From Desulfatiglandales bacterium (GTDB lineage: Bacteria > Desulfobacterota > DSM-4660 > Desulfatiglandales > Desulfatiglandaceae), in assembly GCA_963666345.1 (NCBI GenBank), contig OY762721.1, positions 1,184,001 to 1,248,000 on the forward strand: a DNA stretch of 64,000 nt. The letters are read 5' to 3'. Shown here one piece after another: positions 1-64,000 of the stretch (positions are counted from its first letter, which is position 1; each line of letters starts with the position of its first letter). A program made the position numbers and the translations under genes. The notes under the pieces are model-generated. The model made no database searches. It was not told the origin of the DNA and saw only the letters and a program-made list of their open reading frames with translations.

Positions 1-2073
1 TACTCTCCGCAGATGTTCCTGCCTCACGAGGTTTCAAACGGCATATATGAACCGGTATTTCAGAGCGGGCAGGCCGCCGCCGTCTCCGCAACCGCCAGGA
101 GATTTCCCCTGCGGGCGAAGCAGAGCTCCATAGCCCCCTGGGACAGCATATACAGCAGGCTGGAGCAGTACGATCTTGAAAAGGGAATCGACCCTGAAAG
201 GGAATCGGAATTCCAGGCGCTCAAGCAGGAATTCACCAGGATGATGCTCGGCTGGAACCCGCGTTTCAACCGGCTGGCAGACAGATACTTCGAACTGGAA
301 GACCTCTATGCCATCAGGAACAGGATGATAGGCACCGGCAGGATCGGAGGCAAGGCGGCCGGCATGCTGGTGGCAAGACGCATCCTGCTCAAAAGCAGGG
401 GAAAGACATCATTTTCAGATGTCATGGAAGACCATGATTCCTTTTATATAGGATCGGATGTCTTTTTTACCTTTCTTGTCCAGAATAATCTTTTCAGACT
501 GAGGCTCAAGCTCTCAAGGAACTCCGACACCTCGCATGAAGAATTCGAGCAGGTGGAAAAAAACTTCCTGAAAGGTAACTTCCCCCAGGCGATTATGGAG
601 GAATTCGAGGGCATGCTCGAGTATTTCGGCCAGGCCCCCATCATCGTCAGATCAAGCAGCCTTCAGGAGGACAGCTTCGGCAACGCCTTTGCAGGCAAAT
701 ACAGGAGTGAATTCTGCCCTAATCAGGGTACCCTGGATGAAAGGCTCAAGGCGTTTCTGACCGCCGTCAAACTGGTTTATGCCAGCGCCCTGAGCCCTGA
801 TGCTCTTTCATACAGGAGAAGAAGAGGCCTTGGGGAAAGAGACGAACAGATGGCCATTCTGGTTCAGAGGGTCTCAGGCATGCCATACAGGAACTTTTTC
901 TTCCCGAGCCTTGCGGGTGTCGCGTTTTCAAAGAACCGGTATGCCTGGACCCACAGGATCGATTCCGGCAGGGGAGTAATAAGGCTGGTATTCGGCCTCG
1001 GGACCCGCGCCGTCAACCGTGTCGGGGACGACTATCCCCGGATGATCGCGGTGAGCCACCCCGGGCTGAGGCCTGAAACCGGCATGGAAATCGCCAAATA
1101 TTCCCAGCGCAAGATAGATCTCCTGGACCTCGTGGAAAACAGCTTTGAAACGCTTCCCATAGGCGAGGTCCTGAGCGGGGGCAACTACCCCAACCTGCAT
1201 ATGCTTATATCCATCCTGAAAGACGGTTACATGACGGAACCTTTCAAGACACTAGGCCCTGATTCAGGTGAAAAACTGATCCTGACCTTCAACAGGCTCA
1301 TCGGAAATACGGATTTCATCCGGATCATGGATGAGGCATTGCAGCGGCTTGAACACGCCTACGGCCAGCCGGTCGACACCGAGTTCACCGCATCCATCGA
1401 TAAAGACGGCAAAGTCAGGGTAAACATCCTTCAGTGCCGGCCGCTTTTGCTTCCCGGGCTTACCGGACCCGTAAAGCTTCCGCAGAAATTGAACGCCGAA
1501 AGGATACTGTTTAAATCAAAGAGGTTTATCAGCGGCGGGATGATTGAAAGGGTAAGATACATCATCTTCATCTCCCCCTATTCATACTCGGGGGTGGGGA
1601 ATCCCGACCTGAAAAAATCGGTCGGCAGGATAGTCGGACGGCTCAACAGAAATCCGAAGATCATAGAAGGAAAGGCCCTTCTGATAGGACCGGGCAGATG
1701 GGGCAGCAGCAACATCGATCTAGGAGTTAACGTCAGTTATGCCGACATAGACAACATGGCCGCGCTTGTGGAAATAGCGGGAGAGGACAGAGGGCATGTG
1801 CCGGAGGTATCTTACGGCACGCATTTTTTTCAGGATCTGGTGGAGGCCCGGATCATCTATCTGCCGCTTTATCCCGACGAACCCGATTCGATGTTCAATG
1901 CCGGTTTCTTCGATAAATCGGTAAACAGGATCAGGGATTTTACAGCTCATTATGAGGGACTAGAAGGGGTCGTCAAGGTGATAGACGTACCGGAGACCAC
2001 AGGCGGCGCCTATGCCGGCGTTGTAGCGGATCCTCAGACACACACCGCGATCTGCTTTCTTGAAAAAAACTAA
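1..2073 (+). CDS. PEP/pyruvate-binding (PPDK_N / PEP-synthase-like ATP-grasp) domain protein, 5' partial
   Basis: Frame is open from base 1 (TAC TCT CCG CAG ATG...). Motifs IGGKAAG, VRSSSLQEDS..AFAGKY, MAILVQ, FGLGT, DTEF, LQCRP are typical of the PPDK N-terminal domain family. Confidence 0.8.
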   Translation, partial: YSPQMFLPHEVSNGIYEPVFQSGQAAAVSATARRFPLRAKQSSIAPWDSIYSRLEQYDLEKGIDPERESEFQALKQEFTRMMLGWNPRFNRLADRYFELEDLYAIRNRMIGTGRIGGKAAGMLVARRILLKSRGKTSFSDVMEDHDSFYIGSDVFFTFLVQNNLFRLRLKLSRNSDTSHEEFEQVEKNFLKGNFPQAIMEEFEGMLEYFGQAPIIVRSSSLQEDSFGNAFAGKYRSEFCPNQGTLDERLKAFLTAVKLVYASALSPDALSYRRRRGLGERDEQMAILVQRVSGMPYRNFFFPSLAGVAFSKNRYAWTHRIDSGRGVIRLVFGLGTRAVNRVGDDYPRMIAVSHPGLRPETGMEIAKYSQRKIDLLDLVENSFETLPIGEVLSGGNYPNLHMLISILKDGYMTEPFKTLGPDSGEKLILTFNRLIGNTDFIRIMDEALQRLEHAYGQPVDTEFTASIDKDGKVRVNILQCRPLLLPGLTGPVKLPQKLNAERILFKSKRFISGGMIERVRYIIFISPYSYSGVGNPDLKKSVGRIVGRLNRNPKIIEGKALLIGPGRWGSSNIDLGVNVSYADIDNMAALVEIAGEDRGHVPEVSYGTHFFQDLVEARIIYLPLYPDEPDSMFNAGFFDKSVNRIRDFTAHYEGLEGVVKVIDVPETTGGAYAGVVADPQTHTAICFLEKN

Positions 2074-2248
2074 GGGGATCAGATCCCTGTTAATTGAAGT
2101 TCACCAGGCAAAGCAAGAGGATCATCTCCAACCGAGCATCTGCAGCCATTCTTGCCGGGAAGGCACGGATTGGTGGCCCGGTCCGTAAAAGCGGACTAGC
2201 ACCGGAAAGGCGATATTTGCCGTATTCCATCCGCAGGAGATTTAAAAG

Positions 2249-2872
2249 ATGGAAAAAGACATACAAGCAGGAATCAGAAACAGGGTCCTTGCGGTATCCG
2301 GCAGCCCGCGAAAGGGCGGCAATTCGGATATCCTCATGAAGGAACTGCTTGAAGGAGTGAAGGACCGGGGCATGTCATGTGAAGGCATCAATCTTACGGA
2401 TTATCACGTGCATCCGTGCGTCGGCTGCGAGGGCTGCAGAAAGACGGGCATGTGCGTCAAACTGAAAGACGGCATGCAGCTTCTTTATCCCAAAATAATC
2501 GAATCAAAAGGCCTCATATTGATATCACCTACTCATAATTACAATATAACCGCCTGGATGAAGGCGTTCATAGACAGGCTTTACTGCTTCTATGTTTTTT
2601 CCGACCAGCGCCCGAGAGGCTGGAAGAGCCGGCTGTCCGGTAAGGGTCGAAAGGCCGTTGTTGCAGCGGTATGCGAACAGGAAAGCCGCGAGGACATGGG
2701 TTTTACACTGGAGGCGATGAAAAGGCCCATATCCGCCCTCGGCTATGACGTAATCGACGAACTTGCCGTATTCGGGACATTTGACAGGGGAAAGGTTGCC
2801 AGGGACAAGTCCGTAATGAAAAAGGCGAGGGACCTCGGGGCGACCCTCGCCTCTTCCGTCGAACAGGCCTGA
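2249..2872 (+). CDS. Flavodoxin-like iron-sulfur flavoprotein (Isf / NADPH-dependent FMN reductase family)
   Basis: SGSPRKGGNS, compact CxxCxxCx5C motif (CVGCEGCRKTGMC), SPTHNYN, MKAFIDR. AGGAGA RBS upstream. Confidence 0.85.
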   Translation: MEKDIQAGIRNRVLAVSGSPRKGGNSDILMKELLEGVKDRGMSCEGINLTDYHVHPCVGCEGCRKTGMCVKLKDGMQLLYPKIIESKGLILISPTHNYNITAWMKAFIDRLYCFYVFSDQRPRGWKSRLSGKGRKAVVAAVCEQESREDMGFTLEAMKRPISALGYDVIDELAVFGTFDRGKVARDKSVMKKARDLGATLASSVEQA

Positions 2873-2882
2873 AACGGTATTT

Positions 2883-3800
2883 TCAGCTGTTATCCTCCGT
2901 CGGTCTGACCGACAGGACCGGACAGGGCGACTGCCTTATTACCCGGTCGGTATTCGAGCCGACAAAGAGCGTCTCCACCAGACCGCCACCCCTGGCGCCC
3001 AGCGCTATAAGATCTATATCATTTACCACGGCGTACTTGGTCAACTCTTCATGAGGCTGACCCGCCATAAGGGTCGTTTTAGGGACGCACCAGTTGCGGG
3101 CCTCTTCAGGTATCTGTTTTTCAAGTTTTTCCCTCAATTGACCGTGCAGATCCTTTTTGAGCTGATTTGAGGCCTCCCGGTCCGGCGTGATATAGTCCTT
3201 GTACACGGACGGTTCAACGACATGGACGAGATGAAGCTCCGCCTCAAACTCCTGAGCCAGGCTGACGGCATGCTTGAACGCAAGCGAGGAATACTGGGAA
3301 AAATCGCAGCCCACAAGGATCTTCTTGATGAGCCCTTCCGGCTGTTTCTCTTTTTCTTTTATATAATCAGGCCCTTTGACCACCAGCAGCGGACATGGAA
3401 GCACCCTCATAAGCCTTTCCGTCACGGATCCCAGAAGCAGCCGCTTAAGTCCCGATCGGCCGTGGTTTCCGCACACGACAAGATCAGCGCCGTTATCCTC
3501 GGCCATCCGCGTAATCTCATCGGCCGTATGGCCTATCGTTACAAGAGGTTCCCAGTCCACGGAACTGCTGTCTATTATCCCGTTTATATGTTCATAGGCA
3601 TAGCTCATGGAACGGTCGTGAAGCTCCACAGGATCAGGATTAGCCTCTCCATACATACCGGCGAACGGGACATCTATGACATGACAGACATAGACCTTGG
3701 CATCGAGTTCCTTTGCCAGGCTGACGCCGTATAATACGGCATTTCTGGAGAAATCTGAAAAATCGGTGGCACAGATAATCTTTCTGATTTGTACCCTCAT
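2883..3800 (-). CDS. Universal stress protein with tandem USP domains
   Basis: Two repeats of (I/L)xxxxDFS...G..G(x9)GS(V/N)T..(L/V)...PCP(L/V)L. AGGAGG RBS. Confidence 0.92.
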   Translation of the reverse strand: MRVQIRKIICATDFSDFSRNAVLYGVSLAKELDAKVYVCHVIDVPFAGMYGEANPDPVELHDRSMSYAYEHINGIIDSSSVDWEPLVTIGHTADEITRMAEDNGADLVVCGNHGRSGLKRLLLGSVTERLMRVLPCPLLVVKGPDYIKEKEKQPEGLIKKILVGCDFSQYSSLAFKHAVSLAQEFEAELHLVHVVEPSVYKDYITPDREASNQLKKDLHGQLREKLEKQIPEEARNWCVPKTTLMAGQPHEELTKYAVVNDIDLIALGARGGGLVETLFVGSNTDRVIRQSPCPVLSVRPTEDNS

Positions 3801-4034
3801 TATTCACGTCCTCCTTTGATCCTTAGTCTGCCTTTATTTTAGCAGAGACCAACCCGACATACAACTTCTCTTTTAAGGGCCCCTGTCCATTTTCTCATCC
3901 CTTTGGTTATTAACAGTCAAGCGCAGGCACACGGGGCTCTTTCCTTAAGGCCTTATACATCGGCGAGAAAGGCGTGAAAAGCGGGAAACGGCTCCACTAC
4001 CTTAACTTTTTAATCCTTTCAGCCTCAGCCGGGC

Positions 4035-4331
4035 CTAATCCGGTTCATAGTAGACCGGCTTTCTCATCTCCTTGAAAGAAAAATTATAAAACACATTGTA
4101 ACCGTTATAATCCAGCACCCTGAGATCATCGGACTGGTTCAGATCCCCCATTATCACCTTGAAATGATTTCCGTATTTCCCCCGGACAACCTCAAGGGCC
4201 AGCTCACAGGCGATAAATTTTCTTATCCCCTTTACCGTCAATTTATCCACAAGCTTCGGATCGGAAAAAGACCCGTAGGTTGTCAGAATCAGGATCGGTC
4301 CCGTCCCCGTAAAAATAATGCCTGCTTTCAT
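4035..4331 (-). CDS. Conserved hypothetical small cytosolic protein
   Basis: 98-aa ORF MKAGIIFTGTGPILILT...DLRVLDYNG with GGAGG RBS before the ATG at 4331. The upstream in-frame extension to 4415 looks non-coding. Confidence 0.7.
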   Translation of the reverse strand: MKAGIIFTGTGPILILTTYGSFSDPKLVDKLTVKGIRKFIACELALEVVRGKYGNHFKVIMGDLNQSDDLRVLDYNGYNVFYNFSFKEMRKPVYYEPD

Positions 4332-4646
4332 AACCGCCTCCTTTGCCGCACTCATCGCCTCCCTCAAACAGATCGGGGCGGGCTGCGACATTCCGGGTTT
4401 AAAAGAAATGGCCAACCGGACTCACACCCGGTTCACGCAGGCTCCTTTGGCAGACAAAATGCAGTAACAGGATCAGGGATGAAATATCACAGGGATTTCA
4501 AGGATAGGAACAGGATCTACCGGAAGGAATAAAGCTAAAGAACCTGCAGACTAATTATCCGGGGACAGGTTTATAGTCAACAGGTTCATTTAAACATGAC
4601 TCTTTTGATTTTTCAAGGTGTTTCATGCTTCAGTACAAACTGTGCA

Positions 4647-5336
4647 TCAGCTGTCAGAGGTAGCGTCGGGATCTCCTTCTTTTTTGAACAGGTGTCTGCT
4701 TATCTCACCCTCTATCAGATAAATGACCTCCTCCGCGATGTTTGTGGCATGATCTGCAATCCTTTCCAGGTGACGAGATACCGAAAGTAGATGTATGAGA
4801 TAGTCAGTCCTGTCCGGCTGGGACTTGATGGATTCAGTTATCTTTTCAAAAATATCCCTGTTCATGTCATCCACCTCGTCATCCTTGAGGCATATCTTGT
4901 ATGCAAGATCGACATCCATGTTCACAAGCGAATCCAGGCTGCTCTTAAGCATGGCCTGGGTCTTTTCGCCCATCTCGGAATAGTCTACAGGCACAGGGAC
5001 AGGCGGTTGTTTTGCAAAAAACACCACCCTTTCGGCGATATTTACCGCCTCGTCACCGATCCTCTCCAGGTCATTATTTATCTTGATAACCGCCGTTAAA
5101 AATCGAAGATCAACCGCCACAGGCTGGTAGAGGGCGAGGATCTTGAGACATTCCTCCTCCACCTCGACCTCATTATGGTCAATCTCCTTGTCGGATTCGA
5201 TTACTTTTAACGCGAGCTCCGCATCCCTCTCCTCAACCGCCCTCAGGGCCATGCGGACCCGTTCTTCAACCATTGCCCCAACCGTGAGCATCCTTCTTTT
5301 CAGCTTGTCAAGCTGAGTCTGAAAACGAATTGTCAT
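4647..5336 (-). CDS. phoU: Phosphate signalling protein PhoU
   Basis: QPVAVDLR, DLERIGD, LERIADHATNIAE motifs; follows pstB. Confidence 0.97.
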   Translation of the reverse strand: MTIRFQTQLDKLKRRMLTVGAMVEERVRMALRAVEERDAELALKVIESDKEIDHNEVEVEEECLKILALYQPVAVDLRFLTAVIKINNDLERIGDEAVNIAERVVFFAKQPPVPVPVDYSEMGEKTQAMLKSSLDSLVNMDVDLAYKICLKDDEVDDMNRDIFEKITESIKSQPDRTDYLIHLLSVSRHLERIADHATNIAEEVIYLIEGEISRHLFKKEGDPDATSDS

Positions 5337-5359
5337 TTGCTAAAACCTCTCTGTAATTG

Positions 5360-6121
5360 TTATCCGAAACGCCCTGTTATGTAGTCAGAAGTCTGCTGCA
5401 GTTTCGGTTTGGTAAAAATGGTCTCGGTCTGGTCCACCTCAATAAGCTTGCCGATGTAAAAAAACGCCGTGACATCGGACACCCTTGCCGCCTGCTGCAT
5501 GTTGTGCGTCACAATAATTATGGTATACAACTCCTTCAGTTGATGGATCAATTCCTCTATCTTCTGTGTGGCAATCGGATCAAGCGCGGACGCAGGCTCG
5601 TCCATCAGAACCACTTCAGGCTCAACCGCCAGGGCCCTGGCAATGCATAGCCTCTGCTGCTGTCCGCCTGAAAGCCCAAGCGCGGATTCATCCAGCCTGT
5701 CTTTCACCTCTTCCCACAGGGCTGCCTGCTTGAGGCTCTTTTCCACCTGATTTACCAAGTATGATTTGTCCCGAACCCCATTTACACGCATACCATAGGC
5801 CACATTTTCAAATATGCTCTTTGGAAAGGGATTCGGTTTTTGAAACACCATTCCCACATGACGTCTCAGGGTAACCACATCCACGTTGGGATCATATATA
5901 TCCTCACCTTCCAGCAGGACACTTCCTTCCACCCGACTGTAGGGGATAAGGTCATTCATCCTGTTAAGGCACCTCAGAAGGGTGCTTTTTCCGCAGCCCG
6001 AAGGGCCGATAAGGGCGGTAACCTCGTTCTTCTTGAAATCGAGGCTGATCTCATGGAGCGCATGAAAATCTCCATAATAGAAATTGAGGTTGTCCGCTTT
6101 CATCTTGATTTTGTTATCCAT
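5360..6121 (-). CDS. pstB: Phosphate ABC transporter ATPase
   Basis: [43 protein letters not shown]. Confidence 0.98.
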
Positions 6122-6171
6122 AGAGAATCCTTAATCCTGCCGTAATGTCATTGGAAGTTGAGCATATGATA

Positions 6172-7128
6172 TCATTGTTTCCTACGCAGCTTGGCCCTGT
6201 ATAGGATGGCGATCAGATTGAGCCCCAGAACAAGCGCTATAAGCACAAGCGCGGTTCCATACTGCAGGTGCCTTGTGGCCTCTATCTCCGTGCCGGCCGT
6301 TGCAAGAACGTAAATATGATAAGGCAACGCCATTATCTCGTCAAACATAGAGGAAGGAAGCGAGGGGGTATAGTACACGGCAGCGGTAAACATAATCGGG
6401 GCGGTTTCACCCGCTGCCCTGCTTATCCCGAGGATCGCCCCGGTAAGCACACCGGGAAGAGCAGCCGGCAGCACTACCCTGTAGATGGTCTGCCATTTCG
6501 TAGCCCCCAGCCCTAGGGACGCCTCTCTGTATGTATCCGGAACCGCCCTTAAGGCCTCTTCCGTCGATCCTATTATAATCGGCAGACTCATGGCCGCAAG
6601 CGTAAGAGAACCGGCAAGGATGCTGACACCCATCTTGAGATAGACCACAAAAAAGGCAAGTCCGAAAAGCCCGAACACCACGGAAGGCACTCCTGCAAGG
6701 TTGTTTATCCCAAGCCTAATAATTCTGACCACCTTGCCGGCTCTGGCATACTCGTTGAGGTATATGGCGGACGCAACCCCGATCGGAAGGGCCACGATAA
6801 TGGCACCGAGGCTCAGACAAAGTGTTCCGACTATACAGGGAAGAATTCCACCTTTTGTCATGGAATCGACAGGAGCCTGCGTCAGAAACGTCCAGTTAAT
6901 GGCCCGCCATCCCCTTGAAAAAAGAAAATAGACAACGAATATGAGGGCTGAACCGTTTATAACAGCGGCTATCCGAAACATAGTAAACATGGTCGCCTGT
7001 GTGGCCTTTCTGCCTCTTGAAAGGGAACCATGCATGCCCCTGGGGGCACGCGTGCCATGCCCCATTTCTTCCCGACCTAGAAGGCCCTCACCTTTGGGCC
7101 TGTTTTCCACTGTTTCCGTCTCATTCAT
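6172..7128 (-). CDS. pstA: Phosphate ABC transporter permease PstA
   Basis: NLAGVPSVVFGLFG, REASLGLGATKWQT, RAAGETAP. Confidence 0.96.
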   Translation of the reverse strand: MNETETVENRPKGEGLLGREEMGHGTRAPRGMHGSLSRGRKATQATMFTMFRIAAVINGSALIFVVYFLFSRGWRAINWTFLTQAPVDSMTKGGILPCIVGTLCLSLGAIIVALPIGVASAIYLNEYARAGKVVRIIRLGINNLAGVPSVVFGLFGLAFFVVYLKMGVSILAGSLTLAAMSLPIIIGSTEEALRAVPDTYREASLGLGATKWQTIYRVVLPAALPGVLTGAILGISRAAGETAPIMFTAAVYYTPSLPSSMFDEIMALPYHIYVLATAGTEIEATRHLQYGTALVLIALVLGLNLIAILYRAKLRRKQ

Positions 7129-7221
7129 AATGGTTTTACCTGACTTAAAAATTAATCCGATTTCCTTATATAAATCCCTCTATACTGCAGGGCATTTTTC
7201 AAAAGTGCAGACGCCCGTTTC

Positions 7222-8133
7222 CTAAAGCGTTGCAGCACCCACCTGCCTGTATTTGTTGGAGATATATTCCGCCACCATATTAAAGAGAAGCGTAAAAAAG
7301 AAAAGCACTATGCCGGTGGCAAACAGCGCGTAATAGTGATCCCCCCTGAACGGGGCTTCGGCCATTTCCGCTGCTATGCTTGCCGGCATCGGCCTTACCG
7401 GATCAAATATGGAACCTGGTATCATTGCGGCCCCACCTGCAACCATCAGGACAACCATTGTCTCGCCGATAGCCCTGGACATGCCGAGTATGACTGCCGT
7501 ACAAATCCCTGATATGGACGCAGGAACGATTACCCTGGCTATTGTCTCCCACCTGGTAGCTCCCAGGGCCAGGGATGCCTCTTTAAGCTCTTTGGGAACG
7601 CTGAAAATGGCGTCTTCCGAGATGCTGCAAATTGTAGGAATTGACATAAAGGCAAGCATCAGGGAGGCATTAAAAAGGTTAAGCCCTGTCGGCACATCCA
7701 GAATCTCCTGAAGAAAGGGCGCCACTATCACCATTCCGAAAAAGCCTATCACCACGGAGGGAAGGGCTGCAAGAAGCTCCACAATAGGTTTGACCCACTC
7801 CCTCACCCTTGCTGAGGCGGCTTCCGCAAGATAGAGTGCGGTCAGGACGCCGAGAGGGATGGAAATAAAAGAAGATATAGCGGTAACAGTCAGAGAGCCT
7901 ATGATAAGGGCTAATATCCCGAATTCAGCCGGGTCATCGGTAGGGTACCAGTATTTGCCGAACAGGAAATCAGAGACGGAAACCTTTCCGAATATCGGCA
8001 CACCCTCAAAAAAGAGAAATACAACTATGAGCCCAAGTGTAAGTATAGATGCAAGGGCGATGATGAAAAAGGTGGATCTAATAAACATCTCCGCCCTTCT
8101 TCTACTTGCACCCTTTTTTTCAGCCTTTCCCAT
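7222..8133 (-). CDS. pstC: Phosphate ABC transporter permease PstC
   Basis: ELLAALPSVVIG, EASLALGATRWET, RAIGETMVVLMV. Confidence 0.96.
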   Translation of the reverse strand: MGKAEKKGASRRRAEMFIRSTFFIIALASILTLGLIVVFLFFEGVPIFGKVSVSDFLFGKYWYPTDDPAEFGILALIIGSLTVTAISSFISIPLGVLTALYLAEAASARVREWVKPIVELLAALPSVVIGFFGMVIVAPFLQEILDVPTGLNLFNASLMLAFMSIPTICSISEDAIFSVPKELKEASLALGATRWETIARVIVPASISGICTAVILGMSRAIGETMVVLMVAGGAAMIPGSIFDPVRPMPASIAAEMAEAPFRGDHYYALFATGIVLFFFTLLFNMVAEYISNKYRQVGAATL

Positions 8134-8217
8134 TTGATCTCCATGTATCTTTTGAAGCTTTACCTACCGGCAGTTTTATAAAGAACGGTCATAAATTTCA
8201 ATACTCTGTTTTAATTA

Positions 8218-8330
8218 GATGTTGCCTTCAGCTGTCAGGTATCAGCAAGTAGCCAACAAATTGATATCTCAAGAGTTTTACTGACTGCTGATAGCATGAG
8301 TCCATAAATCTTGATTTATGGATGAGCACT
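8218..8330. repeat. Copy 1 of a small repeat element with inverted heptamer arrays and a TCCATAAATC-TT-GATTTATGGA hairpin
   Basis: Aligns end to end with 55220-55346 (GATGTTGC...AAGTAGCCA...TTGATAT...GTTTTACTGAC...GCTGATAGC.TGAGTCCATAAATCTTGATTTATGGATGA.CAC). Confidence 0.85.
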
Positions 8331-8344
8331 AATTAGCCTTTGCG

Positions 8345-8389
8345 AAAAAAAGGCGCCTCCCCCCATCTAAAGGAGGAAAAACGCCTGTT
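8345..8389 (-). terminator. Intrinsic terminator/attenuator downstream of pstS
   Basis: Minus strand AGGCG..TCCTCCT / GGGGGGAGGCGCCT stem followed by a T7 run, 15 bp after the pstS stop. Confidence 0.7.
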
Positions 8390-8403
8390 TATTGTCCTAA
8401 TTG

Positions 8404-9222
8404 TTAGAAAAGGGGCACATAACCTGCATCTTTTACAAACTTCTGACCCTTTTCAGGATTGATTACATAATTTATAAAATTGGCTGTTACACCTTTGGGC
8501 CACCCGGGGGTAAACATAAAAAGCGGCCTGCTTACCGGATAGGTACCGTTCAGCGTGGTGTCTTCAGATCCAACGATATTATTTACCGTAAGGGCCTTTA
8601 CTGTTTTGTCCATGTAGCCCAGACCTATGTAACCGACCGCGTTCTTATTCTTTGCCACCGCCTGAACCACGGCTCCGTTTGATGCCTGGAGAAGGGCGCC
8701 CGGAAAGACCCTCGCCTTCTTGAGCACTTTGTTGTGCCAGACCTCATATGTCCCGGAAGAGGTATCGCGCGATATCACGACTACGGGCCTGTCATCGCCA
8801 CCTATCTCCTTCCAGTTCTTGACCTTTCCCTCATAGATATCCTTGAGCCGGGCCATGGTTATATTCTTTACCGGATTTTCAGGATGGACAACCGGTACTA
8901 TGCAGTCGTAGGCGACCGCAAATGGGACCGGGTACACACCTTTTTCAACGGCAAGCGTTACCTCTTTGCTCTTTATGAACCTTGAGCTGTCCGCGATATC
9001 CGTGCTTCCGTCGATAAGGGCCTTGATGCCGTTACCTGAACCGCCGCCCGAGATGGTTATCTTTACATCCGGGTTTTCCTTCATATACGCCTCAGACACC
9101 TTCTGGGCAATAGGAAGGACAGTGGTTGATCCCTTGATTACAAGGTTTTCTGCCAGTGCCGCGTTACCCACCATAAGAATGCCGGCAACAAGTCCGATAA
9201 AAGAAAAAAGCTTTGATTTCAT
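8404..9222 (-). CDS. pstS: Phosphate ABC transporter substrate-binding protein
   Basis: Signal peptide, GSTTV, GGGSGNG, SRDTSSGT, YPVSRPLF. Start placed at MKSK (GGAGA RBS). Confidence 0.95.
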   Translation of the reverse strand: MKSKLFSFIGLVAGILMVGNAALAENLVIKGSTTVLPIAQKVSEAYMKENPDVKITISGGGSGNGIKALIDGSTDIADSSRFIKSKEVTLAVEKGVYPVPFAVAYDCIVPVVHPENPVKNITMARLKDIYEGKVKNWKEIGGDDRPVVVISRDTSSGTYEVWHNKVLKKARVFPGALLQASNGAVVQAVAKNKNAVGYIGLGYMDKTVKALTVNNIVGSEDTTLNGTYPVSRPLFMFTPGWPKGVTANFINYVINPEKGQKFVKDAGYVPLF

Positions 9223-9311
9223 ATTCTCCTCCAGATTTTTCAAATTAGTGGTTAAAAAAATTGGTTCCGCCATCAGACTGCTTAAACTCACAACTCAAAG
9301 ACAGGAAGAAT

Positions 9312-9363
9312 TTAAGAAAGGTTTGTTAGGGTTATGTTAGGGAGCAATTAGGATTAAATGAAA
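9312..9363 (-). promoter_or_regulatory. Pho-box-like direct repeats upstream of pstS
   Basis: TTAGG (CCTAA on the coding strand) at 9326, 9337 and 9348, an exact 11-bp period as expected for PhoB/PhoP boxes. Confidence 0.65.
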
Positions 9364-9626
9364 TCAAAAGGTTAAAGGATTTTACTTAGCGCCCCGAATT
9401 TGTCATCCCGGTGCTCACAAGGCACCAAATCACCCTCAAAAAGACAATCCATCCCCTGAGGTTTTGTCTCCGTTGATCAGTCTGAAATCATGCAAATAAC
9501 CTTATAACGGGCTCCGATGCCGTAGGGAAAAGGCAGAGGCCGCGCCCCCGGCAAGAAGGGCCATGACCTTTATCTATCTGATTTCAAGGGAGGTGAGGCG
9601 GATGAACTGAAGGAGGGGGAGGGGAA

Positions 9627-9893
9627 TCAATTCAGGTCAGTGGCATCCACAACCGGATGTCTTATACCGTACAGCATCTTGTTTATATCGAAATTTTTCT
9701 TTAACCACTCCTGTATCCTGCTGTCCAGCTCCTTTGGCATTCCTTTTCCCAGGACCTTGAATTCACTCCTGTTCTCCAGCCTGTTATAAAGGAACATGAC
9801 CCTTGTGGAGACATTGCCGTGGAAGCCGGTCGCCTCAGGATTTATAAGCTCAAATATCGTACAGAATTTATCAATATCTCTGCTTTCACACAT
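9627..9893 (-). CDS. Hypothetical protein (88 aa)
   Basis: ORF with GGAGAG RBS directly after the acyltransferase gene; no recognised motif. Confidence 0.55.
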   Translation of the reverse strand: MCESRDIDKFCTIFELINPEATGFHGNVSTRVMFLYNRLENRSEFKVLGKGMPKELDSRIQEWLKKNFDINKMLYGIRHPVVDATDLN

Positions 9894-9941
9894 TTTTTTC
9901 TCTCCATTTTTCAATTTCTCATCAATTGTCACGGCCTGCTG

Positions 9942-11828
9942 TCACGCGCACTCGGCCAGGCATTTTTCACTATGGTATTTATGAAACTCTTCAGTACCCT
10001 CCTTTCCCATGTACCTGGAAAGTAGACGCTTGTCTGTCTCAATGAGATCAACAAAAATCAATGCGTCCAGTACGTCGCTGAAATTATGATCAATGTTGAA
10101 TTCAAGGATCTTTCCTCCCAGTCGAACATAATGCTTGAGTAGTATGGGGATACCCTTTTTATCCTCTTCAATCTCTGAAATGAGATCGGAAAGGCCCTGT
10201 ATATTAAGAGGCATGTTGAGCGCGGTCCTGATCTCCCGGCCCTTGATTTTTCTCCTTTTCAATGGGCTCCTCGCCTTTACATGGCGCGCAAGCTCCTTTT
10301 CCCGGTTATGAACCCTTAAGAATTCAACTATCAGCTGCCGGGAGACGGAACGGTAATCATTGGTTATACTGACGGGCCCGAAAAGGACTCTGTATCTCGG
10401 ATTGAGTGCCACATAACCGGCTATGCCCTTCCACAGGAGCATGAGCGGATGATAGGACCTCTGATATTCCGGCCTGATAAAAGACCTGCCCAGTTCGATG
10501 GCCGGATCACTCTGAGCCAGGAACCGTTTCCGGTAATGAAAAAGAGAGTGCGTGTAAAGCCCGTTCTTGCCGTACTCGGCAAGTATCCGGTCGGTAAGTC
10601 CCATACGATAGGCCCCTGCGATCTCCTGCCTTTCAAGGCTCCAGAGAAACACATGCAGGTAGTAGGAATCAAACCGGTCGAGATCCAGCTCTTTTCCGGT
10701 TCCTTCGCCCTCCTGCCTGAATGTTATTTCCCTGAGCCTGCCTATCTCACGTATTATATTGGGTATCTGCCGGGCCTCGGCCTGAAATACCGCGAATCTG
10801 TCCGTGTCTAAAAGCCTTTGCCCGGATGGGAGGGACTCCAGATCTTTCAGCAGACAATCCCTTGGTACGGGATCAATTATTGATTGATACTCATTTGTCC
10901 CGGCCTTTCTCCTTTTCGATACATTTTTCCTTAAGAATCCCTGCCTTGGAGGGCACAGCAGATAAGTCCTCATCCTGAGGTATTCCATAATCTCTTTGTC
11001 ACTCCGGAATTTATCAATCCTGTCAAAAGGGATCAGGTTGCCCACCTTGAGCAACACCTCTTTTTTGGACTTGTTGAGCATCTCCCTGGGCAGCATTATT
11101 GTCCTGAGCCTCGGATGAAGCAGCCCCGCCACCTGAAACAGCATGCTGTTTGATCCTGTAAAATGGACCGGCAGGACGGATGCGCCGGTCCTCCTTATGA
11201 TGCGGGCGATCATGTCCGTCCATTTGGGATCGGTTACCCCTCTCTTTGTGAATTGCATGTGAGACACTTCCCCGGAGGGGAAGACACAGGCCATGCCGCC
11301 CTGCCTGAGCCAGGACAGCACCTGCCTCATAGGTGCTATATTCGCCCTGACAGAATCGGCTCTACCAAAGGGATCAACAAATATGAACAGATCCCTGAGT
11401 TCAGGAATCCTGCCGAGCAGATAATTTGCCATCACCTTTACGTCGCTTCTTGCTGAAAGCAGCATCGAACTCAGGATTATCCCGTCAATACCTCCGAAAG
11501 GATGATTTGAGACAACAATAACAGGACCTTCCTTAGGTATCTTGAGAAGATCTCCATCAGACACTTCATAATTGATACCGAGAACCTCAAGCAGACTTTT
11601 AAGGAACTGGGGGGTATTTTCCGTGTTTGAAGCTCTCTTGTGGACCTTGCTCAATCTGTCAACAAGGAGAATTTTCTCTATGGCGCTTTTGGGAAAAGAC
11701 CTAAGTGTATGAAGTAAATGGGTTCGGCCCTCGGTTTCAGATTTATCAACGATCTCAAGATTATGCTTTTGCACCTGGAATCTCCTCTTTTCCGGTTTTC
11801 GCTGCATCATTTCCCGCCCCTGACTCAC
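9942..11828 (-). CDS. Bifunctional acyltransferase (PlsC-like O-acyltransferase plus GNAT N-acyltransferase), OlsF-like ornithine-lipid synthase
   Basis: N-terminal NHPFGGIDG (HxxxxD) and FPSGEV motifs. C-terminal EIGRLREITFR..GEGTG...DLDRFD, GAYR, ELGRSF, LLWKGI, LFGPVSI. The exact start is uncertain. Confidence 0.8.
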   Translation of the reverse strand: MSQGREMMQRKPEKRRFQVQKHNLEIVDKSETEGRTHLLHTLRSFPKSAIEKILLVDRLSKVHKRASNTENTPQFLKSLLEVLGINYEVSDGDLLKIPKEGPVIVVSNHPFGGIDGIILSSMLLSARSDVKVMANYLLGRIPELRDLFIFVDPFGRADSVRANIAPMRQVLSWLRQGGMACVFPSGEVSHMQFTKRGVTDPKWTDMIARIIRRTGASVLPVHFTGSNSMLFQVAGLLHPRLRTIMLPREMLNKSKKEVLLKVGNLIPFDRIDKFRSDKEIMEYLRMRTYLLCPPRQGFLRKNVSKRRKAGTNEYQSIIDPVPRDCLLKDLESLPSGQRLLDTDRFAVFQAEARQIPNIIREIGRLREITFRQEGEGTGKELDLDRFDSYYLHVFLWSLERQEIAGAYRMGLTDRILAEYGKNGLYTHSLFHYRKRFLAQSDPAIELGRSFIRPEYQRSYHPLMLLWKGIAGYVALNPRYRVLFGPVSITNDYRSVSRQLIVEFLRVHNREKELARHVKARSPLKRRKIKGREIRTALNMPLNIQGLSDLISEIEEDKKGIPILLKHYVRLGGKILEFNIDHNFSDVLDALIFVDLIETDKRLLSRYMGKEGTEEFHKYHSEKCLAECA

Positions 11829-11987
11829 GAGACAGGCCCGTTCTTTTTCAAAAGAGAGCTTTCCTCTACCCTGTTTCTTATAGACTCAATCTGTTTTTCC
11901 CTCTTTTCAATTTCTCAAAAAAGCATCACCATAAATGAACCACAGGGTCTAAACAGGAGATACTGCTTCGGGCCCGCTTTTCCGGGT

Positions 11988-13766
11988 TCAGCCTGTATAG
12001 GGTATATAAATCGTGAAGGTGCTCCCCTTTCCGGGAATGCTTTCCACATCTATCCTTCCTCCATGGGCCTGGGCTATATGCTTTACTATGGCAAGGCCCA
12101 GGCCGGTTCCGCCAAGGAGCCTGCTTCTAGCCTTGTCCACCCTGTAAAACCGCTCAAAGAGCCGTGAGAGGTGCTCTTTTTTAATGCCGCGGCCATCGTC
12201 AGCCACCCTTATTACTACCTCCCCCTTTTCAACGGTCGTGCTTACCCTGATCGTACTCTTCTCATCGCTGTACTTGACGGCGTTGTCAATAAGGTTGGCA
12301 ATCGCCTGCTCAAGAAGAGTGGCATCCAGTCTGGTTACATAATCCCCTTCAGAACGGTATTCAATAGTTATATCCTTGGATGCGGCGCTGGACTCACACA
12401 GCTGTATGGCGGTCTTTATGACGCCCTTTACGCCTGCCTCGACAAAATCGATATTACCTTCGTCTCTTTCCTGTTCTATCCTGGACAGCTGCAGGAGATC
12501 CTCTATGATCGCCTCAAGACGCTGAACATGGCGCTCTATTATCTCAAGAAAACGCTCGGCATCCTCCCTGTTTTCCATGCCGGCATCCCTGAGGGTCTCC
12601 ACGAAACCCTTTATCGCGGTTATCGGAGTCTTTATTTCATGAGAGACATTGGCCACAAAATCACGCCTGACATTCTCGAGTCTTTTCATCTTCGATATGT
12701 CGTTTAACACCACAAGGGCGCCGATCATCTCGCCTGCCGCGTCCTTTAAAAGGGTCCCATGCCCCTTTATAAAGCGCTCCTTATCCGAGGAAAGAACGAT
12801 ATCCCTTTCAACAGGCTCATCACTTATCAGGGTGTCTTTTACAAACCGGTTAAGCATGCTGTTTCGGACCACTTCCTGAATGCTAAGCCCCTTCGCATCG
12901 GAGGGGTTGCACTCAAGCATCCTTCCTGCCGCGTGGTTAAGGCTTATGATCATTTCCTCCTTGTCCACCGCTATCACACCTTCCACCATGCTGGACAGGA
13001 TCGCCTCTATCTCGTTTCTCTGTCTTTTTACGGTCTCGATACGCTCATGAAGCTGGACAGCCATCCCTTTCATGGCCTCTGAAAGTCCTGATATCTCTTC
13101 GGTCCTGGTGACAGGGAGGCTGCATTCAAAATTCCCCTCTGCAAGGCAGACGGCGCTTTTTCTGATATGTTCGATCGGACGGCTTATACGCCGCGACACG
13201 ATCAGGCTCAGACCCGCGGCAACAAGGGCCATGAAAAGACCGCCATAGGCTATCTTTACCTCCAGCCGTCTGATCTCCGTATCAATGGAGTCGACGGGTA
13301 TAGAAGTGCGCACAACGGCCGCGATCTTCTCGTCCCTTTTCACCGGTATGCCAACATACATCAAATCCCTTTCAAGGGTATTGCTGTACCTGGTGGACCT
13401 TCCTATACCCTCTTTGAGGGCGCTGAGGAATTCAGGCCTTGTTATATGGTTATCCATCCTTGAAGGGACCTCCTCTGAATCACCCACAACTCTTCCGGAG
13501 GGCAAAATCACTGTAATTCTTGTTGAGGAGTCTTTCCCTGATATCTTGCAGAGCCGGTCGATCCCCTGTTCATCAAGAGGACCAAGCATACCCCTTATCT
13601 GAGATCTGAACAGATTGGCCCTTGCAGCAAGGTCGGAAGATGTCTGCTCCAGAAAAAAGTGTTTCATGGATCTTGAAGCATAACCTGTTACTGCAAAAAG
13701 TGATATTACCGTGATAAGAATATAGGAGGGATAAAGCTGCCACAGCAGCCGCCTTTTTTTTGGCAT
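11988..13766 (-). CDS. phoR: Phosphate regulon sensor histidine kinase (HAMP-PAS-HisKA-HATPase)
   Basis: RRDFVANVSHEIKTP, NLIDNAVKYS, FERFYRVDKARSR..GGTGLGLAIVKH. Confidence 0.93.
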   Translation of the reverse strand: MPKKRRLLWQLYPSYILITVISLFAVTGYASRSMKHFFLEQTSSDLAARANLFRSQIRGMLGPLDEQGIDRLCKISGKDSSTRITVILPSGRVVGDSEEVPSRMDNHITRPEFLSALKEGIGRSTRYSNTLERDLMYVGIPVKRDEKIAAVVRTSIPVDSIDTEIRRLEVKIAYGGLFMALVAAGLSLIVSRRISRPIEHIRKSAVCLAEGNFECSLPVTRTEEISGLSEAMKGMAVQLHERIETVKRQRNEIEAILSSMVEGVIAVDKEEMIISLNHAAGRMLECNPSDAKGLSIQEVVRNSMLNRFVKDTLISDEPVERDIVLSSDKERFIKGHGTLLKDAAGEMIGALVVLNDISKMKRLENVRRDFVANVSHEIKTPITAIKGFVETLRDAGMENREDAERFLEIIERHVQRLEAIIEDLLQLSRIEQERDEGNIDFVEAGVKGVIKTAIQLCESSAASKDITIEYRSEGDYVTRLDATLLEQAIANLIDNAVKYSDEKSTIRVSTTVEKGEVVIRVADDGRGIKKEHLSRLFERFYRVDKARSRLLGGTGLGLAIVKHIAQAHGGRIDVESIPGKGSTFTIYIPYTG

Positions 13767-13769
13767 TGT

Positions 13770-14459
13770 CTATTCCCTGAAACGATAACCGACCCCTCGG
13801 ACGGTTTCGATGTAGTTTCCGGCAGATCCCAGTTTTTTCCTCAAACCCACTACCTGCACATCGACCGAACGGTCGGTAACGGGATAGTCTTCTCCCTTTA
13901 CGGCGTCGACTATCTGAGACCTGGTAAATACCCATCCAGGCCTTCGGGCAAGATAGTTGAGGATACCGAATTCCGTGAAGGTCAACTCGACCGGGACTCC
14001 CTTTAAAAGCGCCTCATGCCTGCCTGGATGAATAACCAGGTCATGGATCCTGATAACCGAGTCATCCCCTGCCTTCTCTCTTACGCTGTTTCTTCTCAAG
14101 GCGGCTCGCACCCTTGCGATAAGAACCCTGGGGCTGAATGGTTTTGCAATATAGTCATCGGCTCCAAGCTCAAGGCCTGTAACCACATCCGCCTCCTCAC
14201 CTTTGGCGGTAAGCATCACTATAGGTATATGACTGGTCTTCTCATCGTTTTTGAGATATCTTGTCACATCAAGCCCGTCGATCCCCGGCAGCATAAGGTC
14301 AAGCACTATAAGATCAGGAGACTTGCCACGGGCGATCTGAAGGGCCTTTTCACCGGACCCGGCCATAAAGACCTCATAGCCTTCCCTTGTAAAATTAAAC
14401 CTCAGCAGTTCAAGGATATCTTCTTCATCGTCTACTACGAGAATCTTCTCTTTTGCCAT
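13770..14459 (-). CDS. phoB: OmpR-family response regulator PhoB/PhoP
   Basis: Receiver domain (VVDD, LDLMLP, KPFS) plus winged helix (IETVRGVGYRF); 3 bp from phoR; next to pst genes. Confidence 0.9.
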   Translation of the reverse strand: MAKEKILVVDDEEDILELLRFNFTREGYEVFMAGSGEKALQIARGKSPDLIVLDLMLPGIDGLDVTRYLKNDEKTSHIPIVMLTAKGEEADVVTGLELGADDYIAKPFSPRVLIARVRAALRRNSVREKAGDDSVIRIHDLVIHPGRHEALLKGVPVELTFTEFGILNYLARRPGWVFTRSQIVDAVKGEDYPVTDRSVDVQVVGLRKKLGSAGNYIETVRGVGYRFRE

Positions 14460-14509
14460 CCACTCATCCTTAAGATTTGATCATAGTATGACACATAATC
14501 AGCTATTTT

Positions 14510-14548
14510 TGTTAGCATTCAGTGATTATTCTGTAAAGATTTTATTAA
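14510..14548 (-). promoter_or_regulatory. Pho-box-like array upstream of phoB (possible autoregulation)
   Basis: Coding-strand hexamers TTAATA, TTTACA, ATCACT, CTAACA at exact 11-bp spacing (plus-strand starts 14543, 14532, 14521, 14510). Confidence 0.6.
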
Positions 14549-14653
14549 ATATCTATCTTAAGTAACTAGTGTCAGGAAAACCGGGCACCGGTTTACCCCT
14601 GAAAGGGAGCAGGCTGCCATGCCGGCCGCTGAAATACATGAGATTGAGGGATA

Positions 14654-14735
14654 CTGACAAGTCAAAAAGCAGTGGAGCGAAGCGACTCCTTAATTTTAGG
14701 CACTTTCAATCTTATTTCATTATAGGCACTTATCC
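14654..14735. repeat. Short GGAGCGAAGCGACTC / TAGGCACTT repeat element, related to 45675-45796
   Basis: Shared GGAGC(G/A)AAGCGACTC core followed by TTTAG(G/T)CACTT-type units and TAGGCA(C/T)TTAT. Confidence 0.55.
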
Positions 14736-14811
14736 CCATTCACTCAAACAAAGCTGTTTTCCCCGACCCGCAGACAACCGGATTTTCTACAGTGAGACAA
14801 TGGATATCTTA

Positions 14812-14840
14812 TTGACAGGAGCATCCGCCTCTTACAAAAT
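14812..14840 (+). promoter_or_regulatory. Putative sigma70 promoter
   Basis: TTGACA-N17-CAAAAT, about 58 bp before the next start. Confidence 0.45.
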
Positions 14841-14897
14841 ACGTTGCTAACAATAGCTTGTACAGGCCGAAAACGCCATGATTGTAAGGAGAATAAA

Positions 14898-15131
14898 ATG
14901 GGCGAAAAATTCCTATGCCGCTGGTACGATGAGACTTCCGGAATGAAACGGGCCTATGACAGCGGGATGCTGGACATCAAATGGATAAGAGACTACTGCT
15001 GGAAAGAGGGCTCCGGCTGCGTAAGAAAAAAGCGCTTCGAGACCGAGGGTTATGTCTCGCCCGACTATGTGCTTCCCGACGGAACGGTCGATGAAAAACT
15101 TAAACAATGGGTTTTAGGGAAAAAAATGTGA
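14898..15131 (+). CDS. Small Cys-containing hypothetical protein (C.W...W...YC......CVR......G......LPDG)
   Basis: AAGGAGA RBS; 77-aa ORF whose stop overlaps the next start (TGATG). Confidence 0.7.
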   Translation: MGEKFLCRWYDETSGMKRAYDSGMLDIKWIRDYCWKEGSGCVRKKRFETEGYVSPDYVLPDGTVDEKLKQWVLGKKM

Positions 15132-15625
15132 TGGAAATAAGGATCGTGCGCAGCAGAAGAAGAAAAAAAACCATTGAGGCAAGACAGATTGAAGGGCGTC
15201 TGGAGATCCTTGCTCCCGCCTTTATGACGGATGAGGAGCTGAGGCCGCACATCAAAAGACTTAAGACGCGCATCCTGAAACGTGTTGTGAAATCCGAACT
15301 GAATGACGGCTCCCTTCAAAAAAGGGCGGAGCTTCTGAACAAGCGCTATTTTGGAAACATGCTCAGATTGGACAGCATAAAATGGGTAACCAATCAGGAA
15401 AAGCGGTTCGGAAGCTGCACGCCTGGAAAAAGGAGCATCCGGATATCTCATATGATCTCCGCTATGCCCCGCTTTGTGATAGACTATGTCATCATTCATG
15501 AACTGGCACATCTTAAAGAAGCGAACCACGGCAGAAAATTCTGGGACCTTGTGTATCTTTTCCCAAAGGCGGAAAGAGCCAGGGGATATCTCATGGCGGT
15601 CGGTATGGAGCAGATGGAAGAATGA
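15131..15625 (+). CDS. YgjP/DUF45-type zincin (HExxH) metallohydrolase
   Basis: RSRRRKKT, RFGSC, IDYVIIHELAHL..NHG..FW. Confidence 0.85.
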   Translation: MEIRIVRSRRRKKTIEARQIEGRLEILAPAFMTDEELRPHIKRLKTRILKRVVKSELNDGSLQKRAELLNKRYFGNMLRLDSIKWVTNQEKRFGSCTPGKRSIRISHMISAMPRFVIDYVIIHELAHLKEANHGRKFWDLVYLFPKAERARGYLMAVGMEQMEE

Positions 15626-15686
15626 ATCGCACCTGTTTGCCTTTTATCTCACTTCCTCAGGCCATGCCTGCAAAGCTGTCATCCAC

Positions 15687-15716
15687 TTGACTTCAACCTG
15701 ACATAATTATTATAAT
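15687..15716 (+). promoter_or_regulatory. Putative sigma70 promoter
   Basis: TTGACT-N18-TATAAT upstream of the PAS gene. Confidence 0.55.
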
Positions 15717-15803
15717 TGTAACCGGATATTTTTATTTTTTCTATACTTCCGGTTTCATTTCCGCATCTCTGTCCTTTCGGGCCTCATTGCAAAAGGGGGT
15801 ATC

Positions 15804-16394
15804 ATGATAACAGGAAAAAACATCAATCCCCGTTTTAAGGATCAGATTTTAGACGGCCTTATCCACATCATCATTTATCAGGACATGGAGATGAGGATAC
15901 AGTGGGCCAACAGGGCCGCTTTAGATCTTATCGGCCTGCCCCCGGAACAGGTGATTGGACGCAGATGTCATGAAGTCATCTTTGATACGAACCACCCTTG
16001 CAAGGATTGTGCGGTTAAAAGGGCACTTGCCTCAAACTCCACCGAGCATGGCGAAATGACAACCCCTGACGGCCGGACATGGCTTGTGACCGCCAATCCC
16101 ATTTTTGATGAACATGGAAATGTAATCGGGGCGGCGGGAATCTCAATCGACATAACAGAGGTAAAAAAACTCAGAGCTGAAAAGGAATCGCTGCTAAAGG
16201 CCCTTGAACAGGCTTCTCAAAAGGCAAAAACATTGGAGAACCTGATCCCCATATGCGCGGTGTGCAAAAGGATACGTGACGGCAAAGGGGCCTGGAATCA
16301 GGTCGAATCATATATCCAGGAACATTCCGATTTAAGATTCAGCCATTGTATCTGCCCTGAGTGCGCAAAAGAGCACTACAAGGATCTTCTCTAG
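15804..16394 (+). CDS. PAS-domain protein with coiled coil and C-terminal Cys4 (CxxC...CxxC) module
   Basis: WANRAA..IG..PEQVIGRRCHE, DITE, LIPICAVCKRIRD....W..VESYI..HS...FSHCICPEC. Confidence 0.85.
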   Translation: MITGKNINPRFKDQILDGLIHIIIYQDMEMRIQWANRAALDLIGLPPEQVIGRRCHEVIFDTNHPCKDCAVKRALASNSTEHGEMTTPDGRTWLVTANPIFDEHGNVIGAAGISIDITEVKKLRAEKESLLKALEQASQKAKTLENLIPICAVCKRIRDGKGAWNQVESYIQEHSDLRFSHCICPECAKEHYKDLL

Positions 16395-16465
16395 ACCCCA
16401 TCCGGACCTGTTTGACCATTACCTGGCAGGTGATCTGACCTGTACTGTAATCAAAGGTAAAAAAA

Positions 16466-17071
16466 ATGGCCGCTTCAAACAAGACCTTTGAAAAAACATA
16501 TGAGGGGTACCTGAACGCGGTAAACCGGGTTGATTTCAAGCCACTCAAGGAGAGGCTGGGCCTGACCTTATATGAAAGCGGAGTCGAAATCCCGCTGTTT
16601 GACGATTCATTCATGATCTCAAGTAACGGGATAACGGACAGCCAGGGGCAAAGGGCACCTCATGAAGTCTGTGTCGTCCTGTCAAGATACATACTTCTAT
16701 GTCCCGACCCGGCCCCGGAAAAAGGGAAGTTGACCTCATACAGGGATTTCAGGGATTCCGGTCCCTTGACCGTATACTTCGAAAATGACGTCGAAGGTGC
16801 CATAGCCGGCAGTTTTTCCTCAAGGCTGGATGAACTTGAAAAGGCATGCGGAAAAATCGGGGGAAGGCCTGGCAAGATCGAAGTAAAATACGACCTTTGC
16901 TTTACCTTTGATGCCCTTCCGAGGATTCCCCTTGTTCTTCTTTTTAACGATCTTGATGAAGAATTCCCGGCCGGCTGTTCAGTCCTGTTTGAAAGCAGCG
17001 CCGTAAGCTACCTGGACCCGGAATGCCTCGCCATGATAGGAAGGCTGCTTTATATTAAGCTGGCGGGATGA
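16466..17071 (+). CDS. DUF3786-like protein
   Basis: SYRDF, YDL..TFDALPRIPL.LLFND.DEEFPA.CSVLF....YLD.ECL pattern. Confidence 0.75.
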   Translation: MAASNKTFEKTYEGYLNAVNRVDFKPLKERLGLTLYESGVEIPLFDDSFMISSNGITDSQGQRAPHEVCVVLSRYILLCPDPAPEKGKLTSYRDFRDSGPLTVYFENDVEGAIAGSFSSRLDELEKACGKIGGRPGKIEVKYDLCFTFDALPRIPLVLLFNDLDEEFPAGCSVLFESSAVSYLDPECLAMIGRLLYIKLAG

Positions 17072-17083
17072 AAAGAAAAATCT

Positions 17084-18556
17084 TCATGACGCTTCAAGGC
17101 AGGTCTTGCTGAATTGTTTATCGATCGGCACCGGATAGTTACCGTCAAAGCAGGCGAGACATAGTTCATCCCTGGGTATGTGAGTGGCCTTGACCAGCTT
17201 GTCGATCCCAAGATATCCGAGGCTGTCGAGCCCGGCGAATTCCCTTATCTCATCCACCGATTTGCTGGCCGCTATCAACTCACCCCTTGTCGTAAAATCG
17301 ATACCGTAATGGCACGGGAAGCGGTGCGGGGGGCAGCTCACAAGCATGTGGATCTCCTTTGCCCCGATCTCCCTCAAGGTCTTTATCCTTGTCCGGGCTG
17401 TAGTACCCCTTATTATGGAGTCCTCGATTATAAGTACCCTTTTCCCCTTAAGGAGTTCCTTTACCGGATTCAGCTTAACCTTGACGCCGAAATCCCGCAT
17501 GCTCTGGGAGGGCTGTATAAAGGTCCTTCCCACGTAGTGATTCCTTATCATACCCATTTCAAGCGGAATTCCTGATGCCCTGGCGACACCGATGGCGGCA
17601 TAATTGCCCGAGTCGGGAAAAGGCATTACAAAATCCACCTTCCTGTCAAATCCCTCCGCGAGAAGTTCACCCTGCCTTTTGCGAAACTCGTATACATTCT
17701 GACCGAACACATTGCTGTCAGGCCTGGAAAAATATATGAGTTCGAATATACACTGGCTTTTTCGTGTCTTTTTCTCGAGGGGAATACTTTTTAGCCCCTT
17801 ATCATCTATCACTATTATCTCGCCGGGCTCAACCTCCCTCATATACTTCGCCCCGACCAGGTCGAAAGAACATGTCTCGGAGGCAACTACGTAACCCTTG
17901 TCCAGTTTCCCTATACAGAGAGGCCTGAATCCCTGAGGGTCCTTGCACGCTACAAGTTTGTCCTGAGTCATTATCAATACGGAATAGGCGCCCTTGATAG
18001 TTTTCATGGTATCGGCCATGGCATTTTCAAGACCGTTTTTGAGTGACTTGGCAAGAAGATGAAGTACGACCTCGCTGTCCATGCTGGTCTGAAATATGGA
18101 GCCCCTTTTTTCCAGTTCTTCTTTTATCTCACGCGCGTTAACCAGATTTCCGTTGTGAGCTATTGCCAGGGTATTGCCTGAATACTGGACCCTGAAAGGT
18201 TGGGCGTTAACCAGAAGAGACGATCCGGTCGTTGAGTATCTAACATGCCCCAGAGCCATATGGCCCTTGAGTTGATCGAGGATACTTTCGTTGAATATGT
18301 CATGTACAAGGCCCATGGCCTTGTGCTCGAGCACCCTTTGTCCGTCGGAGGTCATTATTCCGGCGCTTTCCTGGCCCCGGTGCTGAAGGGCGTAAAGGCC
18401 GAAATAGGTCAGTTTAGCGGCCTCCGGGTGCCCGTAAATGGCAAATATGCCGCATTCCTCTCTCGGCCGGCAAGGATTAAGACAGGACCTTTCCTCATCG
18501 GTATTCATATCTGCGGCCTGAGGCACGGCGCGGGGAAAAACAGGATCATCAGACAT
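17084..18556 (-). CDS. purF: Amidophosphoribosyltransferase (propeptide, [4Fe-4S] type)
   Basis: PREECGIF N-terminal nucleophile, [36 protein letters not shown]. Confidence 0.97.
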
Positions 18557-21500
18557 TATCGTGATACTCCTGAAGTGTTTTAACTTTCAATTCGCCTCTT
18601 TTCATCGACCTTATTGCCAGAGCAGTAGCCCTTGCTCCCGCCAGTGTCGTGGTATAAGGGATATCGAAGGCAAGGGCCGCCCTTCTTATGGAATACGACT
18701 CCGACACCGTCTTCTTGCTCCCGGTCGTGTTTATTATCAGGTCGATGTCTCCATTTTTGATCATGTCTAGTATGTGGGGTCTGCCCTCCCGGACCTTGTT
18801 CACCCTTTTGTTTGGTATATCACTGTGTTCAAAATACCGGGAAGTACCCTTTGTTGCCGCAATCACAAAACCGATTTCATGCAGAATGGTCGCGATATCA
18901 GCCAGGGCCTTCTTGTCTTTATCCTTCGCGCTTATGAATACGGTACCACCGAGTGGAAGGTGCTGGCCTGCCGCAAGCTGGGATTTGGCAAAGGCAAGCC
19001 CGAAGCTCCTGTCGATGCCCATTACCTCGCCTGTCGATTTCATCTCCGGCCCCAGGATCGTATCCACCCCCGAGAACCTGGAAAAGGGAAACACCGACTC
19101 CTTGACACAGACGTGGGAAGGCATGGAATCCCCGCTCATCTTCTCCTCCTTGAGGCCCAGATCATCCAGCATTTCCCCCAGGATCACTCTTGTCGCCAAT
19201 TTTGCCAGGGAAACGCCGGTAGCCTTGCTTACGAACGGCACCGTGCGCGAGGCCCTCGGGTTGACTTCCAGGATATAGATGACATTATCCTTGACCGCGT
19301 ACTGGATATTCATAAGACCCACCACTGCCAGTTCCTTTGCTATAGCCTTTGTGTGCTCTTTTATCTTTTCGATAATTCCTTCGTTCAGGGATATGGGAGG
19401 AAGGACGCAGGCACTGTCACCGCTGTGTATACCGGCCTCCTCGATATGCTCCATGATGCCGCCTATAAATGTATCAGACCCGTCGGACAGGGCATCCACA
19501 TCTATCTCGGTCGTGTCCTCAAGAAATTTATCTATCAAAACAGGTTTTCCGGGAGAAACCTTAACCGCGCTTTCCATGTAAAACATGAGGTCTTCTTCGT
19601 CATATACGACCTTCATAGCCCGTCCGCCCAGCACAAAGGAAGGCCTCACCACAACCGGGTATCCGATCCCGGAGGCTACCCTGACCGCATCATCCTTGTT
19701 TATGGCGATACCGTTTTCAGGTTGAAGTATATCCAGTTTCTTAAGCAGTAATTGAAACCGCTCCCTGTCCTCGGCCCTGTCAATGCTGTCCGGACTTGTC
19801 CCCAGGATCTTGACGCCCTCCCGGGCAAGGGAGTTTGAGATATTCAGCGGAGTCTGACCTCCAAACTGGACTATTACGCCTTCAGGCCGCTCCTGTTCAA
19901 TTATATTGAGAACGTCTTCCCTTGTTAAGGGTTCAAAATAGAGTTTGTCCGATGTGTCATAGTCCGTACTCACCGTTTCAGGATTGCTGTTTACCATTAT
20001 ACTTTCGACACCGAGTTCCTTCAGGGCGATCGATGCCTGCACGCAACAGTAATCAAACTCTATCCCCTGACCTATCCTGTTGGGGCCCCCTCCCAGTATC
20101 ACCACCTTCTTTCTGTCCGAACGCCTTATCTCATTTTCCTCTTCATAGGTCGAATAATAATAGGGGGTGTATGCTTCGAATTCCGCGGCACAGGTATCTA
20201 CGAGTTTGTAGACGGGGGTTATCCCCTTTGCCACCCTGATATCTCTGACGTCCTTCTCGTCACGACCGGACAGATCGGCGATCTGCCTGTCTGAAAAGCC
20301 ATACTCCTTTACGCGTGCCAGGAAATCCTCATCCCATTGAGACGGGTCCTCATTCCTTTCAAGACGCCTGCACATCTCAACCTCAAGGCCGTATATCTGC
20401 GAAATGTTATAGATAAACCAGGGGTCTATTGAAGTCAGGCCGCATATCTTTTCGATGCTCATCCCCGCCCTCAGTGCCTCTATTATATAAAACAGACGCT
20501 CCGAATTGGGTTTGATAAGCCTGTTTTCAATCTCCTCCCGGTCGGCGTACTCATGTCTCTTGCCGGGCATATCGGCTCCGAGGCCGAATCTGCCTGTCTC
20601 AAGGGATCTTACCGCCTTTTGAAGGGCTTCCTTGAAGGTCCTTCCGATTGCCATGGTCTCGCCCACCGATTTCATCGAAGTGGACAGGAGGTCTTCGGCT
20701 CCGGGGAACTTTTCAAATGTCCATCTGGGCACCTTGACGACACAGTAATCTATAGCAGGTTCAAAAGAGGCGCGGGTCTTTTTGGTGATATCGTTTGCTA
20801 TCTCATCCAGTGTGTAACCGACGGCAAGTTTGGCCGCGATCTTGGCTATGGGAAATCCCGTTGCCTTCGATGCCAGGGCGGAACTTCTCGACACCCTTGG
20901 ATTCATCTCTATTACCACCATTTCGCCTGTCCCGGGATGGATGGCGAACTGCACGTTGGATCCTCCGGTTTCGACTCCGATCTCCCTCATTATGTCTATG
21001 GAGGCATCCCTCATCTGCTGGTATTCCCTGTCCGTAAGGGTTTGAGCGGGAGCGACTGTTATGCTGTCGCCCGTATGAACACCCATGGGATCAAGATTTT
21101 CTATCGAACATATGATCACCACATTGTCCTTGAAATCACGCATTACCTCCAGTTCGTACTCCTTCCAGCCCAGCAGAGATTCCTCCAGGATGATCTCCGA
21201 GATCATGCTGACTTCAAGCCCCGACTTTGCCAGGGACTCCATCTCTTCCCCGTTATAGGCGACTCCGCTTCCCGCCCCCCCGAGCGTGAAGCTCGCCCTT
21301 ATAATAAGAGGATATCCTATCTGTTCGGCCACACTCCTGGCCTCCGCCATATTCCGAGCGATTCCGTTTCTGGGGACCCTGAGGCCTATCCTGTTCATGG
21401 CATCACGAAAAAGTTCCCTGTCCTCCGCCTTCCGTATAACAGGGATGGAGGCGCCTATCATCTCCACGCCAAGCTCATCAAAGATCCCTGTTTCGGCGAC

Positions 21501-21803
21501 CTTCACGGCGGTGTTGAGACCTGTCTGCCCTCCCAGTGTGGGAAGGACCGCATCAGGTCTTTCCCTTTCGACTATCTTGGCGACTATCTCAGGAGTTATC
21601 GGCTCCACGTATGTACGCCGGGCCACTCCGGGATCGGTCATGATGGTGGCGGGATTGCTGTTTACAAGGACCACCTCATAGCCTTCCTGCATCAGTGCCT
21701 TGCACGCCTGGGTTCCGGAATAATCAAACTCGCACGCCTGGCCGATCACGATCGGACCGGAACCTATTATAAGGATCTTATTTATGTCTTTTCTCTTTGG
21801 CAT
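18549..21803 (-). CDS. carB: Carbamoyl-phosphate synthase large subunit
   Basis: [27 protein letters not shown], duplicated ATP-grasp domains, MGS domain; 1084 aa. Confidence 0.99.
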
Positions 21804-21804
21804 C

Positions 21805-22956
21805 TCATAAACTCGGTCGGGAAAGACCGGATTCGGTCTTCATCATGTCAATAAACCTGTCGAAAAGATAATCCGCGTCATGCGGACCCGGGCACGCCTC
21901 AGGGTGGTACTGCACTGAAAAAAGGGGCATCTTCCTGTGCACGAGGCCCTCCAGGGTCCCGTCATTCAGATTTATATGGCTCAACTCGACATCGGCATGC
22001 CTGAGCGATTCAAGGTCCACGCAGAATCCGTGATTCTGAGATGTAATCTCCACCTTTCCGGTTTTCATGTCCTTGACCGGCTGATTTCCACCCCTGTGAC
22101 CGAATTTCAATTTGAAGGTCTTCCCTCCCAGGGCAAGACCTATCAGCTGATGTCCCAGGCAGATACCGAAGATCGGCCTCCTGGACATCTGAGCCTTTAC
22201 CGTGTCCACCCCGTAGGTCACGGCTGAAGGATCACCCGGGCCGTTACTGAGAAAAAGTCCGTCCGGATCGAGCCTGTCAATGGTCTTAGAATCGGTGTCG
22301 GCGGGAACGACAAGCACGTTGCATCCTCTCTTTACAAGGGATCTCAGTATGTTCCATTTGGCGCCGAAGTCGATCGCTATGACACGCAAACGCCCGCTGT
22401 CCGGCCACTCAAAGACGTCCAGCCCCCCTGCGGGCCTTGTCCGCTCTTCATCCGTCCAGATCGCAGGCTCCCTGCAGGTTACCTCCCGCACAAGATCCCT
22501 TCCGACCATATCGGGCGCGTTCCTTGCCGTCCGCACAAGCACCTGAGTATCCGTTTCCTCGGTTGAAAGGGCAGCCTTCATTGCACCTTCAAGCCTTATG
22601 TGTCTTGTCAGTGCCCGCGTATCAATACCTTCTATCCCCGGAACGCCTGATTCCATAAGGTAATCGGCGAGGCTTTTCCCGGACCTCCAGTTGCTGGGGA
22701 ACCTCTGGTATTCCTTGATGAGAAGGGCGGAGGCCTGGATCCTGTCGGATTCTATGTCATCCTCATTTGTACCGTAATTACCTATCAGTGGATAGGTCAT
22801 CGTGACCATCTGCCCGCAGTATGAGGGGTCGGTCAGGATCTCCTGATAGCCGGACATGCTGGTATTGAACACCACCTCACCCGTGGTACTGCAGGGGCCG
22901 GTAAAGGACCGTCCGGTAAATATCCTTCCATCCTCCAGTGCCAGAATTGCTTTCAT
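21805..22956 (-). CDS. carA: Carbamoyl-phosphate synthase small subunit
   Basis: [39 protein letters not shown]. Confidence 0.98.
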
Positions 22957-22978
22957 CGCAGTCTGCTCCAAATATCAG

Positions 22979-23761
22979 CTACTCCCATGTTTTTCTTATC
23001 TTGACACCCCTTTTTAAAAGGCTCTCCTTTATATCCCTTATACTGTAGGTGCCGTAATGGACGATGGATGCCACAAGCGCGGCATCGGCCTTGCCCGATT
23101 TGAAGGAATCATACATGTGGTCAAGACTCCCCGCTCCCCCGGAGGCGATAACGGGAATCCCGACGTTTTCAGAAATAAGAGAGGTAAGCCTCAGCTCGTA
23201 ACCCTGCCTGGTGCCGTCCGCGTCTATGGAATTAAGGCATATCTCCCCTGCCCCGAGTTCTTCTCCCTTCAGGGCCCATGAAAGTGCGTCAAGACCCGTA
23301 CAGGTCCTGCCGCCATGTATGACGATTTCGTATCCGGAAGGAATCGATTCCGAGGGTGTAATCCTTTTTACATCCATTCCGAGCACGATGCACTGGCTTC
23401 CGAACGCGGCGGCCCCATCTGAAATCAGCCCCGGATTTTTTACCGCCTCGCTGTTGATGCTGACCTTCTCTGCACCCGCTAAAAGAACGTTTCTCATATC
23501 TTCCACAGACCTTATACCGCCGCCCACGGAAAAGGGTATGAATATTTCTCCCGCCACCCGTCTAACCACGTCTATCATTATATCCCGCCGGTCACTTGAC
23601 GCGGTGATATCGTAAAAGACTATCTCATCGGCTCCCTGCTCATAGTAATACCTTGCCATCTCGACCGGATCGCCGATATCTATATTTTCCCTGAATTTTA
23701 TACCCTTTGTGGTTTTACCCTCCCTTACGTCCAGGCAGGGTATAATTCGCTTACTAAGCAT
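22979..23761 (-). CDS. hisF: Imidazole glycerol phosphate synthase cyclase subunit
   Basis: [41 protein letters not shown]. Confidence 0.97.
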
Positions 23762-24389
23762 AGGCTCCATCCCATGCGCAGAAATTCCTTAATATTCTCA
23801 ATCCGGGCCAGGCGCTCTTTTCCGGATGAAACTGCGTCGCTATAAGATTCTTTCTCCCTATTACGGAGGGAAATTCGATCCCGTATTCGCTCCGGCCTAT
23901 TATATGCCTTTCCAGTGCCGGCATGGGGTAATAGGAATGCACAAAGTAAAATTCATCATCCCGGCCTATCCCATCAAGAACAGGATGCGTTCCATTGTGC
24001 CGAACCCCGTTCCACCCCATGTGCGGAATCTTGAGACGTTCCCCACCCTTTTCGTATAAGGGCGATTCAAAACGACGGACCCTGCCCTTAATGAGTCCAA
24101 TGCAGGTCGTATCGTTTTCCTCACTCATTTCCATAATTATCTGGGCCCCGAGACAAATCCCCATAAGGGGGATCCCCGATTCGAAGACATCCCTCAGCAC
24201 CCTGTTCACACCTGAACCTTCAAGGTCATCCATTGCGCTGCCGGCGGCTCCCACGCCCGGGAATATGACCCGTTCGGATTCAAGGATTTCTTCTCTTTCA
24301 TTTGTTATCCTGCATGGAAATCCAAGGCCTTTTAAGGCCCTCTCAACGCTTTTGAGATTCCCCGCCTTGTAGTCTATAATGGCTATCAT
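23754..24389 (-). CDS. hisH: Imidazole glycerol phosphate synthase glutaminase subunit
   Basis: IDY.AGNL.SV, FPGVG, GICLG, PHMGWN, YFVHSY, QFHPEKS. Confidence 0.97.
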
Positions 24390-24543
24390 TTAAGATCCAT
24401 AAAGATAGTGAGACAGTATCTCCCCTGAGGATACAGGTTACTTATAAGATTCAGGATTTTCAAGAATTTGCTTAATCAAATTGATCAGGAAATCCCTCGA
24501 GTAATTCTAGCTGATAATCCCGGAACTCAATTTCAAGTAAATA

Positions 24544-24560
24544 TGCAAGTGTAGTGCCAA
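24544..24560 (-). promoter_or_regulatory. Sigma54 (-24/-12) promoter for hisH-hisF-carA-carB-purF
   Basis: Minus strand TTGGCACTACACTTGCA matches the consensus TGGCAC-N5-TTGC, about 155 bp upstream of hisH. Confidence 0.8.
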
Positions 24561-24636
24561 TCCATTTATAAAGATCGATTCCAAAGACAATCAATAAGTT
24601 AGGATCTTTCCTTCTGATTTTCAGGCAAGAACTGCA

Positions 24637-24647
24637 ACAATTTTGTA
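24637..24647. promoter_or_regulatory. Candidate enhancer-binding-protein site ACAATTTTGTA
   Basis: The identical 11-mer also occurs twice upstream of the glnA sigma54 promoter (39825, 39856). Confidence 0.5.
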
Positions 24648-24767
24648 TGTATTAACGTTTATAATAATAAAGGTATTTTTGTCCAGAAAATCCGGGCGCT
24701 GCACTTTGATCAAACACCCGGTCGCCTGAGCGTACCGGCTGCAAGCAGGCAAAAAAGTAAAGCAGGG

Positions 24768-25158
24768 GCAGCGTTATTTGTTATAGGTTATTCGGAAAAA
24801 CCGTAAAAACACACATGCCCGCTTCCATATACCCTCATCAGTTAACGCACAAGCGCAGGTGCCGGAACTGCTTTTTCCGGCCTTATCTCACAAAAAAATA
24901 CCACAGGAAGTCCCGGTGGCCGGATACCGGGCTTTCTTTCACGGTGCCCTGTCAGCTAATGTAACGCCCGCAAAAGCCCTTGGATACGGCCACTTTTCCG
25001 TCAAGTATAGAGAAGGACGGAAAAAGGAGTGCCGGCGCCGGAGCGGAAGCCATGCAGACGTGCAGTGTTATTTGTTATCGGTTATTCGGAAAAACCGTAA
25101 AAACACACATGCCCGGTTCCTTATGCCTCTATCTGCTAACGCATAAGCGGAGGCGCCG
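24768..25158. repeat. Pair of ~97-bp direct repeats (24768-24864 and 25062-25158) bracketing a TIR element
   Basis: Both contain GTTATTTGTTAT.GGTTATTCGGAAAAACCGTAAAAACACACATGCCCG...AACGCA.AAGCG.AGG.GCCG; offset 294 bp. Confidence 0.9.
24846..25045. mobile_element. ~200-bp MITE-like element with long imperfect terminal inverted repeats, copy 1
   Basis: Highly similar to 39943-40141, including an identical core TGTCAGCTAATGTAACGCCCGCAAAAGCCCTTGGATACGGCCACTTTTCCGTCAAGTATAGAGAAGG. Ends GCCGG..TTTTTCCGGCCTT / AAGG.CGG.AAA..AGTGCCGG are inverted. Confidence 0.7.
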
Positions 25159-25286
25159 TAGCGTTTACCGGTTAAACTGCCGAATGTGTCTTTTTAAAAC
25201 CGATCGCATAAACACATAAAAGTATTGACAATGGGCCTTGATCACGAATATTTAATCAGGGATAAGTTACACTATTATTAACTTAA

Positions 25287-25843
<557 letters not shown>

Positions 25844-25886
25844 ATAAACCCCTTGTTTGATTGATGGATAGACGATATCTACGTAA

Positions 25887-28481
25887 TTGTATAATGCCAC
25901 CGACATAGCGGAAAAATTCATAGAATCAAGAGCTGAGCTCTTTTATAAGGGGCTTAAAGAATATACCGGTTTGACCCTGGCCCGCAAATACACTCACCTC
26001 ATGGACCGCTTTGTCAGTGCCCTTTTCTCCTTTCAGGGGCGGAAAAGATCCTCTAAAAAATCAGGAACAGACGTTTTTGCCCTGCTGGCCTTAGGCAGTT
26101 ACGGCAGACGGGAGCTGTGCCTTAACTCCGATGTGGATCTTATGATAGTTCACCAGGGCAGGCTCGGCAGTGAAATGGAAAGGGTTATCTCATCCACCCT
26201 TTACCCTCTCTGGGACTCAAAGATTGAAGTAGGTCATTCCATCGTCTCCGTGCAGGAATGCATCCACCTTGCCTTTCAGGATTTCAGGGTCCTGACCTCT
26301 TTGATGGACTGCCGATTTATCCTGGGATCCGGATCTTTTTTCAGGCTTTTTGAAGAGGCCCTTTACTCCAGGATATCCCGTGAAGGTAAAAAAATCCTGA
26401 CTCAGTTTCTAATCCTCCAGCAGGATCGCGCCGACAGATCAAACAGGGAAGGAGCCTTCCTGGAACCTGACATAAAGGAAGGCCTGGGCGGTCTCAGGGA
26501 CCTTCACACCATGACCTGGATGTCCAGGGCGTTTTTCAAATGCAAAAAGATCAGCCAGATGAAAAAATATGAGGCCTTTGCTCATTTCGAATTCAACAGA
26601 CTCTCCCGCTCCAGGGGCTTTCTCATAAGGCTGAGAAACCACCTTCATGCTCTTACCAAAAGAAAAGAAGACCACCTTCTTTTACCCTTTCAGCAGAAAA
26701 TCCCGCTTCTTCTTGGCTATAAAGACCGTTCCGGCATAAGTGCTGAAGAAAGTTTCATGAAGGAGCTCTACCTTCACATGAACCGTATAAGGTACGGATA
26801 TGAGCAGTTTCAGGTAAAAACCCTGGATATAATCTCTCCCTTCCCTCCATCACGACATAAAGGTCTTATACCATCTGAGGAATTTGAAATCATAAAGGGC
26901 AACCTTGTACTCGCCAAAGGAAGCCTGAAAGAAAAGGACCCGGGGGTGATACTAAGGGCACTTAACGAGGCGGACAGGCTCGGCCTCTATCTTGGATCCG
27001 GCTTCATCTGGGAGGCTGAAAAAATCCTGTCCCAAAGGGGAAAGGAGTTGAAATCATCCAAAGAGATGGGGGCACTTTTCCTTGGTTTCATGCTGAGACC
27101 TCCGGATTTCGATCTATTAAGGCTTTCTCTGGAAATCGGACTGATCAGCCTTTTCATACCTGAATTCAAGAAAATCAGGAATCTTCCACAGTTCGGTGTC
27201 TATCATGTTGAAACGGTTGATCTACACTCACTCAGGACCCTTCACATACTCAAGAAGATATCCCTGAGTGACGGCAAATGGCCCCAATTGAAACAGATCT
27301 TTGACAGCCTCAAAGACCCTGAACAGCTCTTTCTTGCCTGCGTCCTTCATGATATCGGCAAGGGATACGGATCGGATCATTGCCAAAAGGGGTCTGAACT
27401 GATCGCAAGAATCCTGAAAAGATTCAAAATAGGAGACAGGACAATTGAAACGGTAAAGTTTCTGGTCCTTAATCATGTCTTTCTCGCCCACATATCTCAA
27501 AGGAGGGATCTGAACGATGAAAAGACGGCCGTAAACGTGGCACAGACCGCAGGGGATAAAGACACCCTGGCGATGCTCCTTCTCCTGACTGTGGCGGACA
27601 GCTTTGCCACAGGGCCGCTCGCCAGAAGCGACTGGAAGATTCTTCTGATGATCGAACTCTACCGCAAGGCGGAAAACATACTTGAAAAGGGGATGTTGGC
27701 CTCCCCTGATGCCACGAAAAAGATACGGCAAAAAAGGGCATCCGCCCTTGAAACGGTAAAGGATCTCTTTCCCGCAAAGGAGATCTCAAAGCTCATGGAA
27801 GGCATTCCCGCCGGATATCTTCTCAACACCGATCCGGGAGATATTGAAGATCATTTAATGATGGCCCTGGACATGGGTAAAGATATCCATAAATGGCGGT
27901 TCAAAAAGATTGAAGACACCGGGATAACTCGAATCCTTCAGTGCATCAGGGACAGGCCCGGTTTCTTCAGCAAGATGGTAGGGGTCCTAACTCTTCACAA
28001 CATAAAGGTCATCACCTCTCAGATATATACCCTTAAAAACGGCCTTGCCTTTGACATCTACGAGGTCACTGACCCCTCCGATCCGGTTTACAATGAGGAA
28101 AAATGGCGCAGGATACGTGAGCAGATCATCCTGGCATTGGAAGAAGACCTGCCCCTGGACGAGATGATAAAAAGGAAGGGAAAGATGACCCTCTCAAAAG
28201 AGGGCTACAGCAGAAAAAAGGGCAAAAGGGTAACTGTGAGCAACCGCATATCGGATTTTTTCACCATAATAGAGGTATGGGCGGAACCGAGGCTGGGCCT
28301 TTTGTATGAATTGGGGAAAAGCATTTCATACCTTGGCCTTGATATAAGATTTGCAAGGTTCAACAGCGACGAAGAGCAGGTGACAGGGGTGTTCTATGTC
28401 AGGGACCGCTACGGCCAGAAGATAGAGGAGAGGGAAAAACTGCATCGGATAAGGGAGGATATAGGATCTCTCATCGCATAG
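25887..28481 (+). CDS. glnD: [Protein-PII] uridylyltransferase/uridylyl-removing enzyme
   Basis: GSYGR.EL...SDVDL NTase, EPDIKEG.GGLRD, HD domain LHDIGKG, two C-terminal ACT domains; follows glnB. Confidence 0.93.
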   Translation: MYNATDIAEKFIESRAELFYKGLKEYTGLTLARKYTHLMDRFVSALFSFQGRKRSSKKSGTDVFALLALGSYGRRELCLNSDVDLMIVHQGRLGSEMERVISSTLYPLWDSKIEVGHSIVSVQECIHLAFQDFRVLTSLMDCRFILGSGSFFRLFEEALYSRISREGKKILTQFLILQQDRADRSNREGAFLEPDIKEGLGGLRDLHTMTWMSRAFFKCKKISQMKKYEAFAHFEFNRLSRSRGFLIRLRNHLHALTKRKEDHLLLPFQQKIPLLLGYKDRSGISAEESFMKELYLHMNRIRYGYEQFQVKTLDIISPFPPSRHKGLIPSEEFEIIKGNLVLAKGSLKEKDPGVILRALNEADRLGLYLGSGFIWEAEKILSQRGKELKSSKEMGALFLGFMLRPPDFDLLRLSLEIGLISLFIPEFKKIRNLPQFGVYHVETVDLHSLRTLHILKKISLSDGKWPQLKQIFDSLKDPEQLFLACVLHDIGKGYGSDHCQKGSELIARILKRFKIGDRTIETVKFLVLNHVFLAHISQRRDLNDEKTAVNVAQTAGDKDTLAMLLLLTVADSFATGPLARSDWKILLMIELYRKAENILEKGMLASPDATKKIRQKRASALETVKDLFPAKEISKLMEGIPAGYLLNTDPGDIEDHLMMALDMGKDIHKWRFKKIEDTGITRILQCIRDRPGFFSKMVGVLTLHNIKVITSQIYTLKNGLAFDIYEVTDPSDPVYNEEKWRRIREQIILALEEDLPLDEMIKRKGKMTLSKEGYSRKKGKRVTVSNRISDFFTIIEVWAEPRLGLLYELGKSISYLGLDIRFARFNSDEEQVTGVFYVRDRYGQKIEEREKLHRIREDIGSLIA

Positions 28482-28587
28482 TATCGCCCTGATTCCCCAT
28501 CAAGACGCCATCTTGCCGGTGCGCCGGCACAACTCAAAGTCTCAAATCATTGCTGAATTTACACCAACCAGACGGAACAATTAGATA

Positions 28588-31233
28588 TCAGGCCTTACCC
28601 CATTCTTCAAGCCCGTCCTTTTCATCCGCGGTCGTTCCTTTGGGCCTTACCTTGCGGTAGACATCCAGGGGATCTCTTCTCTCCCCATTGACTTTAAGCA
28701 GATCATCCTCTATGGAAATTCCGAAGTATCTTTCATTTTCTTCAAGATAAGGAAGAATCAGATCCCAGTCCTTTTCTTCAAGACGCACTATCTCACCGCC
28801 GTTTAATTGCTGATCCTCGATAAGGGCGTAAGGATCTCTGACATAGACCGCACCGCCCGAGGCAAGAGAAAAGAGGTTTGAACCGGGATAGGGAGTCGCC
28901 TGGGCCTTCACCTTTCCCTCATCCTCAAACTCGACACCGTTAAGCACGACAAAACCTCCCCCCTTGAGCGGATCACCCGCCATGAAGGACTCACCAAGAT
29001 AGTCGAGGCAGGTCCCGTTTATCACCACTCTGGGGCTGCCGACCGCGTTTATCAGGGGCCGGCCCGCGGCGTTTCCCATGACGTAGACCTCTCCGCCTTT
29101 GGCCCCGTACATGAATGTCTGGCCGATGTCCCCATGTATAACCATTTTCCCCGATTTCATTACCTGCCCCAGCTGGTCCTGGGCATTTCCATGGACATGT
29201 ATGGAAAGCCCGTCTATGCCGCTTCCCATATAATCCCCGGAGCTTCCGTATATATCTATCCTGACCCCTCCCGAGTCACTGCCCAGGCCGCAGCCGTGGA
29301 ACCGCTGCCCCTTGAGGCCGAAGACTATAAACCTGCGCCACCCCCTGAAAAAGGCCTCCGCAAGAAGCCTGCTGTCACAATTATTTCCTTCGGGCGGGAA
29401 AAGTGAGGCATCTATCACAAGGACCTTTTCATCATATGCGGGCCCCCTGAAAAACTGCCGCATCTCCCAGTCTACAAGCCTGTAAGAACCGGCCGAGTCT
29501 TCTCTTTGAAGAGAAGGAAAATGCCTGAATATGGTCTCAAGGGTCTGGTTTATCATCTGGAGGATGGAGCGTCTCTTCTTGTCGTATGTGGGATATCGCC
29601 TGTCGATAAGTTTCGTGAGAGCACTTAAGGCCACCTCCAGATGGGCATCATCCTTAAGTGCCCATGCCCTGACCTCCTTGAGGCAGTCCATGAGATCCGC
29701 GTAGTCCCAGTCCCTCATCCCCTCTCTTATGTAATCGAAAAGAGCATCGGGTCTCTGTAGTTCGAAAAAGCCGGACACCTCGAAACGATCCCTCGACTCA
29801 TCATCCATGAGATAATAGACCCTGCCCGGCAGATACGGAGACTGGTTCTCAGGCACGGTGATCCGTCTTCCGAATTTATCGTTACAGCTTAATCGAAGTC
29901 CCTCATTGCCGTAATCCTCGTCATCATCCAGGCTGAATATAAAGGCACCCCCGTCCGTGTAGCTGCCCCCGCGTGCGTTCCAGTATTTGTCCGCAACCGT
30001 CCCGATCCTCGGGTCCTCCTCTGAAAGGCTTTTCAGGGTGGCGTCTATGGCCTGTTTCTCCGAGCAGATAAGGCCGACCTGGACCTGCCCCTCATGGAGG
30101 GCGAAGACCTGAGGCCTCAGCATTGCGGTGTCGGTAATGCCTATGAGCTGAAGCCTGTCTTTTTCCGTGTCGTTTCTCGCAATAATGAAAAACCATGGCC
30201 CGTCAGGCGAGCCATGGACATGCGAGCGCTGGATGGCACGGTAGATTTCCTGTTTATCAGGGTCGAGCAGATCGAAATCCCTTTCCATGGTCGGAGCCAG
30301 GGCCTCTATTACATACTCAAGGGGATAACCGTATGTCCTGCTGTAGAGATCAAACAGCTGGGCAGACACCTCGGTGTCTGTCAGAAACTGAGGGTATATA
30401 TTCCTCAGGCTCAAATATTGCGCCACGGAATGATAATTCGCGAAATCCCCGTTATGGACAAGCGCCTCATTGACACCTATGAATGGATGGGCCCCTGCAG
30501 GATGCCATACCCTTCCTTTGGTGGGATACCTCTGATGGGCTATCCATATATGCGCCTTGAAATTATCCAGTTTATAGTATTGGACAACCTGCTCCGCGTA
30601 ACCTACTATCTTGAGTATGAAAAAATTACGGCCGTGGGAAAGGACAAACGCCCTCTGCTGTCCATAGGCGTCATAGAAGGTCTTGTTTATCATGAAGCTG
30701 TTCTGATAGACGAATTCATCCTCCGCCTGTCTGTCTGAAAGTCCTTTTAGACCTTTTTCCTCCATGAACCCCTGCAGCACCTCAGGTCTTACCCTTACAA
30801 AATAGCGCTGGACCTCGGGAGGTCTTACGTCCAGCCCCTTGATATCCCTGTAATCATCAACGTGAGGCAGGCGTTCTGACAACGCCACCGTGAAAAAAGG
30901 CTCTATGAAACGGACCTCTATTTCAGGCAGCACTTCCTCTTCCAGGATGGCTATCTGAAGGATATAGTCATCCCTGAGCGTCCGCCTAGACACCCCCAGC
31001 ATCCTGTGGTCAAAACCCATGGCCGCTATTCCGCCTCCGCGACCGTTGCCCCGGTTGTGCATCTGTCTTGAGGGTTCATAGATATGCTTGCCCCTTACGG
31101 GGATAGAGCACGCAAAACCTGTTACACCGCATCCTCCCTCGGCCTCCGTCTCATAGGAGGCCCTGACAGGATAGCCCTCGGTCATCGATTCCCTGGAAAG
31201 CACGACTTTTCTTATTATGTCCTCTCTGTTCAT
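28588..31233 (-). CDS. Split-type glutamate synthase subunit: class II glutamine amidotransferase fused to a GXGXG beta-helix domain
   Basis: AEGGCGV nucleophile, MHNRGN, AHQRYPT, AHPF, VHNGD, TDTEV; C-terminal GSSGDY.GSG, GNAQDQ, FMYGAKGG, LGESFMAG repeats. Confidence 0.85.
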   Translation of the reverse strand: MNREDIIRKVVLSRESMTEGYPVRASYETEAEGGCGVTGFACSIPVRGKHIYEPSRQMHNRGNGRGGGIAAMGFDHRMLGVSRRTLRDDYILQIAILEEEVLPEIEVRFIEPFFTVALSERLPHVDDYRDIKGLDVRPPEVQRYFVRVRPEVLQGFMEEKGLKGLSDRQAEDEFVYQNSFMINKTFYDAYGQQRAFVLSHGRNFFILKIVGYAEQVVQYYKLDNFKAHIWIAHQRYPTKGRVWHPAGAHPFIGVNEALVHNGDFANYHSVAQYLSLRNIYPQFLTDTEVSAQLFDLYSRTYGYPLEYVIEALAPTMERDFDLLDPDKQEIYRAIQRSHVHGSPDGPWFFIIARNDTEKDRLQLIGITDTAMLRPQVFALHEGQVQVGLICSEKQAIDATLKSLSEEDPRIGTVADKYWNARGGSYTDGGAFIFSLDDDEDYGNEGLRLSCNDKFGRRITVPENQSPYLPGRVYYLMDDESRDRFEVSGFFELQRPDALFDYIREGMRDWDYADLMDCLKEVRAWALKDDAHLEVALSALTKLIDRRYPTYDKKRRSILQMINQTLETIFRHFPSLQREDSAGSYRLVDWEMRQFFRGPAYDEKVLVIDASLFPPEGNNCDSRLLAEAFFRGWRRFIVFGLKGQRFHGCGLGSDSGGVRIDIYGSSGDYMGSGIDGLSIHVHGNAQDQLGQVMKSGKMVIHGDIGQTFMYGAKGGEVYVMGNAAGRPLINAVGSPRVVINGTCLDYLGESFMAGDPLKGGGFVVLNGVEFEDEGKVKAQATPYPGSNLFSLASGGAVYVRDPYALIEDQQLNGGEIVRLEEKDWDLILPYLEENERYFGISIEDDLLKVNGERRDPLDVYRKVRPKGTTADEKDGLEEWGKA

Positions 31234-31350
31234 TGGAAAACCTGTATGGTTCTTCTCCCGATTAGTTGGTGTTAAACAGGGCTAAATAAAGAAATCCTTC
31301 TTATTTAAGCGGCTGAGTGCTCGTAGGATTCTTCGCCCTCGCTTAGCTCA

Positions 31351-31443
31351 GCTCAGTCCCACTGCTTCGCAGCGGGTTCCCGGTTTCTTTGCTCCGCTTG
31401 CGCTTCGCTCAGTCCCACTGCTTCGCAGCGGGTTCCCGGTTTC
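31351..31443. repeat. Two perfect 37-bp direct repeats inside the cassette
   Basis: GCTCAGTCCCACTGCTTCGCAGCGGGTTCCCGGTTTC at 31351-31387 and 31407-31443, separated by 19 bp. Confidence 0.95.
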
Positions 31444-31491
31444 AAGGGGTCTAGGATTCAAGGATTCCAGTGCTCCATTGAAACGGCGGAT

Positions 31492-31653
31492 ACGCTAAAG
31501 CGTTACAAAGATTTAAAGCTGTTGCAGAAATCCTGCGAATGCTTTTCAGGTATAGAATAAATGAAAAATTCTCAAATAACATGAGGTACACAGAGCTCAA
31601 TAAATCGTTAAAAATACTGATAAAGTCTTAAAAAAAACAAACCCTTGGACCCT
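31492..31653 (+). pseudogene. Internally deleted remnant resembling a four-helix-bundle (23S rRNA IVS/bAvd-like) gene
   Basis: ACG(T)LKRYKDLKLLQKS resembles the family N-terminus (..YKELKVWQKS). LKILIKS then (frameshift) KNKPLDP resembles the C-terminus. Preceded by GGATTCAA-like octamers. Recognised from memory only. Confidence 0.5.
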
Positions 31654-31687
31654 CTTCGCCAACTAAGTTGGAGAAGAACCACCTTTA

Positions 31688-33181
31688 TTAATCTCTGTCT
31701 GCCTTTTCCTTCATATAATCGAGGTGAACGAGGCAGTCTGTCCGCCCTACAAGCTCTTTCAGACTATCCATTCCCAGCTTCCTGAGTATTCTGATGAGTT
31801 CCTTTCGCCAGGCAAGAAAGAGGTTTATTACCCTCTGAGTGCCCCACTCTATGGTCATCAGCTGCATCAGCTCCGGATCAGTCGTGGCTATACCCCTTGC
31901 GCAACCCCTCCCCCTCTCACAGTTATGGCAGCGCACGCACTCAAGGGCTACCAGATCGGCCGTGCCTGTGCAGACTCCGTCCGCACCCAGCGCTATTATC
32001 TTGGCCACGTCGTGGGGGGTCCTGATCCCTCCGCTCGCAATGACGGTGATCCTGTCCCTCACACCTTCTTCCTTCAAAAATCGATGTACCTTGGGAACGG
32101 CATACTCGATCGGCATGGCGATATTTTTCTTTGCGATTTCAGGCGCGGCACCTGTTCCGCCGTAGCTCCCGTCAAGGTGCACGATATGGGCGCCCGCGTA
32201 ATAACTGCCCACCGCGACCATATCCACGTCGGTAGGTGTTGAGACCTTGACCGATACAAGGGCCCGCGGATTTATCGACTTTATCCAGTCTACATGCTTT
32301 TTGTGGTCTTCCACGGAATAGACGCTGTGAAACGGAAAAGGTGAAAACAGGGGATACCCCACAACCGCCTCACGCATCCTGGCGACACCGGGAGTCACCT
32401 TGTCTCCCAGCAGATGACCCCCAAGGCCCGGTTTTGCTCCCTGAGCGTATTTAAACTCCACTATCTTCACCCTCTGGATGGTCTCTTCTCTCACCCCGAA
32501 CAGACCTGTCGCCACCTGGGTAATGACATGGTCGTCATAAGGCTTTAGCTCATCGGGAAAACCTCCCTCACCGGTGCAACAGAAGGTACCGAGTGCCGCA
32601 GCCGCCTTTATCCTGCTCAGCATGGTATTGATGCTTACAGAGCCGTAGGACATGCCGCCGCCGTAAAAAGGGACCCTTATATCCACCTTGTGGGCGTTGT
32701 CCCGCCTCCTGTTAAGAGAAACTGAAAGATCCGGGTCCTCCCCTGGTTCTTCCTTTGAAGAATTCCTGAATAAAAGTCTAAGCTTGTCGAATCCTCCGCC
32801 CGAGCCCCCTGTACGGTATTCTAGGCCCTTTTGAGGGACCTCTCCATTTTCCGCCATGTGCCAGGTGCTTACGAGCAGATCGGGAGTCCACCTGAGGTCT
32901 CCCATCACATCGAAATCAGGGTTTCTCCTTATTGAAAGGGCATCTACCGGGCAGGCCTGATAACAAGGCTCAGCACAGTCATCACCGATGCACAGGTGAT
33001 GATTCTCCACCAGCACACGCCCCCTTCTCACTGCATGCACGCCATAAGGGCATATCTCTACGCATTTGCCGCAGCCGATGCATTCATTGCTGCGGTGCAG
33101 GCGGTATTTGCCTATCGGATTTCTGAAACGGGATCCCGTTTTAACCGGCTGTGGAAGTTCTTTTTCCTTTTTGTTATTCAA
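31688..33181 (-). CDS. Glutamate synthase FMN-binding (synthase) subunit with N-terminal ferredoxin-like domain, catalytic motifs intact
   Basis: CIGCGKCVEICP and C...C..ACP; MSYGS, TGEGG, QVATGLFGV, AQGAKPGLGGHL, GGTGAAP, SGGIR, CVRCHNC..GRGC.RGIAT. Start placed at TTG 33181 (AGGAGG 9 nt upstream, overlapping the previous stop). Confidence 0.88.
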   Translation of the reverse strand: MNNKKEKELPQPVKTGSRFRNPIGKYRLHRSNECIGCGKCVEICPYGVHAVRRGRVLVENHHLCIGDDCAEPCYQACPVDALSIRRNPDFDVMGDLRWTPDLLVSTWHMAENGEVPQKGLEYRTGGSGGGFDKLRLLFRNSSKEEPGEDPDLSVSLNRRRDNAHKVDIRVPFYGGGMSYGSVSINTMLSRIKAAAALGTFCCTGEGGFPDELKPYDDHVITQVATGLFGVREETIQRVKIVEFKYAQGAKPGLGGHLLGDKVTPGVARMREAVVGYPLFSPFPFHSVYSVEDHKKHVDWIKSINPRALVSVKVSTPTDVDMVAVGSYYAGAHIVHLDGSYGGTGAAPEIAKKNIAMPIEYAVPKVHRFLKEEGVRDRITVIASGGIRTPHDVAKIIALGADGVCTGTADLVALECVRCHNCERGRGCARGIATTDPELMQLMTIEWGTQRVINLFLAWRKELIRILRKLGMDSLKELVGRTDCLVHLDYMKEKADRD

Positions 33182-34568
33182 TCTCACATCCCTCCTCGAC
33201 ATGGCACATCTCTTCAAAGGTACTCCTGTCAAGCTCTTCAAAAAACATGGCCCTTCCCGTTTCACCCCTGAGCCTTCTGGCGTCCCTTATGCCCATGGCG
33301 CCCATTACCTCCAGGAGTTGACTGTGCCAGGCACCCATGAGATTTATTACCCTGCCGGCCACCCAGGAAGAATTCGCGGAGGCTATTTCCACTGGGCAGG
33401 GAACCCCCTTTTCGCAGCGCCTGCACATCCTGCATTCAAGCGCAATCAAAAGGGCAAGATCCACATAAACCGCGTCAGCTCCGCAGATTATGCCCTTTGC
33501 CACATGCTCGGCCATAGCGATACCCCCGCTGACAACCAGGCTCGCCCTGTCCCGCACTCCATCCTCAACCAGACGCATATGGACCGAACGCACCGCTTCC
33601 ATAAGATATCTCGATTCATCGTCAACATAGCGGCCCTGGCTGCTTCCTTCCAGATGTATGATCGAAACCCCGCCCCTTGCAAGAGAAAGAGCTGCATCTT
33701 CCACGCCGCTTTTTATCGGTATCCTTACCGATACGAGCAGGCCCCGGCTTAAGGCATCAGTAATGTCGATACTTCTCTTCCATCCTTCACTCCAGGGGAT
33801 CTCTATGACGCGCACGCCTTCAGGTATCGCATCTTTTTCAAATTCGGAATCATATACGGGAATAAGTGTTTCTGCCGATTCCGCGGTATTCCCTTCTATC
33901 AACTCGCCGGGTAAGGCCATCAGCGTCCCGAGTCTCATCGCGGCATCTGACCAGCCCTTCAGGGTCTTGGGGCTTAAATCCCCAAAGGGAGGGACCCTGA
34001 AAAGTATCGGCATCGGCAGGTTCAGTGCTTCAGGGGCCTTTCCTGCCAGGCTTCCGTCTTCCTTGAATGTTATAAAATCCTGGCGGCTTCCCAGATCAAC
34101 CGCAGTGCTTATATATTCCCTGCCGTGGATACCGTCCCTTGTCGGACGGACGATCTCAGACATATCAGTCCACATGGAATCAAATCCCGGTCCTGAAAAG
34201 GCCCCTGCGTACCCGGCGCCTGAGACAGGGATCTTCCCTGTTTCAGCCTGAGACCAGAGTTTGGATATTATGTCCGGCATCCAGTATGAATCCCCCATCG
34301 CCTCATATTCCGGGTTCACTGATTTGTGGATCAACTCCCCGGGGCAGGACTGAACGCATCTCAGGCAGTTCATGCACTGATTATCTATCGATTCGATCAT
34401 CTGATCGGTCCGTAGTCCCCGCCTTTCATATACCCCGTAAACGCACCTGGTCTTGACGCAGACAGGGCACTTGAGACAGCCCTCTTCCCATGCAATTATC
34501 CCGGATCTTGACACAGGCTCATAGCGGTCAGATACGGGACCGGTATGTATCGCGTATTTGGCAGGCAT
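33174..34568 (-). CDS. Degenerate glutamate-synthase FMN-domain paralogue with N-terminal Fe-S domain
   Basis: CLKCPVC....C and CMNCLRCVQSCP; GFDSMWTDMSEIVRPTRDGIHGRE; C-terminal SGGI..AEHVAK.IICGAD and CRMCRRC.....CP. Lacks MSYG, TGEGG and QGAKPG. Confidence 0.8.
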   Translation of the reverse strand: MPAKYAIHTGPVSDRYEPVSRSGIIAWEEGCLKCPVCVKTRCVYGVYERRGLRTDQMIESIDNQCMNCLRCVQSCPGELIHKSVNPEYEAMGDSYWMPDIISKLWSQAETGKIPVSGAGYAGAFSGPGFDSMWTDMSEIVRPTRDGIHGREYISTAVDLGSRQDFITFKEDGSLAGKAPEALNLPMPILFRVPPFGDLSPKTLKGWSDAAMRLGTLMALPGELIEGNTAESAETLIPVYDSEFEKDAIPEGVRVIEIPWSEGWKRSIDITDALSRGLLVSVRIPIKSGVEDAALSLARGGVSIIHLEGSSQGRYVDDESRYLMEAVRSVHMRLVEDGVRDRASLVVSGGIAMAEHVAKGIICGADAVYVDLALLIALECRMCRRCEKGVPCPVEIASANSSWVAGRVINLMGAWHSQLLEVMGAMGIRDARRLRGETGRAMFFEELDRSTFEEMCHVEEGCEIE

Positions 34569-34577
34569 CCTTATCCC

Positions 34578-35510
34578 CTAATCCTTTCCACAAGCAGGCC
34601 TCGGCAGAAGACCGGCCCTTTCCACGATCTGTCCCACGATATCTTCCCATTCGATTGCCATTATATGGACGCCCCGCACCCCCTCAAGCTCCTTCAGTCT
34701 TTCTATGGTCTCCACACAGATCTTGAGGCCCTCTTCCTTCTGCCTGTCTTTGGGCACACCGTCCATCCGTCTTATTATCTTATCCGGGATATCCATGCCG
34801 GCCACCCTGTTTTTCATATATCTTGCCATGCCGGCCGACTTAAGTGGAGTAACCCCGCCCAGGATGGCGACCTTTTCGGTCAGACCCCTGTCTTTTGCCA
34901 TTTCAAACCATCTTTCAAAGCGCTCAAGGTTATATATGCACTGGGTCTGGATAAAATCAGCTCCTGCGGCAATCTTTTTTGCAAGCCTTACGATCCTGAA
35001 CTCCGGCGGATCCGCAAAGGGATTGGCGGCGGCCCCTATGAAGGCCTTAACCGGCTCGCTTAAAGACTCGCCCCCCAGGATGACGCCCTTATCCCTCATA
35101 TCCCTGATCACCTGAATAAACTGGGTGGAATCGATATCAAACACACCCAGGGCCTGCCCCTGGTTTCCGAAGCTCTGGTGGTCTCCTGAAAGACAGAGTA
35201 TGTTATTGATCCCCAGGGCGGAGGCACCCAGGACATCCGACTGAAGCGCGATACGGTTCCTGTCCCGCATTACCATCTGAAGCACCGGATCAAGCCCTGC
35301 CTCTTTAAGTAACACGCATGCGGCAAGACTCGACATCCTTACTATGGCGGTCTGGTTGTCCGTGACGTTTACCGCGTCAATCGATCCCCTTAGCATGTCT
35401 GCCTTTTTGAGGACAACCCCCGGATCACTACCTTTGGGAGGCCCGCATTCGGCCGTAACCGCGAAAGCCCCCTTTTCCAGAACTCTTTTAAGCATCCCTG
35501 TATTATTCAC
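34578..35510 (-). CDS. metF: Methylenetetrahydrofolate reductase catalytic subunit
   Basis: TAECGPPKG, NVTDN, RDRNRIALQ, LSGDH, GADFIQTQ, GVHIM. Confidence 0.92.
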   Translation of the reverse strand: MNNTGMLKRVLEKGAFAVTAECGPPKGSDPGVVLKKADMLRGSIDAVNVTDNQTAIVRMSSLAACVLLKEAGLDPVLQMVMRDRNRIALQSDVLGASALGINNILCLSGDHQSFGNQGQALGVFDIDSTQFIQVIRDMRDKGVILGGESLSEPVKAFIGAAANPFADPPEFRIVRLAKKIAAGADFIQTQCIYNLERFERWFEMAKDRGLTEKVAILGGVTPLKSAGMARYMKNRVAGMDIPDKIIRRMDGVPKDRQKEEGLKICVETIERLKELEGVRGVHIMAIEWEDIVGQIVERAGLLPRPACGKD

Positions 35511-36175
35511 TTTTGTTGATCCTCCCTCACGATCTTTCTCGGGCCGCCCCCCTGTTTCTTAGACCAGTCCTTTGGAGGATAGATCTTCTCCAGTCTTTCA
35601 AGGGCATCAAATTTCGCCAGTCTGTCTATTATGAGCTGCCACGCACATGGTATATCAGGGTTTACCTCGCATTTCCCGTCGACCGAACCACCGCACGGCC
35701 CGTTGAGCAGGTGTTTTGAGCACCGGGCAAGAGGGCATATTCCGCCGAAATCAAAAAGCATGCAGTCTCCGCATCCGAGGCAGTTTTCGACCCAGAGGCC
35801 CCGTTCCTTTGTCTCGCCGATGAACTCCGTATTAAGGGCCGGGATAACCGGCATATCATCGTACATCTCAGCCACGGCCTGAACCCCGGCCCCGCAGGCA
35901 AGGGAGAGAATCGCGTCATATTCCTCAATAACCCTGTCCAGCTGAAGCACGAACTCATTCACGCACTGCCTTTCCAGGGTCATCTCCTTGATCATGCGTT
36001 CCTCGCCGTTCATCTTGTCTGCCATTCGAAGGACCGAGGCCAGCATGGCGGTCTCCTTTTCACCCCCTGCCGCACATTCCGCCACGCAGGAAGCACACCC
36101 CAAGGCCAGTACCCTCTTATAAGGGGCCATCATGGCCCTGATCTCTTCAATAGGCTTCTGTTCTGCAGTTATCAT
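35507..36175 (-). CDS. metV: MetV (Cys-rich Fe-S/Zn subunit of MTHFR)
   Basis: CASCVAEC, RQC, ACGAG, CLGCGDC, CPLARCSK..LNGPCGGS..GKCEV....CAW; GTGA overlap with metF. Confidence 0.9.
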   Translation of the reverse strand: MITAEQKPIEEIRAMMAPYKRVLALGCASCVAECAAGGEKETAMLASVLRMADKMNGEERMIKEMTLERQCVNEFVLQLDRVIEEYDAILSLACGAGVQAVAEMYDDMPVIPALNTEFIGETKERGLWVENCLGCGDCMLFDFGGICPLARCSKHLLNGPCGGSVDGKCEVNPDIPCAWQLIIDRLAKFDALERLEKIYPPKDWSKKQGGGPRKIVREDQQK

Positions 36176-36211
36176 CTCTTCTGTCTCCTCTCGAAATATA
36201 ACCTTTTGGAA

Positions 36212-36646
36212 TTACCCGCGATCTTCCCCTCTCCGGTTAAAGACGGGAGATACGCCAAGCCTTGAAGCGGTCTCCATAAGCTCATGCAAATGCTCTGAAA
36301 GGGTTTTTGTCTTTTCTTTATTTCCAATGATTATCCCGATCCTCTCCGATTCAAGACCTATACCTGCGATGACGGCCTTTGTCCTTTCCACTCTCTTTAC
36401 GGCGCGTCTGTTCCCCTCGAAATAGCGGCACGCCCCTTCCGGACAGGTGATAACATAAGCCGCGTCCGCGAACTCTTCCAATGCCCTCAAAAGATGAACA
36501 GGCTCAAGCCTGCCGCTGCAGGCAAGAGGAAAAAGCCGGACATGAGTCCCATATTCTTTCTCAAGGGCCTGTCTTTCCTCTTCGCTGCTGCCTGGGACAT
36601 TTCTGCAATAAAAGAGGGCCACCCTGGCCTTCGGTGATTCCTTCAT
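36212..36646 (-). CDS. mvhD: MvhD/FlpD-type [2Fe-2S] hydrogenase iron-sulfur subunit
   Basis: FYC, CSGR, C..G.C.Y..GN..A..RV, GL..ERI motifs. Confidence 0.88.
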   Translation of the reverse strand: MKESPKARVALFYCRNVPGSSEEERQALEKEYGTHVRLFPLACSGRLEPVHLLRALEEFADAAYVITCPEGACRYFEGNRRAVKRVERTKAVIAGIGLESERIGIIIGNKEKTKTLSEHLHELMETASRLGVSPVFNRRGEDRG

Positions 36647-36769
36647 CTTGATGATAATCCTTTCGCCCTGGGAGTTGACCTTTCATGGAAGACAGGGAGA
36701 CCCTGCAATCCGGGCACACCGGTCAGGTTGAAACTTCCGGAGGTATTTCATTCAGGGGAATGATACGGA

Positions 36770-38074
36770 TCAGAACACGTATATTTGATGGCTGTCAGGA
36801 TTCTTTCCAAAGCAGGTGATATCATCCACCTTATTCAGTACGGGACCCTTGGTCAGGGCATAAAGTGTACGCTCCACCCCGATGCCTCCTCCAAAGGTCT
36901 CAGGGAAAGTAGGCATGCCCTGTTTGTCCTTTTTGGCGGTCATAAGCAGAAACGGCCCGTACCCGCCCAGTTCATCGATATTTCTGATATTGCCTTCATA
37001 TATTACGGGCCTGGAGGGAATAATATTGTTATCCAGCAAACGCTCAACAATCGCCTCATGGATCCATTCCCTCACCGCGCCTGAAAGAATCTCAATCGCG
37101 GGGGTCTGCTCCCCGGTATCCCGCATTATACTCTTGGCGCATATGTCATAGTTATAGATCATGTCAGAGGTAAGCTCAGACAGAGACACCTTTCCTTCAG
37201 GCCTCAGATAGGGGTAAACCAGGTCGTAGTTTTCCCTCAGCAGTCCGGTGATCCAGAAAAACTGATCCGCCAAATCCTCCCCGAGCCTTGTCTCATATCG
37301 TCTTCCATACTTCCTTTTTGCTTCATCAGCCCTGAATCTGGGAAACGGCCGGCTGGGGACCTCAAGGGCCACCCCAAGTGTTTTCAGATCCTCCTCGTTT
37401 TTCTCTACAAGCCGGGTAACGCTGTGGATGATGAGCCGCTCGAACAGATCCATCGCCCTTTCCATATCCTCGGCCAGGATCTTTTTGACCCTCTCCGGTT
37501 CCTTCAGATACATCTCGAGATCGATTCCCCTGTTTCTCCTCACCTCAAGGTCCATCTGGCTGAAATCTATAAGGTACCTGCCGCGCTGAGCCCGATCAGG
37601 GCTTTCCATTTCAAGCCTGATATTGGGGGAATCCACGAATATTCCCTTGATCCTCGGATTGTGACAGGCAAGAAATTTGGAATATATCATGCTGTGGGTC
37701 ATAACGTAGAGCTGCCCCTTGTAATGGATGCTCGGGACATATTCCACGTCATGGGCTAGAGGGTCCGTTATCTCACTTATCTGAACCCTCTCCATATTGA
37801 AGAGCCCTTCATCCGCAAGGAACTGGTGCATGGCATTTACAAAAGTGGTCCTTAGCGATAAGGCCGCGTAAAGGACATCACCCGTCCACTTGTTGTAGTA
37901 ATACTTGTCCAGATATTCCTCCAGGCTTGAACCTGCCTCTGTAAGGGCGGCCTGAAAACCGAACAGGCTCTGACCTATGGCGGTCATGGTCTCATCTTTC
38001 ATAATTGCCGAAATCTCCTCTGATAAGTTCACGCAACCGGCGCCAGCCGATGGCCCGGAAGCAATCATTCCCAT
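36770..38074 (-). CDS. Class II aaRS catalytic-core paralogue lacking the anticodon domain, resembling archaeal-type asparagine synthetase A (AS-AR/AsnRS2)
   Basis: SEITDPL, THSM..K, SPNIRLE, R...DFSQMDLE, NYD, E..SG..REW, GGGIGVER parallel the Pyrococcus AS-AR motifs; no N-terminal OB fold. Confidence 0.7.
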   Translation of the reverse strand: MGMIASGPSAGAGCVNLSEEISAIMKDETMTAIGQSLFGFQAALTEAGSSLEEYLDKYYYNKWTGDVLYAALSLRTTFVNAMHQFLADEGLFNMERVQISEITDPLAHDVEYVPSIHYKGQLYVMTHSMIYSKFLACHNPRIKGIFVDSPNIRLEMESPDRAQRGRYLIDFSQMDLEVRRNRGIDLEMYLKEPERVKKILAEDMERAMDLFERLIIHSVTRLVEKNEEDLKTLGVALEVPSRPFPRFRADEAKRKYGRRYETRLGEDLADQFFWITGLLRENYDLVYPYLRPEGKVSLSELTSDMIYNYDICAKSIMRDTGEQTPAIEILSGAVREWIHEAIVERLLDNNIIPSRPVIYEGNIRNIDELGGYGPFLLMTAKKDKQGMPTFPETFGGGIGVERTLYALTKGPVLNKVDDITCFGKNPDSHQIYVF

Positions 38075-38106
38075 CCGTCCGGAAATCAGATATTTCCGAA
38101 CGGATG
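38072..38106. other. 15-bp stem-loop in the glnA/asnA-like spacer
   Basis: CATCCGTCCGGAAAT-CAGAT-ATTTCCGAACGGATG (14/15 Watson-Crick pairs, 15/15 with G-U on the minus-strand mRNA). Confidence 0.8.
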
Positions 38107-38110
38107 TCTG

Positions 38111-39439
38111 TTAAAGTTTTCCCAGATATCTATCAAGTTCAAACTGACTCACATGAGTCCTGTAATCATCCCATTCTATCTTCTTGTTTTCTATGAACTT
38201 ATTGAACACATGCTCTCCAAGCACCTTTTTTACCAGCTCGCTCTTTTCCGTCTCAATGATGGATGCGTAAAGATTTCCCGGAAGATCCGAGATCCCGTGG
38301 GCCTTTCTTTCGGCAGGGTTCATCTCGAAGATATCCTCTTCAATAGGCTCCGGAAGTTCATATCCCTTTTCTATTCCTTCAAGACCCGCCCCCAGCATCA
38401 ACGCAAAGGCCAGGTATGGGTTACACGCCGGATCAGGCGACCTGAATTCCATCCTTGTGGCCGTCTCTTTGCCCGGCTTGTACATGGGCACCCTTATCAT
38501 CGCGGACCTGTTTCTCCTTGCCCACGACACGTATACAGGTGCCTCGTAACCCGGCACAAGCCTTTTGTATGAGTTTACCCACTGGTTGGTGATGGAAGTA
38601 ATTTCCGGGGCATGCCTTAACAGGCCTGCGATATAGCATTTTGCCATCTCAGACAGATTATATTTGTCATCCGGGTCATAAAAGGCATTCCTGCCTCCCT
38701 TGAAAAGCGATTGATGCACATGCATCCCGCTCCCGTTTTCTCCGAATACAGGTTTTGGCATGAAAGTGGCGTACATACCCTGGTGCATTGCCGCCTCCTT
38801 GACCACCATCCTGTAAGTCATTGTGGTATCCGCCATTCTGAGCGCCTCGTCATATCTGAGGTCGATCTCATGCTGACTGGGTGCCACCTCATGATGGCTG
38901 TATTCAACCTGAATTCCCATAGATTGCAGGGAAAAGATGATCTCTCGCCTTAAGTCACTGCCCAGATCAAGAGGCCGGGCGTCAAAATACCCCCCCTTGT
39001 CGGTCATTTCAGTGGAATGATCATCTTTAAAACAGAAAAATTCAAGTTCAGGCCCTGTATAAAATGTATAGCCGTCTGCGGAGACCTTCTTGAGAAGCCT
39101 TTTCAGTACATATCTCGGGTCCCCCTCGTAGTGAGTCCCGTCAGGGTTCAATATATCGCAGAACATTCTTGCCACGGGTCTTTCATCACTCCTCCAGGGC
39201 AGAAGCTGGAAGGTTTCAGGATCCGGCTTCGCTATCATGTCACTTTCCTCAATCCTGGCGAAACCCTCGATGGAGGAACCGTCAAAACCCATCCCCTCGG
39301 TAAGCCCCTCTTCCAGTTCAGAGGGAGTAACAGCGAAGCTTTTAAGAAAACCGAGCACGTCGGTAAACCAGAACTGGATGAAACTGACATCCCGTTCCTT
39401 TACTTCTTTCATTACATCTTCCCTACTTTTGCAGTTCAT
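38111..39439 (-). CDS. glnA: Glutamine synthetase type I-alpha
   Basis: FDGSSIEG..RIEESDM, HHEVAPSQHEI, ATFMPKP..G.NGSGMH, NSYKRLVPGYEAP, NRSA.IRVP, EFRSPDP.CNPY; 442 aa. Confidence 0.95.
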   Translation of the reverse strand: MNCKSREDVMKEVKERDVSFIQFWFTDVLGFLKSFAVTPSELEEGLTEGMGFDGSSIEGFARIEESDMIAKPDPETFQLLPWRSDERPVARMFCDILNPDGTHYEGDPRYVLKRLLKKVSADGYTFYTGPELEFFCFKDDHSTEMTDKGGYFDARPLDLGSDLRREIIFSLQSMGIQVEYSHHEVAPSQHEIDLRYDEALRMADTTMTYRMVVKEAAMHQGMYATFMPKPVFGENGSGMHVHQSLFKGGRNAFYDPDDKYNLSEMAKCYIAGLLRHAPEITSITNQWVNSYKRLVPGYEAPVYVSWARRNRSAMIRVPMYKPGKETATRMEFRSPDPACNPYLAFALMLGAGLEGIEKGYELPEPIEEDIFEMNPAERKAHGISDLPGNLYASIIETEKSELVKKVLGEHVFNKFIENKKIEWDDYRTHVSQFELDRYLGKL

Positions 39440-39504
39440 GATTTCATCTCCTTAAACCTGTTATGGTATAATGCCTCTATCGGCCATATCTGTCTCACTA
39501 ACAA

Positions 39505-39521
39505 AGCAATCATTATGCCAA
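39505..39521 (-). promoter_or_regulatory. Sigma54 promoter for the glnA operon
   Basis: Minus strand TTGGCATAATGATTGCT (TGGCA-N6-TTGC), about 65 bp upstream of glnA. Confidence 0.8.
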
Positions 39522-39824
39522 ACCCGAAAAGGCCGGTTCAATAAAGCTCCCCGCATCAATCTGCGGGCCGCCCGGGCAAACACGGATAGAGGCCTCTATT
39601 ACATGCAGGCAATACGCTATCTTCCCGCACCAACCGCCTGCTTGAACATGCCTTTTTTCATACAAGCATATATCATATGGGGCACCCGCACAAGGATATA
39701 CACGGGAGGGCCGGGTAGCTATATAAAGAGATATAAATCAAGGCGAGTGCGGTTTGCAAGGCAAGGGTTTTGTTTTGTCTTCATGTAATCGTAAGTGCAT
39801 GCCTGCCTCCAATTCTAATTTCAT

Positions 39825-39866
39825 ACAATTTTGTAATAAAAATTGCCTCATTAACACAATTTTGTA
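39825..39866. promoter_or_regulatory. Tandem candidate enhancer sites ACAATTTTGTA x2 (31-bp spacing)
   Basis: 39825-39835 and 39856-39866; the same 11-mer is at 24637. Confidence 0.55.
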
Positions 39867-39942
39867 CTTTACGCCCTTCCTATTTGTACCGCCCCCCAAC
39901 CAGCCCGGCAATTACCGTTTCCCGATACCTCTATCTTTTTTT

Positions 39943-40141
39943 CGCACAAGCGCAGGTGCCGGCGCTCTTTTTTCCGGCCTTATCTCACAAAAAATACCAC
40001 AGGAAAATGCAGTGGCCGCAGACAGGGCTTTCTTTCACAGTGCCTTGTCAGCTAATGTAACGCCCGCAAAAGCCCTTGGATACGGCCACTTTTCCGTCAA
40101 GTATAGAGAAGGCCGGAGAAATGAGTGCCGGTGCCGGAGCG
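39943..40141. mobile_element. ~200-bp MITE-like element, copy 2 (same orientation as 24846-25045)
   Basis: Left GCCGGCGCTCTTTTTTCCGGCCTTATCT versus right AGAGAAGGCCGGAGAAATGAGTGCCGGT forms a ~28-bp imperfect inverted repeat; highly similar to copy 1. Confidence 0.75.
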
Positions 40142-40482
40142 TACCTGCTATAAATGGGCAAGAAAGACGTGAAACAGCTCCCCATTCGGACTTTCGACCC
40201 ACTGAATCCCTGTACATCTGAGTCCTCATGCCCGGTCAATATGCAAAGAGGTTGTAAAAAGGGCCTGTTTCTTGCAGAATAGAGGTGTTTTTAAAAAAAA
40301 GGACCTTGATAAAAAAGACATGAATCATAAAATCCCCAATTTAGTGCGGATTTTTATATCATGGGAATTACCTCCCGATTAGGGAATAAACACATTAATC
40401 CTTGACCCTTTGGGTACCTGGATTATCTTTCCCGAATCAGCCGTACAAGGACTTATTGTGAAAAGTATCCGGTGAATCGATA

Positions 40483-42654
40483 ATGGATTGGAAAAACAGG
40501 GTATATTGCGGCTCCGTCGCTAAAGAGCATGTCGGCAGGCCGGTGCTTCTTATGGGTTGGATTGACGCCGTCCGTGACCATGGAAATCTGCTCTTTATCC
40601 ATCTCAGGGATATCAAAGGAATAGCGCAGGTGGTATTTGACCCCGGGAAAGGCCTTGAGATGTACGACAGGGCTGTAACGCTGAAGATAGAAGATGTCGT
40701 ACGGATAAGAGGCATGGTCTCGGAGCGCGCCGAGGAAACGGTCAACGCAAATCTTGATACAGGGCGCTTCGAGGTCTTTGCCGACGATCTTGAGATTCTT
40801 TCCCGTTCTTCCTCACTTCCGTTTCAACTGTCTGAAAAGGCGATACTCTTTGGCGATGAAACAGAGGCGAACCCGGAAAAAGTGGATGAGGAACTGAGGC
40901 TTAAATACAGGTACCTTGATCTGAGGAGGCCGTCGGTTCAGGCCATCTTCAAAAAGAGGTATGAGATAATAAAGAGCATACGCGATTTCTTCCATGAACT
41001 TGGTTTCCTTGAACTTGAAACACCTGTTCTGACCAAAAGCACACCTGAAGGCGCCAGGGATTATCTCGTGCCCAGCCGCTTGCACAGCGGTAAATTCTAT
41101 GCCCTTCCTCAGTCTCCCCAGCTCTTTAAACAACTGTTCATGGTAGGCGGAATGGACCGTTATTTTCAAATCGTCCGCTGTTTCAGGGACGAGGATCTCA
41201 GACCGAACCGCCAGCCGGAATTTACCCAGATGGACATGGAGGCCTCCTTCGTAGACGAAGAGTTCATCTACGAGACGGTGGAAAAACTCATATGCCGCAT
41301 ATTCAGCATCGGAGGGATTGAACTGGAAGCCCCCTTTCCAAGGATGAAATACAGGGATGCTATTGAAAGATACGGAACGGACAGGCCTGATATCAGATAC
41401 GAAATGGCCTTTGAAGAGGTGTCGGACATTTTGGCAGAGACTCGATATGCCATCTTCAGGAAGATTCTTGCCGCAGGCGGTTGCGTAAAAGGTTTCTGTA
41501 TAAAGGGCAAAGCGGATGTCATGAGCAAAAATCTTCTCCAGAACGAGTATGCCATGAGGATTGTTCCCGCCCTGGGAGGCGATGGAATGACCTGGATGAA
41601 GGTAACCGCCGGGGGTCTGGAATCAAATATCGTTCAGTTCTTCAGTCCGAATGAACAGGAAGATATAGTAAAAAGGTTTGCCGCTGAAAAAGGTGACGTG
41701 ATCATGATGATCGCGGACAGCTCAAGGGAACTTGTAAACAGCGTGCTATGCGACTTGAGGATAAATGTCGCGCACAGACTCGGCCTCATTCCCGACAATC
41801 TGTTTTGCCCCCTGTGGGTTACTGAATTTCCCCTTTTCGAACTTAAAGACGACGAGCTAAGTTCCCAGCATCATCCTTTTACCATGCCTGAAAGGGCGGA
41901 TTTTGACCCTGATGACAAAGAAGAAATGCTGGGCCTCAATTCCAGGGCCTATGATCTTGTAATGAACGGGGAAGAACTGGGTGGCGGAAGCATCCGTATT
42001 CACAGGATGGACATTCAGGAAAAGATCTTCAAGGCGCTCGGACTTTCAAAAAGCGAGATCGAAAATAAGTTCGGCTTTTTTCTCAAGGCACTCCGGTTCG
42101 GCGCACCACCGCACGCAGGACTTGCACTCGGCATGGACAGGGTGATCGCGATGATCCTGAACACCTCCTCTATCAGGGAGGTGATCGCCTTTCCCAAAAA
42201 CCGCAGCGCCTTCTGTCCTCTAACAGAGGCGCCTTCGAGCGTGAGCCGGGCCCAGTTGAAAGAACTGGACCTCGGCACTGCAAAGGGAATAAAACCTCTT
42301 ATAAAAAGATCAATGGAATCCGAAGTTCAGCAAATCACCGAAAGGCCGCATGAGGAATCGGAAGGGATCTCCATGAATGATGTAAGCCATGTTGCAAGAC
42401 TTGCAAGACTCAGGCTCACAGAAGAAGAGAAAAGGACCTATAAGAAAGACCTTGATGACATACTGGGATATGTTGAGACACTCAAGGAGCTCGACACATC
42501 CAAGGTGAGCCCTATGAGCCATGTCTTCAAATCCCGCAATGTCTGGCGGGATGACAGGGCCGGACGACACCCTGATGACAGCGAAGGCATCTTGAATAAT
42601 GCCCCTCAAAGGGAAGAAAACGGATTTAAGGTTCCGAAAATCCTGGAAGGCTGA
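40483..42654 (+). CDS. aspS: Aspartyl-tRNA synthetase (probably non-discriminating) fused in frame to a C-terminal GatC domain
   Basis: RDHG, LKYRYLDLRR, STPEGARDY, LPQSPQLFKQ, FRDEDLR..RQPEFTQ, GGSIRIH, GAPPH.G...DR, IREVIAFPK, then a linker and V.HVARLARL......L..IL.Y...L...DT..V.P..H....N..R.D.........L.NAP......FKVPKI. Confidence 0.93.
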   Translation: MDWKNRVYCGSVAKEHVGRPVLLMGWIDAVRDHGNLLFIHLRDIKGIAQVVFDPGKGLEMYDRAVTLKIEDVVRIRGMVSERAEETVNANLDTGRFEVFADDLEILSRSSSLPFQLSEKAILFGDETEANPEKVDEELRLKYRYLDLRRPSVQAIFKKRYEIIKSIRDFFHELGFLELETPVLTKSTPEGARDYLVPSRLHSGKFYALPQSPQLFKQLFMVGGMDRYFQIVRCFRDEDLRPNRQPEFTQMDMEASFVDEEFIYETVEKLICRIFSIGGIELEAPFPRMKYRDAIERYGTDRPDIRYEMAFEEVSDILAETRYAIFRKILAAGGCVKGFCIKGKADVMSKNLLQNEYAMRIVPALGGDGMTWMKVTAGGLESNIVQFFSPNEQEDIVKRFAAEKGDVIMMIADSSRELVNSVLCDLRINVAHRLGLIPDNLFCPLWVTEFPLFELKDDELSSQHHPFTMPERADFDPDDKEEMLGLNSRAYDLVMNGEELGGGSIRIHRMDIQEKIFKALGLSKSEIENKFGFFLKALRFGAPPHAGLALGMDRVIAMILNTSSIREVIAFPKNRSAFCPLTEAPSSVSRAQLKELDLGTAKGIKPLIKRSMESEVQQITERPHEESEGISMNDVSHVARLARLRLTEEEKRTYKKDLDDILGYVETLKELDTSKVSPMSHVFKSRNVWRDDRAGRHPDDSEGILNNAPQREENGFKVPKILEG

Positions 42655-42657
42655 AAA

Positions 42658-44115
42658 ATGGAACTGTGCGATATGACGGCATCCGAACTTCTTCGAATGC
42701 TCAAAAAAGGGAGTGTCAACTCCGTTGAAATCCTGCGCTCCGTCCTTAAAAGGACTCAAGAAAGGGAGACGTCTCTAAATTGTTTTATAACAAGGACAGG
42801 GAAAACCGCGCTCGATCAGGCTGAAGAGGCGGACAGCCGGATAAGGCAGGCAGGGGATATTCCCCTTTTAAACGGCATACCGGTTGCCGTAAAAGACAAC
42901 CTGTGTACCAGAGGCATAAGGACGACCTGCGGTTCAAAGATCCTTTACAATTATATCCCGCCCTACAACGCCACATGCGTTGAAAAAATATTCGACCAGG
43001 GCGCGATCATGGTGGGCAAGACCAATCTTGACGAGTTCGGAATGGGCTCTTCAACCGAAAACAGCGCCTTCGGGCCGACCAGGAATCCCTTGAATCCCGA
43101 ATTTGTTGCAGGCGGCTCAAGCGGCGGGTCCGCTGCGGCGGTTGCATCAGGTGAAACGATTCTTGCCCTTGGTACCGACACGGGAGGGTCTATCCGCCTG
43201 CCTGCCGCCTTCTGTGGAATTGTCGGAATAAAGCCTACCTATGGAAGGGTATCCAGATACGGTCTTGTATCCTACGCATCCTCTCTTGATCAGGTGGGGG
43301 CCCTGGGCAGAAGTGTCGAAGACTGCGGCCTTGTCTTGAATGCGGTCTGCGGAAAGGATCCGAGGGACTCCACATCCGTTGAACTTGAAAGACCTGGTTT
43401 TCTCGATTCAATAGAAAAGGGCGTCAGGGGAGTCAGGATCGGCCTTCCAAAGGAATATTTCGTGGAGGGCATGAACAGCGGGGTCAGGGATAACATACTG
43501 AGGGCGGTTGAAGGACTCGAAAGGGAAGGTGCCCGGATAATCGACATATCCCTTCCTCACACCAAGTACGCCATAAGTTCCTATTACCTTATAGCAACGG
43601 CGGAGGCAAGCAGCAATCTGGCCAGGTACGACGGGGTCAAGTATGGTTTCAGGGCCGGGGGCGAGACGTCGGATCTATTGGAGATGTATGAGGCAACCAG
43701 GAGCGAAGGTTTTGGAAGCGAGGTAAAGAGACGTATCATACTGGGCAGTTATGTGCTTTCAGCCGGCTATTACGACGCCTATTACATAAAGGCCCAAGAG
43801 ACAAGAAGGCTGATAAACAACGACTTTGAGAGGGCCTTTGAAAAGGTGGACTGTCTCATAACCCCTGTATCCCCCTTTCTTCCCTTCAGGCTTGGCGAAA
43901 AGATCGAAGAGCCGCTACAGATGTACCTGGTGGATATCTACACCGTGTCGGTAAATCTCTGCGGGCTGCCCGGCATGAGCATAAACTGCGGGAAATCGGA
44001 AGGACTTCCGGTTGGATTTCAGATAATCGGAAGGCCCTTTGATGAAAACATGGTGCTCAGAGTGGGCAGGGCTCACGAAATTATATCAAAAGCAAACGCA
44101 TCCGCCGAAGTATAA
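42658..44115 (+). CDS. gatA: Asp/Glu-tRNA amidotransferase subunit A
   Basis: KDN, GKTNLDEF.MGSS, GGSSGGS, TDTGGSIR, EASSNLARYDG, EVKRRI.LG. Confidence 0.97.
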   Translation: MELCDMTASELLRMLKKGSVNSVEILRSVLKRTQERETSLNCFITRTGKTALDQAEEADSRIRQAGDIPLLNGIPVAVKDNLCTRGIRTTCGSKILYNYIPPYNATCVEKIFDQGAIMVGKTNLDEFGMGSSTENSAFGPTRNPLNPEFVAGGSSGGSAAAVASGETILALGTDTGGSIRLPAAFCGIVGIKPTYGRVSRYGLVSYASSLDQVGALGRSVEDCGLVLNAVCGKDPRDSTSVELERPGFLDSIEKGVRGVRIGLPKEYFVEGMNSGVRDNILRAVEGLEREGARIIDISLPHTKYAISSYYLIATAEASSNLARYDGVKYGFRAGGETSDLLEMYEATRSEGFGSEVKRRIILGSYVLSAGYYDAYYIKAQETRRLINNDFERAFEKVDCLITPVSPFLPFRLGEKIEEPLQMYLVDIYTVSVNLCGLPGMSINCGKSEGLPVGFQIIGRPFDENMVLRVGRAHEIISKANASAEV

Positions 44116-44192
44116 ATAATTCCGGCAAAAAGGAGCAAACAGCCGGGCCAAGAGAACCGGGTTTTCCATAATGAAATAACAGTGGCTCAGGG

Positions 44193-45662
44193 ATGGTACG
44201 GATGGAATATGAAGTAATAATATGTTTTGAAACACATGTCGAACTAAAGACTGAAACCAAGCTCTTCTGTGACTGCAGGGTCGATTACGGCTCGCCTCCG
44301 AACACGCATATATGCCCTGTATGCACAGGTCAGCCGGGCTCGCTTCCCGTTCTCAACAAAAAGGCCGTGGAATATGCCGTAAAGGCGGGCCTTGCACTTG
44401 ACTGCGACATAAACCGGCTGTCCAAATTTGCAAGGAAAAATTACTTCTATCCCGACCTGCCGAAGGGATACCAGATCTCGCAGTTTGAGCTTCCATTCTG
44501 CGAAAACGGACATATGGAAATCACAGGGGATGACGGCAGTCCTTACGATGTCGGGATAAGGAGGATACACCTTGAAGAAGATGCCGGCAAGATGGTGCAT
44601 TCATCAGGTTCGCTCGAATCCTCCAGCTACAGCATCGTGGATTACAACCGCTCAAGCATCCCTCTTCTGGAAATTGTGGCGGATCACACTAAAAACCCCT
44701 TGAGGTCCGTGAACGAGGCCATGAATTACCTTGAAAAGCTCCGTCAGACCCTGAGATATATCGACATAAGCGACTGCCTCATGGAAAAGGGGCAACTTCG
44801 GTGCGACGTCAATGTCTCCATACGCAGGAAGGGGTCTGAAAGCTTCGGTGACAGAGTGGAGATAAAAAACATGTCTTCATTCAGATTCATCGCCCATGCC
44901 CTGGAATATGAAATAGACAGACAGACGGACATCATGGAATCGGGAGGAGAAATTCATCAGGAAACCAGGCTCTTTGACGAGGCCAAAAAGATAACCGTCC
45001 CGATGCGTTCCAAGGAAGACGCCCCTGACTACAGGTATTTTCCTGATCCTGACCTGCTGGAAGTAGAGATTGACCAGGAATTCCTTCAGCGAATCGAGGA
45101 TTCCATGCCTGAACTTCCGGATCAGAAGATAAGACGGGTCCGGGAGACCTACGGTATTCCCCAAAAAGACGCCTTGATTATCGCCAGGACAAGGGAAATC
45201 TCAGACTACTTTGAAAACTGCGCACTCAGTTGCGATGATTCCGCAAAACTTGCCACCTGGATCATAAAAGACCTATTCAGGCTTCTCAATGAAAGCTCTC
45301 TTGACATCAAGAGTTGTCCGGTGCCGCCTCAAAATTTTTCCCGTCTCATAAATATCCTGGCTCAAGGAGTCATTACCGAAAGCGCCGGAAGAACGGTCCT
45401 GGATGAGATGTTCAGGAACGGAGGAAGACCGGACGAGATAGTTGAAAGGATGGGTCTCAAGGCGATCCAGGACATGGAAAGTCTTGGGAAAATGGTCTCA
45501 GAGGTAATCGACGCCCACCCTGAGGTGGCAGGCAGGATAAGACAGGGCAGGCAGGAGCCGATTAATTTCCTGGTCGGTCAGATCATGAAAAAGACCCGAG
45601 GCAAGGCGGATGCCAGGAAACTGAGAAAACTGCTGAGGGAAGCGCTCCTTTTAGATGAGTAA
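44193..45662 (+). CDS. gatB: Asp/Glu-tRNA amidotransferase subunit B
   Basis: E.HVEL, CTGQPGSLP, RKNYFYPDLPKGYQISQ, HLEEDAGK, RCDVNVS, EIKN, DYRYFPDPDL. Confidence 0.97.
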   Translation: MVRMEYEVIICFETHVELKTETKLFCDCRVDYGSPPNTHICPVCTGQPGSLPVLNKKAVEYAVKAGLALDCDINRLSKFARKNYFYPDLPKGYQISQFELPFCENGHMEITGDDGSPYDVGIRRIHLEEDAGKMVHSSGSLESSSYSIVDYNRSSIPLLEIVADHTKNPLRSVNEAMNYLEKLRQTLRYIDISDCLMEKGQLRCDVNVSIRRKGSESFGDRVEIKNMSSFRFIAHALEYEIDRQTDIMESGGEIHQETRLFDEAKKITVPMRSKEDAPDYRYFPDPDLLEVEIDQEFLQRIEDSMPELPDQKIRRVRETYGIPQKDALIIARTREISDYFENCALSCDDSAKLATWIIKDLFRLLNESSLDIKSCPVPPQNFSRLINILAQGVITESAGRTVLDEMFRNGGRPDEIVERMGLKAIQDMESLGKMVSEVIDAHPEVAGRIRQGRQEPINFLVGQIMKKTRGKADARKLRKLLREALLLDE

Positions 45663-45729
45663 AATCAAGGAAGCCTGTCACTATAAAAGATGGCGGAGCA
45701 AAGCGACTCAGCCATTTCAGAAACTTCAA

Positions 45730-45779
45730 ACTTTAGTCACTTTAGTCACTCTAGTCACTTTAGTCACTTTAGTCACTTA
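45730..45779. repeat. Nonamer tandem repeat (ACTTTAGTC) x5.5 within a GGAGCAAAGCGACTC-type element
   Basis: ACTTTAGTC ACTTTAGTC ACTCTAGTC ACTTTAGTC ACTTTAGTC ACTTA. Confidence 0.95.
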
Positions 45780-45884
45780 TCATAGGCATTTATGCCGATC
45801 CATTAACACAGCATCATCTTTGCCGGCCCGGATAAAAAAACCAGGTTTACTGTAATTAAATAAACCCTCCCAGGTTTGATCGAC

Positions 45885-47519
45885 ATGCGCATCATATACG
45901 CAACCGATATCCATCATGCATTGAGACAGCTGGAAGAGCTTTTTAAAAGGACCGATCCGGATCTCTATATCATCGCAGGAGATCTGGCATACCGTGCCTT
46001 TTACAGGTACAAAACCGCATGGCGCCTTATTGAGCTTGAGCAGATACTGAAAAGATACGGCAAGGATGGGCAGAGCCTCCTTGAGACGGCCTGCGAAATA
46101 TGCGTTACAAAAAATGAGGGTTCGCATTACGAAAGGGCCCTGGAATACCTTGACCTGGCACGTAAGGCAGAGGATTTTCTAAAAAAGACCTACCTGAAGA
46201 TCGAACGCATAATAGAGCACACCTCAAAGGCCCCCGTTTATGTGCTTCCGGGAAACTATGACATGGATCTTAACGAGACCCCCCTATCCGGACGCAACCT
46301 CCACCTTGATTTTATAGATTTCAAGGGCCTTCGCATAGCCGGTTACGGCGGCGCGAAGGTTCACACGCCCGGAATCCCGGAACACCTTCAGGTTCCCTTT
46401 ATAGAGAATAAAGGCCCGGAGGGGGTCATTTCCGAGGCATTTGATTTTTTTACCGGTTGCCGCCCCCAGATACTGGTCACCCATGAACCACCCTATGGGC
46501 ACCTTGATTTCCTGAAAGGGTACGGTAATGCCGGAAGCGAGGGAATCAGAAGATATATCGATGAAAAAAAGACGGTCGCCGTGCTTTCGGGACACTACCA
46601 CGAACAGTGGGGCGCCGTGAACGCGGGCGGAACCGTGATATTCAATCCTTCCAATTTCGGAAGGACATTGGAATTGACAAGGACACGGCGTGGAGGCAAT
46701 TTCCTCCAGCTGGAACTGAAAGGCGGGCATATCGAAGAGGCGCAGCTCCGCCGTCTGGAAAAGGAGGACATCTATCCTGTAGTACATTATGAGCCTTCAG
46801 GCAGCGGATTCAGATCCATAATACTGGATGAAAAGAGATACGCGGCTATGGGAGGCAAAATCCGGAAAACCATCCATATAAGGCCTATAAGGCAGCTCAG
46901 GAAGGTAAAATCCTTTTTCCTTCAATATGAAACCGAGCAAACGATCCAGTTGATAGACAAGCTTGAATCTATAATTGAGGAGCTGAGAGGAGAAGGCATG
47001 GAGATCGCCTTTGACCTGCTCGGATCCCTCAATTTCGGCATGGCCGGAAAAGGCTCCGACATAGACCTGGTCCTCTATCTGAGGGGAAGGGATTGTGTCC
47101 TGGATAGAGAGGATACATGTGCACTTCCCAGACCGGTAGAGGCGGTATTCAAAGGGCTCAATAAACGCGACATTGAAATCGATGTCTGCGACAGTCTTGA
47201 TCTCGACAGAATCGGCAGGGCAATTATTGAAGAAAACAAAGAAGACGGTCAGCTCCAAAGGTTTATTTTCTACAGGACCGTGTGCAGGCCGGTAAACCTC
47301 AAAACCATCAAGGCCGTTGAAAACCTGCTCCTTGGAAAAGAAAATTTTCGGCGGAAGGTTGAAGTCTCTCTCAAGGAACATATCGAGATCCTGGTCTCCT
47401 CGGTCAGGCATGTCAGATCCTTTGATAAGTACGGCACCAGACTTCGCGAAATGGGGGTAAAAGTATCTCCGGATGTTGAAGAGGCCATAAAGAACTATCT
47501 AAGGGGTCGGAAAGAATGA
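45885..47519 (+). CDS. Calcineurin-like metallophosphoesterase fused to a C-terminal Pol-beta-like nucleotidyltransferase domain
   Basis: N-terminal TDIH, AGDL, PGNYD, THEPP, SGHYHE, NPS. C-terminal LLGSLNFG....SDIDL plus distal EIDV (hGS..DhD..D). Confidence 0.8.
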   Translation: MRIIYATDIHHALRQLEELFKRTDPDLYIIAGDLAYRAFYRYKTAWRLIELEQILKRYGKDGQSLLETACEICVTKNEGSHYERALEYLDLARKAEDFLKKTYLKIERIIEHTSKAPVYVLPGNYDMDLNETPLSGRNLHLDFIDFKGLRIAGYGGAKVHTPGIPEHLQVPFIENKGPEGVISEAFDFFTGCRPQILVTHEPPYGHLDFLKGYGNAGSEGIRRYIDEKKTVAVLSGHYHEQWGAVNAGGTVIFNPSNFGRTLELTRTRRGGNFLQLELKGGHIEEAQLRRLEKEDIYPVVHYEPSGSGFRSIILDEKRYAAMGGKIRKTIHIRPIRQLRKVKSFFLQYETEQTIQLIDKLESIIEELRGEGMEIAFDLLGSLNFGMAGKGSDIDLVLYLRGRDCVLDREDTCALPRPVEAVFKGLNKRDIEIDVCDSLDLDRIGRAIIEENKEDGQLQRFIFYRTVCRPVNLKTIKAVENLLLGKENFRRKVEVSLKEHIEILVSSVRHVRSFDKYGTRLREMGVKVSPDVEEAIKNYLRGRKE

Positions 47520-47714
47520 GGACCTGCCCCTGTACCTCGATCACCTGCAGAATCCACCATCTCATAGACATACAAACAGCAGCTTGAAACTCCATAGCCC
47601 CACGGCACCGGCAGGATGCCGGATGAAAGCTCAGCCGGAATACAGCGCGCGCGGAACAACAACCAAACGCCGCCCGTTACACCTTGATGGTGTTTCAGTC
47701 GGCTTTCTATAATA

Positions 47715-47744
47715 TTGACAAGCCCTGTTTCACCCCCCTATACT
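47715..47744 (+). promoter_or_regulatory. Putative sigma70 promoter
   Basis: TTGACA-N18-TATACT, about 32 bp before the ATG at 47777. Confidence 0.55.
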
Positions 47745-47776
47745 TATTTTTTCACCCAGGCAACAGGAGACCGCGG

Positions 47777-49675
47777 ATGAATTACAGAAAGAACAGAGGG
47801 ATATCCTACTGGCCGGACAGATATGTGGCCAAACGCCGAAGCGCCACTGAGGCGATCGGCCTGATAAAGAGAGGCCAGAGGGTCTTTATCTCCTCTTTTT
47901 GCGGTGAACCGCAGGCCCTGGTAAAGGAACTCTCCTCGCAGTCGAACTGCTTTACGGATCTTGAGATCATCAGGGTTTTCAGTCTCGAAACGACCCCCCT
48001 GTCAATTATCGCCGACCGGACGTCCTGCCAAAGTTTCAACCTGAGGTCCTTCTATCTCGGTTCCGCCAAACCCAAAGCCATTTCACAGATGAAGCGCTTT
48101 ATAACGCCCATAAACCTTTCAGCCGTTCCTCGGCTTTTTAAGAGCAGGAGGGTGCCTATTCATGTCGCCCTCATCCAGGCATCCGAGCCGGATGATTTCG
48201 GATGGATGAGCCTGGGGGTCAGTGTGGATGTAACCTATTCGGCAGTCCACTCGGCGGACCTTGTTATCGTCCAGGTAAACAGAAAGATGCCTCGAGTTTT
48301 AGGCAGAAGCTTCATCCATGTAAACGAAGTGGATATCATCGTGGAACATGACGAAGAACTTATATCGATAGGCAGGGCTCCGGAATTCGAATCGGCCCAC
48401 AAGATTGCAGGACAGGTCGCAAAATTAATCGAAGACGGATCCACAATGCAGATAAGCCTGGGTTCCACGCCGCAGGCGCTGCTGCTTGCCCTTTCGGAAA
48501 AAAACGACCTGGGGATACACACACAATTCCTCACGGATACGATTATGAGCCTCTATTCCAAAGGAGTAATAACAAACAGGGTCAAAGGTATCAACGAGGG
48601 AAAGCTGGTAGCCAGCGGGGCCATAGGATCAAAAGATCTCTACGAATTTCTGGACGATAACCCGGCGATCGAATTTCATCCTTCCGATTATGTGAACGAC
48701 CCATCCGTTATCTCCAGACACAATAAGATGGTGGCCCTTAATGTTGTCATGGCAATGGATCTCACCGGCCAGGCGGCTGCCGACGCGCTTCCCTATAATC
48801 ACTACTCGGGCGTCAGTGGAATCATGGATTTTGTAAGGGGTTCAAGCCAGTCCCCGGGAGGCAAAAGCATCCTTATGCTCCCGTCCGCCACAATGGACGG
48901 TAAAAGCAGCAGAATCGTACCTAACCTAAGCGACATACCGGTGGTAATTCCCCGTGGTGATGTCCAGTATGTGGCGACCGAGTATGGAGTGGTGAACCTT
49001 TTCGGCAAAAGCCTCCAGGAACGGGCAATCGCTATGATTAGGATAGCCCACCCCGACTTCAGAGACGAACTCTTTAACAGGGCCAAAGAGTCAGGCCTTC
49101 TGGGTCCGGAACGCTCACTGTCGGATACACTCAAAAGCGTCTATCCCCAGAACATAGAAGAAACACGCATTATAGATTCGATAAAAGTGCTTTTCAGGCC
49201 ATCTTTTCCGACCGATGAGAGAAACATTCAGGAGCACTTCTATAACCTGGACCGCAGGGACATTGTAAAAAGGTTCTTCCATGAAAAAACCGCTTTTTTG
49301 AGAGATGATATCGCAGACGTATTCGAAATAGACTACGTTCACGATATGTCGATACTCGCTGTTATCGGCGAACCCGGATTTGAAAAGGTAATAGGCATCG
49401 GAGGTTATTTTCTCGATAGAAGCACAAACATGGTGGAGGCCTATTATTCCGTGGACAAGACATGGAGGCGCAAAGGCATATCTACCGTTATCCAGGACAA
49501 ACTTGTTCGGACATCCCGGGATAAAGGCATCAAGGGGGTCATTGTTTATACCACTCCCGACAACCAGGAGATGATAAGACTTTTCAACAAACTGCCCTAC
49601 AAAGTGGAGACATGCTTTGACCGGGAAAGAGGTTTTATGCTCAAGACCTTCTTCGACAAATCCCTGGAGGCTTAG
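47777..49675 (+). CDS. Acetyl-CoA hydrolase/CoA-transferase-like domain fused to C-terminal GNAT (copy 1)
   Basis: SLGVSVD, MPRVLG.SFIH, LGIHTQ, MDLTGQ, DFVRG, TEYG.V.L.GKSL.ERA...I.IAHPDFR, then GNAT RFF...WRRKGI. AGGAGA RBS. Confidence 0.85.
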   Translation: MNYRKNRGISYWPDRYVAKRRSATEAIGLIKRGQRVFISSFCGEPQALVKELSSQSNCFTDLEIIRVFSLETTPLSIIADRTSCQSFNLRSFYLGSAKPKAISQMKRFITPINLSAVPRLFKSRRVPIHVALIQASEPDDFGWMSLGVSVDVTYSAVHSADLVIVQVNRKMPRVLGRSFIHVNEVDIIVEHDEELISIGRAPEFESAHKIAGQVAKLIEDGSTMQISLGSTPQALLLALSEKNDLGIHTQFLTDTIMSLYSKGVITNRVKGINEGKLVASGAIGSKDLYEFLDDNPAIEFHPSDYVNDPSVISRHNKMVALNVVMAMDLTGQAAADALPYNHYSGVSGIMDFVRGSSQSPGGKSILMLPSATMDGKSSRIVPNLSDIPVVIPRGDVQYVATEYGVVNLFGKSLQERAIAMIRIAHPDFRDELFNRAKESGLLGPERSLSDTLKSVYPQNIEETRIIDSIKVLFRPSFPTDERNIQEHFYNLDRRDIVKRFFHEKTAFLRDDIADVFEIDYVHDMSILAVIGEPGFEKVIGIGGYFLDRSTNMVEAYYSVDKTWRRKGISTVIQDKLVRTSRDKGIKGVIVYTTPDNQEMIRLFNKLPYKVETCFDRERGFMLKTFFDKSLEA

Positions 49676-49750
49676 TAGAGCATTCCACCGTCTTAGCTGA
49701 TTTATTGAATTTTGTGAGACCTTACTATGAAATTAAAGGAGGATTATAAC

Positions 49751-51718
49751 ATGCCGGAAACTCCTGCTTTCTATGACGCGCACCTTGATGAGTATAGAAG
49801 GATCGCCTACGTAAAAGGGCAAGATGAATATGAAAGGCTGTACAAAGAATCCATCGAAGATCCTGAAACTTTCTGGGCCGCAGAGGCGAAAAAGTATCTC
49901 AGTTGGGAGAAGAATTGGGACATGGTTCTTGAATACGATCCTGATGAAGCCAGAATCGAATGGTTCAAAGGAGGAGCTTTGAATGCCTCCTATAACTGCC
50001 TTGATCGTCACCTGGATAAATTAAGGGACAAAATCGCATATTACTGGGAAGGAGACGACCCTGCCGACAGAAAGATCATCACCTATGGCGACTTATACAA
50101 GCAGGTCAACAAGATGGCCGCCCTCCTTAAATCAAGGGGCATAGGTAAAGGGGACAGGGTGGTCATGTACATGCCCATGATAACGGAGCTGCCGGTGGCC
50201 ATGCTTGCCTGCTCCAGGATCGGAGCGATCCACAGCGTCGTATTTGCCGGGTTCAGCGCCGAGGCCCTTACCAACCGCATCAGGAACTGCGGGGCAAAGA
50301 TGCTCATCACAGTGGACGGGGGCTTTAGGGCAGGGAAAACGATTCCTCTGAAAGTAACCGTGGACGAGGCCCTCCGCAACTGCCCTGATATTGAAACGGT
50401 TATCCTTGTGGACAGGGCGGGACTTAAGCCCGAGCTTAAAAAAGACCTTGAGATCTGGTGGCACGAAGCTATTGAAGATCCACAACTGCCCGATTATGTG
50501 GAACCTGAGCCGATGGATGCGGAGGACCCGCTTTTCATACTATACACCAGCGGAAGCACCGGGACCCCAAAGGGAGTGGTTCACACCCATGGCGGATATC
50601 TTCTTTACGCCGCCATGACGACACGGATCGTATTTGATCTCAAGGATGACGAGGTCTTCTGGTGCACCGCTGATATAGGATGGGTTACCGGGCACAGCTA
50701 CGCGGTCTACGGACCCCTTACGAACGGACTCACAGGAGTAATTTTTGAGGGAGTTCCGACATACCCGGGCTTTGACCGTTACTGGGACATAGTGTCCAGG
50801 TACAAGGTCGCCAAATTCTACACCGCCCCCACGGTTATACGCTCACTGGCAAAGGAAGGAAGCGAACATGTCAAAAAGCATGACATCTCATCACTCAAAC
50901 TGCTGGGCTCGGTGGGAGAACCTATTAATCCGGAGGCCTGGAGATGGTACTATCACCATGTGGGCAGGGACCGGTGCCCGATTATGGATACATGGTGGCA
51001 GACTGAAACCGGGGGCCACATGTTGACCCCCCTTCCCGGGGTATCGCCCATAAAACCGGGCTCCTGCTCCATGCCTTTTTTCGGCGTGGACCCGGTTATT
51101 CTGGATGATACGGGTCAGGAAACCAGGTTCCCGGACCAGGAAGGGGTTCTGTGCATAAGAAAACCGTGGCCCGGCATAGCACGCACGCTCTACGGTGATC
51201 ATGAGCGGTTCATTGATACCTATTTCAGCCAGGTACCGGGCATGTATTTTTCAGGTGACGGTGCGAAAAAAGATGAGGACGGCTACTTCTGGATAATCGG
51301 AAGAATAGATGACGTGATAAACGTATCGGGTCACCGCCTCGGAACCGCCGAGGTTGAATCCGCCCTGGTACTGCACAACCTTGTGGCCGAGGCGGCCGTG
51401 GTGGGGTTTCCGCATCAGGTAAAAGGCCAGGGAATTTACGCCTTTGTAACGCTCAATTCGGGCGTAACCGAATCGGACGAATTGAAAAAGGAGCTGGTCG
51501 CCCTGGTGCGCAGGGAAATCGGTCCGATTGCAACGATTGATATAATTCAGTGGGCCGACTCTCTTCCCAAGACGAGAAGCGGAAAGATAATGAGACGAAT
51601 CCTTCAAAAGATCGCCGCAGGGAAGGTGGATGAGCTGGGAGACGTATCTACGATTGCCGACCCCTCTGTGGTGGAAACCTTGATGCGGGAGCACCTCGCT
51701 TTAATAGGACAAACCTGA
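49751..51718 (+). CDS. acs: Acetyl-CoA synthetase (AMP-forming)
   Basis: LNASYNCLDRH, YTSGSTGTPKGV, CTADIGWVTGH, GSVGEPINPEAW, DTWWQTETGG, PKTRSGKIMRR. AAGGAGG RBS. Confidence 0.96.
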   Translation: MPETPAFYDAHLDEYRRIAYVKGQDEYERLYKESIEDPETFWAAEAKKYLSWEKNWDMVLEYDPDEARIEWFKGGALNASYNCLDRHLDKLRDKIAYYWEGDDPADRKIITYGDLYKQVNKMAALLKSRGIGKGDRVVMYMPMITELPVAMLACSRIGAIHSVVFAGFSAEALTNRIRNCGAKMLITVDGGFRAGKTIPLKVTVDEALRNCPDIETVILVDRAGLKPELKKDLEIWWHEAIEDPQLPDYVEPEPMDAEDPLFILYTSGSTGTPKGVVHTHGGYLLYAAMTTRIVFDLKDDEVFWCTADIGWVTGHSYAVYGPLTNGLTGVIFEGVPTYPGFDRYWDIVSRYKVAKFYTAPTVIRSLAKEGSEHVKKHDISSLKLLGSVGEPINPEAWRWYYHHVGRDRCPIMDTWWQTETGGHMLTPLPGVSPIKPGSCSMPFFGVDPVILDDTGQETRFPDQEGVLCIRKPWPGIARTLYGDHERFIDTYFSQVPGMYFSGDGAKKDEDGYFWIIGRIDDVINVSGHRLGTAEVESALVLHNLVAEAAVVGFPHQVKGQGIYAFVTLNSGVTESDELKKELVALVRREIGPIATIDIIQWADSLPKTRSGKIMRRILQKIAAGKVDELGDVSTIADPSVVETLMREHLALIGQT

Positions 51719-51737
51719 GACGCGAGTCAAACCAACG

Positions 51738-51760
51738 CCCCGTATTCATAACGGGGTTTT
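51738..51760 (+). terminator. Intrinsic terminator/attenuator after acs
   Basis: CCCCGT-ATTCATA-ACGGGG followed by TTTT. Confidence 0.6.
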
Positions 51761-51790
51761 AATCCACGAATTCTTTCAGCCTGACGGACC

Positions 51791-52267
51791 ATGATCTATA
51801 CCGATAAAAAGGGGTTACCTTTTGAGGTGAAGGGTTTCAGTCCTGAGGATCTTAACCGGCTCATGGAAATGTACAGCTGTTTTTCTCCCAAAGGCTCTTT
51901 TCAGGGGATGCCGCCCTGCGATGGGGACGCCTGTTGCCGGTGGGTTGAGGCCCTGATAGAGAGAGGAGAGAACCTTATAGCCGTTCAGGATGAAAAGGTG
52001 ACAGGCCACGCCGTGCTTCTGCCAGACGGCAGACTGGAAGACGCGGAATTCCTGATATTTGTGAGCAGGGCCAAAAGGGGCAGAGGCATGGGCAGCCGGC
52101 TCACCGGCGGGGCGCTTAAGCTGGCAAGGAAACTTGAGATAAAAAAGATCTGGCTCACCGTGGATGCCTACAACTTCAGGGCGACAGGGCTTTACAGGAA
52201 GTATGATTTCAAGTTTTCAGAACAATGCGGATCCATGACTGAAAGACTCATGACACTCATACTTTAA
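51791..52267 (+). CDS. GNAT-family N-acetyltransferase
   Basis: FQGMPP, GHAVL, EFLIFV....RGRGMG, N.RA..LYRK. Confidence 0.88.
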   Translation: MIYTDKKGLPFEVKGFSPEDLNRLMEMYSCFSPKGSFQGMPPCDGDACCRWVEALIERGENLIAVQDEKVTGHAVLLPDGRLEDAEFLIFVSRAKRGRGMGSRLTGGALKLARKLEIKKIWLTVDAYNFRATGLYRKYDFKFSEQCGSMTERLMTLIL

Positions 52268-52315
52268 GACAGGGGACCTTCTCCCGCCGGCTAAACGGGA
52301 AATGAATCAAAGACG

Positions 52316-53353
52316 ATGAAGACGGAAAACAGAATAGGAGTCATAAGGGATGCCAGGTATCTGGAACATATGCCGGGGCATATGCATCCCGAACACCCTA
52401 ACCGCATTAAGTCCATTTACAGGATGCTCGATACCGACTTCAGCGACAGGGTCGTTAACATAACCGCTGATGCCGCGACCCTCGAGGATCTTGAGATGGT
52501 TCATACTCCCTCTTACATAAAAAAGGTAATGAAGACCGCGGAGCAAAATTTCACCAGTCTGGCACCCGATACCCCTGCAAGCAGGGGGACCTATCTGGCC
52601 GCATGGCTTGCAGTAGGGGGCTGTCTCAAGGGTCTTGACAAACTGCTTAAAGGAGAATTTCCCTACTGCTTCGCCCTTGTGCGACCGCCCGGGCACCATG
52701 CCCTGCCTGACCGGGCCGGAGGCTTCTGCATCTTCAACAATATCGGCGTTACGGCCCTTCATGCGTTGAAACGCCTGAAAAGAATTCTTATAATCGACTG
52801 GGACATCCATCATGGAAACGGCATTAATCAGCTGTTTTACAAGGATAACCGGGTGCTCTATTTCTCCACCCATGACATGCTTCTATATCCATACACCGGG
52901 GACTGGGATAAAACCGGAACCGGGGATGGAGCGGGATACAGCATCAACATACCCATACCCAGGGATCTTACGGACGCCGATTTCCTGTACCTGTACAGCA
53001 GTATCCTGGGGCCTGTCTATTCCCGCTTCAGGCCTCAACTCGTCCTTGTTGCAGCAGGATTTGATTCAATCAGAAACGACCCTATCGGCAGGTCCCGACT
53101 CACACCCGGGGTCTTCAGAGATCTAACCGGGGTTTTAATGGGCATGGGTGAAGGCGTGGGCTCCCCCCCTGTCCTTTTTGTGCTCGAAGGCGGCTATGAT
53201 CCAAGGATACTTTCAAGCGCGGTAAAGGAGGTCCTTCTTGCCCTTGACGGGGGGGCGGACAACGGAAGCGATATTCATGAAACAGGCAGGGCAAGGCAAC
53301 TGATCGAAAGGACGGAGGCCATCCACTCCCCCCATGGGGTGTGGATATCTTGA
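52316..53353 (+). CDS. Zn-dependent deacylase (histone deacetylase/AcuC family)
   Basis: HPEHPNR, RPPGHHA, GFCIFNN, DWDIHHGNG, GFD, LEGGY. Confidence 0.93.
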   Translation: MKTENRIGVIRDARYLEHMPGHMHPEHPNRIKSIYRMLDTDFSDRVVNITADAATLEDLEMVHTPSYIKKVMKTAEQNFTSLAPDTPASRGTYLAAWLAVGGCLKGLDKLLKGEFPYCFALVRPPGHHALPDRAGGFCIFNNIGVTALHALKRLKRILIIDWDIHHGNGINQLFYKDNRVLYFSTHDMLLYPYTGDWDKTGTGDGAGYSINIPIPRDLTDADFLYLYSSILGPVYSRFRPQLVLVAAGFDSIRNDPIGRSRLTPGVFRDLTGVLMGMGEGVGSPPVLFVLEGGYDPRILSSAVKEVLLALDGGADNGSDIHETGRARQLIERTEAIHSPHGVWIS

Positions 53354-53393
53354 GACCGAACCGATTTTATTATGCATGTTTTGCGGATGGGCT

Positions 53394-55115
53394 ATGATAA
53401 AGGCAAGGATAAAGGCTGAAAATTCAAAGGCCAATATAGGTTCATACAAAGAGACATACCGGTCATTTTCATGGGATGATATCTACAAGGAATTCACCTG
53501 GCATGAGACCGGACTTGTCAATATCGCCTACGAGGCAGTGGACCGCTGGGCCGAAGATCCTGAAAAGGCGGACAAGGAGGCACTTGTCTTTGAAAAGGGA
53601 TCCGAGAGGGTGGCATTCACCTATTCGGAGCTTAAGGAACAATCGGCCGTATGGGCAGGTCTGCTTTGCGATAAGGGGTTCAAGCAAGGTGACAGGCTGC
53701 TCATCTTTCTGGTGCCCTGCCCTGAAATCTATCTGGCGATTCTCGCCTGCGCCAGGCTGGGTGTAATATTTTGTCCCCTTTATTCAAGCATGGGCTTTGA
53801 CGAACTGGAGGACCGGATATCCAATGCCGACCCGCTCGGCATACTTACTCAACCGGATCTGGCTGAAAACCTCCCGACAGAGGTCATGGGTAACGTCAGA
53901 CATACCTTATACACGCAGGGACCTCTTCCGGGGCTGTTTAACGGGGAGGACCTGGTCTCAGACGGCCTGCGGCAGGTAAGAGGCGGAGGTGATATCAAAT
54001 GGCTTTCTCTTGACTCCCCGCTCTATCTCATCCACACCTCGGGATCCACAGGACCGCCCAAGGGAGTCCTTCACTGTCACGGTGATATGTCAAGTCATCT
54101 TATCTCCGCACGCTATGCCCTTGACGTCACTCAGGATACCGTGCTATGGACCGACGGCAACCCTGCCTGGATAACAGGGACCGTCTACAGCACCTTCGCC
54201 CCCTGGCTCTGCTGCGCGACCTCGGTGGTTCAGGGAGCACCTTTTACGGCATCCAACTGGTACAGGACACTTGAAACCAGCAGGGTAACCGTATGGTACA
54301 CGACCCCGATGACGGTCGGAAAATTGATGGAAGCGGGTGAAGACCTCCCAACCAGGTATGACTGCTCCAATCTGAAACATATAGCCACCGTAGGCGAGGC
54401 CCTGGTGCCGGAGCTTTTCTACTGGTTGAAAAAGAATCTCAAACACTCGCCCCACGACACCTGGTGGATGAGTGAATCCGGAAGCATCTGCATCTCCAAC
54501 TTTCCCTCAATGGACATCAAACCAGGATCCATGGGCAGGCCCCTGCCGGGGATAGAAGCGGACATAGTAGATGAGGAAGGCAACAGGCTTCCCCTCCTGA
54601 CCATGGGCCAGCTGGCACTAAAGACCCCCTGGCCTTCGCTTATGAAGACGATATGGCGGGAGGACCTGAGGTACCAGGCCTATTTCACAAAAACAGGCTG
54701 GTTTCTGACCGGAGACATGGCACTCAAGGATGAACAGGGCTATTTCTACCACCAGGGAAGGATGGACGACCTGATAAAGGTTGGAGACAAGCTTCTAGGT
54801 CCCTATGAGATCGAGCACATCCTCTGCCAGCACCCTTCGGTTCTGGAGGCGGCCGTTATATCCAAAAGCGCCGAACAATCGTCTCCCCACCTGAAGGCGT
54901 TTATAACCCTTCAAAGAGGAAACGTGCCTTCGAGCAGAATGAGCCAGGAAATAAAGGCCTTTGTAAAGGCAAATCTATCACCTGACACACCCCTTAAAGA
55001 GGTCGAGTTTTGTGAAAGGCTTCCCAAGACCAACGCGGGAAAACTTCTGCGAAGGGTACTCAGGGCCAGAGAGCTCGGCCTGCCCGGTGGCGATCCCACT
55101 CTTATGAAAGGCTGA
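53394..55115 (+). CDS. Second acyl-CoA synthetase (Bacillus AcsA-like, divergent)
   Basis: NIAYEAVDR, HTSGSTGPPKGV, VGEAL, DTWW.SE.G, GSMG.PLPG, GR.DDLIK, PKTNAGK.LRR. Confidence 0.85.
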   Translation: MIKARIKAENSKANIGSYKETYRSFSWDDIYKEFTWHETGLVNIAYEAVDRWAEDPEKADKEALVFEKGSERVAFTYSELKEQSAVWAGLLCDKGFKQGDRLLIFLVPCPEIYLAILACARLGVIFCPLYSSMGFDELEDRISNADPLGILTQPDLAENLPTEVMGNVRHTLYTQGPLPGLFNGEDLVSDGLRQVRGGGDIKWLSLDSPLYLIHTSGSTGPPKGVLHCHGDMSSHLISARYALDVTQDTVLWTDGNPAWITGTVYSTFAPWLCCATSVVQGAPFTASNWYRTLETSRVTVWYTTPMTVGKLMEAGEDLPTRYDCSNLKHIATVGEALVPELFYWLKKNLKHSPHDTWWMSESGSICISNFPSMDIKPGSMGRPLPGIEADIVDEEGNRLPLLTMGQLALKTPWPSLMKTIWREDLRYQAYFTKTGWFLTGDMALKDEQGYFYHQGRMDDLIKVGDKLLGPYEIEHILCQHPSVLEAAVISKSAEQSSPHLKAFITLQRGNVPSSRMSQEIKAFVKANLSPDTPLKEVEFCERLPKTNAGKLLRRVLRARELGLPGGDPTLMKG

Positions 55116-55188
55116 AAGGATCCTCCGTTTTTCAGACCCTTCAATCCCTCCTGCCCCAGCAAGTCTTTGCCTTTTTTTTATTAATCAG

Positions 55189-55348
55189 GTAGTCCCCATC
55201 CGGAAATGGATCATTCCCGGATGTTGCTTTCAGCAGTCAGCTGTCAGTAAGTAGCCAGCAAGTTGATATTCCAAATGTTTTACTGACAGCTGAGAGCTGA
55301 TTGCTGATAGCGTGAGTCCATAAATCTTGATTTATGGATGAACACCAG
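55189..55348. mobile_element. Copy 2 (more complete) of the heptamer-array MITE-like element
   Basis: Left end GTAGTCCCCATCCGGAAAT, right end ATTTATGGATGAACACCAG; inverted heptamer arrays (GCTGTCA-like / CTGA.AG-like); aligns with 8218-8330. Confidence 0.75.
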
Positions 55349-55428
55349 GTAAAATTTTTCAGTCGTGGAAATACCTTCTGAAAGGCATTTTATTCAAAAA
55401 AACCGGTATCCGGAAAAGGAGGAGTAAA

Positions 55429-55713
55429 ATGGCCAAAATCCTGATAAGAAGGAAAATCCCTCCGGACGCAGAGGGCGCTGTTATGGATCTCCTGAACGGA
55501 ATGAGATCCCTTGCGGTCGTGCAGCCGGGATACGTGCACGGTGAGACCCTTAAAAGGGTCGACCAGGCCGGAGAGATCCTGGTGATAAGCACCTGGCGCT
55601 CCATAAACGACTGGGATGATTGGATCAACAACCCCCAAAGGCTTGAAATACAGGAAAAGGTGGATTTTCTTCTCGGAGAAAAAACCGAATACGAAATCTA
55701 TGATTATCGCTGA
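55429..55713 (+). CDS. Antibiotic biosynthesis monooxygenase (ABM)-fold protein
   Basis: QPGYV.GETL, LVISTW.S...W..W. AGGAGG RBS. Confidence 0.85.
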   Translation: MAKILIRRKIPPDAEGAVMDLLNGMRSLAVVQPGYVHGETLKRVDQAGEILVISTWRSINDWDDWINNPQRLEIQEKVDFLLGEKTEYEIYDYR

Positions 55714-55849
55714 ATCCGATTTGGAGCGTTATTGCAAAAGCCGTTTTCATGCCGGGTCATCCGACTGAAGAGGTTCGACGCAGATCTGTTCCAGGGACTC
55801 GTTTGCTTGACGAAAGCAGGTATCTTTTCATAAGGCGGAGGAATCTGAT

Positions 55850-57727
55850 TTGGGCTTGAAGCACAAGCTGGTAACCCCTGACAAAATCATGACTAAAATC
55901 AAACCGGGGATGAGTATCTTTCTCAGCACAGGCGTAGCTGAACCCCGCACCCTGCTCAAAAGTCTCAAGGCATCCGAGTCACGAAACCTGCAGGATCTTG
56001 AATTGATTCAGCTTGTAAGCCTTGGAAGCGCACTTTCCTTTGAGGAACGCTATTCCAATAAATTCCGGTTAAAGACATTCTTTTCCGGCTGGATCGCCAG
56101 TGAAGCCATACTTGCCGGAAAGGTGGATTTCATTCCTGCCAGGTTTTCAAAGATCCCTCAGCTCATAGAGTCAGGGTCAATAAGGATCGACGTCGCCTTC
56201 ATTCAGATCACCCCTCCGAATGAAAACGGTTATTCAAGCCTGGGACTTGCCGTGGATGTGGCAAGAAAGGCAATGGAAAAGGCATCTATCGTGGTAGGGG
56301 AGATAAATAAGGATGTCCCCATGACTTTGGGGGACACCTTTGTCCACATGGATGAGTTTCACTATCTGGTCGAGGGCGAGGAACCGCCTCTATATTTTCC
56401 CCGATTTCATGTGGATGAGACATTTGACAGGATTGGTGCCAATGTCGCATCCCTGATCGAGGACGGAAGCTGCATCGCCTTTTCCGTGGGGATGCTCTTT
56501 GAGGCCCTTGCCCGGCACCTTGCAAGAAAAAAGGACCTCGGCATTCACACCCCGCTTTTCACAGACCCATTGATGGACCTGATGAAAAGCGGCGTCGTAA
56601 CGAACAGGAAAAAGGGGTCATTCAGGGGCAAAAGCGTGGCAGCCTACGCAGTAGGCACAAAAGAACTCATGAGATGGCTCCACAACAACCCTCTGGTGGA
56701 ATTTCAGGGCATTGACATCGTAGCCGATCCAAAGCGGATAGGCTTAAACGACCGTTTCATCATGGTCCTTCCGGCAAGAAAACTGGACCTCACAGGGGGC
56801 ATCGCCCTGCACAGCGGAAAGGGCAATGTGGTTGCCGGGCCTAGTGAGGCCCAGGAATTCTTCACAGGTGTAAACTTTTCCAAAAAGGGGCATGTAATAT
56901 TTGCGCTTCCCAGCCGAAACCTGAACGGCGAATCCAACATACTCCTTTCTGTCGAGGACTACCCAAATCAGCTCTACATACCCGAATCCCTTGACCTCGT
57001 GGTAACCGAATACGGAACCGCCTCTCTGACCGGGCGGACAATGAGAGAAAGGGCGCTTGCCCTCATAGATATCGCCCACCCCGATGACAGAGAAAAACTT
57101 GTGCGCCTTGCCAAGGAAAATAATATCGTCTTCCGCCATCAGAGCTACCTTGCCGATTCAGGCCGCATGTACCCTGCTGAGCTTTCCTGCACAAAGACAT
57201 TCAAAGACGGCCTCACAATAAGGTTCAGGGCCATAAAACCTTCCGATGTCGAGGAAATGCGAAGACTCTTTTACAGGTTTTCAGACAAGGCGGTATATTA
57301 CAGATATTTTTCACCCATCAAGACGATGCCCCATGCCAAGATGCAGGAGTATGTAAACATCGATTACAATCAAAGCATGTCCATGGTGGGCCTTGCAGGT
57401 GAGATGGATGAGGAACGAATAATTGCGGAGGCAAGATACGTTCGCTTCACAGACAGGCCGAAGGCCGATGTGGCATTCGTAGTAGATGAGCAGTATCAGG
57501 GAAAAGGCATAGCCTCCTTTATGTTCGATATGCTTATGGGGATTTCACGGGAACGTGGAATCAAAGGTTTTGAAGCGGATGTACTGGCGAACAACACGGC
57601 AATGATAAAGGTATTCGAAAAATCTCCTTACCCCGTAAAATCTGTTTTGGACAGTGGGATATATGAGATATCAATCCCTTTTTCAGACGAGGTATCTGAT
57701 AGCACCGGACTCCTGGTAAGGGAGTGA
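55850..57727 (+). CDS. Acetyl-CoA hydrolase/CoA-transferase-like domain fused to C-terminal GNAT (copy 2)
   Basis: SLGLAVD, VP.TLGDTFVH, LGIHTP, TEYGTA.L.G.T.RERA..LIDIAHPDDR; GNAT YYRYF..., VAFVVDEQYQGKGIA, N..MI.VF. TTG start with GGAGG. Confidence 0.85.
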   Translation: MGLKHKLVTPDKIMTKIKPGMSIFLSTGVAEPRTLLKSLKASESRNLQDLELIQLVSLGSALSFEERYSNKFRLKTFFSGWIASEAILAGKVDFIPARFSKIPQLIESGSIRIDVAFIQITPPNENGYSSLGLAVDVARKAMEKASIVVGEINKDVPMTLGDTFVHMDEFHYLVEGEEPPLYFPRFHVDETFDRIGANVASLIEDGSCIAFSVGMLFEALARHLARKKDLGIHTPLFTDPLMDLMKSGVVTNRKKGSFRGKSVAAYAVGTKELMRWLHNNPLVEFQGIDIVADPKRIGLNDRFIMVLPARKLDLTGGIALHSGKGNVVAGPSEAQEFFTGVNFSKKGHVIFALPSRNLNGESNILLSVEDYPNQLYIPESLDLVVTEYGTASLTGRTMRERALALIDIAHPDDREKLVRLAKENNIVFRHQSYLADSGRMYPAELSCTKTFKDGLTIRFRAIKPSDVEEMRRLFYRFSDKAVYYRYFSPIKTMPHAKMQEYVNIDYNQSMSMVGLAGEMDEERIIAEARYVRFTDRPKADVAFVVDEQYQGKGIASFMFDMLMGISRERGIKGFEADVLANNTAMIKVFEKSPYPVKSVLDSGIYEISIPFSDEVSDSTGLLVRE

Positions 57728-57731
57728 AGCT

Positions 57732-58538
57732 ATGTGTCTGATCCTGATAGCGGTCGAAACCAGACCGGAGCTGCCCCTTTTCGTGGCTGCGAATCGAGAC
57801 GAATATTATAAAAGGCCCGCTGAAAAGGCGGGCTTCTGGAAAGACTCCCCTCAAATCCTTGGCGGGAAAGATATGAAAGCTGGGGGCAGTTGGCTCGGGA
57901 TTACGAGAGATGGAAGGATAGCGGCAGTAACAAATTTCCGCGACCCCTCATCAAAAATCACGAATTCCCCGTCCAGGGGGATGCTGGTAAGGGACTTTCT
58001 TCTTGGTAAAGATGAACCGGAAGATTATCTCTCCGGACTGGAAGAGAGGGCGGATGAATTCAACGGTTATAATATCGTTGTAGGCGTAAGACAGAGGCTT
58101 TTCTGGTATTCAAACAGGGGAGGGCCGAAAAGGTTTCTCGGTCCGGGCATCTACGGCATAAGCAACCACCTGATCGACACACCATGGCCCAAGGTGGAAA
58201 AGCTGAAACAGGCCTTTTCCCGGCTGCTTTCAAAAGGGGCTCCGATCGAAAAGGAAGTGGTCTTTGATCTCCTCCACGACCGTTCGACAGCTGAAGACAG
58301 CCTCCTTCCCGACACAGGCGTGGAACTTGAATGGGAGAGGGCTCTCTCAGCCGTCTTTATTGAAAGCCCTGACTATGGAACCCGCTCCTCCACTTTTCTG
58401 ACGCTTGATGCGGCAGACAACCTGGAATTTACGGAACGCAGCTATAACCCCAGGGGTAGAAACGGCCCTGATTCCCATTTTGAACTGGCCCTTAGTCAGC
58501 CTGGCGAAACGCCGGAGGAACCCAGACAATTTTCCTGA
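57732..58538 (+). CDS. NRDE/TANGO2 (DUF833) family protein
   Basis: MCLI, ANRDE, GGSWLG, SRG.LV, SN..DTPWPK, YGTRSST. Confidence 0.93.
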   Translation: MCLILIAVETRPELPLFVAANRDEYYKRPAEKAGFWKDSPQILGGKDMKAGGSWLGITRDGRIAAVTNFRDPSSKITNSPSRGMLVRDFLLGKDEPEDYLSGLEERADEFNGYNIVVGVRQRLFWYSNRGGPKRFLGPGIYGISNHLIDTPWPKVEKLKQAFSRLLSKGAPIEKEVVFDLLHDRSTAEDSLLPDTGVELEWERALSAVFIESPDYGTRSSTFLTLDAADNLEFTERSYNPRGRNGPDSHFELALSQPGETPEEPRQFS

Positions 58539-58945
58539 TATTCCCTGAGTCCCTTCTTGAGCCAGTCAGGTATCGCCTTTTTGCTGAAACTGTCAAGATC
58601 TATGCACACGGTCACATTGTGACCCTCAACTACGAGGGTTTCAGTATCTCTCAAGGCAAATATTCTGTAGCCCCAGGTAATCGAAGTATTTCCTATCTTA
58701 GGGACCCGCACCTCCACTCCCAGTCTGTCTCCATACCGAAGCGGCCTGTGGAAATCGGTTTCAAGATGTACCGTCGGGAAACCGGTCCGATGTTCAGTGA
58801 TAACCTTTGAATAGTCTATGCCAAGCTGATCTGCGAAAAATTCCTCGAGCGCGACATGGAAATAATGAAGCATGCGTGGGTAATAGGTTATACCAGCATT
58901 GTCGATGTCGCTGAAACACACCTTCAGATTCGCACGAAATACCAT
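58496..58945 (-). CDS. Hot-dog-fold acyl-CoA thioesterase (4HBT-like)
   Basis: FSDIDNAGI.YYP, PLRYGD, G.TS, IPDW; converges on NRDE with a 43-bp overlap. Confidence 0.88.
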   Translation of the reverse strand: MVFRANLKVCFSDIDNAGITYYPRMLHYFHVALEEFFADQLGIDYSKVITEHRTGFPTVHLETDFHRPLRYGDRLGVEVRVPKIGNTSITWGYRIFALRDTETLVVEGHNVTVCIDLDSFSKKAIPDWLKKGLREYQENCLGSSGVSPG

Positions 58946-59305
58946 CCTTTTCTCCTTGATTTATGGTAAACCGGAAGTCACTTCACACTTATCTTGCCTG
59001 AATCATATCAGATCCCGATTATATTTGACCTCCCTTTAAATGAGCATATTAAATGCATTTTCAACAAAATTCACCAAAAGAGATAGAAAAGAGCAGGAAT
59101 AAATGCATATTTTTCTATCACCTAATCTGATTATATGCTATATATTTAGTATGTCATGCAAATGTTTAACTCCTGTTCACGCAAAAAAAGCTGCAAGAGA
59201 TGAGGGCTTATATCTGGGCGGGAGTCTTTAATGCAGACATGAGATTTTTTCAAGGTCAAGGTCTCGGGAAAATCGTGTTGAAAATACCAAGGGAGGGTTT
59301 AAAGT

Positions 59306-59605
59306 ATGTCTCTTTCAAAAATGAGGACCGTGGCTCTAATAACTGCCTGCATCTTCGTTCTTACCAGCTTTGCCGTACCTGTGCTGGCAGGCACTGCGGA
59401 TGACAACGAGATTACAGGTACAACCATTGTGGGAGATGTGCTCTTTGCCAGGCCTTTGGGACTGTTGGCAACTGTCCTCGGCACTACTGTATTTATTCTC
59501 TCAATTCCCTTCAACCCGAACCAGGACAAACAGAAACTCGCAGTCGGGAAGCTGATTGAAGAACCTGCGGCATATACATTCAAGAGACCGCTGGGACAAT
59601 TTTGA
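59306..59605 (+). CDS. Small exported/membrane hypothetical protein
   Basis: Signal peptide, D...ARPLG...TV.GT..F..S.PF, EPA.YTF.RPLG pattern. GGGAGG RBS. Confidence 0.75.
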   Translation: MSLSKMRTVALITACIFVLTSFAVPVLAGTADDNEITGTTIVGDVLFARPLGLLATVLGTTVFILSIPFNPNQDKQKLAVGKLIEEPAAYTFKRPLGQF

Positions 59606-59692
59606 CGGCTTCGTAAAAAACCCGACCGTCCCGGCTTGGGCGGCAGGATTTCGTGATGTGCAGTCTGAATTTCGACTTTTTATGAATGCATC
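59604..59692. mobile_element. 89-bp MITE-like element with imperfect TIRs
   Basis: Left GACGGCTTCGTAAAAAACC versus reverse complement of right GATGCATTCATAAAAAGTC. Flanks AATTTT / GATTTT resemble a 6-bp duplication. Confidence 0.55.
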
Positions 59693-59780
59693 GATTTTGC
59701 CCCCCCCTTAAGGCCGGTCAACCATATCGCTAACAGGGCCCCTTTCAGTGCCACTGGTCCGTTTTTCCGGCATATTCTCC

Positions 59781-59809
59781 TTGACCCTTAGGCATTTCTT
59801 TTCTATATT
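59781..59809 (+). promoter_or_regulatory. Putative sigma70 promoter
   Basis: TTGACC-N17-TATATT. Confidence 0.4.
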
Positions 59810-60190
59810 CCTGTTTTTTTGTTAACAGATAGTTTTTACAGGTATTTTTATGTTTGAAGTCCTTCATGGACCGTTCAAATTGGCCTCAGCATGAACTATC
59901 CTGCCGGAGATCTGCGGGGTCCCAACAGAAAAATCCATACCCCAAGGGGCGGGAAATTTAATTATTTGCCGCCTCCGGCGGATAAAATCCGGTTAATCCC
60001 TATTAATTGACCGCACGGAAATCTTTTCCGGAAAGAAATCCTGCCATATTAGGAATTACACCCGGGAGATGAAAAACGATGCCCTTTCAAGGCACAGAGA
60101 CATTTTTGAATGCAGCCTTAATCTCAAGGAAACGAGAATAGCAGGGGTGGAGATGCTGAAGCAAAAGACAAAGAAAAGCTGGGATACACT

Positions 60191-60820
60191 ATGATAGGTC
60201 TTATCTTCGCAACCGGCATGGAAGCCGGCCCTTTACTTGCTGAGGCTGAGGCTGTTTGCTTTGAAAATCGCCCCATCGCCCTCTATAAGTTTTTACCGGA
60301 AGCAAGCAATACTGAATGCCTGGTTGCAATCAGCGGAATGGGCGGAGTATCCGCAGCACTTTCGGCCCAGAGTCTCATATGCATTCACAAGGTTGAGAGG
60401 ATAATCCACGCAGGCATATGCGGGGCGCTTGTTCAGAACGAGTCTATAAAAATAGGCGAAGTCTTCAGGGTAACAGAGGCAAGGGAGGCATTGCGCAAAA
60501 AGAAAGTCTTTTCTCTTGACCGGGAATGGTGGAACGCACTCAAAGGTGCCAGCATGGTTACAAGCGAAAGGCCTGTTTTTGAAAAGGACACAAGGAAGAG
60601 ACTCTCCGCTTTAGGCGATCTTGTGGACATGGAATCGGCAGTCATTGCCCGGGTGGCGAAGATGTACGATGTCCCATGTTCGATAGTAAAAGGGGTTACC
60701 GATTTCGCAGACAGGGACGGCAAAGAGATGGTAAAGAAGACCATCGGCCCTGTGTCGGAAAAGGTTTCAAAGATAGTTTTGCAGGAACTGGGAAAAAAGC
60801 TAGGGAAAAAGCCTGAGTAG
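60191..60820 (+). CDS. MTA/SAH nucleosidase-like protein (PNP/UDP phosphorylase superfamily)
   Basis: IFAT.MEA, SGMG..SAA, AGICGAL, VDMES, KGVTDFAD. Confidence 0.8.
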   Translation: MIGLIFATGMEAGPLLAEAEAVCFENRPIALYKFLPEASNTECLVAISGMGGVSAALSAQSLICIHKVERIIHAGICGALVQNESIKIGEVFRVTEAREALRKKKVFSLDREWWNALKGASMVTSERPVFEKDTRKRLSALGDLVDMESAVIARVAKMYDVPCSIVKGVTDFADRDGKEMVKKTIGPVSEKVSKIVLQELGKKLGKKPE

Positions 60821-60838
60821 AAACTGCCACGGAAGACC

Positions 60839-61648
60839 ATGGACGAAAACCTTTACATAAAAAGGCTCCACAGGTCGAATCCACTGAGGGAACCCGCCGT
60901 CAAAAAGGCCCTGCAAAGGCTCGAACTTCCCGAGTCAAGCAGGGGACTTGATGCGGGTTGCGGCATCGGCCTTCAAGCTGTCACGCTTGCCCGTGATGTC
61001 GTCCCTGAAGGGCATATCACAGGCCTCGACATCTGCAAGGGATTTCTTGATGAGGCAAAAAGGATCATCGAGAAAAGGCACCTTACAGAAAGGATCACCT
61101 TAATACAGGCAGACATCAATTCCCTTCCTTTTGGATCCGATTCCTTTGACTGGCTCTGGAGTTCAGACAGTGCCTTCTACCCGTCGGGGGATTCCCTTTC
61201 ACTGATTAACGAATTTTCCCGGGTGGTAAAACCGGGAGGAATCATCGCCATACTTGCCTGGACTTCGCAGCAACTTCTGCCGGGTTACCCGCTTCTGGAG
61301 GCAAGACTTAACAGCACCTTTTCAGGAATCGCTCCCTTCCACATCGATATGAAACCTGAGAATCATTACCTGAGAACCTCCAGCTGGTTTACACGGGCGG
61401 GAATTGAAGGAATCGAGGTCGCAACCATTGCAGGAGATGCCCATGCGCCTTTAAGTGGCGAAATGCGTGACGCGCTCCTTGATCTGATCGAGATGAGATG
61501 GAAAGACGTCGAAACAGGGCTTGGCGGTTCCGATCTAAAAAAGTTCAAGAAACTCACCGATCCCGGCTCCACCGATTTCATCCTTGATCTTCCCGACTAC
61601 TACGCCTTTTTCACCTGTTCACTTTTTTACGGAAGGGCACCTGAATGA
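60839..61648 (+). CDS. Class I SAM-dependent methyltransferase
   Basis: LDAGCGIG, TGLD, LPF..DSFD, RVVKPGG. Confidence 0.92.
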   Translation: MDENLYIKRLHRSNPLREPAVKKALQRLELPESSRGLDAGCGIGLQAVTLARDVVPEGHITGLDICKGFLDEAKRIIEKRHLTERITLIQADINSLPFGSDSFDWLWSSDSAFYPSGDSLSLINEFSRVVKPGGIIAILAWTSQQLLPGYPLLEARLNSTFSGIAPFHIDMKPENHYLRTSSWFTRAGIEGIEVATIAGDAHAPLSGEMRDALLDLIEMRWKDVETGLGGSDLKKFKKLTDPGSTDFILDLPDYYAFFTCSLFYGRAPE

Positions 61649-61713
61649 TGGAGACGAAAATAAATTTTCTTATATTTTCCAATACAGGCAGACTTAAATA
61701 TTACAGTTTGTTC

Positions 61714-62487
61714 TCACATCAGAAGCCCGTATTCCCTCAGGGCTCTTAACACATTCACAAACCCGGAAAGGCCTATGGAAATAAAAACAATCTTGAGAAA
61801 GACACCATGGGATACCCTTCGTGTCACAAAATGACCAATAACCGCAAAAATAAACACTATTGGAATTCCAATTCCGGTAAGCTTCAAGATGTTCATTGTT
61901 ATTCCCTCACCCCAAATTAAGATACTTATGAGTCGACAAATTGACGCGCTGAAAAAAAGCACCTGTAAGGTGAGCTTTGCACCTACCGCATCTCTATGCC
62001 TGGAATATACAAAGAGGGCGATAAGAGGCCCGGCGGCGGCAAATGCCCCGGCAATGAAACCGCTTATCAATCCGATAAGGATTCCCAGGCTATTATTTAA
62101 AGCTTTTTTAATTTGTGGTCTAAAGATGTGATTAATTGCGAATAAAATTAAAACGATTCCCAGTGCGAATCTGAATACGGGTTGTTTTCCGAAATGAAGG
62201 ATAAAGCCATAGCCTATTGGAACCCCCAAAGCCTCACCGACTAAAATAAGCCCCGCTGTTCTCCACTCTATTTTACTTTCCTTCCTGCCGGCCCATATTA
62301 TTGTGCTGTTGAGAAACATCAAAAGAAGAGTCAGGACAAGTGTGAAACGCTCTAAATCACAGGATGTAAAAGCTATGCCGGCCATGACGATTATACCGAA
62401 GCCAAGGCCGGTAAAGCCTTCGACAAAAGCGGCAAAAGCCACTACAGAAAGATAAAGCAATAAAACGTAGGTCCCGTCCAGCATCAT
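61714..62487 (-). CDS. TauE/SafE (TSUP) family permease
   Basis: G.TGLGFG, G.PIG, G..SG..AG.F...GP repeats; about 8 TM helices. Confidence 0.85.
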   Translation of the reverse strand: MMLDGTYVLLLYLSVVAFAAFVEGFTGLGFGIIVMAGIAFTSCDLERFTLVLTLLLMFLNSTIIWAGRKESKIEWRTAGLILVGEALGVPIGYGFILHFGKQPVFRFALGIVLILFAINHIFRPQIKKALNNSLGILIGLISGFIAGAFAAAGPLIALFVYSRHRDAVGAKLTLQVLFFSASICRLISILIWGEGITMNILKLTGIGIPIVFIFAVIGHFVTRRVSHGVFLKIVFISIGLSGFVNVLRALREYGLLM

Positions 62488-62581
62488 GGTATTATCACCA
62501 TTTTAACCGCTTGCGATGTAATTTCAGCTGTCCCGCGAATAGAGAATCAACGTGGCTCTTGTAATATCCATGCTGCCAAAC

Positions 62582-64000
62582 TTAAAAGTCTGTTGCCATA
62601 TCACCCGCATATAAATCCATCTTTATATTTTTATTTCTCCGCCTAAGCCATACAATCAATGCAAAAGTAAAAACAACCCCGAAGATATCAGTGTATGCGC
62701 CTGGAATTATGAGAAGCATGGCAACTAAAAAAACGGCGATTCTCATAACCACCCCGATTTTTTGTCTATAAAAACCGACTGTACCTATAGCCATCAATAA
62801 TGCAGATATACATGTAACGAACACCGTCCCGATGATACTGTACCATTTTCCCATAGCTAATATTGAAGGGCGGAAAATGAAAAAAAACGGAAGGATGTAC
62901 TTCATAATAGCCAGTCTTATAGATACACCGGCAACTTTCAGCCAGTTTGCCTCGGCAATCGAGGAAGCAGCATAGACGGCAGTACATACCGGTGGAGTAA
63001 GACCTGAAAGTATCGCACAATAAAAGATAAACATATGCGCACATATCGGAGGGACATCCATCATCTGAAGTGCGGGACCCACTACAGATGCCGCAAGAAC
63101 ATATGCGGCGGTAGTCGGGATTCCCATTCCAAGGATCAAGCTGACCACTGCGGCCAAAACCAATGCAAGAAAAAGGTCACCTGAACTGGCCCCGATAATC
63201 ATTTCACTGAGCTTTATACCCGCGCCGCTCAATGAAATCATGGCGATCGTTATCTGCGCGCATATCAGAAGGCTAACAACCGTCACCATTCCCTTTCCTG
63301 CCTGCCTGACTCCCTCCAGGATAATCAAAAGTCTTCCCAGGATATCTTTCCTGTTTAATGGGTTTATAAATACATAAAGCCCGAGATTTGTTATGATTCC
63401 CCAAAAAGCCGCCTTTGTTGGTGTATGCCCCATAAAAAGGCTTATAAGCAATACTAAAATCGTCAAACCGATAGGCCCGCTTGTGCCCCAACTCAATACG
63501 CTTCGCAAGGTCGGAATTTCCTCTGGAGGCACCCTGTCCATTTTTGCCTTTCTGGCCTCAAGATCAATACTGACCCAGACGCAGGTATAAAAAAGCAGGG
63601 CGGGTAATGTTGCCGCTAAAGCTATTTTCAGATAGGGTTCGCTAATTAATTCACTCATTATGAATGCACCTGCACCCATTATCGGCGGGGTTATCTGGCC
63701 ACCGGAAGACGCTGTAGCCTCAACGCCTCCTGCAAAATGATTGGGATAACCCAATCTTTTCATCATCGGAATTGTGAAATTACCAGTCGTTGCGACATTT
63801 GCAATTGCACTGCCGGATAGCATCCCGAACAGGCCGCTTGCAACTGTGGCCACCTTTGCCGCTCCACCATACGACCTTCCTCCGGCAACTAAAGCTATCT
63901 TCATGAAACTGCTTGCACCGCCGGTTATCAACAGTATGGAACCGAAGATTATAAACGCGGCCACAAGTGTGGCGGAAATGCCTGTCAGCACACCCCAAAT
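62582..64000 (-). CDS. TRAP transporter fused (4TM/12TM) permease, 5' partial
   Basis: GGAAK, SGSAIAN..TTG..TIPMM, EATASSGGQI.PPIMGAGAF, LGMGIPTTAAY, TPPV. Runs off the window end. Confidence 0.92.
   Translation of the reverse strand: MWGVLTGISATLVAAFIIFGSILLITGGASSFMKIALVAGGRSYGGAAKVATVASGLFGMLSGSAIANVATTGNFTIPMMKRLGYPNHFAGGVEATASSGGQITPPIMGAGAFIMSELISEPYLKIALAATLPALLFYTCVWVSIDLEARKAKMDRVPPEEIPTLRSVLSWGTSGPIGLTILVLLISLFMGHTPTKAAFWGIITNLGLYVFINPLNRKDILGRLLIILEGVRQAGKGMVTVVSLLICAQITIAMISLSGAGIKLSEMIIGASSGDLFLALVLAAVVSLILGMGIPTTAAYVLAASVVGPALQMMDVPPICAHMFIFYCAILSGLTPPVCTAVYAASSIAEANWLKVAGVSIRLAIMKYILPFFFIFRPSILAMGKWYSIIGTVFVTCISALLMAIGTVGFYRQKIGVVMRIAVFLVAMLLIIPGAYTDIFGVVFTFALIVWLRRRNKNIKMDLYAGDMATDF

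Follow-up and report, generated by a model that had tools for sequence, protein, structure and literature searches.

The operon at 28588-39439 on the minus strand of the window (the whole 64,000-nt stretch of DNA that was analysed) encodes a conserved glutamate synthase (GOGAT), through which nitrogen from ammonia enters amino acids; a folate-reductase module and an iron-sulfur adaptor appear to replace its usual NADPH subunit. The catalytic core of this GOGAT is ordinary, and its electron-input side is unusual. P6 is the name used here for an iron-sulfur-only paralogue of the FMN subunit. Together with MvhD and the MetV-MetF pair (MetVF), it quite probably makes up the enzyme's set of electron-transfer partners. 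The more specific reading, that the split GOGAT is a self-contained system fed from methyl-THF via MetF, MetV, MvhD and P6, is given a probability of roughly 45%; here we infer a complex, an order of carriers and, above all, a direction of electron flow. No description of this conserved glutamate synthase/folate-reductase arrangement was found in the literature searched.

Gene content and conservation of the operon

As originally predicted, the operon consists of eight co-oriented genes in the order glnA, AsnA-like gene, mvhD, metV, metF, P6, FMN subunit and GATase-GXGXG fusion, which is borne out by the ORF coordinates and by the following family matches:

39505..39520, minus strand: sigma54-like -24/-12 element, 1 mismatch to TGGCAC-N5-TTGCW
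38111..39439, minus strand: glnA, type I glutamine synthetase, 442 aa (Gln-synt_C 447 bits, Gln-synt_N 106 bits)
36770..38074, minus strand: AsnA-like paralogue of the class-II aminoacyl-tRNA-synthetase core, 434 aa (tRNA-synt_2 39 bits)
36212..36646, minus strand: mvhD, divergent MvhD/FlpD [2Fe-2S] adaptor, 144 aa (FlpD 76 bits)
35507..36175, minus strand: metV, Fe-S subunit of a MetFV-type methylene-THF reductase, 222 aa (DUF5981 123 bits)
34578..35510, minus strand: metF, catalytic subunit of a MetFV-type methylene-THF reductase, 310 aa (MTHFR 132 bits)
33174..34568, minus strand: P6, 464 aa (Glu_synthase 69.6 bits, profile positions 205-368 only, plus a Fer4 region)
31688..33265, minus strand: GltS FMN (synthase) subunit with N-terminal 2x[4Fe-4S] (Glu_synthase 310 bits)
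31234..31687, no strand: intergenic gap of 454 bp with dispersed repeat copies and a T-rich stretch
28588..31233, minus strand: class-II (Ntn) glutamine amidotransferase-GXGXG fusion, 881 aa (GXGXG 54 bits)

GlnA scores 549 bits against TIGR00653 (cut-off 429), and the amidotransferase-GXGXG protein scores 26.2 bits for GATase_6, marginally below the cut-off of 27, with weak matches to GlmS/PurF. Profile searches detected no GltD or HdrA family member among the eight proteins, in agreement with the predicted lack of both from the operon. The AsnA-like protein scores 136 bits against PRK06462, below the equivalog cut-off of 309, and matches archaeal AsnA (1nnh/3p8t, E ~1e-10) over residues 68-186 only. 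Only 3 of the best 80 P6 loci (L034, L052 and L080) have its gene in the interval from glnA to mvhD, with fragments present in loci L102 and L104, and it is an accessory gene outside the conserved core.

Of 401 genomes sampled from the phylum, 114 encode P6. The arrangement around it, whose conservation in other genomes the original prediction had left to be checked, is kept in surveys of both loci and genomes. There are at least 568 P6 loci; of the 80 best, 57 carry the string mvhD-metV-metF-P6, six more have metF followed by the contig end, and one has mvhD and metF without metV; metF is immediately 5' of P6 in 64 of the 76 informative loci from this set. The core string mvhD-metV-metF-P6-FMN-GATase is thus strongly kept, and the same gene order recurs from order to order, as well as in records that are labelled as belonging to other phyla. 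In a second sample of 40 P6-bearing genomes, hand-chosen for family spread, the mvhD-metV-metF-P6 string was found in 16 and was cut by a contig end in one. MvhD-P6 operons without MetVF account for 5 of the best 80 loci and 11 of the 40 hand-chosen genomes, MvhD keeping its place beside P6 even where MetVF is missing; the core therefore works without MetVF, and other electron sources are usable. An hdrA gene and a second mvhD accompany metVF-P6 in five of the 40 genomes, which suggests a different or larger redox logic. The same slot is occupied by a GlcD-like protein (FAD_binding_4/FAD-oxidase_C/2x[4Fe-4S]) in all six archaeal loci scanned and, by tblastn, in 4 of the 40 hand-chosen bacterial genomes. 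Known members of the GlcD-like flavoprotein family oxidise their substrates, and this variant fits an electron-input module built on a substrate dehydrogenase.

The host is a sulfate-reducing bacterium. Strong Glu_synthase matches in its genome are confined to this operon, which is predicted to be the organism's only glutamate synthase. The genome was also to be examined for separate copies of metVF and gltD. Two separate hdrA-mvhD-metV-metF sets are present, and the genome encodes 8 MvhD and several HdrA-like genes in all. A dedicated gltD was not found in the genome; the sole good GltD-like gene comes after a PyrK-like gene, as in NfnAB, and is predicted to be Nfn-like. Because strong Glu_synthase matches occur only here, the GltD-like gene is Nfn-like and the HdrA sets have MvhD-MetVF of their own, there is no other donor module for this GOGAT in the genome. 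Among 14 relatives without P6, four carry a canonical GltB of 1400-1560 aa and four carry other split forms, and therefore the P6 system stands in for an ordinary GOGAT.

Subunits and their closest known relatives

The FMN subunit aligns to residues 849-1171 of the A. brasilense GltS alpha subunit (E 1e-52), with 8+4 invariant Cys and invariant GltS substrate and FMN motifs. In the amidotransferase, Cys35 is invariant (n=55 sequences) and the motifs R-Y-P-T, H-N-G-D and T-D-T-E-V are conserved; the leader before Cys35 is not conserved and is likely a 34-residue propeptide. P6 has an N-terminal 2x[4Fe-4S] region, a TIM barrel lacking substrate motifs (pLDDT 78 in the predicted structure) and a third, four-Cys cluster motif, with 12 invariant Cys and an invariant block at 113-155. 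It had been described as a degenerate FMN-domain paralogue, and the partial Glu_synthase match and loss of substrate motifs are in line with this. All 3 long frames checked and all 120 longer relatives listed have P6 joined to the FMN subunit in one protein, and P6 is therefore physically part of the synthase; none of these 120 longer relatives shows a fusion of P6 to MetF, MetV or MvhD.

MetV has 13 invariant Cys (n=60 sequences), and MvhD has four, at positions 14, 43, 68 and 73. In MetF, E21, G109-D110-H111 and T189-Q190 are conserved and include the MTHFR catalytic Glu, Asp and Gln. The operon MetF shares 56-63% identity with the HdrA-linked copies of the same genome; with HdrA-linked (Wood-Ljungdahl-type) MetF, the P6-linked group shares 116 conserved and identical positions, keeping every residue conserved there apart from two conservative differences. 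Because the catalytic residues are kept and the conserved positions are nearly identical to those of the HdrA-linked copies, folate chemistry by the operon MetF is plausible. In a quick tree search with support given by SH-aLRT only, 71 of 74 rows of linked MetF fall into a single clade (SH-aLRT 96) that is distinct from the two formed by HdrA-linked MetF. Among 31 relatives, 15 genomes have a member of this linked clade, each time beside P6, and the 14 genomes that lack P6 have none. The operon MvhD is divergent from HdrA-adjacent MvhDs in a weakly resolved tree, and scores 76 bits versus 144-176 bits for the genome's other 7 copies.

The three catalytic modules are held in common with GltBD (A. 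brasilense alpha subunit, PDB 1EA0/2VDC/6S6S; B. subtilis, 7MFM) and with the split "archaeal-type" form, which has separate GATase, FMN and GXGXG genes. The cluster Cys region is retained, and the amidotransferase again has an invariant Cys behind a propeptide-like leader. In contrast to GltBD, the GATase and GXGXG domains form one protein and the FMN domain belongs to another, the cluster motif C-x2-C-x2-C-x5-C contains four Cys rather than the three ligands of the [3Fe-4S] center, and both P6 and the FMN subunit carry additional 2x[4Fe-4S] domains. P6 stands in for the central domain and often precedes the FMN domain in a fused protein; the GltD/beta subunit is missing, with MvhD and MetVF in place of the NAD(P)H-reading subunit. 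The Moorella thermoacetica methylene-THF reductase, described as MetFV-HdrABC-MvhD (Mock et al. 2014, as given in PMC5861303), resembles the present operon in that MetF, MetV and MvhD are encoded together. Compared with that complex, the operon lacks HdrA, HdrB and HdrC, has a divergent MvhD and is shared with glutamate synthase subunits, and the proposed direction is methyl-THF oxidation rather than methylene-THF reduction. A swapped input module has also been predicted in archaea, where PMC9012536 describes F420-dependent glutamate synthases with FrhB-family genes clustered with the synthase subunits. Both systems comprise a glutamate synthase core with another module in place of GltD; that module is FrhB/F420 in the archaeal prediction and MvhD-MetVF here, and the archaeal P6 loci examined have the GlcD-like FAD/Fe-S protein and no FrhB.

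Proposed electron route and alternative readings

In the proposed enzyme, the class-II amidotransferase-GXGXG protein would free ammonia from glutamine, and the FMN/Fe-S synthase subunit would reduce 2-iminoglutarate to glutamate. P6 would serve as a wiring and scaffold subunit replacing the canonical GltB central domain, with its three cubane-type cluster motifs kept, and the divergent MvhD [2Fe-2S] protein would join it to a dedicated MetV/MetF pair, whose MetF flavin would oxidise methyl-THF to methylene-THF. Electrons would pass from the MetF flavin to the MetV clusters, MvhD, P6, the synthase Fe-S/FMN centers and 2-iminoglutarate, for a net reaction of methyl-THF + glutamine + 2-oxoglutarate -> methylene-THF + 2 glutamate. 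By our own estimate, GOGAT is a markedly more positive electron acceptor than methylene/methyl-THF. The methylene/methyl-THF couple stands at -200 mV, and acetate oxidisers face a barrier in the oxidation of methyl-THF, according to PMC5861303 and PMC6895022. The methyl-THF-coupled GOGAT of the original prediction is partly supported. It is favoured by the conservation of the operon, the separate metVF copies, the lack of gltD, the intact MetF motifs and the GlcD-like slot variant; against it, or neutral, are the MvhD-only forms, the finding that none of the 120 listed relatives has P6 fused to MetF, MetV or MvhD, and acetyl-CoA synthase, which does not track the operon type. Acetyl-CoA synthase was found in 15 of 17 MetVF-type and 8-9 of 11 MvhD-only genomes and is missing in four MetVF-bearing genomes that are 95-100% complete, so that a plentiful Wood-Ljungdahl methyl-THF pool is not a precondition.

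The MvhD-only forms and the distribution of acetyl-CoA synthase could also be read as MvhD-P6 forming a socket to a donor whose genes lie outside the operon. An HdrA-type flavoprotein or a hydrogenase could fill this role, as could ferredoxin, from which the 2x[4Fe-4S] domains of P6 and the FMN subunit could accept electrons directly. MetVF would then share the Fe-S wire as another high-potential acceptor or as a redox buffer, and where Hdr is present, GOGAT and methylene-THF reduction would form the exergonic branches of an electron bifurcation. The genomes with hdrA and two mvhD beside metVF-P6 and the 8 MvhD and several HdrA-like genes of this genome agree with such a socket, as does the partnering of MvhD with HdrA in the known complexes MvhADG-HdrABC and MetFV-HdrABC-MvhD, as described in PMC5861303. 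However, the operon lacks a donor module, both HdrA sets of the genome have their own MvhD and MetVF, the operon MvhD diverges from the HdrA-adjacent ones, an extra methylene-THF-reducing enzyme behind glnA would have no evident purpose, and the GlcD-like variant suggests a substrate-oxidising dehydrogenase in the slot. We regard a socket of this kind as possible but somewhat unlikely.

It is improbable that MetVF-MvhD and the split GOGAT are separate, merely co-transcribed enzymes, with the GOGAT fed by ferredoxin via its own Fe-S domains and the two joined perhaps by the supply of one-carbon units for purine, histidine and methionine synthesis alongside nitrogen assimilation. Co-location by regulation does occur at this locus, since the neighbourhood is a supercluster of glutamine-using biosynthesis genes (purF, carAB, hisHF, gatCAB), and the lack of listed P6 fusions to MetF, MetV or MvhD is consistent with separate enzymes. 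Simple co-regulation would leave the strict association of the linked MetF clade with P6, the fixed gene order, the predicted translational coupling of metF to its neighbors and the retention of MvhD where MetVF is absent to be accounted for, and an E. coli-type MetF for biosynthesis (310 bits) is encoded elsewhere in the genome. The three GltB domains have their homologues in N-methylglutamate synthase, MgsABC, whose genes lie near one of the GS family, and a GltB-domain trio next to genes for a GS-family protein and a folate enzyme is similar to the methylamine pathway gene set. The originally mentioned alternative of N-methylglutamate-type chemistry, here widened to other amine-transfer systems in which MetF would handle the released C1 unit, is nevertheless poorly supported and very improbable: the glutamine synthetase scores as a true type I GlnA equivalog, the FMN subunit keeps the GltS motifs and has Fe-S sites implying redox chemistry, the genome's only strong Glu_synthase-domain gene lies here, the flanks in the window encode PII, GlnD and glutamine-dependent enzymes in an ammonium-assimilation context, and no sarcosine-oxidase-like dehydrogenase genes were found in the window.

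Gene coupling and promoter

The coordinates confirm the 4-bp overlap of metV and metF and the 9-bp spacing between metF and P6, the remaining gaps being 36, 123 and 36 bp, and metV, metF and P6 are predicted to be translationally coupled. The two FMN-domain genes do overlap, but the 8 bp first given for this overlap is one end of a range of 8 to 92 bp, because the start of the FMN gene is uncertain. Candidate starts are GTG 33265, ATG 33202, GTG 33187 and TTG 33181; GTG 33187 is preceded by GAGGAGGG, a Shine-Dalgarno-like run, and the true start is probably at 33181-33202.

A single sigma54 promoter had been proposed for all eight genes. The position of the site, ~65 nt 5' of the glnA start, stands, but sites with one mismatch or fewer number 2 in the window versus 1.71 expected by chance, and the 454-bp gap between the FMN and GATase-GXGXG genes may break the transcript. 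This gap contains two copies of a 16-mer of the dispersed repeat, which is found 39 times genome-wide; in relatives, the gap before the GATase-GXGXG gene ranges from less than 20 bp to ~850 bp. The sigma54 site is plausible even at a frequency not above chance in the window, because it lies before glnA, RpoN is encoded in the genome, and 4 of the 9 bacterial loci that carry glnA have similar sites 77-141 nt ahead of it. Expression of the operon, jointly with glnA, is probably under nitrogen (sigma54) control.

Operon genes, coupling and neighbourhood

All eight co-oriented minus-strand ORFs of the original prediction are present in the window, with families assigned by Pfam and NCBIfam. These genes, together with a candidate promoter element, are as follows:

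39505-39520, minus strand: candidate sigma54-like element with one mismatch, ~65 nt ahead of the glnA start
38111-39439, minus strand: glnA, type I (TIGR00653, 549 bits; cut-off 429)
36770-38074, minus strand: AsnA-like class-II synthetase-core paralogue, under the equivalog cut-off
36212-36646, minus strand: mvhD (FlpD, PF02662, 76 bits; cut-off 22.3)
35507-36175, minus strand: metV (PF12225, 123 bits)
34578-35510, minus strand: metF (PF02219, 132 bits)
33174-34568, minus strand: P6, the degenerate FMN-subunit paralogue (464 aa; Pfam/NCBIfam assignment)
31688 to ~33200, minus strand: intact FMN subunit, 2x[4Fe-4S] domain at the N-terminus (PF01645, 310 bits)
28588-31233, minus strand: GATase-GXGXG fusion (PF01493, 54 bits; cut-off 32.5)

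The closest solved structures to the AsnA-like protein are those of archaeal AsnA, which align across residues 68-186 only, and its Atlas cluster carries the name "putative asparagine synthetase A". The 4-bp overlap of metV and metF and the 9-bp spacing between metF and P6 are both as described previously. The FMN subunit gene does overlap P6 as claimed; the extent of this overlap, given as exactly 8 bp, is better stated as 8-92 bp because the FMN gene could start at any of four in-frame candidates, of which GTG 33187 is preceded by the best Shine-Dalgarno-like run. GltD and HdrA, which had been reported missing, are encoded by none of the eight genes, and the flanks contain no Hdr gene either. 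The 454-bp gap (31234-31687) ahead of the GATase-GXGXG gene is filled with a dispersed repeat which looks like a REP/MITE-like element in its sequence: a ~37-base unit is present in two copies in the gap, and a 16-mer of the repeat occurs in 39 copies genome-wide, often paired 56 bases apart. In relatives, the gap at this position ranges from <20 bp to ~850 bp.

A sigma54 promoter is plausible from the position of the element and the presence of RpoN in the genome, but such sites are at chance frequency, with two in the window versus 1.71 expected from shuffles of the window. Similar sites are located 77-141 nt upstream of glnA in four of nine bacterial glnA-bearing loci; immediately ahead of mvhD, just 5 of 52 loci of relatives have one. 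A perfect sigma54 consensus is located at 24544-24559 on the minus strand, upstream of hisH.

The operon sits within a supercluster of glutamine-making and glutamine-using genes (17084-28481 and 40483-45662), flanked on one side by purF, carB, carA, hisF and hisH, then glnB (PII) and glnD, and on the other by an aspS-gatC fusion, gatA and gatB. In the fusion (40483-42654, plus strand, 723 aa), a GatC domain at the C-terminus extends a complete aspartyl-tRNA synthetase, which has its anticodon-binding, class-II core and GAD domains; gatA and gatB come next, and the fusion joins the non-discriminating synthetase to the amidotransferase. Between glnA and aspS-gatC lies a ~1-kb divergent intergenic region (39521-40482) with two short ORFs, neither of which has a Pfam family. 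A plus-strand cluster at 47684-57727 encodes two acetyl-CoA hydrolase/transferase-GNAT fusions, an acetyl-CoA synthetase, a second AMP-binding enzyme, a GNAT protein and a histone-deacetylase-family protein, which suggests acetylation control of acyl-CoA synthetases.

Catalytic subunits, P6 and the genomic complement

Glutamate synthase (GOGAT) is the main gate through which ammonium enters biomass, and its textbook forms depend on NAD(P)H, on ferredoxin or, as predicted, on F420. All three of its catalytic modules (FMN synthase, class-II amidotransferase and GXGXG) are encoded in the operon, and the system is predicted from its sequence to work like a glutamate synthase. Residues 196-515 of the FMN subunit align to residues 849-1171 of the A. 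brasilense GltS alpha subunit (E 1e-52). Across 40 sequences the GltS substrate and FMN motifs and the eight Cys of the 2x[4Fe-4S] domain are invariant, as are C422/425/428/434 (C-x2-C-x2-C-x5-C), located where the [3Fe-4S] ligands sit. The GATase-GXGXG protein has weak class-II amidotransferase scores (GATase_6, 26.2 bits against a cut-off of 27; GlmS/PurF, E 1e-4 to 3e-3); across 55 sequences its Cys35 is invariant behind an unconserved leader that looks like a predicted propeptide, and the motifs R-Y-P-T, H-N-G-D and T-D-T-E-V are kept.

P6 has twelve invariant Cys, comprising two ferredoxin-type motifs and C379/382/385/391, as well as an invariant block at residues 113-155, and is devoid of the substrate and FMN motifs of the barrel's first half. 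Its AlphaFold model is an FMN-type TIM barrel (pLDDT 78, pTM 0.81) in which the invariant block is the sole low-confidence stretch, as would be expected of an interface. Foldseek searches with this model detected generic FMN TIM barrels and GltS (low-rmsd match 7mfm_G), and nothing more specific. All three long frames checked have P6 fused ahead of the FMN subunit, as do 120/120 among the best 120 of 1072 longer relatives; P6 therefore mirrors the canonical GltB order of central domain then FMN domain, and none of these best 120 of 1072 carries a fusion of P6 to MetF, MetV or MvhD. Complex prediction from P6 and MvhD alignments gave no answer (score 0.11, mark 0.32).

The electron-transfer subunits retain their expected residues. 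In MvhD, C14, C43, C68 and C73 are invariant and are the predicted ligands of a [2Fe-2S] cluster; MetV, whose gene adjoins metF, has 13 invariant Cys. MetF aligns to T. thermophilus MTHFR (1v93), and its E21, D110 and Q190 are kept in 61 sequences; we take these, from E. coli MetF, to be the catalytic Glu and Asp and the folate-binding Gln.

The genome, a single 4.16-Mb contig, has genes for DsrA (574 bits), a glutamate dehydrogenase and an acetyl-CoA synthase (CdhC/AcsB domain, 233 bits), and the nearest P6 loci are in records labelled Desulfobacteraceae or Desulfatiglandales; we therefore regard the organism as a sulfate reducer that has the Wood-Ljungdahl pathway. The only two strong Glu_synthase-domain matches in the genome are both in the operon (~311 and 70 bits; next best 44 bits), and thus the operon is the organism's GOGAT and the dehydrogenase its alternative route to glutamate. 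When the genome was checked for a separate gltD, the best GltD-like (Fer4_20) gene was found to follow a PyrK-like gene, as in NfnAB, and the remaining Fer4_20 matches lie within long multidomain frames. Five MTHFR-family, three MetV and eight MvhD genes are present in total. Separate Wood-Ljungdahl-type metVF copies do exist, in two hdrA-mvhD-metV-metF modules at ~283-288 kb and 296-301 kb, and a further MTHFR-family gene encodes a MetF of the E. coli type (310 bits). Of the eight MvhD-family matches, four have one in-frame TGA (contig positions 298628, 749667, 2623005 and 2627046) and are, by sequence, probably selenocysteine-containing forms; the operon copy has none.

Distribution of P6 loci and the MetF lineage

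A survey with each species represented by one genome yielded at least 568 P6 relatives. The conserved synteny anticipated for the operon is present, with the string mvhD-metV-metF-P6 in 57 of the best 80 of these at least 568 loci; the other loci among the best 80 have metF followed by a contig end (6), mvhD and metF without metV (1), mvhD-P6 only (5), an archaeal arrangement with neither (7) or an uninformative context (4). Within the phylum, 114 of the 401 genomes sampled and 73 of 255 genera have P6 at E<=1e-40. Among 40 P6 genomes hand-picked for family spread and contig room, and not a random sample, the full string is present in 16 and is cut by a contig end in one more, mvhD-P6 only is found in 11, and one has nothing recognisable. 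Five others (loci L156, L159, L163, L168 and L169) have hdrA and two mvhD genes interleaved with metV and metF immediately ahead of P6, an arrangement that may specify a larger Hdr-GOGAT assembly. In two (L161 and L175) the order is mvhD-metV-P6 without metF between, and thus MetV is kept without an adjacent MetF.

In the remaining four hand-picked genomes (bacterial loci L164-L167), a GlcD-like gene stands before P6, replacing MvhD-MetVF. The same slot, directly upstream of P6, is occupied in all six archaeal loci scanned (L060, L065, L066, L073, L074 and L083) by a GlcD-like protein of 611-641 aa with FAD_binding_4, FAD-oxidase_C and 2x[4Fe-4S] domains. On these variant counts, [MvhD or GlcD-like]-P6-FMN-GATase/GXGXG is the part that stays constant, and MetVF is its commonest addition.

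In a quick IQ-TREE analysis (113 rows, 104 different), 71 of 74 MetF copies adjoining P6 form one clade (SH-aLRT 96), separate from two clades (SH-aLRT 98 and 99) of the Wood-Ljungdahl-type copies found with HdrA. The other three MetF proteins group on a long branch of their own close to the outgroup: that of L058, from a record labelled Abyssobacteria, and those of L047 and L054, both labelled "uncultured bacterium". The P6-linked clade is present in 15 of 31 relatives, each time adjoining P6, and in none of the 14 of these relatives without P6. Of the 14 P6-less genomes, four have a canonical 1400-1560-aa GltB and four have split FMN subunits of another kind; the remaining six have no match at E<=1e-30. 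After removal of the outgroup, L144, the long-branch trio and four rows whose context is unknown, 116 MetF positions were >=90% conserved and identical between the P6-linked (65 distinct) and HdrA-linked (31 distinct) sets, with two conservative differences only; judged by sequence, the P6-linked clade is free of active-site drift and of signs of misannotation. The MvhD alignment of 137 columns was too short to resolve a tree, and the separation there is weak.

Acetyl-CoA synthase was identified in 15 of 17 MetVF-type genomes versus 8-9 of 11 MvhD-only genomes. Confinement of MetVF-type operons to acetyl-CoA-synthase genomes is ruled out by four MetVF-bearing genomes, 95-100% complete, that lack the synthase. 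The idea that the GOGAT-linked MetF is the sole MTHFR of acetyl-CoA-synthase-less genomes is likewise ruled out, by 2-5 MTHFR matches in each of five.

Electron supply to the glutamate synthase

The GltD/beta subunit of the NAD(P)H-dependent enzyme (GltBD) is neither encoded with the operon nor dedicated to it, and the GATase, central, FMN and GXGXG domains that form one chain of ~1500 aa in Fd-GltS are here spread over the P6, FMN subunit and GATase-GXGXG genes. The MetF TIM barrel with its catalytic residues and the adjacent MetV predict activity as a MetFV-type methylene-THF reductase. The MetFV-MvhD set is shared with the Moorella MetFV-HdrABC-MvhD reductase, without HdrABC; HdrA is present at the genome's two other metVF loci. 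The nearest published precedent is that of predicted F420-dependent archaeal glutamate synthases with a swapped input module (PMC9012536). A search of full-text literature outside subscription journals and supplements brought up no account of a coupling of glutamate synthase genes to MetF, MetV or MvhD.

A module that reads NAD(P)H, F420 or H2 is missing from the operon, and a spare GltD from the genome; the simplest self-contained chain starts at MetF. The MetF flavin would oxidise methyl-THF and pass electrons to the MetV clusters, from which they would travel via the [2Fe-2S] cluster of MvhD to the clusters of P6, and then through the Fe-S clusters and FMN of the synthase subunit to 2-iminoglutarate. 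Two papers place the methylene/methyl-THF couple at -200 mV and treat its oxidation as a recognised barrier in acetate oxidisers (PMC5861303, PMC6895022); the GOGAT reaction is, by our own estimate, a considerably more positive acceptor. The GlcD-like protein, whose family presumably acts on 2-hydroxyacids, supports by analogy the assignment of the slot upstream of P6 to a substrate-oxidising input module.

The arrangement on which a methyl-THF-fuelled GOGAT was originally proposed is real and conserved, and the interpretation is reasonable and supported in part; the donor itself we infer, with a probability of roughly 0.45. A weaker claim, and a probable one, is that MvhD/MetVF-P6 serves the operon's GOGAT as its set of electron-transfer partners; the folate-fuelled form is rated below it because of several points. 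MvhD-only operons manage without MetVF, and some lineages add HdrA and a second MvhD; the acetyl-CoA synthase counts, the other MTHFR copies of genomes lacking that synthase, and the lack of P6 fusions with MetF, MetV or MvhD among the best 120 of 1072 longer relatives are counted against it as well. The ferredoxin-like domains could also, by their sequence, accept electrons from ferredoxin. An external donor that feeds the GOGAT, with MetVF as a parallel branch, is rather unlikely. Mere co-regulation of MetVF-MvhD and GOGAT would need no electron transfer between them; with a distinct MetF clade that adjoins P6 wherever it occurs among the 31 relatives, we consider it improbable. N-methylglutamate-type chemistry, suggested by the shared GOGAT-type domains, seems very remote: the glutamine synthetase scores as a type I GlnA equivalog (TIGR00653) instead of a gamma-glutamylmethylamide-synthetase type, and no sarcosine-oxidase-like (N-methylglutamate dehydrogenase) genes occur among the 46 flanking ORFs scanned.

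The methyl-THF-fuelled reading can be tentatively joined with the variant loci, at slightly lower confidence than methyl-THF as donor. The P6-GltS core would be a general socket for swappable substrate dehydrogenases, constituting here a self-contained methyl-THF:(glutamine + 2-oxoglutarate) oxidoreductase, fed in sister lineages by a GlcD-like 2-hydroxyacid dehydrogenase and serving, with HdrA, as an exergonic bifurcation branch. If the socket exists, nitrogen assimilation would be paid for with -200 mV electrons rather than NADPH or ferredoxin, supplied by the one reaction of the oxidative acetyl-CoA pathway that is difficult to dispose of. The folate link, if true, would couple one-carbon catabolism and nitrogen assimilation directly, in syntrophs as well as in sulfate reducers; it would also provide a function for the additional MetFV copies that are as a rule annotated as Wood-Ljungdahl enzymes, and offer an example of energy-limited anaerobes sparing low-potential reductant.

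The form without known GOGAT input subunits, whose genes accompany MetFV/MvhD or, in further lineages, a gene for a GlcD-like flavoprotein, is widespread: beyond the phylum, relatives carry the labels of several other phyla and of methane-cycling archaea. In current annotation, P6 and its linked metF go under the names "glutamate synthase-related protein", "alpha-hydroxy-acid oxidizing protein" or simply MTHFR.
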